In this document: positions 1 to 64,000 of the stretch, in pieces
Layout of the letters: each line of letters begins with the position of its first letter
How positions within the stretch are numbered: the stretch's first letter is position 1
Assembly (NCBI GenBank): GCA_965216565.1
Contig: OZ244170.1
Coordinates: 3,200,001 to 3,264,000, forward strand
Source of the DNA: Bythopirellula sp.
GTDB lineage: Bacteria; Planctomycetota; Planctomycetia; Pirellulales; Lacipirellulaceae
Length of the DNA stretch: 64,000 bases
Direction: 5' to 3'
Translations under genes and position numbers: made by a program
Notes under the pieces: model-generated
Database searches by the model: none
Told to the model about the DNA's origin: nothing
Seen by the model: the letters and a program-made list of their open reading frames with translations, nothing else

Positions 1-2
1 AA

Positions 3-3000
3 GGAGACGCTAGCGTTGGAGGTGATAAGGTAGCCCAATCCAAGTTTAGTGAAATCTCCCTGTACGATGTTCCGACTGGCTACGACGGGACTTTCCAGAT
101 TCCGACCAATGCTACTGAAATAGTTTTTGATAGTTTTACAACACCCGATGGGATCGACATCAAGTCGCTAGACATTCCCAACTATCAGGTTACAGAAAAT
201 ACAGTCTTAGAATTTGACTTTCGTGGCTTAGCACCTGGACCGGGTTCTTCGCACTCTATAGGCGTTGGAGCGACTATAGATTCCGAATTTGAGACAATAT
301 ATACATTAGATCTACCCAGCATTGATGGTAGTTCAAGCCAGACTCAGACAGTCAACCTAGGAACAGAACTCGAAATTCCGAACGGTTCATTCTTAGATAT
401 CAGCCATCTTGTCTTTACAAACATCGGTAGTACGGGTGACCCTGGACCAGCACAACCCACTACCAGTTACTTCAGTAATATTTCGCTATATGAAGCTCCA
501 CTCGGCACAGCCACAATCCAATCGAATAATCCACACAACAGGATCAAACTCACAGGGTCAGTATCAAAGTCCCTAGATATCACGGATCACGACATCACTG
601 AGAGTACTGTCCTGAGATTTGATTTCAAGAGCAACACCGAAGGTGCGCTCCATCTACTAGGTTGGGATACCAACAACACTTTTCAACAAGGATATCCTGA
701 CGCTGACGTCTTCGCCCTCTACGGCGATGACGTAGTTGGAACGCCTGCATACGATGGGACAGGTTGGGAACCGATAGCGATTCACCTTTACGGGGAGGAC
801 CCGTCTTCTCTCGGGAAAATCATCTCCCACCTCTTCTTCACTATGGACGGTGGTGCTGCCGGGTTAACAGCCGATAGTTTCTTCAGAAATATTCGCTTTG
901 AAGAGCTAGAAGAGATTGATTTAGATGGCTCGAAACAGGTAAATCCAAACGGCTCTACTCACGAACTTCAACTGACCGGAACCACCGCAGAAACATTGGT
1001 CGTCCCGGGTGGTTACACGATTACGCCCCATACGGTACTGCAGTTCGAATTCAGCAGCAACAGCCAAGGAGAGATGCATAGGATCGGTTGGGATACAAAC
1101 GGAACTTATTCTGAGGCTACTGATTCGCCCCGCCTCTATCCCGTATTCGGCAACCAAGCTTCAAGTTTGTACCCAGGCCTCAATGGAACCGCCTACAACT
1201 TCTATGACAGTATTGGCACCGATACGATTCAAATTCCAATCGGAAGCATTGTGTTCGATGGTGAGCCTAATCCGGTGGATCAAGTCATTTCTCGACTCAT
1301 ATTTACTGTTGAAGGAAACTCACTAGGGAGCAGTGCTCAGAGCGTCTTCAAGAACGTTAGCTTGACCGAAACTAGTCCCGCTGGTGACTTCTTCGTAGAT
1401 GGTGCGGGTATTCATCTGTTGGGAACTGCTTCAAAATCAGTTGCAGGTACAGGAGTGGGGACTCACACGATTCGAGAAGACTCCTGGCTACTGTTTGATT
1501 TCAGCAGTACCCAACAGGGTGCTTTGCACCAAATCGGCTGGGAATTTGGGGATGCCACGTACGGGCAGAATCCGTCTGATGAGCAACTGTATTCAATCTA
1601 CGGCACCTCAGCCAATAGTGGCGGGCTCTATAGTCGTTACAATCCTGGTCCTTCCAATCCTGGCGAAGTTCAAACAATCGCCATTCCTATCGGTCGGATC
1701 CTTGTCAACGGCAACGAGTCTCCGGACGGGAAAAAGCTCAATCGCCTTGTTTTTCGCAGCGTTGAGGGCGATGAAGGAATCGCGACTGAGAGTGTCTTTA
1801 ACAATGTAAGACTGTGGCGGCCAAGCAGCAGTGCAACTATTCATGATTACCCTTGGTTCAGCCTTGAGTTAAATGGTAACTCTGCGAAGACAATCCCTAT
1901 CGGTCACTACAATATAAGTGACAATACGCATCTATTCGTTGACCTCAACGGAGATGTTGAGGGGCTCCACCATGCAATAGGAGTTGATACAGACTCCACC
2001 TACGATGGAATTGAGGCACTTTTCCAGTTAAATGGGATTCCAGACGGCCGCTTCATTCAGATCAATCCCTCTGGCTTCTTCCCCTCCGATATACCACTGG
2101 GCAATCTCATCAATGGTCCAAATGCGGTTAACAATATCGTCTTTTTGAACAAGAGTGGTCCCTCGTCAGAAGACGCAAGAAGTGTCTTTAACGAAGTAAA
2201 GCTCTATGAAAAAATCGGCCCCACCGGCGCGCTATGGAGTAAAAGACTCTCGGTACCCGAGCACAGCCTCTCGGACATCAGCTTTCAGATTGATGGTTCA
2301 GGGGACAAACGTACAAGTCGACTCTACATCGACGGGGTGGGACAGTCCGCACCCTCGCAAAGCATTTGGGTCAGTGCAGGAGATAAGGCCTCGATCAAGG
2401 TAACCAACACCGTGCCGACGGCGTTCGGAATTGGCCAGGATTTCACCAAGACCTACACGCAAAACTACGACGAAGTAATCTCGCTAGGTCTTGATGCCAA
2501 TCAGTTCTCTCGCGACGCCCTGGTAGCTAAGCAGGCCGATTTGCTCGCGGCCTTGCAGAATAACACGGACTTGGCTCACTATCTCAATGACATCGACGAG
2601 CTTCTTTCGCACACAGTCGCCAAGTATTGGTCGGATTTTAATCGCGACAATGCGGCGATTAATCAGATCACGAACACCCTGGGCATTCAAACTCGGGTTG
2701 GCTCTGGCATTGCCAAAGCCAAGAAGAATCTTCTCGTAGACGCGCAGACTGGCGACTTCATCATTGAGCATCTGCCCTACCAAATCGCCCCCGAAGGGAT
2801 GGGCGTCGACCTGCCGAATGGTGTGCACTTTAGTTTGAATCGCTCGATTGGCTCCCTCGCCTCCGAAGCTTTCCAGCTTGTGGGATACAACGCTTCAGCA
2901 CTAGAACATAATATCGTGGAGTCGGAGATTAATAGTGCCAGTGTCTCTACCATACAAGGGCTGCGAAATGCGTACCTTCAAGAATTTGGAGTGGACGATC

Positions 3001-6000
3001 AACACAACTTGATTACGGATGACTCGATACTCGTCTTTGACCGCTTATCCACAGGTGAAGTCCTCTATCGGGGTGAATGGCACAAGGACAGCAGTTTCCC
3101 TAACCAAAGTGTGACAGTTAGTGATCTGGCAAATCTTGAGAGTTATCTAGTCCACCATCGACCGAAATCTGGTGGCTCCAATGAATTTGCAGGTTCGGTA
3201 TGGGCTAACCTGAACGATACAGAGGTTGACGGTGGGATTCGCATCCTAGTGCCAAAAGGCAAAAGCAAGGTCGACCATTGGGTAGGTAGTGTCTATCTGA
3301 GAGAAACTGCGGAATCTGGAACGTACGCTATCGTGAAAGAAGGGGGCGAGATTGCCAATGGCGGGTTTAGTGGTGATGTTTTTAAGACAGTCAACACCCA
3401 GTTGCCGCCCGTCGACTTCAAGTTCCAAACCTTTGCCGGCGACCCGGTCAATATTGCCAATGGCAGTATGTTTCGCGACGAAGTGGATATCGTCTATCCC
3501 AACCTCGGCGTGCCACTCAACTTCGCACGGCATTATGTCTCCAACTCTACAGACGATATTGGCTTGGGTGTTGGCTGGACGCATTCCTTTGGCGACATGC
3601 TGGTACTCGATCCAGAAGACACTTCAACCGGTGATCTGGTTTGGATCACTCCTTCCGGACAGCGGCACAAATTCGTGCCCAACGGTCCCAACTTTGAAGT
3701 TCCATCTGCCCTACATGGCGAATTCATCGATACCGGCACGCTCTACGTCTACAAAGACAAGAGTGGCATGGAGTATCACTTCGAGCAGAAGTCGATCACC
3801 GAGACAAGCTTAAACTCGTTGCAGGTCGTTGGACGCCTCGTGAAACAGATCGACAACATCGGCAACGGAGTGGAGATCGTCTACGTCAACGACTCAACAC
3901 GTCAGATTGGCAGCGTTCGTGATGTACACAACTTTCTCCGACGTCTCGAGATCGAATATGCCACAGACGACCGAATCAGCGCCGTTCATAAGGTCGACTC
4001 CGGATTGATCGGCACCTGGAATTTCACCTCTGAGGAAATCAACGGCACCCAAGCCTCTTCCGATTTCCGACTGACAAAAGTAGAAGCACCACAAGTGAAC
4101 ACGATCGACTCGCAGGGAGCCTCGATCCTTGCCAGTCCAACAGTTCACTACGACTACTACACAACAGGCCCTAGCGTAGGCCTGATCGAAACCATCACCG
4201 AAGCCGATGGCGAAACACACGATTACGAATACTACCCCAATGGCCGCGTATTCCGCGTGAACGACGCCGACGGGGGTGTCGAAAGTTACACCTACAATTT
4301 GTTTAGAAACGTCACCGAATTCACGAATCCCAATGGCAATACAGAGATCTATATTCACCAGGACAATGGTCTGCTAGAGAAACAGATTCACGAAGACCGT
4401 ACAAGGATGGTGCTTACGTGGGGTGAACAGGGAACTGATGCTGAGTACCTGATGAGCTCCAGCACCGATGAAATCGGAGCTACCGAGACTTTCACTTATT
4501 ACGACTCCGGTGATTTCCGCCGCGAACTTCAGCAGTCGACCTCCAAACATTTTCAAAATGCCGATGGCACACCCGTTGATAGCGATGACGTATTCACAAC
4601 CGATTTCACCTACGTCCAACCGCTCGACCGCCAACACATGTTCTTATTGGGACAAACGATTATCGATGCTGGCGACGAGAACATCACTACATCCTTCACA
4701 TACGACAATCTAGGTCGACTAGAAACAACGACCGACGCCCTCGGGAACGTCACCCTTCGTGAATACTACGCAGACGACATTAATCCGACCGATGGATTAC
4801 TCAAATCGGAGACAAGCGCCCGCGGAAATGACTCGGCTGATACGAGTGCTGTGAACGCTGAATATGTGCGGTGGCACGAGCTCAGCTCAAGTTATCAAGT
4901 CAACTCCGACACCCTCTCTGTGCGTTTATCAATGACCAATGACCTTGACGACAACGGCAAGGTCGCTATCGCCGATGCTATTCGACTGGAGCGGATAGAC
5001 GGAGACTTCCCCTATAGCCGCGTCATTGATAACGACGACAATGGCTTGGACCTGGATGGATTCAATGTCACCGGTTCCCTTGGTCCCGATTACTTTTACT
5101 CAACTGGCAATACCTTGGCAGGCATTGAAGGGGACGATACAGGGCTCAAGTCACTCGGGACCAAAGCGACGTGGACTTTCACGAATTTGCAGCCTGGACA
5201 CTACCGCGTACTTACCACCTGGGGAGTTGGAGGCAATCGTTGGCATACTGTTCCCTTTGACATCGTCGACGGCAACGACTTCACCGATTCGTCACGACTC
5301 ACCGTAGACGTCGATCAAACGCTGCATCCCGATGATGTCGCACCTCGGTTCATCACCACCTTCAGTTACGATGCCGCAGGTAATCTCACCCAAGCCAGCA
5401 GAGACGGTCAGCCGACGACCGTCAACGAATACCACCACACGGGTGGCATACTACGCACTACGAGTCCCCCGGATGCTGCGGGGCAGATTGTCGTCAGCGA
5501 AAACAGCTACGACACCCTGGGCCGACTGACCGACACTGAGACGTACCCTGCGAACGATCCCGAGGCGGCACTCGTCAGAAGTTTCGAATACGACGCCGTG
5601 GGGCGGGTGCGGTTTTCGACCGACGAACTGGGACGCATCACCACGCTTGCCTATGACGCACGAGGCAACTTGATCGAACAAATTTCCCCAGACGGTACCT
5701 CGATAGCGTTCGAATACGACGCCAACAGCAATCTCGTCCGCCAGATCGATGAACTGGGGCGAGAGACTCGGTCGAAGTTCGACAGTCGCGACCGATTGAT
5801 CAATACGATCTTCGCCGACGGTGCCAGCGAACATATCCGTTACACCGGCACGGGACAAGTGGCCGGCACAACTGATGCGCTGGACAAAGAAACAGTGTTC
5901 CTTTACGACGCGATCGGTCGGCTTCTCACCACCACAAATGCACACAACTACTCTTTCAGCAATGAGTTTGACAAACTCGGTCGGCTAGTTGCTACTACCG

Positions 6001-9000
6001 ACTACGAAGGCAACCGCACAGAGTTCAATTACGACTCATTGGGTCGGGTTATTAAATCACGCACACTGCCTGCGAACTCCGCGGAACCACTTCTCGCGCT
6101 GACTACCTTTGACTACGACGCCGAAGGTAATGTTATCCGTCAGGCCAGCTACGATACGGTGAACTTTGGGGTAGCCAATTCTATCGACGACCCGAGATCC
6201 CTGATCACCCCTGCAGCGATCGCTGCCAATTCGATTCAACTGATTGAGACCCAGTACGACGTCTTCAATCGACCCATCGAAGTAATCGCCGCCAGTGGTT
6301 CTATCAACCAAGAAGCGAGTAGCAACGTGTACGATCACACAGGACGTGTGGTCTATTCCTACGATGAATTGGGCCGAGTTAGTGAGTTGCGTTACGACCA
6401 ATATGGCCGCCTGCTAGAAACCGTGGCTCCTGACCCGGACGGAACTGGATCGCAGAGTTCACCGATTACCCGTTTCGAATACGATGCAGTGGGCAATCAA
6501 ACCGCGATCATCGACCCCAACGGCAATCGCACCGTGCTCCAATACGACGTCTTCAATCGCGTTGTCAATACAATCGATGCGTTAGGTGGCAAGACGCAAA
6601 CTCTCTATGATACTGCGGGGCAACTTGTAGCCACGGTCGATGCACTGGGCCGAGCTACTTACTCAGTCTTTGACAAACGAGGGAGACTTACAAAAACTCG
6701 GTCGGCCGATCCGGACGGCACCGGGCCTCTGCTCCCTAGCGAGTCGCAATTCGAATACGACGGCGCCGGCAATCTCCTCCGCCAGATCGACCCGCGCGGT
6801 TATGAGACGCATTACGAGTATGACGATCTCCATCGGCTTATAAAAGAGACACGCTCTTACGAGACGATCGTTGACAGTTCCAATTCAGAACATTTCTCAC
6901 TAATCAGAGACAACGGCAGCGCACCGGTCACGACAGGTTATGGCGGGAATGCCGAACTCGTTCAACACGACGACAACCAGCAGAATGCAAACCTACAAAC
7001 TGCCATCGCCGAGTGGAGATTTGAGACACTGCCTGCTGGCAAATATCGCATTCTAGCCACCTGGCCTTCGAGCCCTGGTGGCACCAATGTGCTGACGGTG
7101 CAAACGAATTTCAATGAAGCAGGGTTTACAGCTATTGCAGGAGAATCGTGGGATCAAAGCTCACCGCCCGACGACGTACAACGCACGCTCGATGGAGTGA
7201 CCACCGACTGGGCGATACTAGCAGAAGACATTGAACTCAGTGCGGCCAACAACACTCTTAGACTTCGCCTCCGCTCACAAGCAGGCGAAGACCTACTTGC
7301 CGATGCTATCCGTGTCGAGCGTATCGATACCCGCGAGTATGCCTATGACGACAACGACAACCTCACATCGGAAACCGATACTCTGGGTCGAATAACTTCC
7401 TACACATACGACGAGCTCGATCGAATCAAGACAGTCACCCTGCCCGATCCAGACGGCCCCGCGGGCCTTAGTTCTCCTCAAACAACTACCAACTACGATG
7501 GCTACGGCAACGTGACTGAGACGGTCGAATTTCGCGGTGGCGACAACCGCAAGACCCAGTGGACCTACGACACCCGGAATCGAGTGCTAAGCGAGACGCT
7601 CGACGTCGACGGTGACGCGGAAGTCGCCACCGAATTTACCTACGACGCAGCCGGCAACCTCATCGAGCAGATCGAAGCAGTCGGGGAGGTCAACGCCCGC
7701 ACCGAATACTTCTATGACAATCTCAACCGGCTCCAGGAACAAGTACGCTATCGCTCCGCAGGCGATTTCTACGGTGTCACCACCTTCTATAGCTACGATG
7801 CCAATGGCAATCTCACAGAGTCCGAAGACGAGTATTTCGACCAAAACAATCCGCTAAACTACTTTAAACGTAGAGTCAACTTTACCTACGACGCGCTCAA
7901 TCGAGAGACCAGTACAACCAGACATAACTTACTGCAGTCTGTTAGCCAATACGACGCGGTAGGAAATGTGATTTCGAACACAGACGGCCTAAGACGTACG
8001 ACCACTTTCGCGTACGACCACCTCAATCGCCTTGTCTCCGTCGCCGGTCCCGACCCGGACGGCAACCTTGGCTCGCTCGAAGCTTCCGTCACTACCAGCA
8101 CCTACGACCTATCAGGAAACCTCACCAGCCAAACCAACGGTGAGAACGAAACAGATCCCTTCTTCTACGATCGCAATGGCCGTCTGCTCTCGTCCACAGA
8201 TGGCTTGGGGCATACGGCGCACTTCACTTATGACAGTGAAGGCAATCAGATCGCGTACACCGATCCTACTGGCAACGCAACCACCTACGAGTATGACGCG
8301 CTAAATCGACTCACCAGCGAATCAATCACCCTCGACAGTAATCCTGCAAGCCGCGGTTACGCTTATAGCGATGAAGGTAACTTGGACTCAATCATTGACC
8401 GGAATGGACGGACGCGAACGTTCTACTACGACGGCTTGGATCGTCTCACTGGTGAGTTTTGGTACGACCAGCCCGGTGGTTCGTTGGTCCAAGGCCTTTC
8501 CTGGTCCTACGACAGTTTGGGACGTCTTGAGGTCGACCGAGACATCCATTATGCCTCTGGAGCTTCGCAAGTTAACAACTACGAGTACGATGATCTTGGG
8601 CGAGTCACCGAACATCGCAACTACGATACGTTGCTTGGCTTTTCCTCCGATGCCCCGCGGATTGTGCAGCGGTATCAATATGATTTGATTACCAATAACA
8701 CCATCAGTACCGTCCACTCGCAGCATCTACTGGACAGCCAGGATATCGAGCGGCATCGCGGCACAAGCACGGTCACGTTCGATAGGCAAGGTCGTGTTAC
8801 CAAAATCACCGACGATGCCGACACATCTCGTGGCATCGATGCCAAGCTTTTCGACTTCCACAACGACGCCGCCAACCAAATGACTGGCGTCACCCGCACG
8901 GCCGACGGGAATTCGGTCTTCGACACACTCTACGGATACGACAATGCCGGTCGAGCAGTGAACATCGCCCACCAGCAGGCGGTCGGCCCTCAACTCTCGG

Positions 9001-11222
9001 CATTCAGTTCGTATCAATACCAGTATGACCGCGCTCATCGAATTACTGACCAATCTAAATCGCTTGATACATCGGTTGCCGCACTCTCGCAGGCCACTGC
9101 CAACAATGCGGAAGCCTTTAATTTTGACCAAGCCGGTCAGCTTACCGCCGACGACGCCGGCAGCTACACCTACGACGACAACGGCAATCGCACCGATAGT
9201 GGGTTCGGCGTCGGCGAGCATAATCGGCTCACCGAGGATGCTGATTTCACCTATCTCTACGACGACGAGGGGAATCTCATCCGCCGAACCGAGAAGGTTG
9301 GCGGGCCACTGGGTGGACAAGTTACTGAGTACAGCTGGGACCACCGCAACCGCCTTGTGCAAGTGGTCCACTACGACGCGGCTGGCAATACGCCAATCTC
9401 TGGCACGATCGACTACCGCTACAATGCCGCCGACCAACTCGTCTGGCGACAGGAGACCACTGGTGGCACGCCCAAGACGGCTAGGCACTATGTCTTCTCC
9501 GGCGACCATCGAGTGCTGGACATTGCCGACACCGGAGTCGTACGGCACCGTTTTCTCTGGGGACCTGGGGGCGATCAGCTCTTGCTTGACGAAGTCTACG
9601 GAGGTAGTGGCATTCAAGTTACCGAGGCGCTTTGGGCGGCCACCGACCACCTGGGTAGTGTTGGCCAACTCGTTGAGCCTGATGGCACTATCTACGAGCA
9701 TCGCGAGTACGACTCCTTCGGCGACATCGAACAGGCGTTCGACGAACTAGGCAATGCCAAAGCCACCGGCAGCCTTCGCAGTCACGTTGCGCACGCTGGT
9801 AGTCTCTGGGATGACGACGCCGGTCTCTACAACAAGCGTGCCCGCTGGTACGACCCCAACACGGGCCGCTTTGTCGGCGAAGACCCCGCCGAAGACGGTA
9901 GCAACTGGTACCAATACGCCGGAGGCGACCCCATCAACTTCCGCGACCCCACCGGCCTAACCCCGGCGGGCAACCCGCTCAATGGTGTCAATGGCGGCTT
10001 TAGCGGTAACGTGCTCCGTGAGGAGAATACACTACTTCGCAATGTTGCAAGTCGTCCCGTTACTGCAGGATTAAGCTTCTCACAAATAGCAAGTTCAGGC
10101 CCCGTTAACAATTCTTTCCGAAATATCCAAGACGCTTTCTTCCAGCATGAATTCTCTACCTTAGCAACAAGCAAACTTAGCTCAGTCGGAATTGACTCAA
10201 CTTCCCAATTCACCGTCAATGCCTCCTTAGACCGCATTGTAGCAGCTCAGAGACCTTTCATTGCCGTAGGTCCGGCCAGGGAACAGTTTGATGACCCGAT
10301 TCTCCGGGGACTAGCAAACCCGCGGGTTCAGGGGGGGCTACAAGTTGTACAAGGAGTTAGTGAGGGATTGATAGCCGGTGGATTAGCACTCGCACCCGAG
10401 CCCACTCTAACGACAAAAGTAGCTGCAGGGGTACTGGGAGCTAAATCCTTTGACAGTATCCAGGCTGGTTTCAGGCAATTGATTTTAGGCGAGCAAGTCG
10501 ACAGCTTCACGCGCACTGCGACCACTAACGTGACCACCGGCTTGGGTGCACCAGATGATCTAGTATCTTTTTCAAACTTTCTAGTTGATGCTGGTCCCAG
10601 CGTTGTTGGCGGAGCTGCACTCTCCCGGACATTGGCCCGGGGTTCGACAGGACTTGTAGACGATGCCGCAAGACTTAACAGCAATGTACTTCATACCAGC
10701 ACGCTCTCGACTCACTCTTTTGATGATCTACTAGCCGCACAACGGCTTACCAATCAGATCGAAGTCGCAGCTAGCAATCAGATCATTAGCCAGACGAGTA
10801 CGGCATCGCTGAGAGTAAAGTTGAGCCCTATTCTCGAGACCCAGCGTGACTTATCAATTCTAGCAAATCGTCAGTCAAATGTTGTTAATCGATTTCTTCA
10901 ATCGAGTGATAGCCGTGTTGCAATATCGTTTCGTCAGGCCCAAACTGAAAACCCACCATTTGCAAATCTTATCCAAGGAAGGGTGCTTGACCGTCGGTTA
11001 AATTCGTTGTTAAAACGTCAGCCTCTGGGGAACAATGTGAGACTAGATCAAACAGTCCCTAACTCCGGAAGTAACTTGCGGCCTGATGTTTTTTTTCCTA
11101 GCCTCGACAACAAAAGTGTTATATTCGATTTTGGCGGTGTTTCGAAAATCAGGGCCATCCAGAAATTTGACGGACTCGCTGATGAAATAATACCGATAGT
11201 ACCCTTAGAGAGATTCAAATGA
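3..11222 (+). CDS. Giant RHS/YD-repeat polymorphic toxin protein (5'-partial, >3700 aa in window)
   Basis: The frame of ORF 843..11222 has no stop back to position 3 (GDASVGGDKVAQSKFSEISLYD...), so the start lies upstream of the window. Features: DUF6531-like 'GDPVNIANGSMF...LNFARHY' at ~3440; many YD repeats (YDAAGN, YDALNRL); RHS-core end 'GLYNKRARWYDPNTGRF...NWYQYAGGDPINFRDPTGL' at ~9820-9959; ~420-aa C-terminal extension. Confidence 0.93.
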   Translation, partial: GDASVGGDKVAQSKFSEISLYDVPTGYDGTFQIPTNATEIVFDSFTTPDGIDIKSLDIPNYQVTENTVLEFDFRGLAPGPGSSHSIGVGATIDSEFETIYTLDLPSIDGSSSQTQTVNLGTELEIPNGSFLDISHLVFTNIGSTGDPGPAQPTTSYFSNISLYEAPLGTATIQSNNPHNRIKLTGSVSKSLDITDHDITESTVLRFDFKSNTEGALHLLGWDTNNTFQQGYPDADVFALYGDDVVGTPAYDGTGWEPIAIHLYGEDPSSLGKIISHLFFTMDGGAAGLTADSFFRNIRFEELEEIDLDGSKQVNPNGSTHELQLTGTTAETLVVPGGYTITPHTVLQFEFSSNSQGEMHRIGWDTNGTYSEATDSPRLYPVFGNQASSLYPGLNGTAYNFYDSIGTDTIQIPIGSIVFDGEPNPVDQVISRLIFTVEGNSLGSSAQSVFKNVSLTETSPAGDFFVDGAGIHLLGTASKSVAGTGVGTHTIREDSWLLFDFSSTQQGALHQIGWEFGDATYGQNPSDEQLYSIYGTSANSGGLYSRYNPGPSNPGEVQTIAIPIGRILVNGNESPDGKKLNRLVFRSVEGDEGIATESVFNNVRLWRPSSSATIHDYPWFSLELNGNSAKTIPIGHYNISDNTHLFVDLNGDVEGLHHAIGVDTDSTYDGIEALFQLNGIPDGRFIQINPSGFFPSDIPLGNLINGPNAVNNIVFLNKSGPSSEDARSVFNEVKLYEKIGPTGALWSKRLSVPEHSLSDISFQIDGSGDKRTSRLYIDGVGQSAPSQSIWVSAGDKASIKVTNTVPTAFGIGQDFTKTYTQNYDEVISLGLDANQFSRDALVAKQADLLAALQNNTDLAHYLNDIDELLSHTVAKYWSDFNRDNAAINQITNTLGIQTRVGSGIAKAKKNLLVDAQTGDFIIEHLPYQIAPEGMGVDLPNGVHFSLNRSIGSLASEAFQLVGYNASALEHNIVESEINSASVSTIQGLRNAYLQEFGVDDQHNLITDDSILVFDRLSTGEVLYRGEWHKDSSFPNQSVTVSDLANLESYLVHHRPKSGGSNEFAGSVWANLNDTEVDGGIRILVPKGKSKVDHWVGSVYLRETAESGTYAIVKEGGEIANGGFSGDVFKTVNTQLPPVDFKFQTFAGDPVNIANGSMFRDEVDIVYPNLGVPLNFARHYVSNSTDDIGLGVGWTHSFGDMLVLDPEDTSTGDLVWITPSGQRHKFVPNGPNFEVPSALHGEFIDTGTLYVYKDKSGMEYHFEQKSITETSLNSLQVVGRLVKQIDNIGNGVEIVYVNDSTRQIGSVRDVHNFLRRLEIEYATDDRISAVHKVDSGLIGTWNFTSEEINGTQASSDFRLTKVEAPQVNTIDSQGASILASPTVHYDYYTTGPSVGLIETITEADGETHDYEYYPNGRVFRVNDADGGVESYTYNLFRNVTEFTNPNGNTEIYIHQDNGLLEKQIHEDRTRMVLTWGEQGTDAEYLMSSSTDEIGATETFTYYDSGDFRRELQQSTSKHFQNADGTPVDSDDVFTTDFTYVQPLDRQHMFLLGQTIIDAGDENITTSFTYDNLGRLETTTDALGNVTLREYYADDINPTDGLLKSETSARGNDSADTSAVNAEYVRWHELSSSYQVNSDTLSVRLSMTNDLDDNGKVAIADAIRLERIDGDFPYSRVIDNDDNGLDLDGFNVTGSLGPDYFYSTGNTLAGIEGDDTGLKSLGTKATWTFTNLQPGHYRVLTTWGVGGNRWHTVPFDIVDGNDFTDSSRLTVDVDQTLHPDDVAPRFITTFSYDAAGNLTQASRDGQPTTVNEYHHTGGILRTTSPPDAAGQIVVSENSYDTLGRLTDTETYPANDPEAALVRSFEYDAVGRVRFSTDELGRITTLAYDARGNLIEQISPDGTSIAFEYDANSNLVRQIDELGRETRSKFDSRDRLINTIFADGASEHIRYTGTGQVAGTTDALDKETVFLYDAIGRLLTTTNAHNYSFSNEFDKLGRLVATTDYEGNRTEFNYDSLGRVIKSRTLPANSAEPLLALTTFDYDAEGNVIRQASYDTVNFGVANSIDDPRSLITPAAIAANSIQLIETQYDVFNRPIEVIAASGSINQEASSNVYDHTGRVVYSYDELGRVSELRYDQYGRLLETVAPDPDGTGSQSSPITRFEYDAVGNQTAIIDPNGNRTVLQYDVFNRVVNTIDALGGKTQTLYDTAGQLVATVDALGRATYSVFDKRGRLTKTRSADPDGTGPLLPSESQFEYDGAGNLLRQIDPRGYETHYEYDDLHRLIKETRSYETIVDSSNSEHFSLIRDNGSAPVTTGYGGNAELVQHDDNQQNANLQTAIAEWRFETLPAGKYRILATWPSSPGGTNVLTVQTNFNEAGFTAIAGESWDQSSPPDDVQRTLDGVTTDWAILAEDIELSAANNTLRLRLRSQAGEDLLADAIRVERIDTREYAYDDNDNLTSETDTLGRITSYTYDELDRIKTVTLPDPDGPAGLSSPQTTTNYDGYGNVTETVEFRGGDNRKTQWTYDTRNRVLSETLDVDGDAEVATEFTYDAAGNLIEQIEAVGEVNARTEYFYDNLNRLQEQVRYRSAGDFYGVTTFYSYDANGNLTESEDEYFDQNNPLNYFKRRVNFTYDALNRETSTTRHNLLQSVSQYDAVGNVISNTDGLRRTTTFAYDHLNRLVSVAGPDPDGNLGSLEASVTTSTYDLSGNLTSQTNGENETDPFFYDRNGRLLSSTDGLGHTAHFTYDSEGNQIAYTDPTGNATTYEYDALNRLTSESITLDSNPASRGYAYSDEGNLDSIIDRNGRTRTFYYDGLDRLTGEFWYDQPGGSLVQGLSWSYDSLGRLEVDRDIHYASGASQVNNYEYDDLGRVTEHRNYDTLLGFSSDAPRIVQRYQYDLITNNTISTVHSQHLLDSQDIERHRGTSTVTFDRQGRVTKITDDADTSRGIDAKLFDFHNDAANQMTGVTRTADGNSVFDTLYGYDNAGRAVNIAHQQAVGPQLSAFSSYQYQYDRAHRITDQSKSLDTSVAALSQATANNAEAFNFDQAGQLTADDAGSYTYDDNGNRTDSGFGVGEHNRLTEDADFTYLYDDEGNLIRRTEKVGGPLGGQVTEYSWDHRNRLVQVVHYDAAGNTPISGTIDYRYNAADQLVWRQETTGGTPKTARHYVFSGDHRVLDIADTGVVRHRFLWGPGGDQLLLDEVYGGSGIQVTEALWAATDHLGSVGQLVEPDGTIYEHREYDSFGDIEQAFDELGNAKATGSLRSHVAHAGSLWDDDAGLYNKRARWYDPNTGRFVGEDPAEDGSNWYQYAGGDPINFRDPTGLTPAGNPLNGVNGGFSGNVLREENTLLRNVASRPVTAGLSFSQIASSGPVNNSFRNIQDAFFQHEFSTLATSKLSSVGIDSTSQFTVNASLDRIVAAQRPFIAVGPAREQFDDPILRGLANPRVQGGLQVVQGVSEGLIAGGLALAPEPTLTTKVAAGVLGAKSFDSIQAGFRQLILGEQVDSFTRTATTNVTTGLGAPDDLVSFSNFLVDAGPSVVGGAALSRTLARGSTGLVDDAARLNSNVLHTSTLSTHSFDDLLAAQRLTNQIEVAASNQIISQTSTASLRVKLSPILETQRDLSILANRQSNVVNRFLQSSDSRVAISFRQAQTENPPFANLIQGRVLDRRLNSLLKRQPLGNNVRLDQTVPNSGSNLRPDVFFPSLDNKSVIFDFGGVSKIRAIQKFDGLADEIIPIVPLERFK

Positions 11223-11842
11223 ATAAAGCTGATTTCATTAAGCGATGGTCAGATCCGACGTATCTATCATCTGTCAAAAACAATTTATTTGAAATCACAG
11301 ACAATCGTTTCTTGGAAGGGCCAGCTGAACTTAGGGGGCTCATCGTTGGATTGAACGGAGCTCTTGAAGAATACGAATCCTTGTCATTTGAACACGCAAC
11401 AATACGACTTATTGACTTCACCTATTCCAAGTTCTCTTGCAGCTTTAGTCATAGCAGACTAGAAGAGTTGGACTTCTCAGATTGTCTTTTTGATACATGT
11501 AACATGATTGGTACTCATTCTTCCAAATGTCATTTCCGTTCTACGAGAATCAGTGCCCCGACAATGAACGATGCTGTTTTTGAGAATTGTGACTTTTCAA
11601 ACTCTACTCTCAAGGGACGAGGATTTTATGAATACGGAGGACGGCGGGCGATTTTTAGTAAGTGCAATTTTCGAGGTGCAAAGATAAAATCTCTTGAATT
11701 TCGGGCCTCCAAATTCATTCAATGTCTATTCGAGGAGACTATCTTTGAAAAATGTGATTTACGAGGAGCTAAGTTTGAAGGCAACATTGTAAATGCTGAT
11801 CAACTCGCACGCTGTAACATAGATAGCACCATATTCTCGTAA
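11219..11842 (+). CDS. Pentapeptide-repeat protein, candidate immunity protein of the RHS toxin
   Basis: Pentapeptide-like periodicity (LDFSDCLFDTC, AVFENCDFSNSTL, AIFSKCNFRGAKI, TIFEKCDLRGAKF). Its ATG overlaps the RHS stop (ATGA). AT-rich like the toxin tip. Confidence 0.85.
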   Translation: MNKADFIKRWSDPTYLSSVKNNLFEITDNRFLEGPAELRGLIVGLNGALEEYESLSFEHATIRLIDFTYSKFSCSFSHSRLEELDFSDCLFDTCNMIGTHSSKCHFRSTRISAPTMNDAVFENCDFSNSTLKGRGFYEYGGRRAIFSKCNFRGAKIKSLEFRASKFIQCLFEETIFEKCDLRGAKFEGNIVNADQLARCNIDSTIFS

Positions 11843-12380
11843 TACGAATTATGCAGAAGAGCTTGTCTAGGTATGTTTAATTCTCGACTGATCTTACGAT
11901 TGCCAGGCTTTCGGATGATGGGGAAGTCAAGAGTTACCAGAAAGCATGTTTTGCACCTCTAAGTTTCGTTATCCCCCCAGGCCACCTCTGCCGGCTGTGC
12001 CACCACTGACTGATGGCAATGTGGCCACCATTGCTGTTCGCTTTACTATGCAGAATTTCGATAATTGAGTTTGCAGATTCTTGCGCCCGTTCTTTAATAA
12101 CTAGACTCTATTTATTGGTAGTTAAGCGTTAGTTCTCTCGTCGAGAAATATTGCACGCTCGGTTCTCTTTTTGGCCTGCAAAAGTCCCTGGCATTTTGCC
12201 CCCGGTGACTGGCATTGTTCCCTTGCATCGCAGTGTCTGGGCAAACTAGCACTGTGCAAAATGTTTCTTGCCATCGGGCCCGACGGCGCTTGCCGGAGAC
12301 CAAATTCTTGGCAAACTGCGATAGATCGGCATTCTAAGCCGCACCAAAGTTGGGAGTTTTTCGGCGAAGTCCTCATAACT

Positions 12381-12737
12381 TCACGCCCGTTTCTTTTTTC
12401 CCGAGGCCTTTGCGGTCGAGTCGGCTTCGGCAGAATCTTTGACGCGCAGCAGTGTGTTGGCCCAGTAGGCTTCGTATTTGCTGATCCAGCGCTCAATGAT
12501 TTGCCGCAGCGGTGCCGCGTTGAGCGAGTTGATTCGCAACCGACCCTCGCTGCGAGTATTCACGAGTCCCGCCTCGCGCAGTACGTCGAGGTGCTTCATC
12601 ACGCCGAAGCGCGACAGGTGGGGGAATTGCTCGACGACCTCGGTCGTTTGTCGCGGACCATCGCGGAGTAGGTCCAGAATCTCTCGGCGGGTGGGGTCGG
12701 CCAGCGCCTTCCAAACCTGATCATTCGGCTCGCTCAC
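12381..12737 (-). CDS. ArsR/SmtB-family transcriptional regulator
   Basis: 'WKALADPTRREILDLL...SRFGVMKHLDVLREAGLV...EGR' winged-helix signature. Confidence 0.92.
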   Translation of the reverse strand: MSEPNDQVWKALADPTRREILDLLRDGPRQTTEVVEQFPHLSRFGVMKHLDVLREAGLVNTRSEGRLRINSLNAAPLRQIIERWISKYEAYWANTLLRVKDSAEADSTAKASGKKKRA

Positions 12738-13201
12738 GCAGGACTCCCGACACTTGCCTCGGCAATTCGCTTCACGCTCTGGAGGTAGCTATCCCAACCC
12801 ATCACGACCCCTTGGCGATGCTCGTCGAGAATTTGTCCGAGCGCCTGGTGACGCAGATAAACGTCGGTGCCGCCGGCGACCTGGGTCAGTTTGAACTGCA
12901 CATGTCCTGCGACTGCATACGACATGAACATGGGACCTTGGATTTCGATGAGCGTCGGCGGTTTGATCACCTGGACAAAACCCCACAAATGTCCCTGGCC
13001 ATTGCCAAGATCGCGGAACCATCTGCCGCCGGGCCATTCCTCCAGCACCATTGGCATCGGTTTGTTATCGGGCGTTGTACTTTCAGTCGTGAGTCGGCAG
13101 ACAAGCGCCTTATAGGCATCGCCAATGGCGGTTTCGACTTCGATCGATTGCGTGATGTCGAGTGTAAGCTCTTGGGTATCGACCATGGAAGTTTTCTCCA
13201 A
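12734..13201 (-). CDS. SRPBCC/AHSA1-like (START-fold) protein
   Basis: 'EEWPGGRWFRD...GHLWGFV...PP...GWDSYLQSVKR'. Overlaps arsR by 4 bp, a common pairing. Confidence 0.85.
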   Translation of the reverse strand: MEKTSMVDTQELTLDITQSIEVETAIGDAYKALVCRLTTESTTPDNKPMPMVLEEWPGGRWFRDLGNGQGHLWGFVQVIKPPTLIEIQGPMFMSYAVAGHVQFKLTQVAGGTDVYLRHQALGQILDEHRQGVVMGWDSYLQSVKRIAEASVGSPA

Positions 13202-13216
13202 GTAAGTGTTTTGATG

Positions 13217-13750
13217 CTAAACCGATTGCCCGACTGGCGAAGATTGGGATACTTCGTTCGTGGCAGGCGACTTTACCGGTACGATGAAACTCATATGCAT
13301 CTCGGCATGCCTGAGGTGAAACTTCGTCCACTCATCGCGACTGAGATTTCCCAAACCTGGGTGAATGGCCCGCTTGGATTCAGCGGCCTGGCGGACGATT
13401 GCTTGTTCGAGAGAAGCTAATCCTTCCTCCACAGGCATGTCGTCGGGACGAAAATTATCGGGAGCGGAGAATCCAGAGGGAACCTCTCTTTCGAGGAACT
13501 TTTTCTTCATGAACAGCGCCATGATCAAACGTAGCGGCGCGGGGAACGACATATCGAAGCCATCGATTGAGGAATTGAGAGTCATCGCCAGATGTTCGTA
13601 GATTTGTCCTCGCGACCAGTTGCCAAGCATTCGGACATCGGCCGCCGCCAGACTCCGCGCGTCGGCCAGCAGTTCATCCAGCGACGCATAGCGAACCGTG
13701 CGTCGGCCTTGTACTTTTTTCGTGTTGATCATGATTTTTAAACTCCGCAT
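13217..13750 (-). CDS. DUF1569 (DinB-like) protein; likely start ATG at 13732
   Basis: 'GNWSRGQIYEHLA...HPGLGNLSRDEW...HLRHAEMHMSF' motifs. Confidence 0.85.
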   Translation of the reverse strand: MRSLKIMINTKKVQGRRTVRYASLDELLADARSLAAADVRMLGNWSRGQIYEHLAMTLNSSIDGFDMSFPAPLRLIMALFMKKKFLEREVPSGFSAPDNFRPDDMPVEEGLASLEQAIVRQAAESKRAIHPGLGNLSRDEWTKFHLRHAEMHMSFIVPVKSPATNEVSQSSPVGQSV

Positions 13751-13774
13751 GTTGACTGACCGTAGCTCCCACTG

Positions 13775-13798
13775 ATATGTTACTCGATAGTAACGTAT
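13775..13798. promoter_or_regulatory. Imperfect palindrome, candidate ArsR-family operator
   Basis: ATATGTTACT-CGAT-AGTAACGTAT (9/10 arm match) between the divergent DUF1569-SRPBCC-arsR operon and the VOC gene. Confidence 0.55.
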
Positions 13799-13861
13799 TA
13801 TTTGTGCCGCGACAAGTGGTTTTCAGCTCAATTTCTTCCCCAGATCTCAAGGAGCAAAACG

Positions 13862-14242
13862 ATGCCTTCCCATGCAAATCCCGTCAATTGGTTTGAAATT
13901 CCCGTTACCGACATGACTCGCGCAAGAAGTTTCTACGAAAAGGCCTTTGGCATCGATATTCAGGAAACGGAGATGGGCCCCTTGAAGATGGGTTGGTTCC
14001 CGATGGAGATGGGCAAGCAAGGAGCGGCGGGGACGCTCGTCTTGGGCGATGGCTATAAGCCTTCGCACGATGGCTCGCTAGTTTACTTGCATGTGGACAG
14101 TATCGAACCAACGTTGGAAGCCATCGATGGTGCCGGTGGCAAGACCTTAGTCCCCAAGCAAAGCATCGGCGAGCACGGCTTCATTGCTCACTTTGAAGAT
14201 ACGGAGGGCAATCGCGTAGCGGTTCACGAGTCGCCCGCCTAG
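13862..14242 (+). CDS. VOC (glyoxalase/bleomycin-resistance-like) family protein
   Basis: '[25 protein letters not shown]...[17 protein letters not shown]'. AGGAG precedes ATG 13862. Confidence 0.92.
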
Positions 14243-14331
14243 GGAAGATGGCTCGGTTGCTCCGGCGATCTGTCATATCGCGGCTATCACATGCAAATTC
14301 TGTTTTTTTGATGCGCTGCAGTGGTTTGTAT

Positions 14332-15405
14332 TCACTCGAAACCGAATTCTTCTAGTGTGATTTCGCCCTCGGTTGACGTAACGGGGGTGAATTTCACTCG
14401 CGTATGCTGGAGGAAGTCGTCGTTGATTGATTCGAACCGGTCCGCAGCGCGCTGCTCGCCGACCTGGAACAACTCAGGGATGTGTTCGACCTCGTCGAGG
14501 CCCCATTTATCCATCATGCGGAAGTTGATATGTCGATAACGATCGCCCAAGAAGTACTTTAAAGGTAAGTGAATTCCTTGGACCTGAGATGTTCCCATGA
14601 CATCGGCGACTCGTGGTGCCCAATACAGGAGCCCTGCATCGGCGCCGGGGGGCGACAAAGAAAACTGTGCTCTGCCTGTGCCGATGGAGAGCAGATGGAT
14701 ATTGTCAATGAAATACGAATCATCCGTGGATTCGTTCTTTTCATTTTGGAAGTTGTGAATACGGATAGCTTCGGCCAACGCAAGCACGCTGGGATCGTTC
14801 GCCCACATCGCACCGTCGACATACGCATGCTCACCAATTTGATGATGGGGGAAATAAGTGGGGGCTGCTGTTGCAGCGATTGTAACGTCGGTGACCTTAA
14901 TATGCCGATCGTGATATGCCTTGGGCAAATGGCAAGAACGGAACACATGCGGTTCGCCGAGTGTTAGATTGACTGCCGGGATGGCGAGACGCGTGTAGCA
15001 GACTGAATCCAATCTGGTTTCGCCGAACCCCTCATCGAAAGCTTCTCGTAACGCAATCGGGCAGAATCGGGCACGAAATGCCGCGTCGAGTCCCCCACCG
15101 GTCCGCTTGCGAAACACCCAATTCGCAGGCGGAAACAATGCCCGCGTGACACCACGCGCTTTGTATCGTGGCCGAGGCGTAAAGATCTTCGCGCCATACT
15201 GCACATAAAAGTCGTGCATTCGCTCAGCGGAAAGGCCCATTGCCAAACCGGCAGCAATTATTCCACCTGTGGACGTGCCGGCAATCAGATCAAATGCTTC
15301 GGCTATATTGCGGCCTGCCTTCTGCTCTAGCTCTTTCAGAAACGAGGTGACAAACGCCCCACGAATTCCACCTCCAGCCAGGGAGAGAATCTGAAAGCGA
15401 GACAT
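14332..15405 (-). CDS. Patatin-like phospholipase (CapV-like)
   Basis: Oxyanion 'LSLAGGGIRG', nucleophile 'FDLIAGTSTGG', 'AAPTYFP', catalytic Asp 'YVDGAMWANDP'. Confidence 0.9.
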   Translation of the reverse strand: MSRFQILSLAGGGIRGAFVTSFLKELEQKAGRNIAEAFDLIAGTSTGGIIAAGLAMGLSAERMHDFYVQYGAKIFTPRPRYKARGVTRALFPPANWVFRKRTGGGLDAAFRARFCPIALREAFDEGFGETRLDSVCYTRLAIPAVNLTLGEPHVFRSCHLPKAYHDRHIKVTDVTIAATAAPTYFPHHQIGEHAYVDGAMWANDPSVLALAEAIRIHNFQNEKNESTDDSYFIDNIHLLSIGTGRAQFSLSPPGADAGLLYWAPRVADVMGTSQVQGIHLPLKYFLGDRYRHINFRMMDKWGLDEVEHIPELFQVGEQRAADRFESINDDFLQHTRVKFTPVTSTEGEITLEEFGFE

Positions 15406-15530
15406 GGCTCCGCCATCCGGGGTCAGAAGCTAAAGAAACTTAGAGTACTTTAGTCGGCGACACATCGATCAGGCAAGAACCCATTGGAGGTCGGTAGGCT
15501 TACTTTGGAACTCGACTTAAAGCACAAGTA

Positions 15531-17042
15531 TTAAGAAAGTCGAAAACGCAAGCCGCTAAGCCAGGGTAATACAACGCAACCGAGCATTAATGCAGCTGTG
15601 GGTTCTGGTATCGCGGTTGTAGCTGCAACGAGCGGAGTGGCGTCGTAGCCGAATTGCTGCTGCCAGATCAGGAAATCGAGCCCATTGCTCAGTCCATCAC
15701 CATTGGCATCAGACAGTCCGTTAATACCATAGTCGCCTTCCCATTGGGCGAGATCGGCAGTATCGACATCAAGATCGGAGTCGAAGTCAGCTTCGAAGCT
15801 TGCGGGAGTGTAGAGGACAACATCGTTGCCGTCGCCGCCTTGGTAATTAACCAATAGCGGAATACCGCCCAGCACGGCGACCACGCTATCCTGCGGCTTA
15901 CCAGCGAAACTCCCCGTTAGTGTGCCACCTACGTTAATGATTTCGAACTCTTGCTGGAGCGACAATGTGAATCCGGCCGTCAGCTGTACACTAACGCTGC
16001 CCGCAAGCAGCACGTCGCCCGTGACATCAACCCAATCGAAAGAGGTCAAGCTCTTATTACCTCCCCCGTTTGACAAACCACCAAGCTGGATTTGCAGTTC
16101 GGCAATGCTCTTTTGGTCCCACAAATCATTGATCGTGTAGACTCCTGTGTCATCTGTGGGACTGAATGCATCGGGAGCAAGAACTCCAAAATCAGTCAGG
16201 TTGATGTCTTGCGACCCAGAACCGGTTACAGTGCCGAGGTTGGTTAACCGGTCAATAATGGCGCCCGGCTGTTCAACGATCGAAGCGTGATTGTTGAGAA
16301 GACCTCCTTGTTCGGTCGTGAAGAGATCAGTGGAGATGATTCCCCCCGACTCAAGGTTGGCCGTCCCACCAAAATTGACTTGCACGTCGCCAAATGCTCC
16401 CGTTACGTTCAGTGCTGCGTTGTTCCTGACATTCAACGTACTGACGCTTCCAGCGTTCGGATCACCCACGGTAACTCCTGCCTGGGCGATCAACTCGGAA
16501 GAGCTGCCGTCGATTGTCAGAGTTCCGTTAGACCCGCCTGCCTGACCCACAGAGACTCGCCCGACACTATCGACGGTACCCGCCGAATTGATTTCAAGCA
16601 TTCCGGTGCCTGCGAGTCCAATTGCCGTTGGTGTTCCTAAAATGCTCCAAGTTGCGCCGCTGACAGTTGCAGAACCAGTCGCACCAGACTGATTGCCAAG
16701 AATGGTGTCGCGGGTGGTGAGTGTTCCACCATTCTCCACTCGCAAGGAGGCCGTACCTGTGTCGCCGATAATACTGGCCAACGACTCCGCCACAACTCCC
16801 GCACCAACGACCGGCTGCCCCGAATCGATCGTAACGTTCTCGTTCAGGTCCGGAACAACGTCGGGCGTCCAATTTGCCGGCACGTCCCAATCTCCACCGA
16901 CGCTCCCATCCCAAGTCGATTGGGCATATGAGGGAGAAGCTGGGGCTGAGATCATCCAAACCAATAGGATGGGGATAACAGCGAGGGCAGGCGTGCTGGG
17001 CAATAGTCTCTGTTCGATCATGGTGTCACTCTCAACGATCAA
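15531..17042 (-). CDS. PEP-CTERM surface protein with autotransporter-like/T5SS-associated repeats; probable start ATG 17021
   Basis: Signal-like N-terminus; 'W..G..GDW..PANW' motif; Gly-rich repeats 'GTASLRVENGG', 'GTGMLEINSAG'; 'YQGGDGNDVVL'; paired EF-hand-like module; C-terminal 'IPEPTAALMLG...RFR'. Confidence 0.85.
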   Translation of the reverse strand: MIVESDTMIEQRLLPSTPALAVIPILLVWMISAPASPSYAQSTWDGSVGGDWDVPANWTPDVVPDLNENVTIDSGQPVVGAGVVAESLASIIGDTGTASLRVENGGTLTTRDTILGNQSGATGSATVSGATWSILGTPTAIGLAGTGMLEINSAGTVDSVGRVSVGQAGGSNGTLTIDGSSSELIAQAGVTVGDPNAGSVSTLNVRNNAALNVTGAFGDVQVNFGGTANLESGGIISTDLFTTEQGGLLNNHASIVEQPGAIIDRLTNLGTVTGSGSQDINLTDFGVLAPDAFSPTDDTGVYTINDLWDQKSIAELQIQLGGLSNGGGNKSLTSFDWVDVTGDVLLAGSVSVQLTAGFTLSLQQEFEIINVGGTLTGSFAGKPQDSVVAVLGGIPLLVNYQGGDGNDVVLYTPASFEADFDSDLDVDTADLAQWEGDYGINGLSDANGDGLSNGLDFLIWQQQFGYDATPLVAATTAIPEPTAALMLGCVVLPWLSGLRFRLS

Positions 17043-17286
17043 TCGGCCTGTCGGCCTCTTAGTGCAAAACGACTTACGGCAACGAGACTGCTTATATTGC
17101 CCTATCTACACTGCTCATCCAAGCTTTTTCTTTCGAAATCTCCTGCCATAGCGTTATGTGATTAACAACGGCCTCAGGCACTTAGCCACAAATGCAATTC
17201 TTATATGCATTTACATCAACCATACATCTCGAATTCTCATATTCGTCGGGGAACGCACAGATCAAATGCGAATAAGCAAATAGCCC

Positions 17287-17307
17287 ATTTTAACAAAATG
17301 TTAAAAT
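17287..17307. promoter_or_regulatory. Perfect AT-rich palindrome in a divergent intergenic region
   Basis: ATTTTAACA-AAA-TGTTAAAAT. Confidence 0.4.
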
Positions 17308-17598
17308 CTGATAAAAACTCTGTTTGAGAAGAATAAGTAGTTTATTCGTGACCCAGAATTTGTTATGACAACTGCTAAAAATAGGCTGCAACTTGTCAGC
17401 TTACCTCTATTTCGCCAGTAGTTCGTCAAGCAAGTACTTTACGCAGGTCAACAAATCGACCGAATTTCAAAAAGCCTGGCAGGTTGTTGGCGTCAAGAAG
17501 CAAGTCGGTACTCGAGTAGAGGAGAGATTAGCAGGAAGACAGCTCACTTTCAGGATACGTCCAGCTGCAGAACTACCATTCAGGGGAGATAGGACACG

Positions 17599-19347
17599 AT
17601 GAAATTTGGAAAACACTTCTCTAGCCGATCCACAAAGAATCAACCCTTGGCACGCACCGCACTTGGGCGCCGCGCTCGAATGGAGACGTTAGAGGCACGG
17701 CGTGTGTTAACTAGCTACTTCATCGATGGAAATCACGAGTCAATTCAAGATGCAATTGATGATGCCGCCAACGACGGCAAAGAAGACACCATCTTCTTGA
17801 TGAGTGATACTTACTTCCAGAACATTCATATCCAAGATAACGATCCGCTCAAGATCATCGGTTTAGGGAACGTTGTATTAAGACCCGGCAACGGAAGTAA
17901 TGGCGACACCAGTACCATCACCGCTGGCAGCGACGACATACTATCAATCTACAACAGCGATCATGTCACACTTAAGAACTTGAAGTTCAAATACGCAGTT
18001 GACGATGCGATCGACGTCCAGGACACGTATAAGATTTCGCTCTACGACATTAGAGCCGAAGACAGCAATGATGATGGTCTCGATGCAGAGAATGTAGACT
18101 ACGTCAAAATTTACGACAGCAAGTTCAATTACAATGACGACAACGGAATTGAACTAATCAATGTTGGTTATGCTTACCTAAAAGACGTCCAAGCCAAACA
18201 CAATGGCGATTCAAATGACGATTCGGAAGTTGACCAAGTTCTTGAGGGAAGTGAAGAATCTAATGATGGCAATGGTATCTACTACGTAAACGGCGGTAGT
18301 AGTGAGCCACAAGAGGCAATTGTCAGCGCATTCTCAAACGGCTCCCCAGACGGCCACTTGGAGATCTACAGTGGCGATTACTCCAAGAATTACCGCGATG
18401 GAATTCACACTGATGGTGTGAAAACGGTTGAAATCGACACGATCTACGCAAACGATAACGGCCGAGATGGCGTCGATGTGGAAGATTATTCTCAAGACGC
18501 TGAAGAGCTTACCATCCACTACGCTGCCACAGATTCTAATGGCGACGACGGTGTTGAGTCGGACGCCGACGATGTTTCGATCACAACATTCCGCGCTTTG
18601 CATAATGATGGAGCGGGGCTGGATCTTGACTCAGGCTACGAAGCCTATATCCACAACGCCGACTTCTCACACAACGGTGGTGCTGGGCTCGATATTGATT
18701 ATGTCGAAGAAGTTGACATCGACTATATTCAGGCGAACTATAACGGCACGGACACGAACAACACCGGCTTGGACGTAGACTATGTCGACGAATTGGACAT
18801 CCACAATAGCCAATTCATTGGCAACTATGGCGACGGCATCAATGTCTACATGAATGAGTACGGTGAGACGGACATCACCTGGGTCGACTCTTCATACAAT
18901 ACCGGCGATGGAATTCACCTGCGGTATGGCTCATCCGATCTGGACGGAGTCAACACCTCCAACAATGAACAGAATGGAATCTACAGCTACAACCTGTATG
19001 ATCTCGACATTCACAATACGAGTTCTACGTACAACGATTACAACGGCCTGTTGATCGAGGGTAGCAGCAGCAACGGCCAAGATCCCGAAGGAAGCAATGG
19101 CAACGGGCACGGCTCCTTCTACGGGACAGATGTTCGCATCGAGTGGAGCGAGTTTGTCCACAACTACGAAGACGGCATCCATGCAGACCACGCGGGCAAG
19201 ATCGTACTAGATCGCATCCGCTCTTCTTACAACGGCGACGATGGTTTTGACTCCATCAATCCCGAGATTCCTGCCCATGTAATCGATTCGATTTTTGAAC
19301 ATAACTACGATGAGGATTTCAACGAAGACTTTTTCTACGGAACTTAA
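17599..19347 (+). CDS. Secreted right-handed parallel beta-helix repeat protein (paralog 1)
   Basis: Basic N-terminus with 'RMETLEARRVL' planctomycete export motif; 'SIQDAIDDA' cap; ~22-aa 'N..DGI.' repeats. GGGGAG RBS. Confidence 0.85.
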   Translation: MKFGKHFSSRSTKNQPLARTALGRRARMETLEARRVLTSYFIDGNHESIQDAIDDAANDGKEDTIFLMSDTYFQNIHIQDNDPLKIIGLGNVVLRPGNGSNGDTSTITAGSDDILSIYNSDHVTLKNLKFKYAVDDAIDVQDTYKISLYDIRAEDSNDDGLDAENVDYVKIYDSKFNYNDDNGIELINVGYAYLKDVQAKHNGDSNDDSEVDQVLEGSEESNDGNGIYYVNGGSSEPQEAIVSAFSNGSPDGHLEIYSGDYSKNYRDGIHTDGVKTVEIDTIYANDNGRDGVDVEDYSQDAEELTIHYAATDSNGDDGVESDADDVSITTFRALHNDGAGLDLDSGYEAYIHNADFSHNGGAGLDIDYVEEVDIDYIQANYNGTDTNNTGLDVDYVDELDIHNSQFIGNYGDGINVYMNEYGETDITWVDSSYNTGDGIHLRYGSSDLDGVNTSNNEQNGIYSYNLYDLDIHNTSSTYNDYNGLLIEGSSSNGQDPEGSNGNGHGSFYGTDVRIEWSEFVHNYEDGIHADHAGKIVLDRIRSSYNGDDGFDSINPEIPAHVIDSIFEHNYDEDFNEDFFYGT

Positions 19348-19434
19348 TCCTAAGTTCATCGCACTATGGGCTGGGTAGCCAACACTGCCTTGCTACAAAC
19401 TGGACTCTTTAATAACAACTGTGGGGAGATCATC

Positions 19435-21057
19435 ATGAAGTTCCAGAATCCTTTCAACAAGCAAAACCATCGCAGGAATCGACAGGCGAACCGCCCCGTC
19501 AGCGGACGGCGCACTCGAATGGAGACTCTTGAAGATCGTCGTGTGCTGGCCAACTACTTTGTGTTTGGCAATGGGGACTCGATTCAAGATGCAGTCAACG
19601 ACGCTGCAAATGACGGCGTGGACGATTACATTTTCTTAAAGAGTGATACTTATTACCAAGATATTAACATCAACGACAGCGATTCACTAACGATCGTCGG
19701 CTTAGGCAATGTTGTTTTGCGTCCCGGCAACAATGAGACAATGACGATCAACAACAGTGAGGATGTCACTCTTAAGAACCTCACCTTCAGAGACTCTGAT
19801 GGTGACGATGCACTTCTCGTCAATAACACGTACCGTCTTACGTTATATGATGTCCAAATCTTTGACAGCGACTTCGATGGCCTAGAAGCAAATAGTGTCA
19901 ACACCATCGATATCCACAACAGCCGTTTCAACAGGAACGGCGACAATGGCATCGAGCTGAATAATGTTGGCAATGTCTATCTTCGCGACGTTCAGGCCAG
20001 CTATAACGGCTTCAACAACGACGAAGACGGCCGCAACAATGGGGTTGCCTACATCAATGGGAGGGGCTCTGAATCCCAAAGCAACGGCTTCGGAACTTAT
20101 GCTGGTCATCTGGAAATCTACAGTGGAGATTACTCCAAGAACGGCACTGATGGCATCTATACCGAAGGCGTGGAGAAAGTAGATATCGATACGATTTACG
20201 CTAACGATAATTACGAAGATGGCGTCGACGTGGAAGATAGCTCTTACAACTATGCCGAAGAGCTAACAATTCATTACGCCGCTACCGATGCCAATGGTGA
20301 TGATGGCGTGGAATCAAATGCTGACTACGTTTCCATCGATAACTTCCGAGCATTGCACAATGACGAAGCTGGGTTGGACTTAGATGGCGGGGAAGAGGCT
20401 TACATTCATAACGCCGACTTCTCATACAATGGCGGTGCAGGACTCGACATCGACTATGTAGAAGTCGTTGAAATCGATTACATCCAGGCCATCGCAAATG
20501 GTGCCAACACCGAAAACACAGGCCTGGACGTCGACTATGTTGATGATTTGAAGATCAACGATAGCCAGTTCATTGCCAACTACGGCGATGGAATAGACGT
20601 CTACATGAACGATTACGGCGAAACTGAGATTTCTTGGGTCGATTCCTCCTACAACACTGGCAATGGAATCGATCTGCGTTATGGATCAGCTACATTGGAT
20701 GGCGTTAATACTTCCCATAATGAACGTAACGGTATTCGTTCCTATTACTTGCGAGACCTTTCGGTCAATAATACAAGTTCCACCTACAACAGCTACAATG
20801 GGTTGCTGATCGAAGGCGGAAACGGCAATGGTTCCGATTACCGTACCGATGCTAATATTTCTTGGAGCGAGTTCGCCTTGAACTATGAAGACGGTATCCA
20901 TGCGGATTACGCTGGCGAAATTATCCTGGACCGCGTCAGCGCTACGTATAACGGCGACGACGGCTTCCAGTCCTTTAACCCTGACGAGTCCGCAGAAGTG
21001 ATTGATTCGATCTTCGAGAATAACTTTGATGAAGATTTCGAAGAGATCTTTTTCTAG
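19435..21057 (+). CDS. Secreted right-handed parallel beta-helix repeat protein (paralog 2)
   Basis: 'RMETLEDRRVL' motif and the same architecture as the upstream gene, with long near-identical blocks. GGGGAG RBS at 19423-19428 supports ATG 19435. Confidence 0.85.
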   Translation: MKFQNPFNKQNHRRNRQANRPVSGRRTRMETLEDRRVLANYFVFGNGDSIQDAVNDAANDGVDDYIFLKSDTYYQDININDSDSLTIVGLGNVVLRPGNNETMTINNSEDVTLKNLTFRDSDGDDALLVNNTYRLTLYDVQIFDSDFDGLEANSVNTIDIHNSRFNRNGDNGIELNNVGNVYLRDVQASYNGFNNDEDGRNNGVAYINGRGSESQSNGFGTYAGHLEIYSGDYSKNGTDGIYTEGVEKVDIDTIYANDNYEDGVDVEDSSYNYAEELTIHYAATDANGDDGVESNADYVSIDNFRALHNDEAGLDLDGGEEAYIHNADFSYNGGAGLDIDYVEVVEIDYIQAIANGANTENTGLDVDYVDDLKINDSQFIANYGDGIDVYMNDYGETEISWVDSSYNTGNGIDLRYGSATLDGVNTSHNERNGIRSYYLRDLSVNNTSSTYNSYNGLLIEGGNGNGSDYRTDANISWSEFALNYEDGIHADYAGEIILDRVSATYNGDDGFQSFNPDESAEVIDSIFENNFDEDFEEIFF

Positions 21058-21083
21058 GCCGATTCGACACTCTTAAACTGAAT

Positions 21084-21120
21084 AAAGTAGGGCAGGCACC
21101 TTCACCTGCCCTACTTTTTT
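21084..21120. terminator. Rho-independent terminator, probably bidirectional
   Basis: AAAGTAGGGCAGG-caccttca-CCTGCCCTACTTT followed by a T-run, between convergent genes. Confidence 0.85.
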
Positions 21121-21133
21121 CTGCGCCCACTTA

Positions 21134-24118
21134 CTAGATTGACCGATCGCCAAGTCCACATGCCCGATGCAGTAGCTCTGCCGGGTGGAGTGCTTCGCGT
21201 CCCGTGGCATGCTTAATCTGCTGTCGACAGCTCACACCTGCCGCTACGATAGTGGTCTCAGAAGAAGCTTCACGTACAGCAGGTAGCAATCGACGTTCGC
21301 CCATGGCGAGCGAGACATCGTAGTGCTCTGCCTCGTACCCAAACGAGCCGGCCATGCCACAACATCCCGAATCGACTTCGGAGACTTCTTGACCTGCCAA
21401 TCCAAGAGTCTGTTTACTCGGTTCCGTGCCGACCAGTGCCTTTTGATGGCAATGGCCATGGAGAAGAATCTTGTCAGCTTGCTGGGGGAAATTCAAACCG
21501 AGCGAGTCTTCTTCCGAAAGCTTAGCAATGAACTCTTCGAAGGTGAATGAGTTCTCCTCGATCGCTTTCGTGCGCGGGTCATCAGGTAGCAATGAATTGA
21601 TTTCGTCTCGTAATGTCAGCAAACAACTCGGCTCGAGTCCCACGATGGGGATTCCCTGCTCTGCGTAAGGCGAGAGTTTCTCCACGCAATCGAGAACTGC
21701 AGCGCGCGCTTGATCTACGAGCCCCTTTGAGATCATCGGCCTGCCACAGCAACGGTGGCCGGGCAGAATGACCTCAAACCCGGCAGCTTCCATTAGTTCT
21801 GTGGCAGCAATGCTGACATGCGGATAGTTGTAGGTGTTCCACGTGTCGTTGAACAGCACCACTTTCCGCTTGCCAGCAGACTTGGGGCTTCGTCTCTTGA
21901 ACCAACTAGTAAATGGTTCTTCGGCGAACTGTGGCAATTGCCGTTGAGATGTGATTCCTAGCCAACGCTCCATTAGAGCGCGAATCCAACCTGTGCGTAA
22001 CACAGCGTTGGCCATCGGTGCCAGTAGACCACTTGTCCAGCGGCTAGCACGAGCCACATCGGCCATCATTCGCGACCGCAAAGGAATCGAATTCTTTTCA
22101 TAATAGCGGGCTAGAAACTCAAACTTAATCTTAGCCATGTCCACAGACGAAGGGCACTCGCTCTTACACGCCTTGCATTCGATACAAAGATCCATCGCTT
22201 CGTACATGCGGGGTTCGGTCAACGATTCGTGTGGCAAACTGCCCGACAGTGCAGCTCGCAATAGATTTGCACGACCACGCGTGCTGTGCTCCTCTTCCTT
22301 TGTGACCATATAGCTCGGGCACATCGTGCCTCCGGTCGTCTTGCGGCAAATTCCCGCTCCGTTGCACATTTCAATCGCCCGATGAAAGCCCTGATCGCCA
22401 GAAAAGTCGATCCGCTCCGGCGCTGCCGGGACGCGATAATCGGCACCAAATCGCAAATGCTCAGTCATTGGCGGTGCATCGACCACATTGCCCGGGTTGA
22501 ACAGATTATTTGGGTCGAAAGTCTGCTTCACTTGTTGGTAAAGGCCGTAGAGATCTGGTCCAAAGAACCTTTCGTTCTGCCAACTACGGGAGCGCCCGTC
22601 TCCATGCTCACTCGACCAGACTCCGCCATAGCCATGCAGTAGCTCGATAGCAAAACTCGAAATATCTGGCAGTTTGGCTACCTCTTCGGCACTCTTGGTA
22701 TTGAGCATAGGCCGAATGTGAATGCACCCAGCGCTGGCATGAGCATAATAAGCAACTTTGCTACCTAGATCGTTGCAATACTTCTCGATGCTCGTCACAT
22801 AGTCGGCTAAATGCTCAACTGGCACTGCAGAATCTTCGATAAACGGGATTGGCTTGTGATCGCCTCGTACGCTCATCATCAAGCCTAGTCCGGCTTTGCG
22901 CACTGCCCAGATGTTGCTTTGTAGTTCCGGCGTCAGGGCTTCCACAACGGTTGTGGCTGGCACTCCCTGTTGTTTCAAATGCTGCCTTAGACCGTCAATC
23001 TTGTGAGGCAATTCGCTCTCGCTCTCACCGTAGAATTCAGTGAAGAGAACACAATTGGGATCGCCTTCGACAAATGTATCTAGGAGCCTGGCGAACTGCG
23101 GGACATCTCGGCAGAATGTGATTCCCACACGATCGAACAATTCAATGGCCGAAGGGTTTGTTTCCAGAATAGTCGGCACCGCGGAGAGTGCCTCGTAGAT
23201 GTCGTTAAAGTGGACGACTGCGAGTCCTGTATGTTTGGGTACGTCGACGAGGCCAAGCTTTAGCTCTTGCATCGTAGCCAGGGTACCTTCGCTACCGCAC
23301 AGCAGCTTAGACAAGTTAAAACTCGGATCTGGCTCGCTCCTAAAATTGATCCCTTCAACTACCAGGCGATCAAGATTGTATCCTCCGCATCGGCGCCAGT
23401 GTTTGGGCGTGGTGTTTCGAATCGTTTCTCGGTTCGATTCGTCTGAGATTAGTCTGTGAATATCTCGGTAGATCTTACCTTCCAAGCTATCAAGTTGGAC
23501 CTTGCTAGTAATAGTGTTCTCTTCAACCGGGCCAAAATCTACAGTGCTCCCGTCACTTAATAGGGCTTTCACCTCCAGCACGTGATCAGCTGTCATGCCA
23601 TACATGATGGAATGGCTACCCGTTGCATTGTTGGCAACAATTCCACCCATCGCGGCGCGATTGCTGCTAGCCGGGTCTGGGCCGAACTGCAATCCTTGGG
23701 GCTGCAGTTGCATGTTCAACCGGTCGAGTACCACGCCCGGCTGCACGCGGGCCCACTTCTCTTCTGCGTTCACTTCCAAGACTTGATCAAGGTAGCGGGT
23801 GAAATCAATCACTACCGCCTCGTTGACCGTTTGCCCAGCCAGACTACTGCCGGCAGCTCTAGGCAAGATCGGCACCTGGTGCTTGGCCGCCAGTTCAATG
23901 GCCGCGTGCAACTCCTCGGCATGTTTGGGAAGCACCACGGCAAAAGGCGTCATCTGATAGATGCTGGCATCGGTACTATAAAGAACCCGACTGAAATTGT
24001 CGGAGCGAATATCTCCGCCAGTGCGTTTTGAGAGCTCAGACAGATACTCTTCCACGGCCGGCGGCAAGGGGCCGCAATTCTTGGTGCTCACCTCGGCTGA
24101 ACTAGCTGTCATCCACAA
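21134..24118 (-). CDS. FAD-binding and (Fe-S)-binding oxidoreductase (YdiJ/D-2-hydroxyacid dehydrogenase-like)
   Basis: 'YSTDASIY', 'GSSLAGQ', 'GPDPAS', 'SEHGDG', Cys clusters 'CNGAGIC...MCPSY' and 'CIECKACKSECP', CCG domains 'CCGRP' and 'HGHCHQ...CCGMAGSFG'. Confidence 0.92.
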   Translation of the reverse strand: MWMTASSAEVSTKNCGPLPPAVEEYLSELSKRTGGDIRSDNFSRVLYSTDASIYQMTPFAVVLPKHAEELHAAIELAAKHQVPILPRAAGSSLAGQTVNEAVVIDFTRYLDQVLEVNAEEKWARVQPGVVLDRLNMQLQPQGLQFGPDPASSNRAAMGGIVANNATGSHSIMYGMTADHVLEVKALLSDGSTVDFGPVEENTITSKVQLDSLEGKIYRDIHRLISDESNRETIRNTTPKHWRRCGGYNLDRLVVEGINFRSEPDPSFNLSKLLCGSEGTLATMQELKLGLVDVPKHTGLAVVHFNDIYEALSAVPTILETNPSAIELFDRVGITFCRDVPQFARLLDTFVEGDPNCVLFTEFYGESESELPHKIDGLRQHLKQQGVPATTVVEALTPELQSNIWAVRKAGLGLMMSVRGDHKPIPFIEDSAVPVEHLADYVTSIEKYCNDLGSKVAYYAHASAGCIHIRPMLNTKSAEEVAKLPDISSFAIELLHGYGGVWSSEHGDGRSRSWQNERFFGPDLYGLYQQVKQTFDPNNLFNPGNVVDAPPMTEHLRFGADYRVPAAPERIDFSGDQGFHRAIEMCNGAGICRKTTGGTMCPSYMVTKEEEHSTRGRANLLRAALSGSLPHESLTEPRMYEAMDLCIECKACKSECPSSVDMAKIKFEFLARYYEKNSIPLRSRMMADVARASRWTSGLLAPMANAVLRTGWIRALMERWLGITSQRQLPQFAEEPFTSWFKRRSPKSAGKRKVVLFNDTWNTYNYPHVSIAATELMEAAGFEVILPGHRCCGRPMISKGLVDQARAAVLDCVEKLSPYAEQGIPIVGLEPSCLLTLRDEINSLLPDDPRTKAIEENSFTFEEFIAKLSEEDSLGLNFPQQADKILLHGHCHQKALVGTEPSKQTLGLAGQEVSEVDSGCCGMAGSFGYEAEHYDVSLAMGERRLLPAVREASSETTIVAAGVSCRQQIKHATGREALHPAELLHRACGLGDRSI

Positions 24119-24511
24119 TTATCCTATTTGAGATCGATATCAGACCGCTACTACGACCAGCCCATTCGTGCATCATAGATCGCGTGGCAAGGCCAATCAA
24201 CTAAGCTTTAAGTCTATTCTTCTTACTGAACCTCTGTGTAGAAACTGTGTCCTAGGCAAACAGAATCTTCGCTTATTCCATCTCAACCGCTGTCTAGAAT
24301 TCGTGTGAACCAAATCACGCAATATCAAGAACTTTCTCCGCAAAAGGAAGATTTCCTAGTGAAAGCTCGCTAGAACGAGGGAACAGACTCATCTAGGCGA
24401 GCGTGATAGAATGCTGGGCTACAGTTTCCCGGTAACCGACCACGTTAGACGCAGGTTCGCTCTAAAACAGCTTCGGGAAGACTGAGAGTTCGCGAACAGG
24501 GAAGCCCAAAC

Positions 24512-26002
24512 ATGTCGTCAGCAAACTCAACCCCATCGAACGAGAAATCCTGGTGGCGGCGTCCAGCCGGTGGCCGCGAGGTGATGATCGTTGCGCTGCC
24601 GTTGGTGGTTTCCAGCTTGTCATGGACAGTGATGACGTTTGTCGATCGCATGTTTCTCAATTCCATTTCGGGAGACTCGATGGCGGCAAGCTTCACCGGC
24701 TCGGTCGTTTGGTTTGCGCTTATTTGCTTGCCGTTGGGCGTCTGTACTTACGCCGGTACGTTCGTCTCCCAGTATTTTGGCGACCATCAGTACGACCGCA
24801 TCGGCCCCTCGATGTGGCAAAGCGTGTGGGTAGCGATTCTCTTTACACCTTTGGTGCTCCTGTGCATCCCGCTGGCGCCAATGATTTTTGGCTTTGCCGA
24901 CCACTCACCTGAGGTGACCGAAAAGGAAATCAAGTACTTTCAGATTCTCTGCACCTGTGGGCCAGCTCTGCTGATCGCATCGGGATTTTCGACGATGTAC
25001 GGAGGTCGTGGAGAAACCTGGGTGGTGATGATCGTCGACGCGCTGGCGTCGATCGTGAATCTGGTACTCGATTACTTGTGGATATTTGGATATGCCGGTT
25101 TCCCAGCTGGAGGGATTGTTGGAGCAGGATGGGCGACCGTCACAGCCATGTGGCTCAAAGTAATCATTTACGTCGTCCTCATTCTGCAACGCAAGCATCG
25201 TGAGCAGTTCAACACCCTAAGCTATCAACTAGATCGTAAGCTCTTTGGTCGGCTCATCTATTTTGGCGGGCCCAGCGGAATCCAAATGCTACTGGATGTT
25301 TCTGGCTTTACCATCTTCATCGTGCTCGTGGGCAAGCTCGGTTCGATGGAGCAAGAAGCGATGTCGATGGCTTTTAGCGTGAATACCGTGGCTTTCATGC
25401 CGATCTTTGGTATGGGAATGGCCGCGGCGATTCTGGTGGGGCAACACCTGGGGGAAAATCGCGACGATCTGGCCGCCCGTGCCACCCGAACTTCGTTGGA
25501 AGTATCGCTGGTATACATAGGTTTCATCTCTGCATTATATGCATTCACACCCAATCTATTTCTCGCCGGCTTCTTCACGGACGAAGGACCGATGACTGCA
25601 GACAAGTCGGCACTTTATCAAATGGCCGTGAACTTGATGCTCTTCGTAGCAGCTTATAGCTTGCTTGACGCGGTGCAAATGATTTACGTTTCCGCGCTTA
25701 AGGGCGCCGGCGACACGCAGTTTGTGTTGCGAACAAGTCTCGTTCTCGCAACGGTGTTTGCGATTTGCACCTGGTTAGCAGTAGAAGTTTGGAAGCTGAA
25801 CGTCTACGGCTGCTGGGCGATAGTCACTTCCTGGATTTGCCTGATGGGAGTTGTCTATTTACTCAGGTATCTGACTGGCAAATGGCGCGCTATGCGGGTA
25901 ATCGAACAAAAGCACACTGGTGTAGTGGAGGACAGTGCTCTATCAAACATTGGAATGGACGAACCGACCGCCGTCCCCGCCACCGTAAGTCCAGACGCGT
26001 AA
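24512..26002 (+). CDS. MATE family efflux transporter
   Basis: About 12 hydrophobic segments; 'FVDRMF', 'NLVLDYLWIFG...G..GAGWAT', 'VGQHLG', 'LKGAGDT'. Confidence 0.92.
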   Translation: MSSANSTPSNEKSWWRRPAGGREVMIVALPLVVSSLSWTVMTFVDRMFLNSISGDSMAASFTGSVVWFALICLPLGVCTYAGTFVSQYFGDHQYDRIGPSMWQSVWVAILFTPLVLLCIPLAPMIFGFADHSPEVTEKEIKYFQILCTCGPALLIASGFSTMYGGRGETWVVMIVDALASIVNLVLDYLWIFGYAGFPAGGIVGAGWATVTAMWLKVIIYVVLILQRKHREQFNTLSYQLDRKLFGRLIYFGGPSGIQMLLDVSGFTIFIVLVGKLGSMEQEAMSMAFSVNTVAFMPIFGMGMAAAILVGQHLGENRDDLAARATRTSLEVSLVYIGFISALYAFTPNLFLAGFFTDEGPMTADKSALYQMAVNLMLFVAAYSLLDAVQMIYVSALKGAGDTQFVLRTSLVLATVFAICTWLAVEVWKLNVYGCWAIVTSWICLMGVVYLLRYLTGKWRAMRVIEQKHTGVVEDSALSNIGMDEPTAVPATVSPDA

Positions 26003-26004
26003 CC

Positions 26005-27069
26005 TCAGAGAAGATTCCTGTCTTTTAGCACCTGCAGCAGAACAGGCTCAATTTCTTCTCGAATCGCTGCATTCGCATAGCCAACCCAGGCAATGTTGGT
26101 TTCGCAGTCGAGAGGCGCTCGGAGCGGATCGCCCGCTGGCGAAGTGATAGCAATTCCTAGCTCTTCGGCGATCAGCATAGTGCAAACATCGTACGCATGG
26201 CAGCAATGAGCCAGTGCTTCGCCGCGCTCGTCGGCCACAGATTGCATGATGGGCCTAAGATCAGCCACAAATCGATCGGTTCCGCTAAACAATCCGTGCA
26301 ATTGGCCGCCAGTGCTTGGATATTGATCATCGAAGCATAAAGTCCCGCCTGGAGGTTGGGGGCCAAGGGCCCTGCGCACGACCTCGTCGTTGATCGCTGC
26401 CAATACGTCTGTGACGCCTGGGAAAAATCGGCTGAACGTAGCAAACCCCATCTGAATGGACAATGCTGTCGAGGGCTGCAACTGTAGATTCCTCGCTTCA
26501 CCCGAATGGAGGTTGTGCCGAATCGCTCCTACGCCTTTGCCGCGCACGGCCCACATCTGATCTGCTAAGTACTGTTTTACCAAGGGCAATTCTGTCTGCA
26601 CAGCTAACACGATATCTTGCAAATCGGTTTCGTCGCCTTTGTTGGGTGCCACTCCGGTCAGAATCCATCCGCTCCGCTTTTGTACCATCAAGGGTCTGGT
26701 CCCATCGATGGGGTCGACGATCATCCGCCAACGGCAGGAATCTTCGCTGGCGCCTGTGGGTAGAACCAATTTACCCTCAGGCAAACCCTCGGCTACCAAT
26801 ACAATTGGTTCGAGACTGGCGATCTCGGCGGCAACAAAATCGACAAGCGTCTTCTCGGCGACAGCATCGAGGGCAAACACAAGGTCGCCCCCCTGCTCTG
26901 CCACCACAGTGGACAGCTCCGCAGCAGTTCGCTCTCGAGTGGCTGCAAGGACTTGATCTCGGAGGAGATCGTGGAGTCGTCGAATCTTCGGAAGTAAATC
27001 GGCAATTTCAAGCATGCCTTCAAGATAGCATAAGCCGCCGGAACTAGGCGAGCTGTACACCTTGTCCAA
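26005..27069 (-). CDS. Inositol monophosphatase (FIG superfamily)-like protein
   Basis: 'ALDAVAEK', 'AEG', 'IVDPIDGTR' metal-binding motif, and C-terminal 'HAYDVC...EELG' in place of the usual WD. The real start may be the second Met (MLEIAD). Confidence 0.78.
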   Translation of the reverse strand: MDKVYSSPSSGGLCYLEGMLEIADLLPKIRRLHDLLRDQVLAATRERTAAELSTVVAEQGGDLVFALDAVAEKTLVDFVAAEIASLEPIVLVAEGLPEGKLVLPTGASEDSCRWRMIVDPIDGTRPLMVQKRSGWILTGVAPNKGDETDLQDIVLAVQTELPLVKQYLADQMWAVRGKGVGAIRHNLHSGEARNLQLQPSTALSIQMGFATFSRFFPGVTDVLAAINDEVVRRALGPQPPGGTLCFDDQYPSTGGQLHGLFSGTDRFVADLRPIMQSVADERGEALAHCCHAYDVCTMLIAEELGIAITSPAGDPLRAPLDCETNIAWVGYANAAIREEIEPVLLQVLKDRNLL

Positions 27070-27122
27070 TCACTGGAGAATGTCATGATAGATCTTCCGA
27101 CACTACCCAGAACGAGACCTCG

Positions 27123-28121
27123 TTGACCGACAAATCAATCACCAAGCACGGAACATTCCAGTGCCGATCACACGGTAAGTTTGCGCAATGGTTGGCCGAG
27201 TCGGACGGCAGCCTAGCAGTCTCCACCTACAACTCTGGCAAATTGGTCCTTATTTGTAGCCGTCAGGATCGTCTCTGCTTTCGAACACTAGACCTCGCGC
27301 GCCCCATGGGGATAGCGCTCAACAATGGCCGCTTTGCGGTGGCCGTTCAGAAAAGCATTTTGCTGTACCGTGCGCAAACGGCTAACTCCCCTGAGTATCA
27401 ATCGGCTACTAAACATTTTCAACAAGCCACTGAATTCAGAACTGGAAAGGTCGATTGCCACGATTTGGCGTTTGGAAAACGCGGATTGTACTTCGTTAAC
27501 ACTCGGTTCAATTGTGTTGCTCGCGCGGTCGAGGAACGCAATTTTCTATGCTGTTGGCGCCCACCTTTCATTCCTGATTTGATTGGCGAAGACCAATGTC
27601 ATCTCAATGGACTGGGGATGCAAAACGGTTCGCCCGCCATGGTGACGGCTTTCTCCGAAACCAACTCTAAGAAAGGGTGGCGCACAGAAAATCGATTCGA
27701 GACGGGAGTGCTCGTTGATATTGCTCAAAACCGAGTCGTATCGCGAGGGTTGTGTATGCCCCATTCGCCCCGTCTCCATCGAGGAAAATGGTGGCTCTGC
27801 AACTCAGGCTTGGGGAGTCTCTGCTTGTTTGATCCTGCTAGAGAGAGTGTCGATGAGGTATGCCAGTTCCCAGGTTTCACCCGAGGACTTTGTTTGGTAA
27901 AGGATTACGGCCTAGTCGGACTCTCCAGGATTCGGAAAGAGCATGTCCTCGACACGACATTATTCCGTGACAAACCCATCAAAGCTCGAGCCGGAATCGG
28001 TCTGGTTGAGCTCTCAACTGGGCGCAAGGTCGGGATGCTGGAATTTGTCAGTGGTGGCAATGAAGTGTTCGAAGTGCTGTTCTTACCTGGTGTTAAGAAG
28101 CTTAGCCTGGCTCAAGACTGA
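27123..28121 (+). CDS. TIGR03032 / DUF4915 family protein
   Basis: 'SLAVSTYNSGKL', 'RPMG', 'DCHD', 'FVNTRFNC', 'WRPPFI...EDQCHLNGL', 'MPHSPR', 'PGFTRGL'. Confidence 0.88.
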   Translation: MTDKSITKHGTFQCRSHGKFAQWLAESDGSLAVSTYNSGKLVLICSRQDRLCFRTLDLARPMGIALNNGRFAVAVQKSILLYRAQTANSPEYQSATKHFQQATEFRTGKVDCHDLAFGKRGLYFVNTRFNCVARAVEERNFLCCWRPPFIPDLIGEDQCHLNGLGMQNGSPAMVTAFSETNSKKGWRTENRFETGVLVDIAQNRVVSRGLCMPHSPRLHRGKWWLCNSGLGSLCLFDPARESVDEVCQFPGFTRGLCLVKDYGLVGLSRIRKEHVLDTTLFRDKPIKARAGIGLVELSTGRKVGMLEFVSGGNEVFEVLFLPGVKKLSLAQD

Positions 28122-28313
28122 GAGGCCTGCTACTTGCAAATCGGTTGCAGAGGTGTGAATTCCATGCGCCCTACACAGGGAGCGTTCCAAGGTGTGATCC
28201 ATTCAAAGCAATTTATTGCCCCGCCAGCCAGCAGCGAATATCTTAAGGGCTTCATTGTTCCGCTCCCAACTCTGCACACGTCTAGTAGCTAGGCGAGGAA
28301 GTTTGGCTTCTCG

Positions 28314-31300
28314 ATGCCTGGATTTCGCAAGATATCTCCGAATTTGACGAGGAGCCTACCCGCTGCCAATTTAGCCAACCAGCACGGTTTCTCCCGTTTG
28401 CTCCATTTCGAAACACTGGAGAATCGTCGATTGCTGGCCGGTTCGGATATCGAGATTCGCGCCGCAGGCACCACAGCCACGGAACAAATGGAACTGCGTA
28501 TCGATGGAGTCGCAGTAGCCAACTTCAACGTTGATAGTGGAGATCCCTTCAACAATATTTTTCAGATCTTTAACTACCAGCATGCCTCGACGGTCGGAAT
28601 CGACCAAATCCAGGTAGCGTTCACCAACGATGGGAACACCAGCGGTGGCGAAGATCGCAATCTTCGCGTCGATGGCATCACCTTAGACGGAACGGTCTAT
28701 GAATCGGAACATCCGACTGTTTTCTCTACCGGAACTTGGACACCTACCGATGGATGCGCACCTGGTAACAAGAGTAGCGAATGGCTGCATTGCGGTGGGC
28801 ACTTTCAGTTCAACGAATTGCCACCGCCTGCCGGGTCTTCCATCGTTATCGATGCCGCTGGGGAAACTGGCAGCGAACGTATGGAACTTCAAATTGACGG
28901 CGTTACTGTAGCGACATTCGATAGCGTGGGTGGCGACGCAGGCAATCGTGTTTTTGAAACTTTCCAATACCAGCACGATTCGTTGGTAACGGTCGATCAA
29001 GTACGGGTCGCGCTTACCAATGACACGACTCAAGTTGATCGCAACCTGCGCGTCGATGGCATAACCCTCGACGGTGTGCGATACGAGGCGGAGGCCCCGG
29101 CTACATTTTCGACAGGCACGTGGGACCCGATGAATGGTTGCTCGCCCGGAAATAAGCAAAGCGAATTTCTCCACTGCAACGGCTATTTCCAGTTTGCCGA
29201 TGCGTTTGACCCCGGCACTTTATCGTTGGGCACGACTCAGCTCACCGTTCATGAAACCGACGGAACGGTTTCGATCCCTGTTGTGCGTTCGGGGGGAACC
29301 GACGGGGCCGTCGGATTAGTCTACGCCACGATTTCTGGATCGGCAGTGGAAGGTGCCGACTACACGCCTCAAACTGGTACGGTGCAGTTTGCCGATGGCG
29401 AAGTCACTCAGTTTATTGTTGTGCCCTTACTCGATGATAATACGCAGGATGGTGTGAAGACTTTCAATGTCGCTACCGATCTAGCCACCGGAGGTGCGGC
29501 CCTCGGATTTCCTCGCACGGCGACGATCACTATTCTCGACGACGAAAGCCCTCCTCCCTTCGGAAGTGGCGACGGTTTGTTGGGAGAGTATTACTCAGGA
29601 ACTGAATTCGACACGCTAGAACTGATGCGCGTCGATAGCGATATCGATTTCAATTGGGGGACTGGCTCGCCAGATCCCTCCCTGCCCGTTGATAGCTTTT
29701 CCGTGCGATGGACGGGACAAATCGAATCACGATTCAGTGAGCAAACTATTTTCAGCGTACAGACCGATGGCGGTGTCCGGCTGTGGGTCGACGATCAACT
29801 CATCATTGATGAGTGGTCTGAACAAACTGCCCTTCACACGGGGCAGATGAACTTACTCGCGCTCGAACAGGTTTCGATCGCACTTGAGTTTTCAGAACAG
29901 TCTGGAAACGCGCTGCAAAGCCTGCAGTGGTCGAGCGGATCGCAACCTCTAGAGGTCGTCCCGCAAAGCCAGCTCTACTCAGCTCCGCCCGAACACATTG
30001 ATCTCGGCGGAACATTTGCAAGCCAAAGCCTGTTCACGGGACTCACTCAACCCGTAGCAATGGATATTGCATCAGATGGTCGATTGTTCATTGCAGAGAA
30101 GGCGGGGATTGTCCGAGTTGCCCAGAATAGCCAGATCTTGTCGCAACCATTCATCGATATCTCGGCGATGGTCAATAACAGCTTCGATCGAGGACTGCTC
30201 GGGATTGCCGTTCATCCCGACTTCCCCACTTCGCCCTACGTTTATTTGGCATTCACTTACGATCCTCCCGAAGCCACGGGCACGGGGCTCGATGGCCCCG
30301 ATGGCACTGGGAATCGTGTCGCCCGTTTGATTCGTGTCACCGCTGACAGCAACGCGGATTTCAACCAGGCGATCCCCGGCAGTGAAGTTGTGCTGCTTGG
30401 CACAAACAGCACCTGGTCAAACATCAGCCATCCGGAACTCGATAGCACCAACGACCTCTCGATTCCATCCTCGTGCGGGCCCGATGGTACCCTGGAGGAT
30501 TGCCTACCTTCAGACTCCAACTCGCATTCAATCGGTAATATCGAATTTGGCGGCGATGGCATGCTCTATGTCACCATGGGCGATGGTACTTCCGTAGGAC
30601 TGGTTGATCCACGGACCGATCGAGTTCAAAGCCTTGATAGTCTGTCCGGAAAACTCCTGCGGCTCGATCCCCTCACGGGCCAAGGACTTGACGACAATCC
30701 GTTTTACAACGGCGACCCCACTGCCAATCGGTCCAAGGTGGTCAATTGGGGATTGCGGAATCCCTTCCGGTTCGCTTTTCATCCCACTACCGACGAGCCC
30801 TACTTGGGCGACGTCGGCTGGACTACTTGGGAGGAAATCAACGTAGGGCGCGGCAAGAATTTTGGTTGGCCTTACTACGAGGGAGGCAATGGACAGAACC
30901 TCCAAACAGGCGGTTACGAAGACTTGCAATCCGCGCTTGATTTCTACGCCACCAATCCCGAAGTGGAACCACCTTTCTGGTCGAAGAGCCATGCGGACGG
31001 CGCGGTGTCCGTAGTCCTCGGCGACTTTTACACCGGCAATGTGTACTCACCCGTAGTTCAGAATGCGCTATTCTTCACCGATCTGTTCGACCCGGCCCTC
31101 GAAGCCATTCGCCTCAATCCCGATGGATCGCTCAAGGACGTTCTCACCCTGAGTAATGATCTGGGGACTGTTGTTGAGATGACTTACAACCCGGTCGACG
31201 GACACATGTATTATGTCGATGTCGGCGGTGAGGTGGGACGAATTGCATTCACTCCCGATGTGGCGCCTTCGGCAGAAGAGATCGCCGCGGCCCTGGGAGA

Positions 31301-31802
31301 CTTCGATCTGGACGGGACGACCACGGGGCTAGACTTCCTTGCCTGGCAAATCGGCAGTGGGATGACAGACGGAGCAGCCATTACTGATGGAGATTCCAAC
31401 AACGATGGCAGCGTAGATTTTATAGATCGCATCGCCTGGGAGACAAACTATAGCGCTGTAAATTCACTGGCTGGCGCATCGAGTAGTGGGCTTCTTTCAA
31501 CAGCCATCTCCGCCCACACCACAAACGACCCTGCGACTCCTGATCTACCGCTAGCGGATATTGCGGCGGTGTACTGGTCGGACATTGACCTCAAATCAAG
31601 CGAAAGTCCTCAGCAGTCTTCTCAAGAGAATGTACCTAATCTATACGGCAGGTATCTGAACCTAGCGGATGAACTGCCCCAAGAATCGGACTCGCCTGTA
31701 GACTCCCTCTTGGAAGAAGATTTGTCTAAAGACGATTACGAAGATCTTGACGGTGCTCTCGCACTTCTTCTTGAAGATGATACGTTTTCGACCGTGCTCT
31801 AG
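28314..31802 (+). CDS. Secreted multidomain PQQ-dependent sugar dehydrogenase-like protein (2x CBM60-like, Calx-beta, PA14, GSDH propeller, EF-hand-like module)
   Basis: 'FETLENRRLLA' export motif; two 'AFTND...DRNLRVDGITLDG' domains; Calx-beta 'V.RSGG.DG...GSAVEGADY'; PA14 'GLLGEY...IDFNWG.GSP...FSVRWTG'; GSDH 'RGLLGIAVHPDF', 'GLRNPFR', 'GDVGW..WEEIN', 'NFGWP'. Confidence 0.88.
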   Translation: MPGFRKISPNLTRSLPAANLANQHGFSRLLHFETLENRRLLAGSDIEIRAAGTTATEQMELRIDGVAVANFNVDSGDPFNNIFQIFNYQHASTVGIDQIQVAFTNDGNTSGGEDRNLRVDGITLDGTVYESEHPTVFSTGTWTPTDGCAPGNKSSEWLHCGGHFQFNELPPPAGSSIVIDAAGETGSERMELQIDGVTVATFDSVGGDAGNRVFETFQYQHDSLVTVDQVRVALTNDTTQVDRNLRVDGITLDGVRYEAEAPATFSTGTWDPMNGCSPGNKQSEFLHCNGYFQFADAFDPGTLSLGTTQLTVHETDGTVSIPVVRSGGTDGAVGLVYATISGSAVEGADYTPQTGTVQFADGEVTQFIVVPLLDDNTQDGVKTFNVATDLATGGAALGFPRTATITILDDESPPPFGSGDGLLGEYYSGTEFDTLELMRVDSDIDFNWGTGSPDPSLPVDSFSVRWTGQIESRFSEQTIFSVQTDGGVRLWVDDQLIIDEWSEQTALHTGQMNLLALEQVSIALEFSEQSGNALQSLQWSSGSQPLEVVPQSQLYSAPPEHIDLGGTFASQSLFTGLTQPVAMDIASDGRLFIAEKAGIVRVAQNSQILSQPFIDISAMVNNSFDRGLLGIAVHPDFPTSPYVYLAFTYDPPEATGTGLDGPDGTGNRVARLIRVTADSNADFNQAIPGSEVVLLGTNSTWSNISHPELDSTNDLSIPSSCGPDGTLEDCLPSDSNSHSIGNIEFGGDGMLYVTMGDGTSVGLVDPRTDRVQSLDSLSGKLLRLDPLTGQGLDDNPFYNGDPTANRSKVVNWGLRNPFRFAFHPTTDEPYLGDVGWTTWEEINVGRGKNFGWPYYEGGNGQNLQTGGYEDLQSALDFYATNPEVEPPFWSKSHADGAVSVVLGDFYTGNVYSPVVQNALFFTDLFDPALEAIRLNPDGSLKDVLTLSNDLGTVVEMTYNPVDGHMYYVDVGGEVGRIAFTPDVAPSAEEIAAALGDFDLDGTTTGLDFLAWQIGSGMTDGAAITDGDSNNDGSVDFIDRIAWETNYSAVNSLAGASSSGLLSTAISAHTTNDPATPDLPLADIAAVYWSDIDLKSSESPQQSSQENVPNLYGRYLNLADELPQESDSPVDSLLEEDLSKDDYEDLDGALALLLEDDTFSTVL

Positions 31803-31899
31803 GTTCCGGCGATCCATCGGATCGCGGCTATAGTCGTTCTCAAACTATCGTGGGGAGCGGCTGATTCCCGCTGAAGGCCTTTCCCTCCCGCTCTGCTGA

Positions 31900-31927
31900 G
31901 GAACTTTACAAGATGGAAAACGTCGTA
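31900..31927 (+). promoter_or_regulatory. Candidate ECF-type (sigmaE-like) promoter upstream of the ECF sigma gene
   Basis: GGAACTT (31900-31906), 16-nt spacer, TCGTA. Resembles the GAACTT-N16-TCnnA pattern and lies ~70 nt before ATG 31998. Confidence 0.4.
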
Positions 31928-31997
31928 GAATAGAGTGCAAAACCTATTCTCCCACTTTTCTGCACCCCTTTTCTCTCTTCCTAGCACTGATACAGTC

Positions 31998-32537
31998 ATG
32001 GCCGCTGTAAGCGAACCGGTGGAAGTCAAATTGGAAAGCCTGATCCTAGAACATCAGGCCGATGTCTGGCGGTATCTACGTTACCTAGGTGCGAGTGCTG
32101 CCGACGCGGACGACCTCACGCAGGAGACCTTTCTAGCGGTCGGGCGATCAAAGTTCGAACAACGATCGCCGGCGCAGACGGCAGGCTACCTACGCACCGT
32201 CGCCCGCAATCAACTACTGATGGCGAGACGTCGGCAAGGACGCGAGGTGAATACTGTCGAGATGGAAGCCGCCGAAACCGTGTGGGCCGAACGTATCGAA
32301 CCCCACGGCACGAACGGCTACCTCGAGGCGCTCGGCGATTGTTTGGAAAACCTCGACGGACGCGCTCGGGATGTCGTCAATCAGTTTTATCGCGACCGTC
32401 GTGGCCGAGCCGAAATCGCCAAGAGCTTAGACATGAAACCCGACGGCGTAAAAACGTTGCTCCGGCGTACCCGTGAAATTTTGCGTCAATGCATCGAACG
32501 TCGTATCACACGAGAGAGCGTGACTGATTCGCCATGA
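31998..32537 (+). CDS. ECF RNA polymerase sigma factor
   Basis: Region 2 'VWRYLRYLG...ADDLTQETFL...YLRTVARN' and region 4 'EIAKSLDMKPDGVKTLLRRTREILRQC'. Confidence 0.92.
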   Translation: MAAVSEPVEVKLESLILEHQADVWRYLRYLGASAADADDLTQETFLAVGRSKFEQRSPAQTAGYLRTVARNQLLMARRRQGREVNTVEMEAAETVWAERIEPHGTNGYLEALGDCLENLDGRARDVVNQFYRDRRGRAEIAKSLDMKPDGVKTLLRRTREILRQCIERRITRESVTDSP

Positions 32538-35500
32538 ACGAGCCAGAATCAAAGTCTGATTGGGAAGATCGTCTGGTCAACCTTGCTTTGGAAGAGTCCC
32601 TGGGAGGGCAATCGCCCCCAGACCTTTCCGACGAGATTCTTGCCGCTTCGAGCCGTACATCGGTCGCTTCTCTCGAGCTAGGAGCACAGGCGATGAACGA
32701 TCTTCAGCACGGAAAGATTTCCCGGCGTAAGCATTGGGTCATGTTTGCCGCAGCAGCCAGCCTGCTAGTGGCCGTGGGTATGCTCATGTTCATCCATAGT
32801 CGTGCTCAAACACGACTTGCTCTAAGTCCTTCTGATACCAAGATCAAGGCGAATGCGGAATCGTCTGAGTCTTCCCTAAAGCGTTCCGATTCTGGCTCTC
32901 TCGCCCAGAAGAACCTAGAGCGGTTGTCCCATAGGGAAAAGAGTCTCAAGGAATCGAACCGAGATCGCGAGGCGGCACTTCCTGCCGTCGAAGCGAAGAA
33001 TGAAGATGAATTGAAAGAGATGAACATTCCTCACATAGTGAGTGACGGCGAACAAGCCGAAGAGTTTGGCGCCTTGGGTAACACTGATGCGATAGTAGAC
33101 CAGCAAACTGTGCAGGAAGGTTCTCTTGAGTTATTCGGACGACCCTCCTCTTCAGGCAAAGAAGCTAGCCAGCCTACCCAGGCGGACGTTGATCAAGGGC
33201 AGGCGTCTAGACGGAGAGTTATTGCTTCAAAGGACGAGAACGGCAATCTTTCTATAGGGAGTGCTTCGACCGATGCAAAAAAACGCGATTACGATGAATC
33301 TCCCATTGTGCGCTATCTCGAAGTGCCGCCTCAATCCGCGGAAAGCTCCGGTGGTGAACGATTTCGCATCGATCGAGGGGGTACTGGTGGTCGAACTAGC
33401 GGGCAACTTCGCGGCGGTGCGGTTGCATCGGAACGTGGCCGAACTTGGAATCTCCATCAAAACTTTTATTACAAAGGCAGGTCGGCCGCTCCCCTGCCTA
33501 AAGAGTCCTCAAGTGAAAGCGACGAGAACGAAGTTCTTGCCGATCTGAAGTCTGAATTGGAAGCAAAGCATGACCAATATCTAGAATACTCCAAGGAGCT
33601 CGACTCAGCGGATGAAGCTTCTGAAAGTGCTGTGCTTTCTGCTTTGGCCAAACCCTATCGAGACCTTCAACAAAAAATCCTCTCCAAAAAACAAGAGCTT
33701 GTGGAACTTGAAGTGTCACAATCTGCTGCAGCGCAGGCAGCATCTAGTCCGACGGCTATAGAGGCTGCTGTGAAAAACCAAATCGAGGGTGATCCACAAT
33801 TTCAAAGTTTGCAAGCAGAACGGCTTGCCTATAGCCAGCAGCTAAAAACATTGGAAGTCAAACTTAAAAACAAAAGCAATTCACCCGAAGCAAAACGCCT
33901 TCAAGAACAGATTGCTGGTTTGGATCAACAAACTCAGGAATTTCGTGTCGCAAAAGAGTCGGAATTACGTAACCGCTTCAAGGGATCTCCAAACGACATG
34001 CTTCAATCCACCATGATGGAATACATGTTGCGGAAGCAGTCAATCAATAATGAAATTGTCGAGCTTGGGAAACAATACAAGAGCAAACTAACTGAGTTAG
34101 ACAAATCTGGTCAGACTTCTGCAAAGTTAGCCATCATCAACTCGGAAATCGAGCAACTAGCGGAATTAACTAGGAAATTGGAAAAGGAAACTTCTTCTAG
34201 GAGCGATTCTTCCATGCCTTCTGAATCCGCTAGCGGCAGAATCAACGCGCACCTCGGTCGAAAAATTGTTGAATATCAACAACTCGCTCGGATGAATCGC
34301 CGCTTTGGTTATCAAGATTCTGAGGAAAATCGCGAACGCATTGCCATTCTCTCAGAAGAGATCGATGATCTCCGCCGCACAAAGCGTCGCTATGAAGCAC
34401 AGCAAGGCAGTGGGCCTGGCACTTCCGGCGATCAGTATGCCCGCATCTATGAGAATCCCTTTGTGCAGACCAAGACTTCCGAAGAAAACTTCAGCACGTT
34501 TTCTATCGACGTCGACACGGCCTCGTATGCCAATGTTCGGCGGTTTCTCATGCAGTCGGGTCAGTTGCCACCGCCCGACGCGGTGCGAATAGAAGAGTTG
34601 GTGAACTATTTCGATTACGATTACAGCGGTCCCACTGGCGATGTGCCGTTTGCTTCGCACGTGGAAGTTGCTGGTTGCCCCTGGAATGCCGAACATCGGT
34701 TGGTGCGTATTGGTATTAAGGGCAAGGAAATCGAACGCGGTAAGCGTCCGCAGTCGAATCTAGTATTCTTGATCGATGTTTCTGGTTCGATGAACGAGCC
34801 AACCAAACTGCCGCTCCTCGTAGAGGGCATGAAGCTAATCACTCGTGAGTTGGGCGAGAACGACAAAGTAGCGATCGTAGTCTACGCTTCCAGCGAGGGC
34901 TTAGCCCTCGAGAGTACTCGCGGCGACAAGCAGCAGCAAATCCTTTCCGCACTCAACAAATTGCGGGCCGGTGGCTCTACGGCGGGCGGAGCGGGTATCG
35001 AGCTGGCTTACAAGACGGCCGTTGAGAACCACATTGAAGGTGGCGTGAACCGCGTGATTCTCTGCACCGATGGCGACTTCAACGTCGGCGTTACCAGCAC
35101 CAGTGACCTCGAACGCATGGCCGAGGATAACGCTAAGGATACCGGCGTGTTCCTCACTGTGCTCGGCTTTGGTCGCGGCAACCTCAACGATTCGATGATG
35201 GAGCGGATCAGCGGCAAGGGCAACGGCAACTACCACTATGTCGATAATTTGACCGAGGCCCGCAAGGTGCTGGTCGAGGAGATGGCCGGCACGCTGGTGA
35301 CCATCGCCAAGGACGTGAAGATCCAAATCGATTTCAATCCCTATCAGGTTGCCGGCTATCGGCTGCTTGGTTATGAAAATCGTATGCTGCGAACGGAAGA
35401 TTTCAACGACGACAAGAAAGATGCCGGCGAAATTGGTGCCGGACATACGGTCACAGCCCTTTACGAAATTGTGCCAGCCGGCAAGTCGGTGGACGTGCCA

Positions 35501-35857
35501 CCGGTCGATGCTTCGAAGTATGTGAAGGCCACCGATAAGCCTTCCGAGGCAGAAGTTTCAGAAGAACTTCTAACTCTTCGTATTCGCTACAAACAGCCGG
35601 ATGCCGATGTCAGCACCAAACAAGAGTTTCCTGTTACCGACCAAGGCAATTCGTTCACCGAGGCGACGCCCGATTACCAGTTTGCCTCGGCAGTGGCCAG
35701 CTTTGGCATGCTGTTGCGAGATTCTGAGCATAAAGGCAACACGTCTTTCGCCGCAGTGAAAGAAATCGCCCAGGAAGCGAGCGAGCGTGACCAGCACGGT
35801 TACCGGGCCGAGTTTTTGCAGATGGTCGACCGGGCGAAGCAGCTTTCCGGGGAGTAG
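32534..35857 (+). CDS. Membrane-anchored anti-sigma-like protein with coiled coil and YfbK-like VWA module
   Basis: Overlaps the sigma gene by 4 bp. TM 'WVMFAAAASLLVAVGML'; 'STFSIDVDTASY...VRIEELVNYF'; MIDAS 'LIDVSGSM'; 'GGSTAGG', 'LCTDGDFNVG', 'GYENR...DFNDDKKDAGEIGAGHTVTALYE'. Confidence 0.9.
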   Translation: MNEPESKSDWEDRLVNLALEESLGGQSPPDLSDEILAASSRTSVASLELGAQAMNDLQHGKISRRKHWVMFAAAASLLVAVGMLMFIHSRAQTRLALSPSDTKIKANAESSESSLKRSDSGSLAQKNLERLSHREKSLKESNRDREAALPAVEAKNEDELKEMNIPHIVSDGEQAEEFGALGNTDAIVDQQTVQEGSLELFGRPSSSGKEASQPTQADVDQGQASRRRVIASKDENGNLSIGSASTDAKKRDYDESPIVRYLEVPPQSAESSGGERFRIDRGGTGGRTSGQLRGGAVASERGRTWNLHQNFYYKGRSAAPLPKESSSESDENEVLADLKSELEAKHDQYLEYSKELDSADEASESAVLSALAKPYRDLQQKILSKKQELVELEVSQSAAAQAASSPTAIEAAVKNQIEGDPQFQSLQAERLAYSQQLKTLEVKLKNKSNSPEAKRLQEQIAGLDQQTQEFRVAKESELRNRFKGSPNDMLQSTMMEYMLRKQSINNEIVELGKQYKSKLTELDKSGQTSAKLAIINSEIEQLAELTRKLEKETSSRSDSSMPSESASGRINAHLGRKIVEYQQLARMNRRFGYQDSEENRERIAILSEEIDDLRRTKRRYEAQQGSGPGTSGDQYARIYENPFVQTKTSEENFSTFSIDVDTASYANVRRFLMQSGQLPPPDAVRIEELVNYFDYDYSGPTGDVPFASHVEVAGCPWNAEHRLVRIGIKGKEIERGKRPQSNLVFLIDVSGSMNEPTKLPLLVEGMKLITRELGENDKVAIVVYASSEGLALESTRGDKQQQILSALNKLRAGGSTAGGAGIELAYKTAVENHIEGGVNRVILCTDGDFNVGVTSTSDLERMAEDNAKDTGVFLTVLGFGRGNLNDSMMERISGKGNGNYHYVDNLTEARKVLVEEMAGTLVTIAKDVKIQIDFNPYQVAGYRLLGYENRMLRTEDFNDDKKDAGEIGAGHTVTALYEIVPAGKSVDVPPVDASKYVKATDKPSEAEVSEELLTLRIRYKQPDADVSTKQEFPVTDQGNSFTEATPDYQFASAVASFGMLLRDSEHKGNTSFAAVKEIAQEASERDQHGYRAEFLQMVDRAKQLSGE

Positions 35858-35863
35858 TTTTTC

Positions 35864-36263
35864 AACGCAGAGTTCGCTGAGGGAATGAGGGCCACGGAGA
35901 AGAATCTCAACTATTATTGGAGATTCTCACGTAGCAAGTGGCTAAGGTCGGCAGAATCCCCAACAGAAAAAAATTATGTACGTGACGGCTCTACCAGCGT
36001 ATTTGGGCGACTTATGGATCACGGTATGAATTAAGTGGGCAAGAAAGCATACAACTCCCAACAACGAAACGAAGAAAAAATAGGAGTGTAGCAGGTAGTG
36101 AAAGAAAGCAAGCGCTACCATGCCTATCAGTAGTCCAAGCGATTCTCTTTCACCCATAAGATTCAGCAGCGTTAAAGAATTGTTCAATGCGTTATCTTAT
36201 TATCTGCAGAACAAGGCTTATTTTTAACTCTGCGGCCCTCGTGCCCCCCGCGAACTCTGCGTT
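35864..36263. repeat. 36-bp imperfect inverted repeats (35864-35899 and 36228-36263) enclosing an AT-rich insert
   Basis: Left AACGCAGAGTTCGCTGAGGGAATGAGGGCCACGGAG against right CTCTGCGGCCCTCGTGCCCCCCGCGAACTCTGCGTT: 30/36 complementary by my count, with the outer 14 perfect. Confidence 0.75.
35942..36187 (-). CDS. Small hydrophobic hypothetical membrane protein, possibly a fragment
   Basis: 81-aa ORF with 2-3 hydrophobic stretches. AT-rich, TTG start (alternative ATG 36157). Confidence 0.35.
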   Translation of the reverse strand: MNNSLTLLNLMGERESLGLLIGMVALAFFHYLLHSYFFFVSLLGVVCFLAHLIHTVIHKSPKYAGRAVTYIIFFCWGFCRP

Positions 36264-36274
36264 TCATCCCACAT

Positions 36275-38356
36275 CTACCCCACGTCGCTAATGTCCAACG
36301 CCTTGCCATAGCGAGTAAACATCTGTCGACGGAGTCGCGCATGGTCGGCATGTTTCAGACCTGGATCGGCGGCGATCAATAGCTGCGCTTCGCGACGAGC
36401 TTCTTCCAGTAATTCACGATCGCGATTCAAGTCGGCAATACGTAGCGGCGGGAGACCATGCTGCTGGGTACCAAACAAGTCGCCCGGCCCGCGGAGTTGG
36501 AAGTCGAGTTCTGCGAGTTCGAATCCATCCGTAGAAGAGGCAAAAGCCTCCAAACGTTCGTTTCCTTGGGCGCTTTCCTCATTCAAAAGTACGCCACAAA
36601 AACCTGGATGCTTGCCGCGACCCACCCGGCCGCGAAATTGGTGCAACTGGGCGAGCCCAAATCGCTCTGCACCGGCAACCGTAATGACAGTCGCATTGGG
36701 GACATCAACGCCGACTTCAATTACGGATGTGCTCACCAACACTTGCGTATCTCCTTCGCGGAACAGTTCCATCGCATCTTGCTTTTCAGCTGCCGACATC
36801 CGTCCATGCACTAGCCCGACACGAAACGCTTCGAGCTGGCCATTGGTAAGTTGCTCGAATGCTTCCGCTACACTTGGCGCAGAGATTGTTTCCGATTCAT
36901 CCACTAGAGGGGCAACCACAAAAGCTTGTCGACCCTCGCGGAGTCGGTCGCGTACAAATCCCCACCAACGTTCTTGTTTGTCGGGTTCCACCAGATAGGT
37001 GCTCACTGGCTGCCTGCCTTCGGGCAACTCGCTCAGAGTGGAGACGTCCAAATCGCCAAATAAAGTCATCGTCACTGTGCGCGGAATCGGCGTGGCAGTC
37101 ATTACCAGGTAATGAGGTGAATGATCCGTTTGCCGTAGAGCAGCACGCTGCTTTACGCCAAACTTGTGCTGTTCGTCAATCACCACCAAACCTAAGTCTT
37201 TGAAACGAACGTCTTCTTGAATGATCGCATGCGTTCCTATCACCAAATCGAGATCACCAGTCTCGATGCGTTCCAATAGTGCTTGCCGCTCGCTCTTACT
37301 GGTACCGCCGGCTAGCACGGCAAAGTTTACGCGACTCGCCGTGAGCCAATCGGCCAGAGTCTCAGCATGTTGCCGGGCTAGAATTTCTGTAGGTGCCATA
37401 AGCGCCGCCTGCTTGCCGTGCGCCACTGCCACCAGCATGGCATAAAGGGCTACGACAGTCTTGCCACTACCCACATCGCCCTGCAACAACCGATTCATGG
37501 GTCGATCGAGGGCCATATCAGCCGTCGCCTCGGCAAGAGCGGCTTCCTGGGCTGCGGTCAGATCAAAAGGTAGCAACCGACGGATGCGCGCATCGATTTT
37601 TGTCGTTGTCGGAAGCTCCGGTGCTCGCACCGACTGTTGTTGATCGCGACGCACTGACAATGCGAGTTGCAGGACAAACAGTTCTTGGAAAATAAAACGC
37701 CTGCGGGCCTCGGCTAGGGCTGCTTGGTTTTCAGGTCGGTGAATCGTGCGAATCGCTGCGGCCAACGGCAGCAGATGATATTGATCGAGTAGCTTAGGCG
37801 GAAACACTTCCTCTGGGACGTCTGCAAATTCATCGACAGTCCCACCTACCATGCGACGCATGTGGTATTGCGTAACCCCTTCGGTCAGCGAATACACCGG
37901 CAACATGCCCGTGACGCCATCGCCGGAATCCTCCTGATCCAGATACGTTACCTGAGGGTGCGACATTTCCCACATCATCCCCCGCATTTTGGGTTTGGCT
38001 GTAAATAGCACCGTCTGGCCTTCGTCGAACTTGCCACGCATGAACGGTTGATTGAACCAGGTAGCGCGGAGGTGGCCTGTGCAGTCGTGGATCAGGACTG
38101 CCACTCGACTTTTGCCAAACCCTCGGGAAGTGGACTCAATTTCCGTTACGATGCCACGCACGGTTTGCAACTCACCCTCGTCAAGCTCGGCAATCGAGCA
38201 CTCGTTGGTCAAATCGAGATAGTCGCGCGGAAAGTGAAACAACAGATCGGCAGCAGAGCGAATTCCCATCTTCGTGAGAAGTTCTGCCTTCCCACGATCC
38301 ACGGCACGAATCTCGTCCACGGGAGTATTCAGCAGAATTTTCGCGTCGGTGGCCAT
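36275..38356 (-). CDS. recG: ATP-dependent DNA helicase RecG
   Basis: Wedge 'WFNQPF', 'RLLQGDVGSGKT', 'MAPTEILA', 'IDEQHKFGV', 'MTATPIPRT', 'AERFGLAQLHQFRGRVGRG', 'DGFELAE.D..LRGPG'. Confidence 0.97.
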   Translation of the reverse strand: MATDAKILLNTPVDEIRAVDRGKAELLTKMGIRSAADLLFHFPRDYLDLTNECSIAELDEGELQTVRGIVTEIESTSRGFGKSRVAVLIHDCTGHLRATWFNQPFMRGKFDEGQTVLFTAKPKMRGMMWEMSHPQVTYLDQEDSGDGVTGMLPVYSLTEGVTQYHMRRMVGGTVDEFADVPEEVFPPKLLDQYHLLPLAAAIRTIHRPENQAALAEARRRFIFQELFVLQLALSVRRDQQQSVRAPELPTTTKIDARIRRLLPFDLTAAQEAALAEATADMALDRPMNRLLQGDVGSGKTVVALYAMLVAVAHGKQAALMAPTEILARQHAETLADWLTASRVNFAVLAGGTSKSERQALLERIETGDLDLVIGTHAIIQEDVRFKDLGLVVIDEQHKFGVKQRAALRQTDHSPHYLVMTATPIPRTVTMTLFGDLDVSTLSELPEGRQPVSTYLVEPDKQERWWGFVRDRLREGRQAFVVAPLVDESETISAPSVAEAFEQLTNGQLEAFRVGLVHGRMSAAEKQDAMELFREGDTQVLVSTSVIEVGVDVPNATVITVAGAERFGLAQLHQFRGRVGRGKHPGFCGVLLNEESAQGNERLEAFASSTDGFELAELDFQLRGPGDLFGTQQHGLPPLRIADLNRDRELLEEARREAQLLIAADPGLKHADHARLRRQMFTRYGKALDISDVG

Positions 38357-38398
38357 GGCCGTATTCTACTGGCAACACGCAAGCGAGAGAATCGGTCG

Positions 38399-38857
38399 CT
38401 ACAGAAACTGCTGATACGCAGCGACAGCTAGTTCGTCGACGCGATCGTTCTCCGCATGGCCGCTATGACCGGCGACTCGGGTATAGAGTACTTGGTGCGT
38501 AGCCAGCAATTCGTCAAGCCGGCGCCATAGATCTTCGTTCTTTACAGGCACCATGCGTTTGCCATCCTTGCGTTTCCAGCCGTTGGCCTTCCACTTACTC
38601 ATCCACTCGCTCATCCCTTTGCCGACATACACGCTATCGGTAAAGAGTTCCACATGCGACGATTTTTTGAGCGCCGCCAATCCTTCAATCACGGCAGTTA
38701 GTTCCATGCGGTTGTTTGTGGTATCGCGTTCGCCACCTGATTGCTCGACCTCTTTACCCGAGGCCGGGTGCCGCAACAAGAAAGCCCAACCACCAGGCCC
38801 AGGATTGCCGCTACAGCCACCATCGGTATACAAGTGCACTTCGGGAAGTTGTTCCAT
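38399..38857 (-). CDS. rnhA: Ribonuclease HI
   Basis: '[15 protein letters not shown]', 'TTNNRMEL', 'TDSVY', 'KNEDLW', '[15 protein letters not shown]'. Confidence 0.97.
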
Positions 38858-38882
38858 AAATCTCTCTATTCATCCGTGTTGA

Positions 38883-40646
38883 TTAATCATCGGTGTTGGC
38901 GGCAATCGAGGGCATTTCCGGTCGATGCTTGGCGAGTTGGTCAAGCTCATCGGCTAAAGGTGATTCAATTTTCGGTTGCTCGGTCAATGCCCAGGGCAGG
39001 AGCACTGTGAATTCACTACCTTTGCCTAATTCGCTTTCTAGCGTAATATCGCCACCCAACAGACGACACAATTCGCGAACTATCGAAAGCCCTAGGCCTG
39101 TGCCAGAATACTCTCGCGTCATGGCATTGCCGCCAGCCAGAACGGTAGTGCCCTGTCGAAATTTTTCGAACACCAGCACCTGCTCCGATTCGTTGATACC
39201 CACTCCGGTGTCAGCCACGCTAAGTCGCAAATCTCCCCGGCGATCGCGGTGCGCTTTCACACTAATGCGGCCACCTTCGGGGGTGAATTTAATCGCATTG
39301 GAAAGCAGATTATTAAGGATCTGTTCAATTTTTCCTTTATCCTGAGTCATGATCGGCAAACCGGGTGTTGACTCGCAAACCAGGTCGAGGTTCTTTTTCT
39401 CGCTTAGCGGCCGCGCCATATCGCATTGCGCTGAGACAACGCTACCAATGTGAAAATCGCTAAGCTTGAGGTCCATTTTGCCACTTTCGATTTTTGCTAA
39501 ATCGAGAATGTCGTTGATCATCTCCAGTAGCTGACGACCCGAACGTTGGATGTTACCGGCATAACGCTTTTGGGTATCCTCCATTTTGTCAGCCGAACTC
39601 AAGAGATCGCTAAATCCGATAATGCTATTGAGCGGTGTCCGTAGTTCATGGCTAACTGTGGCTAGGAAATCGCTTTTGAGCTGATTCATTTCGAATAGCC
39701 GCATATTGGCCTGGGCCATCTCGTCGATCTTTTCGTCTAGTTCTCCGTTCACTTCGCGGAGTTCGTCTTGCTGGCGGAGCAATTGCCGCAACATGCGATT
39801 GAACGCCGCACCCAAGTCTTCAAACTCGTCCCCAGTTTTGAGCGCAGCTCGCTGCTCGACATCGCCCCGTCGAACCAGATCGCTGACGTCCCGTAGGTGA
39901 CGGAGCGGCTTGACGATGATGTACCGTACGACCATATAGAGCACTAGCATCGCTAGAAAGACCGTTGCGATAGCCGCCACTAAGAGCCATGCGGTATTCT
40001 CCGCCTTAGCTTCTTGAATCTCCTGGGCGTCGAACTCCACACGCATCACCGCCATTAAATCACCCGGCTTAAGATTCGGCTTCGCCACAGGGGCTGGAAC
40101 CGAACTATGGCAGAAAATGCAAATTTCGGCAGCAAATACGGGTTCGTAGTATTGATAAACCAATCGCTCTTCGTCGTTGAGCGTATCGTCGTCTCTCATG
40201 CTTGGCTTTTTGATCTCACGCTGATCCCACTGCGGATCGATTTCTTCAATCAGCTCGCGGCTTTTCAACTCTTCTCCCATGGCGACCCAACGGTCCATCA
40301 ACTCCCACTCATAAATATCGGTCGGCTTTCCGATGTCCTGCTCATTCTTTGGATGAAGAGCTTCCCAGGTGTATTGCTTGCGGCGCAGGTTGGCGGCAAT
40401 GATTTCGTCGACCCGCTGAATGGCTGCCGACTCTTCCTGCTTCTTGAGATGCGCCTCAATCAATGCAGCATTGGCCAGTGCTTCACCAATAAATCGGTTG
40501 CGTTCGTAAACAATTTGATCAGTCTTCCAGCCATAGAACCAAAAACTGCCCATGATCAACGGCAGCAAACAAGCTCCGAACAACCAACGGCATTTACGCT
40601 CTAGGTTGGTTTCGCCGAGCGCTCGTTTGATGCCTCGATAGCTCAT
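38883..40646 (-). CDS. Membrane sensor histidine kinase with CxxCH-containing periplasmic domain and HAMP
   Basis: Two TMs; 'CIFCH' in the extracytoplasmic part; HAMP 'KPLRHL...GDEFEDLG.AFNRM'; H-box 'FLATVSHELRTPL'; 'NLLSNAIKFT', 'DTGVGI', 'GTGLGL'. Confidence 0.93.
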   Translation of the reverse strand: MSYRGIKRALGETNLERKCRWLFGACLLPLIMGSFWFYGWKTDQIVYERNRFIGEALANAALIEAHLKKQEESAAIQRVDEIIAANLRRKQYTWEALHPKNEQDIGKPTDIYEWELMDRWVAMGEELKSRELIEEIDPQWDQREIKKPSMRDDDTLNDEERLVYQYYEPVFAAEICIFCHSSVPAPVAKPNLKPGDLMAVMRVEFDAQEIQEAKAENTAWLLVAAIATVFLAMLVLYMVVRYIIVKPLRHLRDVSDLVRRGDVEQRAALKTGDEFEDLGAAFNRMLRQLLRQQDELREVNGELDEKIDEMAQANMRLFEMNQLKSDFLATVSHELRTPLNSIIGFSDLLSSADKMEDTQKRYAGNIQRSGRQLLEMINDILDLAKIESGKMDLKLSDFHIGSVVSAQCDMARPLSEKKNLDLVCESTPGLPIMTQDKGKIEQILNNLLSNAIKFTPEGGRISVKAHRDRRGDLRLSVADTGVGINESEQVLVFEKFRQGTTVLAGGNAMTREYSGTGLGLSIVRELCRLLGGDITLESELGKGSEFTVLLPWALTEQPKIESPLADELDQLAKHRPEMPSIAANTDD

Positions 40647-40793
40647 TTCGGGAGGGGCGGGGGTGAGGATATAGGGGGCAGAGAGTCGAAGTACTACACC
40701 TATTCTAGGGCAGCGCCGTAAGAAGGTCCAAGACCACGAGAGAACCTAGCCTATGCGTCTCGGGCCTCTCGCTCTTCACCCTATACTCTCCGC

Positions 40794-43091
40794 TCATAGC
40801 ATATCCCAGGGATCCACGTCCACGGAACAATGAAAATCTTTGGGAAGTTTGAGACCTAATGTGGCCGCAGCAGCTATCTGCCGAAGCGGTTCGCTGGCGA
40901 TTGCTTGCAGTTGGATTTGAAAGCGAAAGTTCCCTCGCAATTTGGGAATCGCTGCTGGAGCCGCACCCAAGACTCGCACGCCTTCAGTCTCCTGAGCCAA
41001 CGCTTTAAGCCGATTTGCCAAGCCGTCGGCCAGATCGCTAGTCTGCTCTTCCTGGGGACCCCGCATGACAATTCTGACCATCGCCCCACATGGTGGATAC
41101 TGATGCGTGACGCGACTTTTAAGTTCCCCCTCGGCAAACCTGAGATAGTCGTGACGGACGGCCGCAATAATTGCGGCATGGTCTGGGTTCAGGGTCTGCA
41201 CAAGCACCCGGCCCCCCTTGGCTCCACGTCCCGTGCGGCCAGCCACCTGGGCCACAAGCTGAAAGGTCCTTTCCCCCGCTCGAAAATCCGGTAAGTGCAA
41301 CGCCGTATCGGCATTGATCACGCCTACCAACGTGACGTTCGGAAAGTCCAGTCCCTTGGCAATCATCTGAGTGCCTAGCAGTATATCAATCTCGCCAGCG
41401 CGGAATTTCCCGAGCACCTGTTCGTGGCTACCTGCGGTCCGCATGCTGTCGGTATCCATGCGAGCACACACCGACTTGGGAAATCGAGCGCGAACCTCGT
41501 CCTCCAACTTTTGCGTTCCCAATCCGCCATAACGAATTGCGTGGGACTTGCAGTCGGGACAATCTGTTGGCGGCAATTCTTCATAATCACAATAGTGGCA
41601 CAACGCTTTATTCTTTTGCCGATGGAACGTCAATGAAATATCACACGCGGGACAGTTCAATACAAAACCACACGCAGGGCATTGAATATGCGTAGAGAAG
41701 CCACGTCGGTTTAGCAACAGTATCACCTGGCCCTCTTCCCTTAGTGCCGCCACCATAGCCTGATGCAACGGACGAGAAATTCCGCCCCGCCCTCCCCGGC
41801 TCTGACCAGGATCGCGCAAATCGATTGTCGCCACATCGGGCAGCGGTCGATCAAGCACACGCTTCGGCAACGACATCCGTGTGAACTCACCATCAATCGT
41901 GCGCTGCCAGGCTTCCAGAGAAGGTGTCGCGCTTCCCAACACCAGTGGAATCCGCTCGGCCAAGGCCCGCTGCCAGGCGACATCTCGTGCATGATAGCGC
42001 GGAGCTGAGTCTTGCTTGAATGACGATTCATGTTCCTCATCGATCACGATCAAACCCAGATGTGGAGTGGGCGAAAACACAGCACTTCTTGCACCAATCA
42101 CCACCTGTACTTCGCCGCGAGCAATCCGCTGCCAGTGGCGATGCCGCTCGACGTCCGACTGATGGCTATGCAGCACGGCCACGGAATCAAACCGTTCTCG
42201 AAATCGCCTCACTGTCTGCGGAGTCAGACTTATCTCCGGCACGAGTACAATTGCCTGGCGGCCAAAGCTTACCACTTTCTCGATGGCTTGCAGATATACT
42301 TCGGTCTTGCCGCTCCCAGTTACTCCGTGCAATACCATGCCACGCGGTTCTGCCTGCTCCAGGGCTTCCAGTATTTGATCGAGGGACCGTTGCTGATCGG
42401 GGTTGAGCTCAAGAGGCGGCTGCCGGTCCACCACTAAATCGTCCAAGGCGCCACTGTCGATGCGCTTCACGAAACTCTCAATCAGCCCCTTTTTGAGTAG
42501 TTGCTTAATGGGTCCAACCGTACATCCGGCAAGCTCCGCAAGTTGATTCTGCGTCAGCGGACGATGACTGGATGCAAGGGTTTCGAGCGCTTTACGCTGT
42601 TGCTTGGACGAGAGCTTTTGCTGCGAAAGATTCTCCGCAACGTCGGGGGGAACTTGCAGCAAGGTGACCTGTCGTGTTCCAGCGAGCTTTCGCACTCCGG
42701 CAGGGACTACCGCCTGCAAGACTTGCCCCCAAGGACACAGGTAATAGTCGGCCATCCAGCGTGTGAGTTGCAGCATTGCCGACGACAGCAGCGAGCTGCC
42801 ATCGATTACAGCCGCAACTTCTTTCAATCGCCCTGGTTCAACGCCCTTCGTTTCCAATTCTACGCAATAGGCAACGACGGTGCGATTTGATCGACCAAAC
42901 GGAACCTTCAACCGCCGCCCCACTTCCACCAGCCGATCAGAAAGCGACTCATCGGAGAATTGCCCCGGCACCAAATAGTCGTATTCGCCCGGTGCTCCTT
43001 CGCCCAAAACCACGGTAGCCACTAGCCGCTGCTCGCGCGCAGCCACCTCCCAGGCTTCAGGCTCGGTGTCGAATAGTTGGCGTTGGGACAT
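40794..43091 (-). CDS. priA: Primosomal protein N' (replication restart helicase)
   Basis: 'GVTGSGKTEVY', 'LVPEISLTPQ', 'IDEEHESSFKQ', four CxxC pairs, 'GTQMIAKGLDFP', 'QVAGRTGR'. Confidence 0.97.
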   Translation of the reverse strand: MSQRQLFDTEPEAWEVAAREQRLVATVVLGEGAPGEYDYLVPGQFSDESLSDRLVEVGRRLKVPFGRSNRTVVAYCVELETKGVEPGRLKEVAAVIDGSSLLSSAMLQLTRWMADYYLCPWGQVLQAVVPAGVRKLAGTRQVTLLQVPPDVAENLSQQKLSSKQQRKALETLASSHRPLTQNQLAELAGCTVGPIKQLLKKGLIESFVKRIDSGALDDLVVDRQPPLELNPDQQRSLDQILEALEQAEPRGMVLHGVTGSGKTEVYLQAIEKVVSFGRQAIVLVPEISLTPQTVRRFRERFDSVAVLHSHQSDVERHRHWQRIARGEVQVVIGARSAVFSPTPHLGLIVIDEEHESSFKQDSAPRYHARDVAWQRALAERIPLVLGSATPSLEAWQRTIDGEFTRMSLPKRVLDRPLPDVATIDLRDPGQSRGGRGGISRPLHQAMVAALREEGQVILLLNRRGFSTHIQCPACGFVLNCPACDISLTFHRQKNKALCHYCDYEELPPTDCPDCKSHAIRYGGLGTQKLEDEVRARFPKSVCARMDTDSMRTAGSHEQVLGKFRAGEIDILLGTQMIAKGLDFPNVTLVGVINADTALHLPDFRAGERTFQLVAQVAGRTGRGAKGGRVLVQTLNPDHAAIIAAVRHDYLRFAEGELKSRVTHQYPPCGAMVRIVMRGPQEEQTSDLADGLANRLKALAQETEGVRVLGAAPAAIPKLRGNFRFQIQLQAIASEPLRQIAAAATLGLKLPKDFHCSVDVDPWDML

Positions 43092-43241
43092 GATTTAGAG
43101 TCGGGGGATAGAGGTCAGGGAACGCAGTATATCCGACTGAGTAGTCAGGTCTATTCCGCAGAGGTAATATGAGAAGACCAGAGTGAGGCGATTGTTAAAT
43201 TGCCTTGCTGAACCCCGGCCCCCAAACCTCTGGCCCACCCT

Positions 43242-43853
43242 ATGCGACTTGGCATATTTGGCGGAAGCTTCGATCCCATCCACAATGGCCATCTGGCCCT
43301 GGCGGATTGCTGCGCCGAACAAGCCCGTTTAGACAAACTCTGGTTTGTCCCGACCGCCCATCAGCCACTAAAACCAACTGGCCCGCGAGCCGCTGACGAA
43401 GACCGTTTGGCCATGCTCCAACTAGCGCTCTCGGGTAGCAGTCGCTACAGCATTTCGCAAATCGAAATTCAACGAGGCGGCGTCAGCTACACTTCGATTA
43501 CTCTCGCCGCAATCAAGAAGGAGCAACCCGGAGCCGAGCTTTTTTTCTTGATGGGAGCGGATTCCCTGGCCGATTTTCCACTGTGGCACGAGCCAGCGAG
43601 AATCTGCGAATTGGCAACGCCGTTGGTCGTTCGACGTGCTGAACTCACTGAGCCTGACTTCGCTGTGCTCGAAAGTATCGTTTCGTCCGAACGCTTGGCT
43701 GAGATTCGCAGTGCTCAGGTTGAGATGCCTGCTGTTGCGATCAGTAGCTCGGAAATCCGTAGCCTGATTGCCAGCCGAGGTGACTGGCAAGAAATGGTGC
43801 CTCCTGACGTGGCTGATTATATCAACCAGAAGCGGATCTATACTTCGCACTAA
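43242..43853 (+). CDS. nadD: Nicotinate-nucleotide adenylyltransferase
   Basis: 'GIFGGSFDPIHNGH', 'SYT', 'LMGADSL', 'W', 'ISSSEIR'. Confidence 0.96.
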   Translation: MRLGIFGGSFDPIHNGHLALADCCAEQARLDKLWFVPTAHQPLKPTGPRAADEDRLAMLQLALSGSSRYSISQIEIQRGGVSYTSITLAAIKKEQPGAELFFLMGADSLADFPLWHEPARICELATPLVVRRAELTEPDFAVLESIVSSERLAEIRSAQVEMPAVAISSSEIRSLIASRGDWQEMVPPDVADYINQKRIYTSH

Positions 43854-44014
43854 TAATGCTCAAGCTGGCTTTCGTAGTGCGCCTTCTTTTCGAGTCGCGT
43901 CGTTCCACCGCCGGAGTAGTTGTCACCAAAGAGATTAAAAACTGCATCCGACATTGAGCATCCCGAACAGCTCACAGCCAGTGCGAACAAGACTAACAGT
44001 CTGGCGGTTCCCAT
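43850..44014 (-). CDS. Small (54-aa) putative lipoprotein, absent from the ORF track
   Basis: Hand translation MGTARLLVLFALAVSCSGCSMSDAVFNLFGDNYSGGGTTRLEKKAHYESQLEHY*. Hydrophobic signal with lipobox-like S-G-C; AAGGA upstream. Confidence 0.65.
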   Translation of the reverse strand: MGTARLLVLFALAVSCSGCSMSDAVFNLFGDNYSGGGTTRLEKKAHYESQLEHY

Positions 44015-44059
44015 CTCTAATATCCTTTGGTAATCGTCATCCGTTCTGATACGATGCGA

Positions 44060-44323
44060 TTATGCCGCTTTCTGATGTGGGTGAACCCGGTCTGCCAGGG
44101 CTGGGTGTAGCTTGAGCGAGCCAATGTCCGGAGCATCTTTGAGCGCATCGACCACATCCGCCAACTGTTCGCGGTAGGACTGTGTCATGTCGATCATCAG
44201 ACAGCGTTTGCCCCGAATCAAGCAATGCCCTCCGCCCGCACCTTCTAGGGCATCTTCCCGGACTTCGTAACCAAGCTTCTTAGCCGCATCGAGTGCTTGA
44301 GCTAGTAATTGTGCAGTATGCAT
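44060..44323 (-). CDS. Hypothetical protein
   Basis: MHTAQLLAQALDAAKKLGYEVREDALEGAGGGHCLIRGK...; protein-like composition, purine-rich upstream of ATG 44323. Confidence 0.65.
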   Translation of the reverse strand: MHTAQLLAQALDAAKKLGYEVREDALEGAGGGHCLIRGKRCLMIDMTQSYREQLADVVDALKDAPDIGSLKLHPALADRVHPHQKAA

Positions 44324-44636
44324 GGGTGCTTTCCCTATTCGTTTTTTACTTCTACTAGCCTGAGATATGAGTATTCGACACTGCAATCAGGCCTTAGCGC
44401 AGGGCGCTAACAAAAAAAGCGGGCGGATTATAGGGTTCCAAGTTAGAGTCGCCCAGGTGAATCCGTCGATAGAGATAAATAACGGGTTGCATGCTAGGGA
44501 TTGCGCATGCGCTTTAGCGAAAATCGGGCAGCTAGTCCGACAGGGCAAACTAAGGCGACCGACTTCAACAAAAAGTGATAGCACTTCACTACCCGCGACG
44601 CAACGCGTCGCAAAGCTCGACTGAAGGGATTTGGCG

Positions 44637-45473
44637 ATGGAAGGCGGAGAACTCTCCCTCGAACAGCAGGTTGAACTGCTCCAGCAACAACTTGTCGAGG
44701 CGCAGCGACTGGCCGCGTTAGGCGAATTGGTGGGCACCACCACCCACGAGTTCAACAATATGCTGATGATGATTCTCAACTACGCCAAGCTCGGTCTTCG
44801 CAACAAGGATAATGAGAGTCGCGACAAAGCCCTGCAAAAAATCCTATCCGCGGCAGAGCGGGCTGAGAAAATCACCAACAGCGTGTTAGGGATGGCTCGC
44901 AATCGCAAGCAAGAGTTTGCCCCCACCGATCTGCCGACCATCATCAATGAATCGCTCGTGCTTCTGGAGCGAGAAATGATGAAATACAAAGTGGCAGTAC
45001 GATGCGAGTTTGCCGAAGTCCCCGAGGTACGGGCCATCGGGAATCAAATTCAACAAGTACTGCTCAACTTGATGACCAACTCTCGACAAGCCATGCCCGA
45101 CGGAGGCGAGATTGTGGTTCGCCTCGCGCATGATCCCAACGAGAACCTGGTGGACTTGACGATACGCGACAGTGGCAGCGGGATTCCACGCGAAAAACTG
45201 CCGCGTATTTTTGATCGATTCTACAGCACGAAGAGTGGCCCCGACGAAAGTGGCAAAGGCGGCACAGGCGTTGGGCTCTCCACTTGCAAAGATATTGTCG
45301 ACGCCCACCGTGGACGTTTGCGGGTCGAAAGCACAGTGGGCAAAGGCACCGCCTTTACAATTCGGTTGCCCGTCTATCAGGAACAGGCTTCGCAGCCTTC
45401 ACAAGTTACGCCAACCCAATTAGGCGTTCCGAGTCTCGGTACCCACACGCGCGGCGAATCCCTGCCCAGCTGA
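44637..45473 (+). CDS. Soluble histidine kinase (HisKA + HATPase, no sensor domain)
   Basis: 'AQRLAALGELVGTTTHEFNN', 'QVLLNLMTNSRQAM', 'DSGSGI', 'IFDRFYSTK', 'GTGVGL'. Confidence 0.9.
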   Translation: MEGGELSLEQQVELLQQQLVEAQRLAALGELVGTTTHEFNNMLMMILNYAKLGLRNKDNESRDKALQKILSAAERAEKITNSVLGMARNRKQEFAPTDLPTIINESLVLLEREMMKYKVAVRCEFAEVPEVRAIGNQIQQVLLNLMTNSRQAMPDGGEIVVRLAHDPNENLVDLTIRDSGSGIPREKLPRIFDRFYSTKSGPDESGKGGTGVGLSTCKDIVDAHRGRLRVESTVGKGTAFTIRLPVYQEQASQPSQVTPTQLGVPSLGTHTRGESLPS

Positions 45474-45491
45474 TCGCTTGATCCAAGCGAA

Positions 45492-46304
45492 TTATCTTAG
45501 AATGACGCCATTTGCGGCACCGCCCGTCAAACGCGCCTGGATCTCACTCAGCATTGCCTGTTCGCATGCTTGATCTCGGCCCAAGGGAATCCAGTATTCT
45601 GAGAGCTTCGTCCGGCTGACTCGTTCGGTCACGCTACTAGTAAGTGAATTGTCGTTGCGGAAGATGGCCGTACCCGCTGTTGAGTTTTCTGGATGCGGTA
45701 AATCTTCCAGCTCTTTGTACACAGTCAGATCGATCAAGTAGCCGCTTTGCTCGGGAATCACCCGCACCAAACCGCGACGACGAATCGTTTGGAATGTGCT
45801 CTCCCATCGGTTGTAGCGTCCGACGGAATCTGGCCGATGGATTTCTGGAAGCGTTGCGCCAATTTGCGGAAATGTGTCGATCCGTCCCTCAGTAATAACA
45901 TTACCCACGGTCTGTACGCGACTCTCTCGTTCGATGCGAAAATAGTCGTCTACGACATCAACTATTTGCTCCCAAGTCCAATCTTGGTTGCTCACAGGCA
46001 CGAAAATGGGGTTAGCCACAGCGACTTGCGCAGGCGTGGTCACCTGAGGCGGCAGGATCATGGCGTTCCCCGAAACCGGTGGAGATACCGGCAAGACACC
46101 TTGAGAGTTTTGGGGAGGCGCGAAAAGTGGAGGTTGGCCCGAAGGAGCCACAAAAGTTGGTTGTTGCCCAAGCATCACCGCTTGCTGGTTTGCGATAGGC
46201 GCCGTCTGAATTGGCTGGCAACCTAGGGCAGTCACCAAACCAATCGGGAACCAACAAATTTTCCAGAGCTGCATGCGCACCTTGAGCCTCGCAGATTTCG
46301 CCAA
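45492..46304 (-). CDS. Hypothetical lipoprotein
   Basis: Signal ending 'VTALGC', Pro/Gln-rich linker, globular part 'WEQIVDVVDDYF.I.RE...STFQTIRR...VYKELEDL'. Confidence 0.7.
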   Translation of the reverse strand: MAKSARLKVRMQLWKICWFPIGLVTALGCQPIQTAPIANQQAVMLGQQPTFVAPSGQPPLFAPPQNSQGVLPVSPPVSGNAMILPPQVTTPAQVAVANPIFVPVSNQDWTWEQIVDVVDDYFRIERESRVQTVGNVITEGRIDTFPQIGATLPEIHRPDSVGRYNRWESTFQTIRRRGLVRVIPEQSGYLIDLTVYKELEDLPHPENSTAGTAIFRNDNSLTSSVTERVSRTKLSEYWIPLGRDQACEQAMLSEIQARLTGGAANGVILR

Positions 46305-46380
46305 TCAAGCGGCGAATCGTCGCGGAACAAGTGGCAGGCAACAAGGGCAATTCACGCCTGCTAGCATTGGCCCCGTTTGC

Positions 46381-46596
46381 CTAACGGCGACGGAACAAGC
46401 CTCGGCGATAGCTACGGCCGAAAACAGATCCCCGATTGCCCTGCTGGCGTTCCCAGCGCATCGAGCGATAGTTCACCCCATGGATGTTGCCAGAGCTGTA
46501 TGGATTCCCTCGGCTAATGACTCGGGCTTCAGCTTGGGGCATTTCCAAGCTCATGGTAGCAGCCAAGACCCAGGCACCAACGATTAAGCGAAACAT
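46381..46596 (-). CDS. Small secreted Arg/Gly-rich hypothetical protein
   Basis: MFRLIVGAWVLAATMSLEMPQAEA signal followed by 'NPYSSGNIHGVNYRSMRWER...RRGLFRRR'. GGAGAG upstream. Confidence 0.6.
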   Translation of the reverse strand: MFRLIVGAWVLAATMSLEMPQAEARVISRGNPYSSGNIHGVNYRSMRWERQQGNRGSVFGRSYRRGLFRRR

Positions 46597-46784
46597 TGCA
46601 CTCTCCATAAATAAAAGATTCCAAGCAGGCACCCGCATTATACGCAGGCCGTATTGTGCAGGCAAAATAGAGAGAAGCTTTGGTAAGAAACACCAAAAGC
46701 AACAGGCCGGCCCCCCTTGCAGGTGACCGGCCTGGCGGTTGCAAAGCCGCGGCCAAAGTGGCTGTTGTGTCTGAATCAGGAGAT

Positions 46785-47483
46785 TCAGAACGATGGATTA
46801 TCTATGCCCAGTCGCATTTTCAATTCTTCAAAGCGAGATATGTACTCGTCATTCGTGGAATGCACGTGCTCGGCTTCGGTGATGAACTTCATGTCTTCGC
46901 GACAATTGAGATTCGCATCAATCATCGCCAGCTCATAGTCTTTCAGATCTTTGCCATACACGACAAGGAGTTTGTGCTCGTCGAATTGAACTTCTTGTGG
47001 AATTTGTGGATTCAAAACGGCAATTCCGGTACAACCGTCATTGACTAACATGTCTTCGAAGTCCCACAGGATGCTCTGCAGGATGGGCATGTCGATGTGT
47101 TCGCGATAGAGGTCCTGATGACCTTTGTCGTTGTAGCTATGGCTCGTCTCCAGCACGACGTCCACTACTGGTCCCAGAGGTTCGAGCAAACTCATGAAGG
47201 TCTCGAACACTTCGTCCCGGGAGGCCGAAGCCATGAGAACGGGAACATCTTGGCGGGTCTGCTCATCCCGATAGACATCGTGACGGAAACCTGCCGAGGG
47301 GACGACGTCAAGGTTGAACGACGGCCGTACTGCATCGGTCAACACGAAATCTCCGTATCGGCTAACTCCCAGATGCGCTTCCAGTTCGTCCGAGTTCAGC
47401 TTCTCAAAGCTGCTGGTCGACTGATTCTGATTTTCCTCGTGGAAAACGTAGGTGAAGAAGTTCTTTAAGAATCCCATCGGCAA
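46785..47483 (-). CDS. Conserved-looking acidic hypothetical protein
   Basis: 232-aa ORF with globular composition ('VDVVLETSH', 'DGCTGIAV', 'EVQFDEHKLL', 'EAEHVH'). Confidence 0.75.
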   Translation of the reverse strand: MPMGFLKNFFTYVFHEENQNQSTSSFEKLNSDELEAHLGVSRYGDFVLTDAVRPSFNLDVVPSAGFRHDVYRDEQTRQDVPVLMASASRDEVFETFMSLLEPLGPVVDVVLETSHSYNDKGHQDLYREHIDMPILQSILWDFEDMLVNDGCTGIAVLNPQIPQEVQFDEHKLLVVYGKDLKDYELAMIDANLNCREDMKFITEAEHVHSTNDEYISRFEELKMRLGIDNPSF

Positions 47484-47831
47484 ACTCGTGGCTGGATCAA
47501 TTCTATTTGTTGTGAACTATCGCCGAGTCAGTATCGACGGTAGTTTCGTTTGATGACTTCGGGCCATCGTGCCGTTGGGGAGTGAACTAGCGGATAGACC
47601 GTTACCGGCCCCGCTATTGGAATAGTAGGTTATCGTGAGAGGGAATCCCTTACGAAGCAGCCCGAGCGGAGGGCTTTAGAGAGACCTAGAGCAATAAAAC
47701 CCGCACAATCGGACTCGGGGAGAGAACCGGGCTAAACGCATCTAGATTTGCTGAAATCGCACGTCAAGAATGATGCATTTGGGCAACGACAGGGCGTCGA
47801 GCGCGCTGGAAACACCAAATCCAAGCTGTCC

Positions 47832-49211
47832 CTATTCGGCAATCGGCTCGGGGAGAGCTTGCGACAGAGTGTAAAGAGCCATAGCAGTACCGTATTGCTG
47901 GTGGTAACCGTACAGCATGTAATCCCACCAGCTGCCATCCTTTTCTTGCTTCGGAAGCAACAAAGCGGCGAGATGACCTTCGAAGTGGGCACGCTCGCTC
48001 TCAGGCAATTGCTGGATGCACTTGGCTGCGTAGTAGTGACCGTAGTAGTAAAAATAGCCTGCCACACCGAAATCGCCAAAGTGCGGTGATTCACCAGGGA
48101 TGTGCCGTTTGCGACTCATGCTGAGCCACCCATTTCTGGCGATCAACCGATTAAGCCAAGTGCGGAGAACTTCAAGCGTGACGTCTTCATCTCCGTAGAG
48201 TCGCATAGCTAAGTTGCAAACCTGCGAGCGACCCAAGCTTCCCGCCGGTCGGTTGATACTGTACCGAGGCCGGAGGCTCAAGTATTCACCGTAGGCGTAA
48301 GAAAAGTCGGGATATCGCTGACGACGTAGGGAAGCCATCGCCCGATTAATCTGTTTCTGAGGAAACTCAATTCCCAACGCCTCCGCATCTTTGAGAGCAA
48401 TTAGCACCGTAGCAGTCGTAAAGCTAGATGAGCTGCCCGTCGGACGTTGGAACCGTGCTAATCGTGGGGTTTGCATGTTGTCGTGATCGTAGTAGCCCCA
48501 GCCGCCATCGAGCAATTCATCACGCTGGAGCCGATCGACGTGATAGTTGATGCTATCCAAAAGACGCTGCTTGAGACCCGCTTCATCAGCGGCCCTTTCG
48601 TGAAGCGACTTGAGTGCGTGGATCGCGAAGGCATGTCCCCAAACGTTGTATAGTGGGTAGCCAAAGTAGTCGTCGTAGGCATCGGGCTCACTCCGGCGGA
48701 GTTTTCCGCCTTCCTCAAGCAGCCACTCCTGCCCAAGATCGATGGCCTGCTCAACTTGGCTGAGCCGTTTTCCTTCGCAATGCTTACTCACTTCGATAAG
48801 CGAATCGAGGCACAATGCAGTAGTGGCGGTGCGGAATGCATAGTGGGAACCAGGTACCGGAGCCCAGATACGAAAATACTTAGGATTTGCCGAGCGCCCC
48901 CAGTAACCAGCATCAGTCTGAGAATCTAAGAGATAATCGATGCCACGCGTAACAGAACTTAGAATGACTTCCGCTGTGGGGGGCTCAATGTCAGCCGGCT
49001 GGGGACCTTCCACCGACAATGGGTAGCGAAGTTCAGCCGACTCTGAATTGGCTCCGTCAGCTCCAACTTCCTGCGAAACCGCCCGCTGAACTACAGCCGG
49101 CAAAGATAAAGCCACACATACACCCGCCAGCAGCACTACCCAAGCTCTAGCGCTTCGCCTTTGCATGGGCCTCGCAGGTTGCTCAATCGTAGTTGCCAAA
49201 TATGAAATCAC
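47832..49211 (-). CDS. Secreted prenyltransferase/squalene-oxidase-repeat (alpha/alpha barrel) protein; likely start ATG 49166
   Basis: Signal peptide; QW-like repeats 'YLLDSQTDAGYWG', 'DGGWGY', 'LLPKQEKDGSWWD'; 'YFYYYGHYYAA'; 'YGTAMAL'. Confidence 0.8.
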   Translation of the reverse strand: MISYLATTIEQPARPMQRRSARAWVVLLAGVCVALSLPAVVQRAVSQEVGADGANSESAELRYPLSVEGPQPADIEPPTAEVILSSVTRGIDYLLDSQTDAGYWGRSANPKYFRIWAPVPGSHYAFRTATTALCLDSLIEVSKHCEGKRLSQVEQAIDLGQEWLLEEGGKLRRSEPDAYDDYFGYPLYNVWGHAFAIHALKSLHERAADEAGLKQRLLDSINYHVDRLQRDELLDGGWGYYDHDNMQTPRLARFQRPTGSSSSFTTATVLIALKDAEALGIEFPQKQINRAMASLRRQRYPDFSYAYGEYLSLRPRYSINRPAGSLGRSQVCNLAMRLYGDEDVTLEVLRTWLNRLIARNGWLSMSRKRHIPGESPHFGDFGVAGYFYYYGHYYAAKCIQQLPESERAHFEGHLAALLLPKQEKDGSWWDYMLYGYHQQYGTAMALYTLSQALPEPIAE

Positions 49212-50926
49212 TAGTCTTCCTTGGACTTGTCTTCTTCCTTTTCCTTGACAATCTTGTCCCCCGCACTCAAACCACTGAGGACCTCAACCTTCTTGTCTTT
49301 TTTGCGACCCAGCTTCACGTCTTTACGAGTCGGCTTTTCGTTGTCACCAAGGAGTATTACGTACTTTTGCTTGTCGTCATCTTCATCGGTCTGCACATAG
49401 CTACTAGGAATAACGATAGCCGATTCGTTGTCATACACCGTCACGTTCGCTTCGCAGGTCATCCCCGCCACGAGCCACTCTGGTGCATTATCCAGATCTA
49501 AATCGATACTGACCATATACTTTCCAGCCGCATCAGGCACCGATAGCACTTTGGCAATTTTTCCTGGAAGGGATATATCCTCATCAGCCGCAGGCATGAC
49601 TTTGGCAGGCAAACCGACTTTAAAATCGGGTAGATCTTTTTCAGCGATTCTTGATTCCACTTCAAGCGGACGCTGACTGACAACGGTCATCAAAACAGTG
49701 TTGGCTGACACTTTGCCAAAAGGCTTAAGCTTATTGGAGAGTGTTGTTACCTCTGTCCATTTCCCTTTTACCGAACGGCCGTAATACACCACACCATCGG
49801 TTGGTGCCTTAATAACCATTAAGGATCGATCACTCACGAGCTTTGCGTGCCGTTCGATGCTCTTGGCTCGGGCGTTGCGCTTCTTTTCTAGTTCAAACTT
49901 CGCTCGGATCGTACCTTTTTCCTTGGCAGTCTTTGCTTGCTCGAGCTTTAGCTCAGACTGCTCAATCCGCTTTGCATAGGTATCATCGTATCGAGGCAGA
50001 GTCACCTCAAGCGTATAATCGCGATTCGCTTCTTGCAGTTCCAAAGAGAGCTTTGCCGTAGCCACCTGAAATCGCTGTCTTCGCAAGACAATCTCCTCAG
50101 TCTCTTCGGTTAGATCGTCCGCTGCGTACATTTTTTCGAGCTGAGCCAGTTCTTCTTCTTGCGAGGCAAGGTCCTCTTTCGCAGAGTTGTAGCGGTACTC
50201 GGCGATCTCCACCATAAATGGGCGATCGGTTTCCCGGTAATAGTCGAAGTCTTCCTTCAATTGCTCATGCGATAATTTTGCTTGCTCATAGGCAATTTCC
50301 CGTAGTCGCTGCTCGCGCGGATATTCTTCCTCCAACTGCATCAGCGCTAGCTCGCTTAGCCTTTGGTCGATCGACTCGACGGCGAGATCTTTTTCAATCT
50401 TTTCTTCGTCGAATTTTACAAGCACATCGCCCTTTTTCACGGTTGCGCCGTGCTCCACTGCTTCGATTACCTTGAAGTCGGACCATACCTCCGGTCGAAG
50501 GATAATTTCCTCCGAATCGGTCGCTACGAAAACACCTTTTAACTCAGCATCGATTTCAAGTTTCTGCTGTTTCACCTCGTGTGGTTTCGGCTTTTTCGAC
50601 TCGGAGTCCTCTTTCTTGTCGTTATCTGCTTCTGAATCTTCGCCCTTAGACTCTTCCTCCTCTTGGTTTTCGGAGGTTGCGTCGTCTTTCTTCTTTGCAG
50701 ATTTCTCTGAGACGTTCGCCTTTGACCCTGGGTCCGATGCTGTACTCGATTCTTCCTCGGCTTCTTCCGCCTCATCTTCTTCAGCGTGAGGGTGTGAACG
50801 ATTTTGCGACGGAGCGGGCTTGATCGTTTTGACAACAAACAACGATTCAGCTGCCAGCGCAGGCCAGCAAACAACCGCGAGTGCCAGCGTTAGAATCAAA
50901 CAGGCAAAGAAACGCGACATACTCAT
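49211..50926 (-). CDS. HlyD-family/periplasmic adaptor-like protein with acidic low-complexity N-region
   Basis: Lipoyl half-motifs 'VEHGATVKKGDVLVKFD' and 'IKAPTDGVVYY'; long helical hairpin; 'VEVLSGLSAGDKIV'. Confidence 0.82.
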   Translation of the reverse strand: MSMSRFFACLILTLALAVVCWPALAAESLFVVKTIKPAPSQNRSHPHAEEDEAEEAEEESSTASDPGSKANVSEKSAKKKDDATSENQEEEESKGEDSEADNDKKEDSESKKPKPHEVKQQKLEIDAELKGVFVATDSEEIILRPEVWSDFKVIEAVEHGATVKKGDVLVKFDEEKIEKDLAVESIDQRLSELALMQLEEEYPREQRLREIAYEQAKLSHEQLKEDFDYYRETDRPFMVEIAEYRYNSAKEDLASQEEELAQLEKMYAADDLTEETEEIVLRRQRFQVATAKLSLELQEANRDYTLEVTLPRYDDTYAKRIEQSELKLEQAKTAKEKGTIRAKFELEKKRNARAKSIERHAKLVSDRSLMVIKAPTDGVVYYGRSVKGKWTEVTTLSNKLKPFGKVSANTVLMTVVSQRPLEVESRIAEKDLPDFKVGLPAKVMPAADEDISLPGKIAKVLSVPDAAGKYMVSIDLDLDNAPEWLVAGMTCEANVTVYDNESAIVIPSSYVQTDEDDDKQKYVILLGDNEKPTRKDVKLGRKKDKKVEVLSGLSAGDKIVKEKEEDKSKED

Positions 50927-51381
50927 ATCTCTCCAGATACTACTTAGGTTGGGTGCTCGGCTATTTGATTTTCAAGACAACTACTCAGGGCGGAATCTCC
51001 GCCAGTGGGCATCTCGGCAAAATGGCGAAACTTTGCCGACTATAGATTCTAGCCCGTTAGCATGCTTAAGCCTACAATCTCATTAGTTTTGCGGCGTGAA
51101 AATTCCTCACGATGCCTCCTGCTCCCGATAACCACACGATAGGGAACATTAAGAATGCGAATGATCCCCAACGATTGCCGCGAATCTCGCGACTGATGTG
51201 GACAATTCCGGATAACCGGCACAACCGAAGATTACAAACGCCCGGACCTAGTGCCTCACCAACGAGAATTTACGAGAGCGATACAGACCCTCAAACAACT
51301 AACAACTGCCCAGAGGCATAGAAATTCTGTATCTTGGACCCTCGATTAAGACAGCATTCCCTAAAGAATTGACCGCGATAG

Positions 51382-51933
51382 ATGAAAATTTACACCGAGA
51401 CCGGCGATGATGGCACGACGGGACTTTTTGGCGGAGACCGAGTCTCGAAATGCGATCTCCGGCTCTGCGCTTACGGGACGATTGACGAGCTAAATTCTGT
51501 GCTGGGTATTGCCCGAGCAGGTGAACTCTCGGAGAGAACTGCTGAGATTATCGAGGCACTACAGCATCAGATGTTTGCACTCGGTTCGGAACTCGCCTCG
51601 CCCAACCCAGATTCCCCGGGAATTGTCTTGTTAGGGGACGAAGTGGTCAAAGGCCTCGAACATTGGATTGACGCATTGGAAGAAGACCTCGCACCGCTGA
51701 AATCATTCATACTCCCAGGCGGCTCTTTAGGCGCCGCCCGATTGCATTTCGCCCGCTGCGTGTGCCGACGTGCTGAGAGAGAAATTGCGAAGCTCGCCCA
51801 GTCGACTGAAATTCGCCCGACCGTGCTAAAATACATCAATCGGGTGAGCGATTTATTGTTTGTCTTGGCCCGGGCCGTCAATCACGAGGCGAACGTTGCA
51901 GACGTCGTCTGGAGTAAACCCGACGACAACTAG
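51382..51933 (+). CDS. PduO-type ATP:cob(I)alamin adenosyltransferase
   Basis: 'KIYTETGDDGTT.L.GG.RVSK', 'AYGTIDELNS', 'FILPGG', 'RCVCRRAER', 'YINRVSDLLF'. Confidence 0.94.
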   Translation: MKIYTETGDDGTTGLFGGDRVSKCDLRLCAYGTIDELNSVLGIARAGELSERTAEIIEALQHQMFALGSELASPNPDSPGIVLLGDEVVKGLEHWIDALEEDLAPLKSFILPGGSLGAARLHFARCVCRRAEREIAKLAQSTEIRPTVLKYINRVSDLLFVLARAVNHEANVADVVWSKPDDN

Positions 51934-52144
51934 GAAAACGGCCCCAGGAAACCGCTGAAATACTAGGCCTGACAGGGGCTTCTTGGCGAGGACTTTACTC
52001 GATGCCGGGCCAACGACTATGCTACTGCTGGCACTTGGGTGAGAATTCTAATCACCACTGAAAACAGTGACCTCAAGTAGGCGGCTTGGGCGACCTGCCG
52101 GGGACACTTTCTAAATAATCGAAGCTGTTTTTTTGGAGGGAACG

Positions 52145-53557
52145 ATGGGCGGATTCTATCGATATGCGCTAGTCCTACTATTTCTCTTGGCAAGTTTCGG
52201 GCAGGCTCAGCAAGCTATTGCCCAAAAAACACCTGATATAGCAACCGTCAACGAAAAGGCCGATGCCGCCCTCTTGGCGGGGCATAATGCCTGGATGCTG
52301 ACGAGTTGCGCACTCGTGTTGTTCATGACTGCCCCGGGCCTAGCCATGTTTTACGGAGGATTGGTCCGTAGAAAGAATGTGCTGGGCGTCATGATGCAGT
52401 GCCTATTTCTCATGGGAATGATGACCGTTCTGTGGGCGTTGTATGGGTATAGTCTCTCCTTCGGCGGCGATGGGCCATATATCGGAAATGCCGACTACGT
52501 GATGATGGAAGGTGTGCAACGGGAATGGAATGAAGAGACCGAGGAACCCGATACCCCTATGTATGAAGTTGATGGCTACCATCAGATTCCCCGCTACACC
52601 CACATGCTGTTTCAGGGCATGTTCTTTATCATTACTCCCGCACTCATTTGTGGTGCATTCGCCGAGCGCATGAAGTTCAGCGCTATGGTGCTTTTCAGTA
52701 TTCTCTGGGGGACGCTAGTCTATTGCCCGCTCTGCCATTGGGTGTGGGGCGGAGGAATTCTGGCCTTCGGATCGGATCATGCAATTCTCAATGGAGCATT
52801 AGACTTTGCCGGCGGCACCGTGGTGCATATCAGTTCGGGAGTCTCAGCTTTGCTGTGCGCGATTCTGATTGGGAAGCGCGAGGGTTATGGTACTGCCGAC
52901 ACGCGTCCGCATAATCTTACCTATACCGTGCTGGGTGCCGCGATGCTGTGGGTTGGCTGGTTTGGTTTCAACGCAGGGAGCGAGTTGCTCTCCGATCACC
53001 TCACTTCCAGCGCCTTCGCCGTCACTCATTTCTCAGCTGCAGCGGGAGTACTCGGTTGGGTCGCTTACGAATGGCTTACCACAGGCAAGCCTAGCGTGTT
53101 GGGCGCTGCCTCTGGTGCTGTGGCAGGACTGGTCTGCATTACCCCGGCAGCTGGTTTTGTGAATCCTATGCCTGCTCTGATCATGGGTTTTGTGGCAGGA
53201 ATCGTTTGTGCACTGGCCTGTGGGTCGCTGAAGGGGCACTTTCGCTACGACGATTCTCTCGACGCCTTTGGTGTTCACGGCGTGGGCGGAACGCTTGGGG
53301 CTGTGCTCACAGGTGTATTTGCCACCCGAGCCTGCTGGAATATTGCAGGTACTGAAAAGCTAGGAATGATCGAAGGAGGCAGCATTATGCCGGGCCAATT
53401 GGCTGCCGTCGCGGTGACCTGGGTCTTTAGCATTGTGGCAACTTTTATCATACTGAAAGTTGTCGACTTGGCTGTTGGGCTGAGGGTCACTCCCACGGAT
53501 GAAGTGAAGGGGCTAGATCTAAGTGAACATGGCGAAGAGGGTTACATTTTCGCCTAA
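52145..53557 (+). CDS. amtB: Ammonium transporter
   Basis: 'WMLTSCALVLFMTAPGLAMFYGGLVR.KN', 'FQGMF', 'DFAGGTVVHISSG', 'WFGFNAGS', 'DDSLDAFGVHG', 'GLDLSEHGE'. GGAGGG before ATG 52145. Confidence 0.97.
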   Translation: MGGFYRYALVLLFLLASFGQAQQAIAQKTPDIATVNEKADAALLAGHNAWMLTSCALVLFMTAPGLAMFYGGLVRRKNVLGVMMQCLFLMGMMTVLWALYGYSLSFGGDGPYIGNADYVMMEGVQREWNEETEEPDTPMYEVDGYHQIPRYTHMLFQGMFFIITPALICGAFAERMKFSAMVLFSILWGTLVYCPLCHWVWGGGILAFGSDHAILNGALDFAGGTVVHISSGVSALLCAILIGKREGYGTADTRPHNLTYTVLGAAMLWVGWFGFNAGSELLSDHLTSSAFAVTHFSAAAGVLGWVAYEWLTTGKPSVLGAASGAVAGLVCITPAAGFVNPMPALIMGFVAGIVCALACGSLKGHFRYDDSLDAFGVHGVGGTLGAVLTGVFATRACWNIAGTEKLGMIEGGSIMPGQLAAVAVTWVFSIVATFIILKVVDLAVGLRVTPTDEVKGLDLSEHGEEGYIFA

Positions 53558-53653
53558 AGAGTCGCTAGATGAGATTGGTACTGAGTGAAAGCCGGGGTAA
53601 CTTTGTCCTCGGTAGTCCCACTTGGTGAAGAGCCGGCTAGCTAAACTAATTAG

Positions 53654-54010
<357 letters not shown>

Positions 54011-54073
54011 AAATTCCGCTTGGCTGGCTCCGTAAATACCGCTTCATTTTTTCGTGCCCAAGTCCGAGCCTTC

Positions 54074-54098
54074 CGCTGGCACTGCCAGTGGCACACAA
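54074..54098. repeat. Short REP-like hairpin between PII and glnD
   Basis: CGCTGGC-ACT-GCCAGTG-GCACAC, with a related CACTGGCACAAG at 54121. Confidence 0.35.
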
Positions 54099-54209
54099 TA
54101 TTAGTAGCACTCCAGAGGGACACTGGCACAAGTCCGTTGTTCTTCCCCTTGTGCTATTCGTTGCCGCCCCTCCCTCTGCATCCCTCCTCCACGAGAGAAA
54201 GGCACCTGC

Positions 54210-56834
54210 GTGTCGGATAAATCTCGTACCATAAACATCTCGTCCCTCCGCGAAAGCCTCGGCACACAGCGCGACGCAATACGCGAACTTCACGACAAGG
54301 GGCTGCCCAGCACCCAGGTATCGGCAAGGCTCGCCTCGGTAGTCGATGCGATTGTGGTCTCGCTGTTTGATGCGTCACTCGTGGGTCACTCTGATTCAGA
54401 GGCCATTGAACATTTGCGGAGTCAGGTTGCCATCGTTGGCTTGGGGTCCTATGCCCGTCGGCAATGTTCGCCCTTTTCCGATGTCGATCTGATGATTCTC
54501 CACAATGCACGTAGCCCCGAGGAGATCTCAACCACGTTTCGACCCTTGACTCAAGGCATATTCGATATCGGACTGCAACTGGGACACAGCGTTCGCACAA
54601 CGAGCGAGGCAACCCAGTTGGCCAAAGAAGATGCTGTGATTTGTACGTCGATGATCGATTCGCGACTGCTCATTGGCAGCAAGGAGCTTTACGATGACTT
54701 CCGCAGCAGTTTCCAAAAAATGATCGAGCGAAATAGACAACCAGTGATCCGCTCAATCTTGGACGCGCGAACTGCGGAGCGCGACGAATATGGCACCACG
54801 GTCTACTTGCTAGAACCACATGTAAAGCGATCTCGTGGAGGTCTACGCGATTTGAACCTGCTACGCTGGCTCGGTTTCGCGGAACGTGGTGTCTCCGACC
54901 CTGATCGGCTCCAACTACTCGGAGCCATATCGAAATTTGACCATCGTCGGCTGATCAACACTCGCCAGTTTTTATTGCGACTAAGAAACGAACTTCATTT
55001 CAATTCCGGGACTTCTCACGATCTGCTCAATCGCGCTAAGCAGCTAGAAATTGCTGAGAAATTTGGGTATCGAGGCGGCAAAGGCATGCTGCCTGTCGAG
55101 CGGTTCATGCGAGACTACTTCCGGCATACCAATCATCTCTGGCAACTCGTACGACGACGTGATGCTAGTTTGCAAGTCGCCTCACGAGTCTCACGGGTGC
55201 TGGACCCTATGCTTTCTAAGACGGTGGAAGGCGACTACCGCATCGGACTGCAGAATATATCGGCAACGAAAAGCGGCCTAGCCAAAATCAAGCAAGACAT
55301 GGGCGAAGTCCTACGCTTGGTCGAACTCTCCAGGCAGCAGAACAAAGATATCGATCATGCCACTTGGTCGGCATTGCTGCTACGTGCTCCCGAATTCCCT
55401 GACGTCGACGATGCCGAGGTCCAACGCCAGTTCTGGAATCTCCTCGGAAAACACGAATACATAGGAGATGTACTCCGTGTACTCCACGAGTTGGGATATC
55501 TGGAAAAACTTGTACCGCCAATGCGTCACGCACGTTGCCTACTGCAGTTCAATCAGTACCACAAGTTTACGGTCGACGAGCATTGCATTCGTTCTGTTCG
55601 TAAAGCAACCAGCTTTGCCGACCGCAAAGACGTCCTGGGCGAAGCTTATCGGGAAATTCCGGACAAACGTACTCTACACTTGGCTTTACTTCTACACGAT
55701 TTGGGCAAGGGCTTTGAAGAGGATCACAGCGAAGTCGGAAAACGCATTGCCGAAGAAACTACGTCGCTGCTCAAACTTGACGAACGGGCCGCGTCGGACA
55801 TTGCATTCTTAGTTCATAAACACCTAGTGATGTCGCATTTGGCTTTCCGACGCGACACGAGCGATACCCAACTCATCAAACGTTTTGCCGCCGAGATCGG
55901 GAGCGTCGATCGCCTACGCATGCTTTTTGTAATGACCTGTGCTGATCTTGCTGCCGTTGGTCCGGGTGTGCTTAATGATTGGAAAATCGATGTCCTAGCC
56001 GATGTCTATCATCGATCAGTCAAACATATCCAACAGGAAGGAGACTCTTGGACGGAAACCCAACTCGAGCTACGGCGAAGCGACATCCGCGATTTGCTGA
56101 CTCCCAAGCAACAGCAAGACGAATGGTTCGAGCGTCAAATCCAACAACTACCGGATAGCTACCTGGCACGCCGCAAAGCAAGCAGCATGGCCGAGGCTCT
56201 CGCCCGATTGAACAAACTCTCCGAGGGAGATGTCGACGTTTGGTGCGAGCCCCAGCAAGAGAACAAGCCTCTGCTGTTCACTGCCGGAGTTGATCGCGGC
56301 AGCGGCCGCGGAGTTTTTTCAAGCATGGCCGGTGCGCTTTCGGCGGCGTCTATGCAGATTCTTTCTGCAGACACCAATGTCCTTGACGATGGCCTGCTGT
56401 TGCTGCACTACGAAACTACCGATCAGATAGATCCCATCAAGACTCCTCCAGATCGCATCGAAAGAGTTTGCCAATCGCTAGTAACTGCCGTCGACGCTAA
56501 AGACCCTCCTAAGTTCCAACGACAATGGGGCCTGCAGCAATCTGAAGAATCGAAGCGACTAACTCAGCTATCCAACAAGGTGAGAGTAGACAATCGGGCC
56601 TCAGAAAGCTGTACGGTCGTCGAAGTCTTTACCTTCGATCGCTCTGGGTTGCTCTTCGAATTAGCTCGGAGAGTCCACGATCTGGAATTAATTATTCAGC
56701 ACGCAAAAATCGGCACTTTTCTCGACCAAGTCGTCGATGTCTTTTACGTGACCAATCGTGATTTGCAGAAGATTACCGACGAGCAGCACTTAGAGCATAT
56801 CCGTCAGCAGATTTTCGAGGTCATCAACGATTGA
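54210..56834 (+). CDS. glnD: [Protein-PII] uridylyltransferase/uridylyl-removing enzyme
   Basis: NTase 'GSYARRQCSPFSDVDL', 'LEPHVKRSRGGLRDL', 'QFNQYHKFTVDEH', HD 'LLHDLGKG', C-terminal ACT 'DRSGLL...DVFYV'. Confidence 0.96.
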   Translation: MSDKSRTINISSLRESLGTQRDAIRELHDKGLPSTQVSARLASVVDAIVVSLFDASLVGHSDSEAIEHLRSQVAIVGLGSYARRQCSPFSDVDLMILHNARSPEEISTTFRPLTQGIFDIGLQLGHSVRTTSEATQLAKEDAVICTSMIDSRLLIGSKELYDDFRSSFQKMIERNRQPVIRSILDARTAERDEYGTTVYLLEPHVKRSRGGLRDLNLLRWLGFAERGVSDPDRLQLLGAISKFDHRRLINTRQFLLRLRNELHFNSGTSHDLLNRAKQLEIAEKFGYRGGKGMLPVERFMRDYFRHTNHLWQLVRRRDASLQVASRVSRVLDPMLSKTVEGDYRIGLQNISATKSGLAKIKQDMGEVLRLVELSRQQNKDIDHATWSALLLRAPEFPDVDDAEVQRQFWNLLGKHEYIGDVLRVLHELGYLEKLVPPMRHARCLLQFNQYHKFTVDEHCIRSVRKATSFADRKDVLGEAYREIPDKRTLHLALLLHDLGKGFEEDHSEVGKRIAEETTSLLKLDERAASDIAFLVHKHLVMSHLAFRRDTSDTQLIKRFAAEIGSVDRLRMLFVMTCADLAAVGPGVLNDWKIDVLADVYHRSVKHIQQEGDSWTETQLELRRSDIRDLLTPKQQQDEWFERQIQQLPDSYLARRKASSMAEALARLNKLSEGDVDVWCEPQQENKPLLFTAGVDRGSGRGVFSSMAGALSAASMQILSADTNVLDDGLLLLHYETTDQIDPIKTPPDRIERVCQSLVTAVDAKDPPKFQRQWGLQQSEESKRLTQLSNKVRVDNRASESCTVVEVFTFDRSGLLFELARRVHDLELIIQHAKIGTFLDQVVDVFYVTNRDLQKITDEQHLEHIRQQIFEVIND

Positions 56835-56936
56835 CGAGGGTGCATTCAGGCAGACCCTTGGCTATTCTACGTTGCGCATTACACTTATCTCTAAAGAATG
56901 AGTCGCCGAACCAAGGGCAGCCCAGGATAGTTACCA

Positions 56937-57935
56937 ATGGCAGATGAACACGTGCAACCTCAACGAGATGAGGTCCCCCCTCAGATCAACGCCGCGGAGA
57001 CTGATCGTCAGTTGTCGCGGTACTTTTCCAATAGTTTTTCGCGCTACTCTGAGTTCGAGGAACTAGCCAAGGGTGGCTCGGCGATATTGCGGACCTGTAC
57101 GGATAACAATCTGGGGCGTCGCGTAGTGATGAAGACATTGCACTCTCACCTGGCAGACAGAGAGTACCCACGTGCACGCTTTCTACGCGAAGCTCGCGTA
57201 ACCGCGCAGTTGCAACATCCCAATACTGTGCCGGTGTACGAAATTGGCCAGGACTTGGAAGGCCGACTCTACTTCACCATGAAAAAAGTCGTCGGCGAAA
57301 CCTTCCGCGATCTCCTGGAAAAACAGATTCTTGGGGATGCCGACGCCTGCCGCGTCTACAATCTCGATCGTATGTTGGGCGCGCTAATCCAGATTGCTAA
57401 CGCGTTGGCCTATGCCCACGCCCATGGGGTGGTCCATCGGGATCTTAAACCTGAAAACATGCTCGTCGGCTCGTTCGGTGAAGTGATCCTACTCGACTGG
57501 GGCGTAGCTAAAGTCTGGGCTCAAGACGGCGAGGTCTCAGAAGCGGCGATTCTAGAGCATGAAGACTTAACTGACGTGGGGCAACGTCCCGGCACGCCTT
57601 TGTACATGTCTCCCGAGCAAGTTCGCGGCGGGGGCGACGACATCGATGCCCGCACCGATGTTTACAGTATGGGAGTACTACTTTACGAGATACTTACCTT
57701 GAAGGAACCACTACGCGGCGATCGCATTAATGAAACCTTCGAAATGATTCTCAATGAAGCTCCCATTCCACCTAGTGAGCGAACACCCAAGCGAAACATC
57801 CCCCGGGTTCTCGCTGCGATCGCGATGAAAGCCATGGAAAAAGATCCTGCCAATCGTTATCAGACGATGCTGGAAATGATCGACGCAATGCGCGATTTCC
57901 GCAGCCGTGCGTTTCAATCGCTCACCAATCAGTGA
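56937..57935 (+). CDS. Soluble Hanks-type Ser/Thr protein kinase
   Basis: 'LAKGG', 'VVMK', 'RFLREA', 'HPN', 'HRDLKPEN', 'DWG', 'GTPLYMSPEQ', 'DVYSMG'. No TM or extra domain. Confidence 0.93.
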   Translation: MADEHVQPQRDEVPPQINAAETDRQLSRYFSNSFSRYSEFEELAKGGSAILRTCTDNNLGRRVVMKTLHSHLADREYPRARFLREARVTAQLQHPNTVPVYEIGQDLEGRLYFTMKKVVGETFRDLLEKQILGDADACRVYNLDRMLGALIQIANALAYAHAHGVVHRDLKPENMLVGSFGEVILLDWGVAKVWAQDGEVSEAAILEHEDLTDVGQRPGTPLYMSPEQVRGGGDDIDARTDVYSMGVLLYEILTLKEPLRGDRINETFEMILNEAPIPPSERTPKRNIPRVLAAIAMKAMEKDPANRYQTMLEMIDAMRDFRSRAFQSLTNQ

Positions 57936-59766
57936 CAACTCGCCTAGATCGCTCAAATCGTTGGTAACGTCCGCCGATCAGTGCCAGCGTGGAGACGAGC
58001 ATTAAAACCATCGCGGCCGGTTCTGGCACCGCAGTGGCTACTGCCGTCAGTGGCACCACACCATTGCCCAATTGCTGCTGCCAAGCGAGAAAATCGAGGC
58101 CATCGCTCCGGCCATCTAGATTCGAATCGCTATCGCTATTCAACCCGTAATCTCCTTCCCATTGGGCTAGATCATCGGCATCCACATCGTGATCACCATC
58201 AAAGTCGCCCGGAGTATTGACCGTCAAGTATTGATCAATGGGTACGTCGAGTAGAGTTTGGACCGCCCCATCTGGCCAATGAATCTCCAACTCGTCAATG
58301 ACTGTGGCGGCGCCCAATCCGAAGTGAACAGGTAAATCGCTCTGGTTGAATGTGCCGGCGTTGGTGTTTGCTTCGCGTCGAATGGTGCGCTCCTGCGGTG
58401 TGCCTTCGTTGATGGTGGCATAGAGCGAGGCACCTATCCCTGTTGTGTTATCCGTTGGTCCTGAAAGCTCCACGTACAACCAGTGATTGCCGTTGGTCGT
58501 GGCATCGCTAATGAAAACTTGCTCGGGGGTATTCGGATCGTCGTCGCTGGTAGTGGCGATCAAATCCTGATCGCCGTCCAAATCGATGTCCCCCCAGGCA
58601 CTATCGTAGCTCCCTTTGTTCGTATCATTGAGCCCCTCGGCGACAGTTACATCCGTAAACTGCCAGTTGCCATCATTACGGTACAGTTTGCGAGCCAAAT
58701 CTTTGCCGTTATTCGGCTTGTGATCATGGAAGAATAAATCGAGATCACCATCGTTGTCGTAGTCAACCGCCCGACCGCCATTGAGATCACCCGACGTGTC
58801 AGACAACAAAGCTTGCCCCGTAATCGCATCGACATCCGTAAACTGGTTATTACCGTCATTGCGAAAAATCTTGCTTGCCTCTGAATCGGCACCGACCATA
58901 AACAGATCCAGATCGCCATCGTCATCGAAGTCCAAGAACTCCGAACCGTAGCTGTTGTCCATGTATTGTGTGCCATTGGTATCCGCGATGTCGATAAAAC
59001 TCAGCGTGCCAGTATCGGCCAACTGGTTTTCGTAAAAGTTATTGCGGATATCTCCTCCAAACTTGCACGTCGAGATGTAGATATCCAAGTCGCCATCGCC
59101 ATCGGTATCACCAATCGCCATGCCGTATGCTTTGGTTCCAAAATCTTCTTGAAAACCGACCAAGGCTCCCACAGGGGTAAAGCTTCCGCCAGAACCTTGC
59201 AGGTAGATCTCATGCCTTTCTGGACCTTCCATCGCCAAGATTAAATCTAGATCGCGATCTCCATCGATATCACTCCAGGCAACGTTTTGGTGAAATCCAG
59301 GATCGTCGAGACCTGTGGCTATGCTTACATTGGCGAAGCTAGCGCCGCCGCTATTTTTTACCAGGTCCCCCTTATTGGTGCTTGTGTTTGACTGACCGAC
59401 AAACATATCGACAAAGCCGTCCCCGTCGTAGTCGCCCCACGCGGCACTCCACGATCGATCTAAACCTTCAGGCAATATGCCAGAGATATTGCTGTAAGTC
59501 ATCGAACCAGTGCCAATGATATTGTTGCGAAAAAGCTGCCGGGCGTTGGCGCCGTTTGGGTCACCACCTCCTTGGAACATCAGATCCAGATCGCCGTCGT
59601 TATCGATGTCTGCGAGCGACGCACTACGCGAATCATAATTGACGCCGCCAAGAATCGTAGATCCCTGTTCGCTGAAGGTTTGCGCTTCTGTAACCGATGC
59701 CTCTAGTAAAATACTCAGACACCACAGAATGAGGGCCCATCGGGTAACAGAATCGTATCGAGTCAT
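57922..59766 (-). CDS. CRTAC1-like FG-GAP/VCBS + ASPIC/UnbV protein with PEP-CTERM
   Basis: Repeated 'D.DNDGDLDL'; ASPIC 'NHWL.V.L.G....GIGA...HFGLG...IHWPDG'; EF-hand-like pair; 'VPEPAAMVLML...R'. Confidence 0.9.
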   Translation of the reverse strand: MTRYDSVTRWALILWCLSILLEASVTEAQTFSEQGSTILGGVNYDSRSASLADIDNDGDLDLMFQGGGDPNGANARQLFRNNIIGTGSMTYSNISGILPEGLDRSWSAAWGDYDGDGFVDMFVGQSNTSTNKGDLVKNSGGASFANVSIATGLDDPGFHQNVAWSDIDGDRDLDLILAMEGPERHEIYLQGSGGSFTPVGALVGFQEDFGTKAYGMAIGDTDGDGDLDIYISTCKFGGDIRNNFYENQLADTGTLSFIDIADTNGTQYMDNSYGSEFLDFDDDGDLDLFMVGADSEASKIFRNDGNNQFTDVDAITGQALLSDTSGDLNGGRAVDYDNDGDLDLFFHDHKPNNGKDLARKLYRNDGNWQFTDVTVAEGLNDTNKGSYDSAWGDIDLDGDQDLIATTSDDDPNTPEQVFISDATTNGNHWLYVELSGPTDNTTGIGASLYATINEGTPQERTIRREANTNAGTFNQSDLPVHFGLGAATVIDELEIHWPDGAVQTLLDVPIDQYLTVNTPGDFDGDHDVDADDLAQWEGDYGLNSDSDSNLDGRSDGLDFLAWQQQLGNGVVPLTAVATAVPEPAAMVLMLVSTLALIGGRYQRFERSRRVVTDW

Positions 59767-60052
59767 TCCAATAACCTCCTAGTCAGCGTGCGGTCAGGTC
59801 TCAGAATAACCGATCTCGATCGAAGGGTTCAAACGAAACCAGCAAATAGTAAGTTATCTGCACAAGAATCGAGAATCAGTCAAATAGATTGCGAGATTTC
59901 CTAGAGAAATAGAGGACTGAACAAAGAACGATGCCCAGGCTGATGCCGCCTCACCAGCCGATCTCAACCAGTCTTTTCAAACTTCGCCACGCTAGAGCAG
60001 GCTGACTATACTGGAAAGCGTTTTAGAAAGTGCATGTCCTGTTTCCAATATT

Positions 60053-62251
60053 ATGTCCAAACGCAAAAATCTCGCCCAATCCTTGGCCAAGTCGATCATG
60101 CCAGCTGCGCACATGACTTGGGCATCGCAAAGTGTTTCGAAGAACTTCGTTCGCACACGCGAGTTCCTCAGTCGTCGCCTTTGGATCTGGCCAATCATTG
60201 CCGTTCTCGTGCTACTGCTTCTGGGCTGGAGCGTACACGATTCCATTGAAAGTACTATGCGGGAGAATCTACGCTCGCAACTGCAGACGCTCAACGATGT
60301 AGAAGTTGCTATGCTCCGCACCTGGCTGAGCTCGCACAAAAACAATGCCAAGAGTGTGGCTAGCGATAGCGACGTCCGAGAACTGGTGCAGGCTTTGCTT
60401 GAAGAAGATCCAGCACACGATCACGAAGGGCATAAAGAGGAGATCGCAGCTCAACTCACGCAACAGTTGCGACCAGCTCTTAGCTCCCACGATTACGTCT
60501 CCTACTTTATCGGCACCAAAGTCGATTTGATCGCCTCAGATCGCGACGATGCGGTTGGGCTGAAAATCCCCTTCGAGTTTCGTGATCTCACAACTAGAGT
60601 CTTCGAGGGACATACCACGGTAACACCACCCTTTCCTGGCATTTTGCCTTACACAGATCTGGACGGGATTAAGCGTACCGGTGTGCCAATGATGTTCGTT
60701 GTCACTCCATTGCTCGATCGACACTTGCAAGTTGTGGCAACGTTAGGCATGCAAATCCGACCCGAGCGAGAATTCACAAGAATCTTACAGCTCGGCCAAA
60801 TTGGCGAATCTGGTGAAACATTCGCTTTCAATCGAGAAGGCTTGATGCTCTCGAATAGTCGATTTACAGACGACCTGATTTTGCTTGGCATATTGCCAGA
60901 CGAAGAGAATGCCCGCTCGATTCTCAAGCTACAGATACGTGACCCAGGCGGAGACATGACCCAAGGGTTTCGCCCACAAGTGCGCCGCTCCGAACTTCCC
61001 CTCACAAGAATGGCAGAAACCGCCATTGCTGGTCAGAACGGCACCGACGTGGATGGTTACCGCGATTATCGGGGCGTGTTGGTCACAGGCGCGTGGACAT
61101 GGCTCGAGGAGTACGGCTTTGGCGTCGCTACGGAAATCGATCACCAAGAGGCCTACAGGCCTCTGATCATACTGAAACGAACGTTCTGGATGCTTCTGGC
61201 GCTACTGGCTGCTAGTTCGCTTGCTATCTTTATGTTCACAATTCGCGTGGCTCGACTCCAGGAGAAGGCTCGCGAGGCGGCCATCGAGGCCAAACAACTC
61301 GGGCAATACAAATTGGAAGAGCAACTCGGTGAAGGCGCCATGGGTGTCGTCTATCGGGGACGACATGCCATGCTCCGCAGGCCCACGGCAATCAAACTTC
61401 TGAATGCCGATCGAGTGAACGATATCTCAATTGCAAGATTCGAGCGCGAAGTTCAAATCACAAGCAATCTGAATCACCCGAACACGGTAGCCATCTACGA
61501 TTATGGCCGAACGCCCGAAGGAATCTTCTATTATGCGATGGAATTCCTCGACGGCATCGATCTACAGCAACTCATTGACAAATACGGCCCACAACCGGCG
61601 GGACGCGTTATCTTTATCTTACAGCAGATTTGCGGGTCGCTGTACGAGGCGCATTCCACGGGACTCGTACATCGCGATATCAAACCGGCCAATATCATGA
61701 TCAATCGCCGCGGTGGCGAAGGCGATGTGGTAAAAGTGCTCGACTTCGGTTTAGTCAAAGCGCGCAGCGAACAGATAGGAGCGAACGATCCCGGTACTGA
61801 TTCGATGGCGGGCACGCCACTTTACATGTCACCCGAATCCATCCAACTCCCTGGATCCGTTGACGCCTGTAGCGATATCTATGCGGTCGGTGCCGTTGGC
61901 TACTATCTGCTGACAGGCCACCCTGTGTTTGAGGCCGAGACGCTCTCAAAACTTTGCCAGCTTCATATTTCCGAACCACCACAGCCGCCGTCGGAACGTT
62001 TGGGAACTGCGGTTCCGACGGAATTAGAGCAGGCCATTCTCAACTGTTTGGAAAAAAATCGCTCGAAGAGGCCACAGACCTCGCGAGACTTGGCCACTAT
62101 GCTTTCGCAGTGCCCGGCAGCCTCGGATTGGTCGCTGGATAAAGCCGACATCTGGTGGAGTCAGCACGAGCGGGGACAACTTCCCGAGGGTAGCTCCTCG
62201 AGTACCTCCCCCAGCGGTTACGATGCGACAATCGATCACGGCCAGGAATAA
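60053..62251 (+). CDS. Membrane Ser/Thr protein kinase with extracytoplasmic Cache-like sensor
   Basis: TM, periplasmic region with 'GESGETFAF..EG.MLS.SRF' and 'YRDYRG..V.GAW', second TM, then kinase 'LGEGAMGVVY', 'HRDIKPAN', 'DFGLVK', 'GTPLYMSPE'. Confidence 0.92.
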   Translation: MSKRKNLAQSLAKSIMPAAHMTWASQSVSKNFVRTREFLSRRLWIWPIIAVLVLLLLGWSVHDSIESTMRENLRSQLQTLNDVEVAMLRTWLSSHKNNAKSVASDSDVRELVQALLEEDPAHDHEGHKEEIAAQLTQQLRPALSSHDYVSYFIGTKVDLIASDRDDAVGLKIPFEFRDLTTRVFEGHTTVTPPFPGILPYTDLDGIKRTGVPMMFVVTPLLDRHLQVVATLGMQIRPEREFTRILQLGQIGESGETFAFNREGLMLSNSRFTDDLILLGILPDEENARSILKLQIRDPGGDMTQGFRPQVRRSELPLTRMAETAIAGQNGTDVDGYRDYRGVLVTGAWTWLEEYGFGVATEIDHQEAYRPLIILKRTFWMLLALLAASSLAIFMFTIRVARLQEKAREAAIEAKQLGQYKLEEQLGEGAMGVVYRGRHAMLRRPTAIKLLNADRVNDISIARFEREVQITSNLNHPNTVAIYDYGRTPEGIFYYAMEFLDGIDLQQLIDKYGPQPAGRVIFILQQICGSLYEAHSTGLVHRDIKPANIMINRRGGEGDVVKVLDFGLVKARSEQIGANDPGTDSMAGTPLYMSPESIQLPGSVDACSDIYAVGAVGYYLLTGHPVFEAETLSKLCQLHISEPPQPPSERLGTAVPTELEQAILNCLEKNRSKRPQTSRDLATMLSQCPAASDWSLDKADIWWSQHERGQLPEGSSSSTSPSGYDATIDHGQE

Positions 62252-62368
62252 GCGGCTACGGTTGCCCTCGCGGCACTATCTCTTGACGCTTCCTCGATTC
62301 TTCTGCGAACCTGTTCTCTGTGGCAAGCCTCTAGGATAGAAATTAGCTATCACAGCCAGGAGTCTTTC

Positions 62369-62932
62369 ATGGAAACGGCAGAACGGAACGCGACGCAAGA
62401 CGAATTGGATGCAGCCACCGAGCATGTGCTCGCCAGCCCCAAAGAGAAGTCTGTCCTCCAAATAATCGTTGTCCGACCCAAAGCCAACGAGCGGCAAACT
62501 CTCGAACGCGCGGAGCTCTCACCCTCCGGGGGAATTGCCGGCGACCGCTGGTCGGTAGACCACTGGGAACACCTGCCCGATGGCTCACCGCATCCGCAAT
62601 CGCAAGTATCTTTGATGAATTACCGCGTTCTCGAGTTGATTGCGGGGAACTCCGCCGCCATGCCCCTAGCCGGGGACAATTTGATTTTCGACTTGGATCT
62701 AAGCGAGGAGAATCTGCCTGCTGGTAGTCGCCTGAATATCGGCAGCCAAGTTATCCTCGAACTCACTGCGGTGCCGCACACCGGTTGCGGTAAGTTTCAA
62801 AAGCGTTACGGCAAAGCTGCCCGCGAATTCGTCAATGGTGATCTAGGCTCGAAGCATAGCTTGCGCGGCCGCATGGCGACGATCGTTCAAGCGGGGACCA
62901 TTGCCGTGGGAGATTCGATCGAAAAAGTCTAG
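62369..62932 (+). CDS. MOSC domain-containing protein
   Basis: 'GIAGDRW', 'QVSLMN', 'AGDNL..DLDLS..NLP.G.RL.IG', 'PHTGC.KF', 'RG....V..G.I.VGD'. Confidence 0.85.
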   Translation: METAERNATQDELDAATEHVLASPKEKSVLQIIVVRPKANERQTLERAELSPSGGIAGDRWSVDHWEHLPDGSPHPQSQVSLMNYRVLELIAGNSAAMPLAGDNLIFDLDLSEENLPAGSRLNIGSQVILELTAVPHTGCGKFQKRYGKAAREFVNGDLGSKHSLRGRMATIVQAGTIAVGDSIEKV

Positions 62933-63783
62933 CTCGTGATCGCCCCCGTGCGCGTCTGACACTTCTGGCAAAAGAATGTCGAACGCTGCGTCTGTACGAT
63001 CCGCTTGATCTTGCCCGACGCACAACGGGGACAAGATTCATCGACGCGGTTGTAAACGCGATGCTCGTTCTGGTAGCTACCTTGTTGATTGAGAGCATTG
63101 CGATAGGTGCCGTCGCCTAGAGTGGAGCCTTCGTAGCGAATCGCTTCGGCGAGCACGGCCCGTGTGGCGACGGCCACCGCTTCCCATTGATCGCTGCTCA
63201 TCGCGCGGCAACGCCGCTGAGGATGGATGCCGGCTACATGCAAGATTTCGGAGGCATAAAGATTGCCAATGCCGGCGACCGCCCGCTGATCGAGTAGGGC
63301 GGGTTTGATCTCCCGAGCAGAGCGGCCCAACTTCTGGCGCAAATCTTCCGCCGTGATTGTCAGTGCATCGGGACCCAGTGAGTTCGGACCAAATGCCATT
63401 TCAAATTCCTGTTCGGAATAGAGGCGAACATTGCCGAGCCCGCGGCGGTCCCAATAGTAGATCTCAGGCACTTCGCCGCTATCTAGCTCTAGCCGCCAGC
63501 GGAGATGTTCGTTGGAAGGAGGATCCACCAGCAAAACAAGCCCGGTCATTCGCGGTTCGATGACAATGGCATCGTCGGAATTGAGCCAAATGACAACGCG
63601 TTTCCCGGCGCGGCCCAGTTCTCGTATCGTGGCCCCCTGCACCCGACGACGGAACTGAGCGATCCCGGGACGAATAGCGATCGGCTTTCGAGTACAACGC
63701 AGCTTGGAAACGTTCACAATCTGGCTGCCCACCGCACCGGCGATCCCTCGGCGCATAGTTTCAACTTCTGGCAATTCAGGCAT
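62929..63783 (-). CDS. mutM: Formamidopyrimidine-DNA glycosylase / AP lyase
   Basis: N-terminal 'MPELPEVET', 'RAGK', 'RMTG', H2TH 'LLDQ..VAGIGNLYASE', zinc finger 'CPRC...FCQKCQ'. Confidence 0.96.
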   Translation of the reverse strand: MPELPEVETMRRGIAGAVGSQIVNVSKLRCTRKPIAIRPGIAQFRRRVQGATIRELGRAGKRVVIWLNSDDAIVIEPRMTGLVLLVDPPSNEHLRWRLELDSGEVPEIYYWDRRGLGNVRLYSEQEFEMAFGPNSLGPDALTITAEDLRQKLGRSAREIKPALLDQRAVAGIGNLYASEILHVAGIHPQRRCRAMSSDQWEAVAVATRAVLAEAIRYEGSTLGDGTYRNALNQQGSYQNEHRVYNRVDESCPRCASGKIKRIVQTQRSTFFCQKCQTRTGAITS

Positions 63784-63789
63784 AGAACA

Positions 63790-63862
63790 AAGTTTGAAGG
63801 ATGAAGTTTGATCTTTGAAGTCCTAATCTGACTTGTCGTATCCCACTTCAACCTTCAAACTT
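63790..63862. repeat. Intergenic inverted repeat built from heptamer-like TGAAG units
   Basis: AAGTTTGAAGGATGAAGT (63790-63807) and ACTTCAACCTTCAAACTT (63845-63862), 17/18 complementary. Confidence 0.6.
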
Positions 63863-63938
63863 CAACGATCATACTTCCCTGCCCTTGACCAGTGGTTAGC
63901 ACCGAGGGGAGAATTGAGAGTTCACACCAGGAGCCTTT

Positions 63939-64000
63939 ATGTCGACAGCACCAAAACCAGCGAGCAGCCAAGTCCCCGACGATGCGGGACGCTTCGGTGA
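63939..64000 (+). CDS. trpB: Probable tryptophan synthase beta chain, 5' end only
   Basis: AGGAG then ATG 63939: MSTAPKPASSQVPDDAGRFG..., matching the 'PD..GRFG' N-terminus of TrpB. Only ~20 codons are visible. Confidence 0.6.
   Translation, partial: MSTAPKPASSQVPDDAGRFG

Follow-up and report, generated by a model that had tools for sequence, protein, structure and literature searches.

The window, i.e. the whole 64,000-nucleotide stretch analysed here, opens inside an RHS polymorphic-toxin gene encoding 5174 amino acids, whose ATG lies upstream of the window (G000:C1:3195698); the open frame, 5207 aa long, extends past the window's edge. Pfam scans of the RHS protein returned RHS_repeat (E 4.9e-116, 17 stretches) and also DUF6531, FG-GAP repeats are found in its N-terminal part, and the domain scans showed neither PAAR nor VgrG on it. 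Its RHS-associated core domain (Rhs_assc_core, TIGR03696) scored 68 bits (cut-off 32.5), with a match that ends at the last residue supplied. The last motif of this match is DPTGL, encoded at 9945-9959, which is the border between the conserved RHS shell and a variable tail. After DPTGL the frame continues for 421 aa to a TGA at 11220-11222, and the ATG of the next gene (11219-11221) overlaps this stop by 4 nt, as ATGA. The first-pass annotation had ended the core at DPTGL and described a tail of about 420 aa that closes with a compact 'GRVLD...RPD...IFD' domain and is followed by an overlapping gene made up mostly of pentapeptide repeats; all of these points hold, down to the coordinates. The features of the locus are as follows.

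1..11222, forward strand: window part of the 5174-aa RHS polymorphic-toxin gene (RHS_repeat, DUF6531 and FG-GAP matches)
9744..9959, forward strand: RHS-associated core domain, ending in DPTGL (TIGR03696)
9960..12100, no strand: low-GC island of tail and partner gene, extending about 250 nt past the latter (GC profile)
10269..10691, forward strand: glycine-rich pre-toxin module, tail residues ~105-245 (homologue matches)
10794..11219, forward strand: toxin tip domain, tail residues ~280-421, predicted PD-(D/E)xK-like nuclease (homologues, AF2 model)
10977..11147, forward strand: candidate active-site residues of the tip, with a putative catalytic role (invariance in 23 tips), namely G72-R73 10977-10982, D76 10989-10991, D95 11046-11048, R106-P107-D108 11079-11087, D122 11127-11129 and K128 11145-11147
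11219..11842, forward strand: 207-aa pentapeptide-repeat partner, likely the cognate immunity protein (Pfam, AF2, adjacency)
11615..11647, forward strand: conserved loop GRGxxEYGGRR, partner residues 133-143, with a putative role (20-sequence alignment)

Most non-self matches to the tail (102/142) cover the part before the tip, mainly residues 105-245, a glycine-rich module common to polymorphic toxins bearing other tips. A Pfam family was found in 13 of the 38 scanned proteins that match this pre-tip part. The tips on module-bearing proteins were RNAse_A_bac (3 proteins), XOO_2897 deaminase, WHH/Colicin-DNase, Ntox33, Tox-REase-7, ParB_N, NTP_transf_2 and T5orf172, and in two proteins DUF4225 weakly matched the module itself, once just above the Pfam cut-off and once below it.

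Three motifs mark the last ~140 aa, the tip: G-R-x-x-D, R-P-D and F-D-x-G-x-x-x-K (GRVLD at 10977-10991, RPD at 11079-11087, IFD at 11121-11129). Forty representative proteins match this part of the tail and, bar a few short fragments, the match ends no more than 3 residues from their C-terminus. The carriers of the tip family have RHS, PT-HINT, PAAR or Ig-like plus PT-HINT domains, and a WXG or LXG front was found in none of the homologues scanned. With the tip numbered on a 152-aa piece (window:10764-11219), an alignment of 23 tips shows no variation at G72, R73, D76, D95, R106, P107, D108, G124 and K128, and position 122 is D or E in all 23; because of this invariance the motifs cannot be put down to chance. 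No histidine is among the invariant residues, and the pI lies between 9.5 and 11.7 in 21 of the 23. Neither Pfam nor NCBIfam has a model that matches the tip, and the Pfam Tox-REase models gave no match at E up to 0.1. The tip is a distinct C-terminal toxin family, previously uncatalogued in these two collections.

Directly behind the tip, a partner homologue (29-52% identity to the partner reference, P0002) begins within 20 nt of the tip end in 18 of 18 testable loci (19 fetched), which come from Planctomycetota, Acidobacteria, Thermoanaerobaculia and metagenomes. The partner gene accompanies the tip rather than the carrier: it occurs whether that carrier is RHS, PT-HINT or short, and in the fetched loci and 401 Planctomycetota genomes its family was seen beside this tip family alone. 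This is the signature to be expected of a toxin and its cognate immunity gene, so the pairing proposed in the first-pass annotation is borne out, and tip and partner are a real, conserved cassette. Because the gene follows the tip wherever relatives were found, the partner is likely the cognate immunity protein of the tip, an arrangement that in itself fits direct binding of the toxin and protection of the toxin's target alike.

The cassette also stands out in composition. GC content falls from 0.633 at 9700-9999 to 0.473 at 10000-10299 and 0.39 at 11200-11949, and is back to 0.55-0.62 from 12250 onward, the flanks being at about 60% and the cassette at about 40%. In a set of 401 Planctomycetota genomes, the window's own genome was the only match to the tip profile and the only full-length match to the partner profile (273 bits, vs 59-75 bits for generic pentapeptide matches); no paralogue of tip or partner was found in the window's genome. 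Because of the GC break, the lack of paralogues and the restriction of profile matches to its own genome in this set, the two-gene cassette looks foreign, and the explanation we favour predicts that it was acquired horizontally.

The AF2 model of the tip is confident (pLDDT 91.9, pTM 0.80) and has an alpha-beta-beta-beta-alpha-beta core (helices, then beta-beta-beta-alpha-beta), with D108 just ahead of one strand, D122 inside the strand after it and K128 at the beginning of the helix that comes next. An unbiased structure search with this model placed PD-(D/E)xK enzymes in 11 of the 13 best rows (Cas4 Z 5.3, OkrAI 5.1, PspGI 4.9, BglII 4.8), and in a second-look search BamHI came out best, with Z 5.7 over 115 aligned residues, although according to the tool's notes a Z below 8 may reflect a common arrangement alone. 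No Foldseek match with the tip model reached E 1e-3. The named language-model neighbours of the tip were Tox-REase-9 (0.92) and Tox-REase-7 (0.89), whereas hhalign put the probability of a match between the tip profile and Tox-REase-7 (6 sequences) or Tox-REase-9 (3 sequences) at under 1%. The motif is non-canonical for PD-(D/E)xK, the lysine lying six residues past the D/E and not two. The tip is plausibly a nuclease of the PD-(D/E)xK type; we call this predicted because the structural resemblance is weak (best Z 5.7). The nuclease-like tip proposed in the first-pass annotation is to this extent supported, PD-(D/E)xK nucleases being the only consistent structural neighbours, at low scores.

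It is accordingly worth weighing whether the tip has another activity, as an ADP-ribosyltransferase, a small-molecule phosphodiesterase or an RNA-specific enzyme, with the immunity pairing still holding and the restriction-endonuclease likeness reduced to a common alpha/beta arrangement. The low structural scores throughout, the hhalign result and the displaced lysine would agree with this, as would the literature on the possibly related toxin Tse6, to which a nuclease activity was assigned only by default, and on a structurally similar toxin that was once predicted to be an ADP-ribosyltransferase (both in the accessible text of 10.64898/2026.07.13.738213). We nevertheless consider it rather unlikely: PD-(D/E)xK is the consistent neighbour class in two search methods, the invariant acidic residues lie where that fold puts its metal ligands, and the glycine-rich pre-toxin module elsewhere mostly bears nucleic-acid-targeting tips.

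The partner is recognised, above cut-off, by three Pfam pentapeptide models (PF13576 E 7.5e-16, PF13599 1.5e-15, PF00805 2.5e-13). Its AF2 model (pLDDT 94.7, pTM 0.90) begins with two helices, after which residues 31-207 form a beta-helix, with no C-terminal dimerisation helix of the MfpA type. Foldseek gave 46 matches with E no higher than 1e-3, the best being AlbG (2xt2_A, E 2.4e-8), with Qnr and MfpA next, whereas the Qnr and MfpA NCBIfam models scored about 27 bits, far below cut-offs of 240-360. At the GRGxxEYGGRR loop, conserved in an alignment of 20 partners with R143 invariant, the repeat pattern is broken (strand spacing 15 residues, not 10) and AF2 confidence dips locally; this loop is a candidate contact element. 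Loop insertions occur in AlbG too. The 20 partners have net charges of -3 to +5 and pI values of 5.6-8.8. Under three possible repeat registers no consistently acidic face was found, the most acidic one averaging only -2, whereas one face is consistently basic with an average of +4 to +5, and basic residues prevail among the conserved charged positions (R9, R110, R134, R142, R143, K157, R162, K185). A basic partner face fits a basic tip awkwardly, unless contacts are local to an acidic pocket.

These surfaces bear on the mechanism put forward in the first-pass annotation, in which the beta-helix, as a mimic of B-form DNA by size, shape and charge, would fill the substrate cleft of a DNase. The shared fold with MfpA, Qnr and AlbG, the basic, nuclease-like tip and the acidic DNA-like immunity surfaces reported for the DNase toxin Rehh (accessible text of 10.64898/2026.09.22.753552) would all suit it. 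However, the partners are near neutral, have one basic and no acidic face, and the model does not have the C-terminal helix that joins the MfpA dimer (as described in the part of PMC8145042 available to us), and the likeness to the MfpA and Qnr mimics fails at the level of their model scores. We thus regard DNA mimicry as improbable. Equally improbable is protection in the style of AlbG, McbG and Qnr, in which the partner would shield the tip's cellular target, e.g. a topoisomerase or nucleic acid, rather than bind the toxin, and the tip would be a poison of that target. The nearest solved structure, AlbG, confers self-resistance on a toxin producer, the gyrase-protecting Qnr and MfpA come next, and binding of nucleic acid would be conceivable for the conserved basic face; against this stand the low Qnr and MfpA scores, the association of the partner family with one tip family only, and the enzyme-like invariant D, D, D, D/E and K on a nuclease-like fold. 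A role as chaperone, adaptor or co-delivered protein, recalling the DUF2169 and pentapeptide accessory proteins of T6SS mentioned in the literature available to us, is very hard to reconcile with a gene that travels with the tip and not the carrier, in a translationally coupled immunity position behind an RHS protein that showed neither PAAR nor VgrG in the domain scans.

We therefore lean towards a horizontal cassette of a metal-dependent PD-(D/E)xK-type nuclease tip and a pentapeptide immunity protein that binds the toxin directly. As in other Rhs proteins, the tail would be set free after DPTGL; the glycine-rich middle module would aid entry into the target cell, and D76, D95, D108, D122 and K128 would form a metal/phosphate site at which nucleic acid is cut. 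The producer would be protected by its translationally coupled beta-helix partner occluding the tip, probably through the GRGxxEYGGRR loop and the conserved arginine/lysine-rich face and not through an acidic DNA-like surface.

Several known systems, compared here from the accessible parts of the respective publications, share elements of this pair. Rehh-RehhI (Long et al., bioRxiv 10.64898/2026.09.22.753552) also involves a previously unrecognised polymorphic-toxin DNase tip, a histidine-rich, divergent HNH enzyme, with immunity proteins (Imm22, SUKH, CdiI-like and Imm24) whose acidic surfaces are proposed to imitate the DNA backbone, whereas the partner in our cassette is a beta-helix that has no acidic face. 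The GH-E (His-Me finger) Rhs toxins (Jablonska et al. 2017, PMC5714182) are likewise nuclease-type and adjoin YjbI-like pentapeptide genes, with no other immunity gene found in these neighbourhoods and no immunity role proposed for the pentapeptide gene in the text available; their fold differs, and the invariant residues of our tip include no histidine. AlbG, McbG, Qnr and MfpA share the right-handed quadrilateral beta-helix of the partner, AlbG being the best structural match. They are dimers guarding gyrase from small-molecule or peptide poisons, AlbG is a self-protection factor of its producer, and at least MfpA is described with a DNA-like electrostatic surface (review PMC8145042). The partner differs in being near neutral with a basic face, in its N-terminal helical cap, in the missing C-terminal helix and in being tied to a protein toxin.

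On the toxin side, the Tox-REase families (Zhang et al. 2012, PMC3482391) are C-terminal domains on RHS and HINT carriers that occur in planctomycetes, and two of them are the named language-model neighbours of the tip. The motif order of Tox-REase-7 (GxxxE, IxD, ExK) recurs in the tip as a helix motif (GRxxD), a PD-type aspartate and an acidic-plus-lysine motif, whereas the lack of Pfam and hhalign support and the D-x5-K lysine set the tip apart, as do the HEAT-repeat, Imm23 and Imm54 immunities of Tox-REase-7; in the portion of that paper covered (300,000 of 357,715 characters), the word 'Pentapeptide' does not occur.

Closest by description, the only level at which they were compared, is Tse6-Tsi6a of Stenotrophomonas rhizophila CFBP13503 (Taillefer et al., bioRxiv 10.64898/2026.07.13.738213). 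Tse6 forms a C-terminal domain on Rhs proteins and is described as being of unknown function and rare in bacteria, with orthologues reported in Planctomycetes; its carriers have PAAR, Rhs, HINT and Ig-like domains, and Tsi6a resembles a protein annotated as pentapeptide-repeat-containing, with an interaction that is predicted only. The rare Rhs tip, PAAR/HINT/Ig-like carriers and pentapeptide-type immunity are thus alike. In contrast, the five genome loci with our tip motif are MAGs of Planctomycetota, Pirellulaceae, Acidobacteria and Thermoanaerobaculia, none from the genera named in the accessible text of the preprint, and a WXG/LXG front is absent from the tip homologues scanned. In that text 'dna mimic' occurs 0 times, and no biochemical test of pentapeptide immunity was found there or in the accessible text of PMC5714182. 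The first-pass annotation had presented the locus as its best candidate for an undescribed system; this is weakened by this 2026 preprint, in which pentapeptide-type immunity for Rhs tips is already proposed.

The cassette is genuine and of a familiar sort, an RHS toxin followed by its probable immunity gene; what is new lies in its parts, a tip that is a predicted nuclease and has not been catalogued, and a pentapeptide-repeat partner family dedicated to it. The features concerned are, in window coordinates:

1-11222, forward strand: 3' part of the 5174-aa RHS gene (open frame of 5207 aa; ATG at position 3195698 of the source genome's contig, G000:C1)
10269-10691, forward strand: glycine-rich pre-toxin module, with about 100 representative relatives, many different tips and no solid Pfam model
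10794-11219, forward strand: tip, the last ~140 aa of the RHS tail and its putative toxin domain
11219-11842, forward strand: partner, a 207-aa pentapeptide-repeat protein

The RHS shell was recognised in a Pfam scan by PF05593 (E 4.9e-116, 17 stretches) and by DUF6531, the N-terminal part of the protein carries FG-GAP repeats, and the RHS-associated core TIGR03696 scored 68 bits (cut-off 32.5), with DPTGL as its last residues (9945-9959). From DPTGL a 421-aa tail runs to the TGA stop at 11220-11222, which the next ORF, with its ATG at 11219, overlaps by four nucleotides (ATGA). Of the elements that define RHS polymorphic toxins, the RHS/YD repeats, a core ending in DPxGL, a variable C-terminal tip and a small gene directly downstream are present. 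The first-pass annotation had reported DPTGL, the tip motifs, the ATGA overlap and the pentapeptide gene, and each was found where it had placed it. The RHS protein showed neither a PAAR nor a VgrG domain.

Two similar inserts break the RHS repeats, at ~5150-5320 ('WTFTNLQPGHYRVLTTW...') and ~6850-7100 ('WRFETLPAGKYRILATW...'); they may be carbohydrate-binding, with weak Pfam matches, under the cut-offs, to Golvesin_C and GBD_IRG7_N. At the N-terminus of the RHS protein, which lies upstream of the window (5698-5850 of L022, the fetched region with the gene start), a basic stretch is followed by 'RIESLEARQMLTA'. A similar N-terminal motif occurs in three other large predicted secreted proteins, as 'METLEARRVLTS', 'METLEDRRVLAN' and 'FETLENRRLLAG' (window 17599-19347, 19366-21057 and 28314-31802), and the shared motif resembles a lineage-specific signal for export or sorting. 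The ORFs at 17599-19347 and 19366-21057 (forward strand; 582 and 563 aa) are adjacent, clearly paralogous and D/N/G-rich, and look like beta-helix repeat proteins. On the reverse strand, the translation of a 357-aa ORF at 14332-15405 contains 'GGGIRG' and 'GTSTGG', motifs typical of patatin-like phospholipases.

Nineteen loci, five from species-representative genomes and 14 from metagenomes, were gathered with a tip motif taken from a six-row tip alignment and strict enough to leave divergent tips out of the sample. The five genome loci are from MAGs, assigned to Planctomycetota, two Pirellulaceae, Acidobacteria and Thermoanaerobaculia. A scan with the partner profile found a partner homologue that begins no more than 20 nt from the tip end in 18 of the 19 loci, three of which (L011, L012 and L014) appear to be one sequence in three assemblies; in the remaining locus, L009, the contig stops 38 nt past the tip and permits no judgement. 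The co-occurrence of homologous tips with pentapeptide genes, which the first-pass annotation had put forward as a check, is thus borne out wherever it could be judged. Across carriers and phyla the partner thus accompanies the tip, as a cognate immunity gene would. The 20 partners aligned are 29-52% identical to the one in the window and have in common W10, G40, R143, R162 and a loop GRGxxEYGGRR (partner residues 133-143). The partner is spread over two frames in L011 (1824-2485) and the tip over two frames, next to an intact partner, in L020 (1390-1765), and these two metagenome loci could reflect decay of the cassette or faulty assembly; in L017 the contig ends within the partner.

An exhaustive HMMER search of the tail over 1.84 billion representatives (E up to 1e-3) returned 143 proteins including the self-hit. 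Forty of the non-self proteins match the tip stretch (tail residues ~280-421), and, bar a few short fragments, these matches stop no more than three residues short of the protein's C-terminus. The earlier tail, mostly residues 105-245, is matched by 102 proteins and forms the pre-toxin module. A Pfam family was found in 13 of the 38 module carriers scanned, and the tips borne elsewhere comprise RNAse_A_bac (three proteins), XOO_2897 deaminase, WHH/Colicin-DNase, Ntox33, Tox-REase-7, ParB_N, NTP_transf_2 and T5orf172. Over the module itself DUF4225 matched weakly in two proteins, once barely above and once under the Pfam cut-off. The variety of these tips indicates a shared shuttle, mostly for nucleic-acid-directed tips, which would aid entry into the target cell; no strongly hydrophobic segment was found in it. 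The module may merit description as a trafficking domain.

Several observations suggest that the cassette was acquired. GC content falls from 0.633 (9700-9999) to 0.473 in the following 300 nt and 0.39 across the partner gene, and is 0.55-0.62 from ~12250. Between the partner and a convergent ArsR-like ORF (12381-12737, reverse strand) lie some 540 nt (11843-12380) with no convincing gene; their first half is still GC-poor, so the acquired segment reaches past the partner stop. Since the genome holds no second copy of the tail, tip or partner, there is no orphan-tip array. Among 401 sampled Planctomycetota genomes the tip profile matched solely the window's own, and the partner profile had a single full-length match, likewise in this genome (273 bits). 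Partner-profile matches in 27 other genomes (59-75 bits, mostly partial, within frames of 197-1879 aa) are read as generic pentapeptide proteins. The tip had no tblastn match in 72,556 plasmids, and neither meaningful repeats around the cassette nor a terminator-like site 3' of it were found.

The tip itself matches no Pfam or NCBIfam model, and Pfam at E up to 0.1 gave nothing for the tail or for the 152-aa tip piece (window 10764-11219) on which residues are numbered here. PADLOC has no family for tip or partner, and the database cluster names of ten tip carriers are only 'hypothetical' or 'RHS repeat-associated'. In the alignment of 23 tips the carriers are diverse: PT-HINT in three proteins, and in the relatives P0025 and P0039; RHS in two by PF03527, and in P0008 and P0032 by RHS repeats; and PAAR in one. 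Ig-like domains occur on P0025 and P0032. Twelve residues are invariant (F66, I70, G72, R73, D76, D95, R106, P107, D108, G124, K128 and A139), and position 122 holds D in all but one sequence, which has E. The 'GRVLD...RPD...IFD' motifs that had been picked out in the first reading coincide with these conserved columns. The tips are basic, with a pI of 9.5-11.7 in 21 of 23.

The AlphaFold2 model of the tip, built from the 23-row alignment (pLDDT 91.9, pTM 0.80), has three helices followed by strand-strand-helix-strand, a topology compatible with the alpha-beta-beta-beta-alpha-beta core of PD-(D/E)xK (restriction-endonuclease-like) nucleases, albeit with weak structural neighbours. D108 of the RPD motif lies just ahead of a strand, D122 within the next strand, and K128 opens the following helix. 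Against the PDB, Foldseek gave no match at E 1e-3 or better, and its weak list consists mostly of PD-(D/E)xK enzymes (Cas4, EcoRII, cap-snatching endonucleases, Bax1, Can2). An independent structure search over 48,161 chains placed such enzymes in 11 of its 13 top rows, the best being Cas4 4r5q (Z 5.3, rmsd 4.1, 111 residues aligned), OkrAI (5.1), PspGI (4.9) and BglII (4.8). Rescoring of the Foldseek list gave the highest Z, 5.7, to BamHI (rmsd 4.3, 115 aligned residues); all of these values are below 8, where Z may reflect a common arrangement only. The invariant lysine stands six residues past D/E122, and residue 124, where (D/E)-x-K would have its lysine, is an invariant glycine. We consider the tip probably a nuclease of a non-canonical PD-(D/E)xK-like type, its motif reading D...D/E-x5-K.

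The alternative that survives best is that the tip has a non-nuclease activity. The low Z values leave room for it; the prevalence of PD-(D/E)xK enzymes in two structure searches and the invariant acidic residues favour a nuclease. As to known nuclease families, the tip falls outside all described Tox-REase families. None of these occurs among the Pfam families matched by the 23 aligned proteins. Tox-REase-9 (0.92) and Tox-REase-7 (0.89) are its named neighbours in a protein language model, and hhalign of the tip with small alignments of both gave a probability below 1%; a likeness to them seen by eye (GR..., [LI]P.SG, PD) fell short of significance. Rehh (HNH-like) was rejected as the tip lacks a conserved histidine, and the GH-E His-Me finger toxins differ in that their GH-E motif and catalytic histidines are absent, no histidine standing in an invariant or nearly invariant column of the 23 tips. 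A PDB sequence search with the tail and the tip profile found no meaningful match; the best, a CHD1 chromodomain (E 0.004), lies in the N-terminal overhang of the tip profile.

The partner is a pentapeptide-repeat protein by three Pfam models, PF13576 (58.5 bits, cut-off 27), PF13599 (57.4, cut-off 38) and PF00805 (49.7, cut-off 20.2), with a single five-residue register spanning residues ~61-207. Its AlphaFold2 model (pLDDT 94.7, pTM 0.90) predicts two N-terminal helices (3-27) and a beta-helix that is quadrilateral and right-handed (31-207); at residues 133-143 model confidence dips and strand spacing is irregular. Foldseek returned 46 matches with an E of 1e-3 or lower, led by AlbG (2xt2_A, E 2.4e-8) and followed by the clostridial pentapeptide protein 6fls, designed beta-solenoids, QnrB1 and MfpA (probability 1.00 each) and other pentapeptide proteins. 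A word-based homologue search found four relatives only, all unnamed. The partner is neither a Qnr nor an MfpA, since the curated models scored 27.2 bits (cut-off 240) and 27.3 bits (cut-off 360). Nor is it a member of HalA (Hailong), at 39 bits against a cut-off of 250.

That AlbG heads the structural matches fits a partner that protects the target of the toxin, as AlbG does, rather than binding the toxin; the low Qnr and MfpA scores and the constant company of one tip family point away from it. An accessory role for the partner is very unlikely: its association with the tip across carriers and phyla argues for immunity instead. A complex prediction run without controls (tip residues 20-152 with the partner alignment) scored 0.09 and 0.02, where the mark is 0.32, and weighs neither for nor against binding. 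The idea that had accompanied the first reading, immunity through DNA mimicry, draws on the beta-helical fold and is the one we correct, because the charge pattern argues against it. The 20 partners are near neutral (net charge -3 to +5, pI 5.6-8.8). With pentads put on four faces in three registers, in which the loop is not extruded or extruded by 5 or 10 residues, acidity is not consistent on any face: the most negative one averages -2 and reaches -3 or lower in no more than 7 of the 20 sequences. One face stays basic in each register (mean +4 to +5), conserved charged columns are basic for the most part, the few acidic ones including E37, D92, D118 and E138, and the model has no C-terminal helix. 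As far as sequence registers can tell, this pattern speaks against mimicry by bulk electrostatics, leaving room for a small, local patch of acidic residues.

We favour immunity by direct binding. Rhs proteins in general release their tail at a DPxGL-type site, and by analogy the tail would be cut free at DPTGL after delivery. The tip would then cut nucleic acid through a cluster of D76, D95, D108, D122 and K128, and in the producer the translationally coupled beta-helix partner would bind and block it, presumably by contact of its conserved loop and arginines with the acidic pocket of the tip. A bolder proposal is that a dedicated pentapeptide beta-helix family provides immunity to a new REase-like toxin family by a mechanism unseen in either, the arginine-bearing loop and basic stripe plugging an acidic metal site or shielding the nucleic-acid substrate. 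We think this unlikely; if true, it would connect Qnr/AlbG-type protection to contact-dependent protein toxins.

Polymorphic toxins rank among the chief sources of novel enzyme folds and inhibitors, and the tip and partner families defined here are absent from the Pfam (2025) and NCBIfam (2026) libraries. Should the pair bind, the pentapeptide superfamily, large and mostly without assigned function, would gain a second well-defined role beside topoisomerase protection, and a compact nuclease-inhibitor pair would be at hand to study. A full-text literature search found no paper testing a pentapeptide-repeat protein as polymorphic-toxin immunity. Zhang et al. 2012 (PMC3482391) list HEAT, ankyrin and LRR repeats as immunity proteins, and the word 'pentapeptide' has no occurrence in 300,000 of its 357,715 characters; in the 2021 pentapeptide review (PMC8145042), 'immunity' does not occur. 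According to Jablonska et al. 2017 (PMC5714182), YjbI-like pentapeptide genes adjoin GH-E Rhs nucleases, where no immunity gene was found. The role had been hinted at only by such gene neighbourhoods and by structure prediction in a 2026 preprint, and the loci presented here are the strongest comparative evidence we found for pentapeptide beta-helices as immunity to protein toxins.

That preprint (Taillefer et al. 2026, 10.64898/2026.07.13.738213) describes Tse6 of strain CFBP13503 as a rare Rhs-Ct that has orthologues in Actinomycetes and Planctomycetes and whose carriers are of PAAR, Rhs, HINT and Ig-like types. Its immunity protein, Tsi6a, is similar to one with a pentapeptide-repeat annotation, and the Tse6-Tsi6a contact is an AlphaFold3 prediction only. 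The preprint's organisms are not obviously included among the hosts of our five genome loci, nor in the carrier lengths of the HMMER search. The likeness is descriptive and no proof of homology, yet it extends to the rare Rhs-Ct, the PAAR, Rhs, HINT and Ig-like carriers, the pentapeptide-like immunity protein and the presence in Planctomycetes. Compared by description, the tip and partner families could be identical to Tse6 and Tsi6a, a real possibility, if the lesser one.
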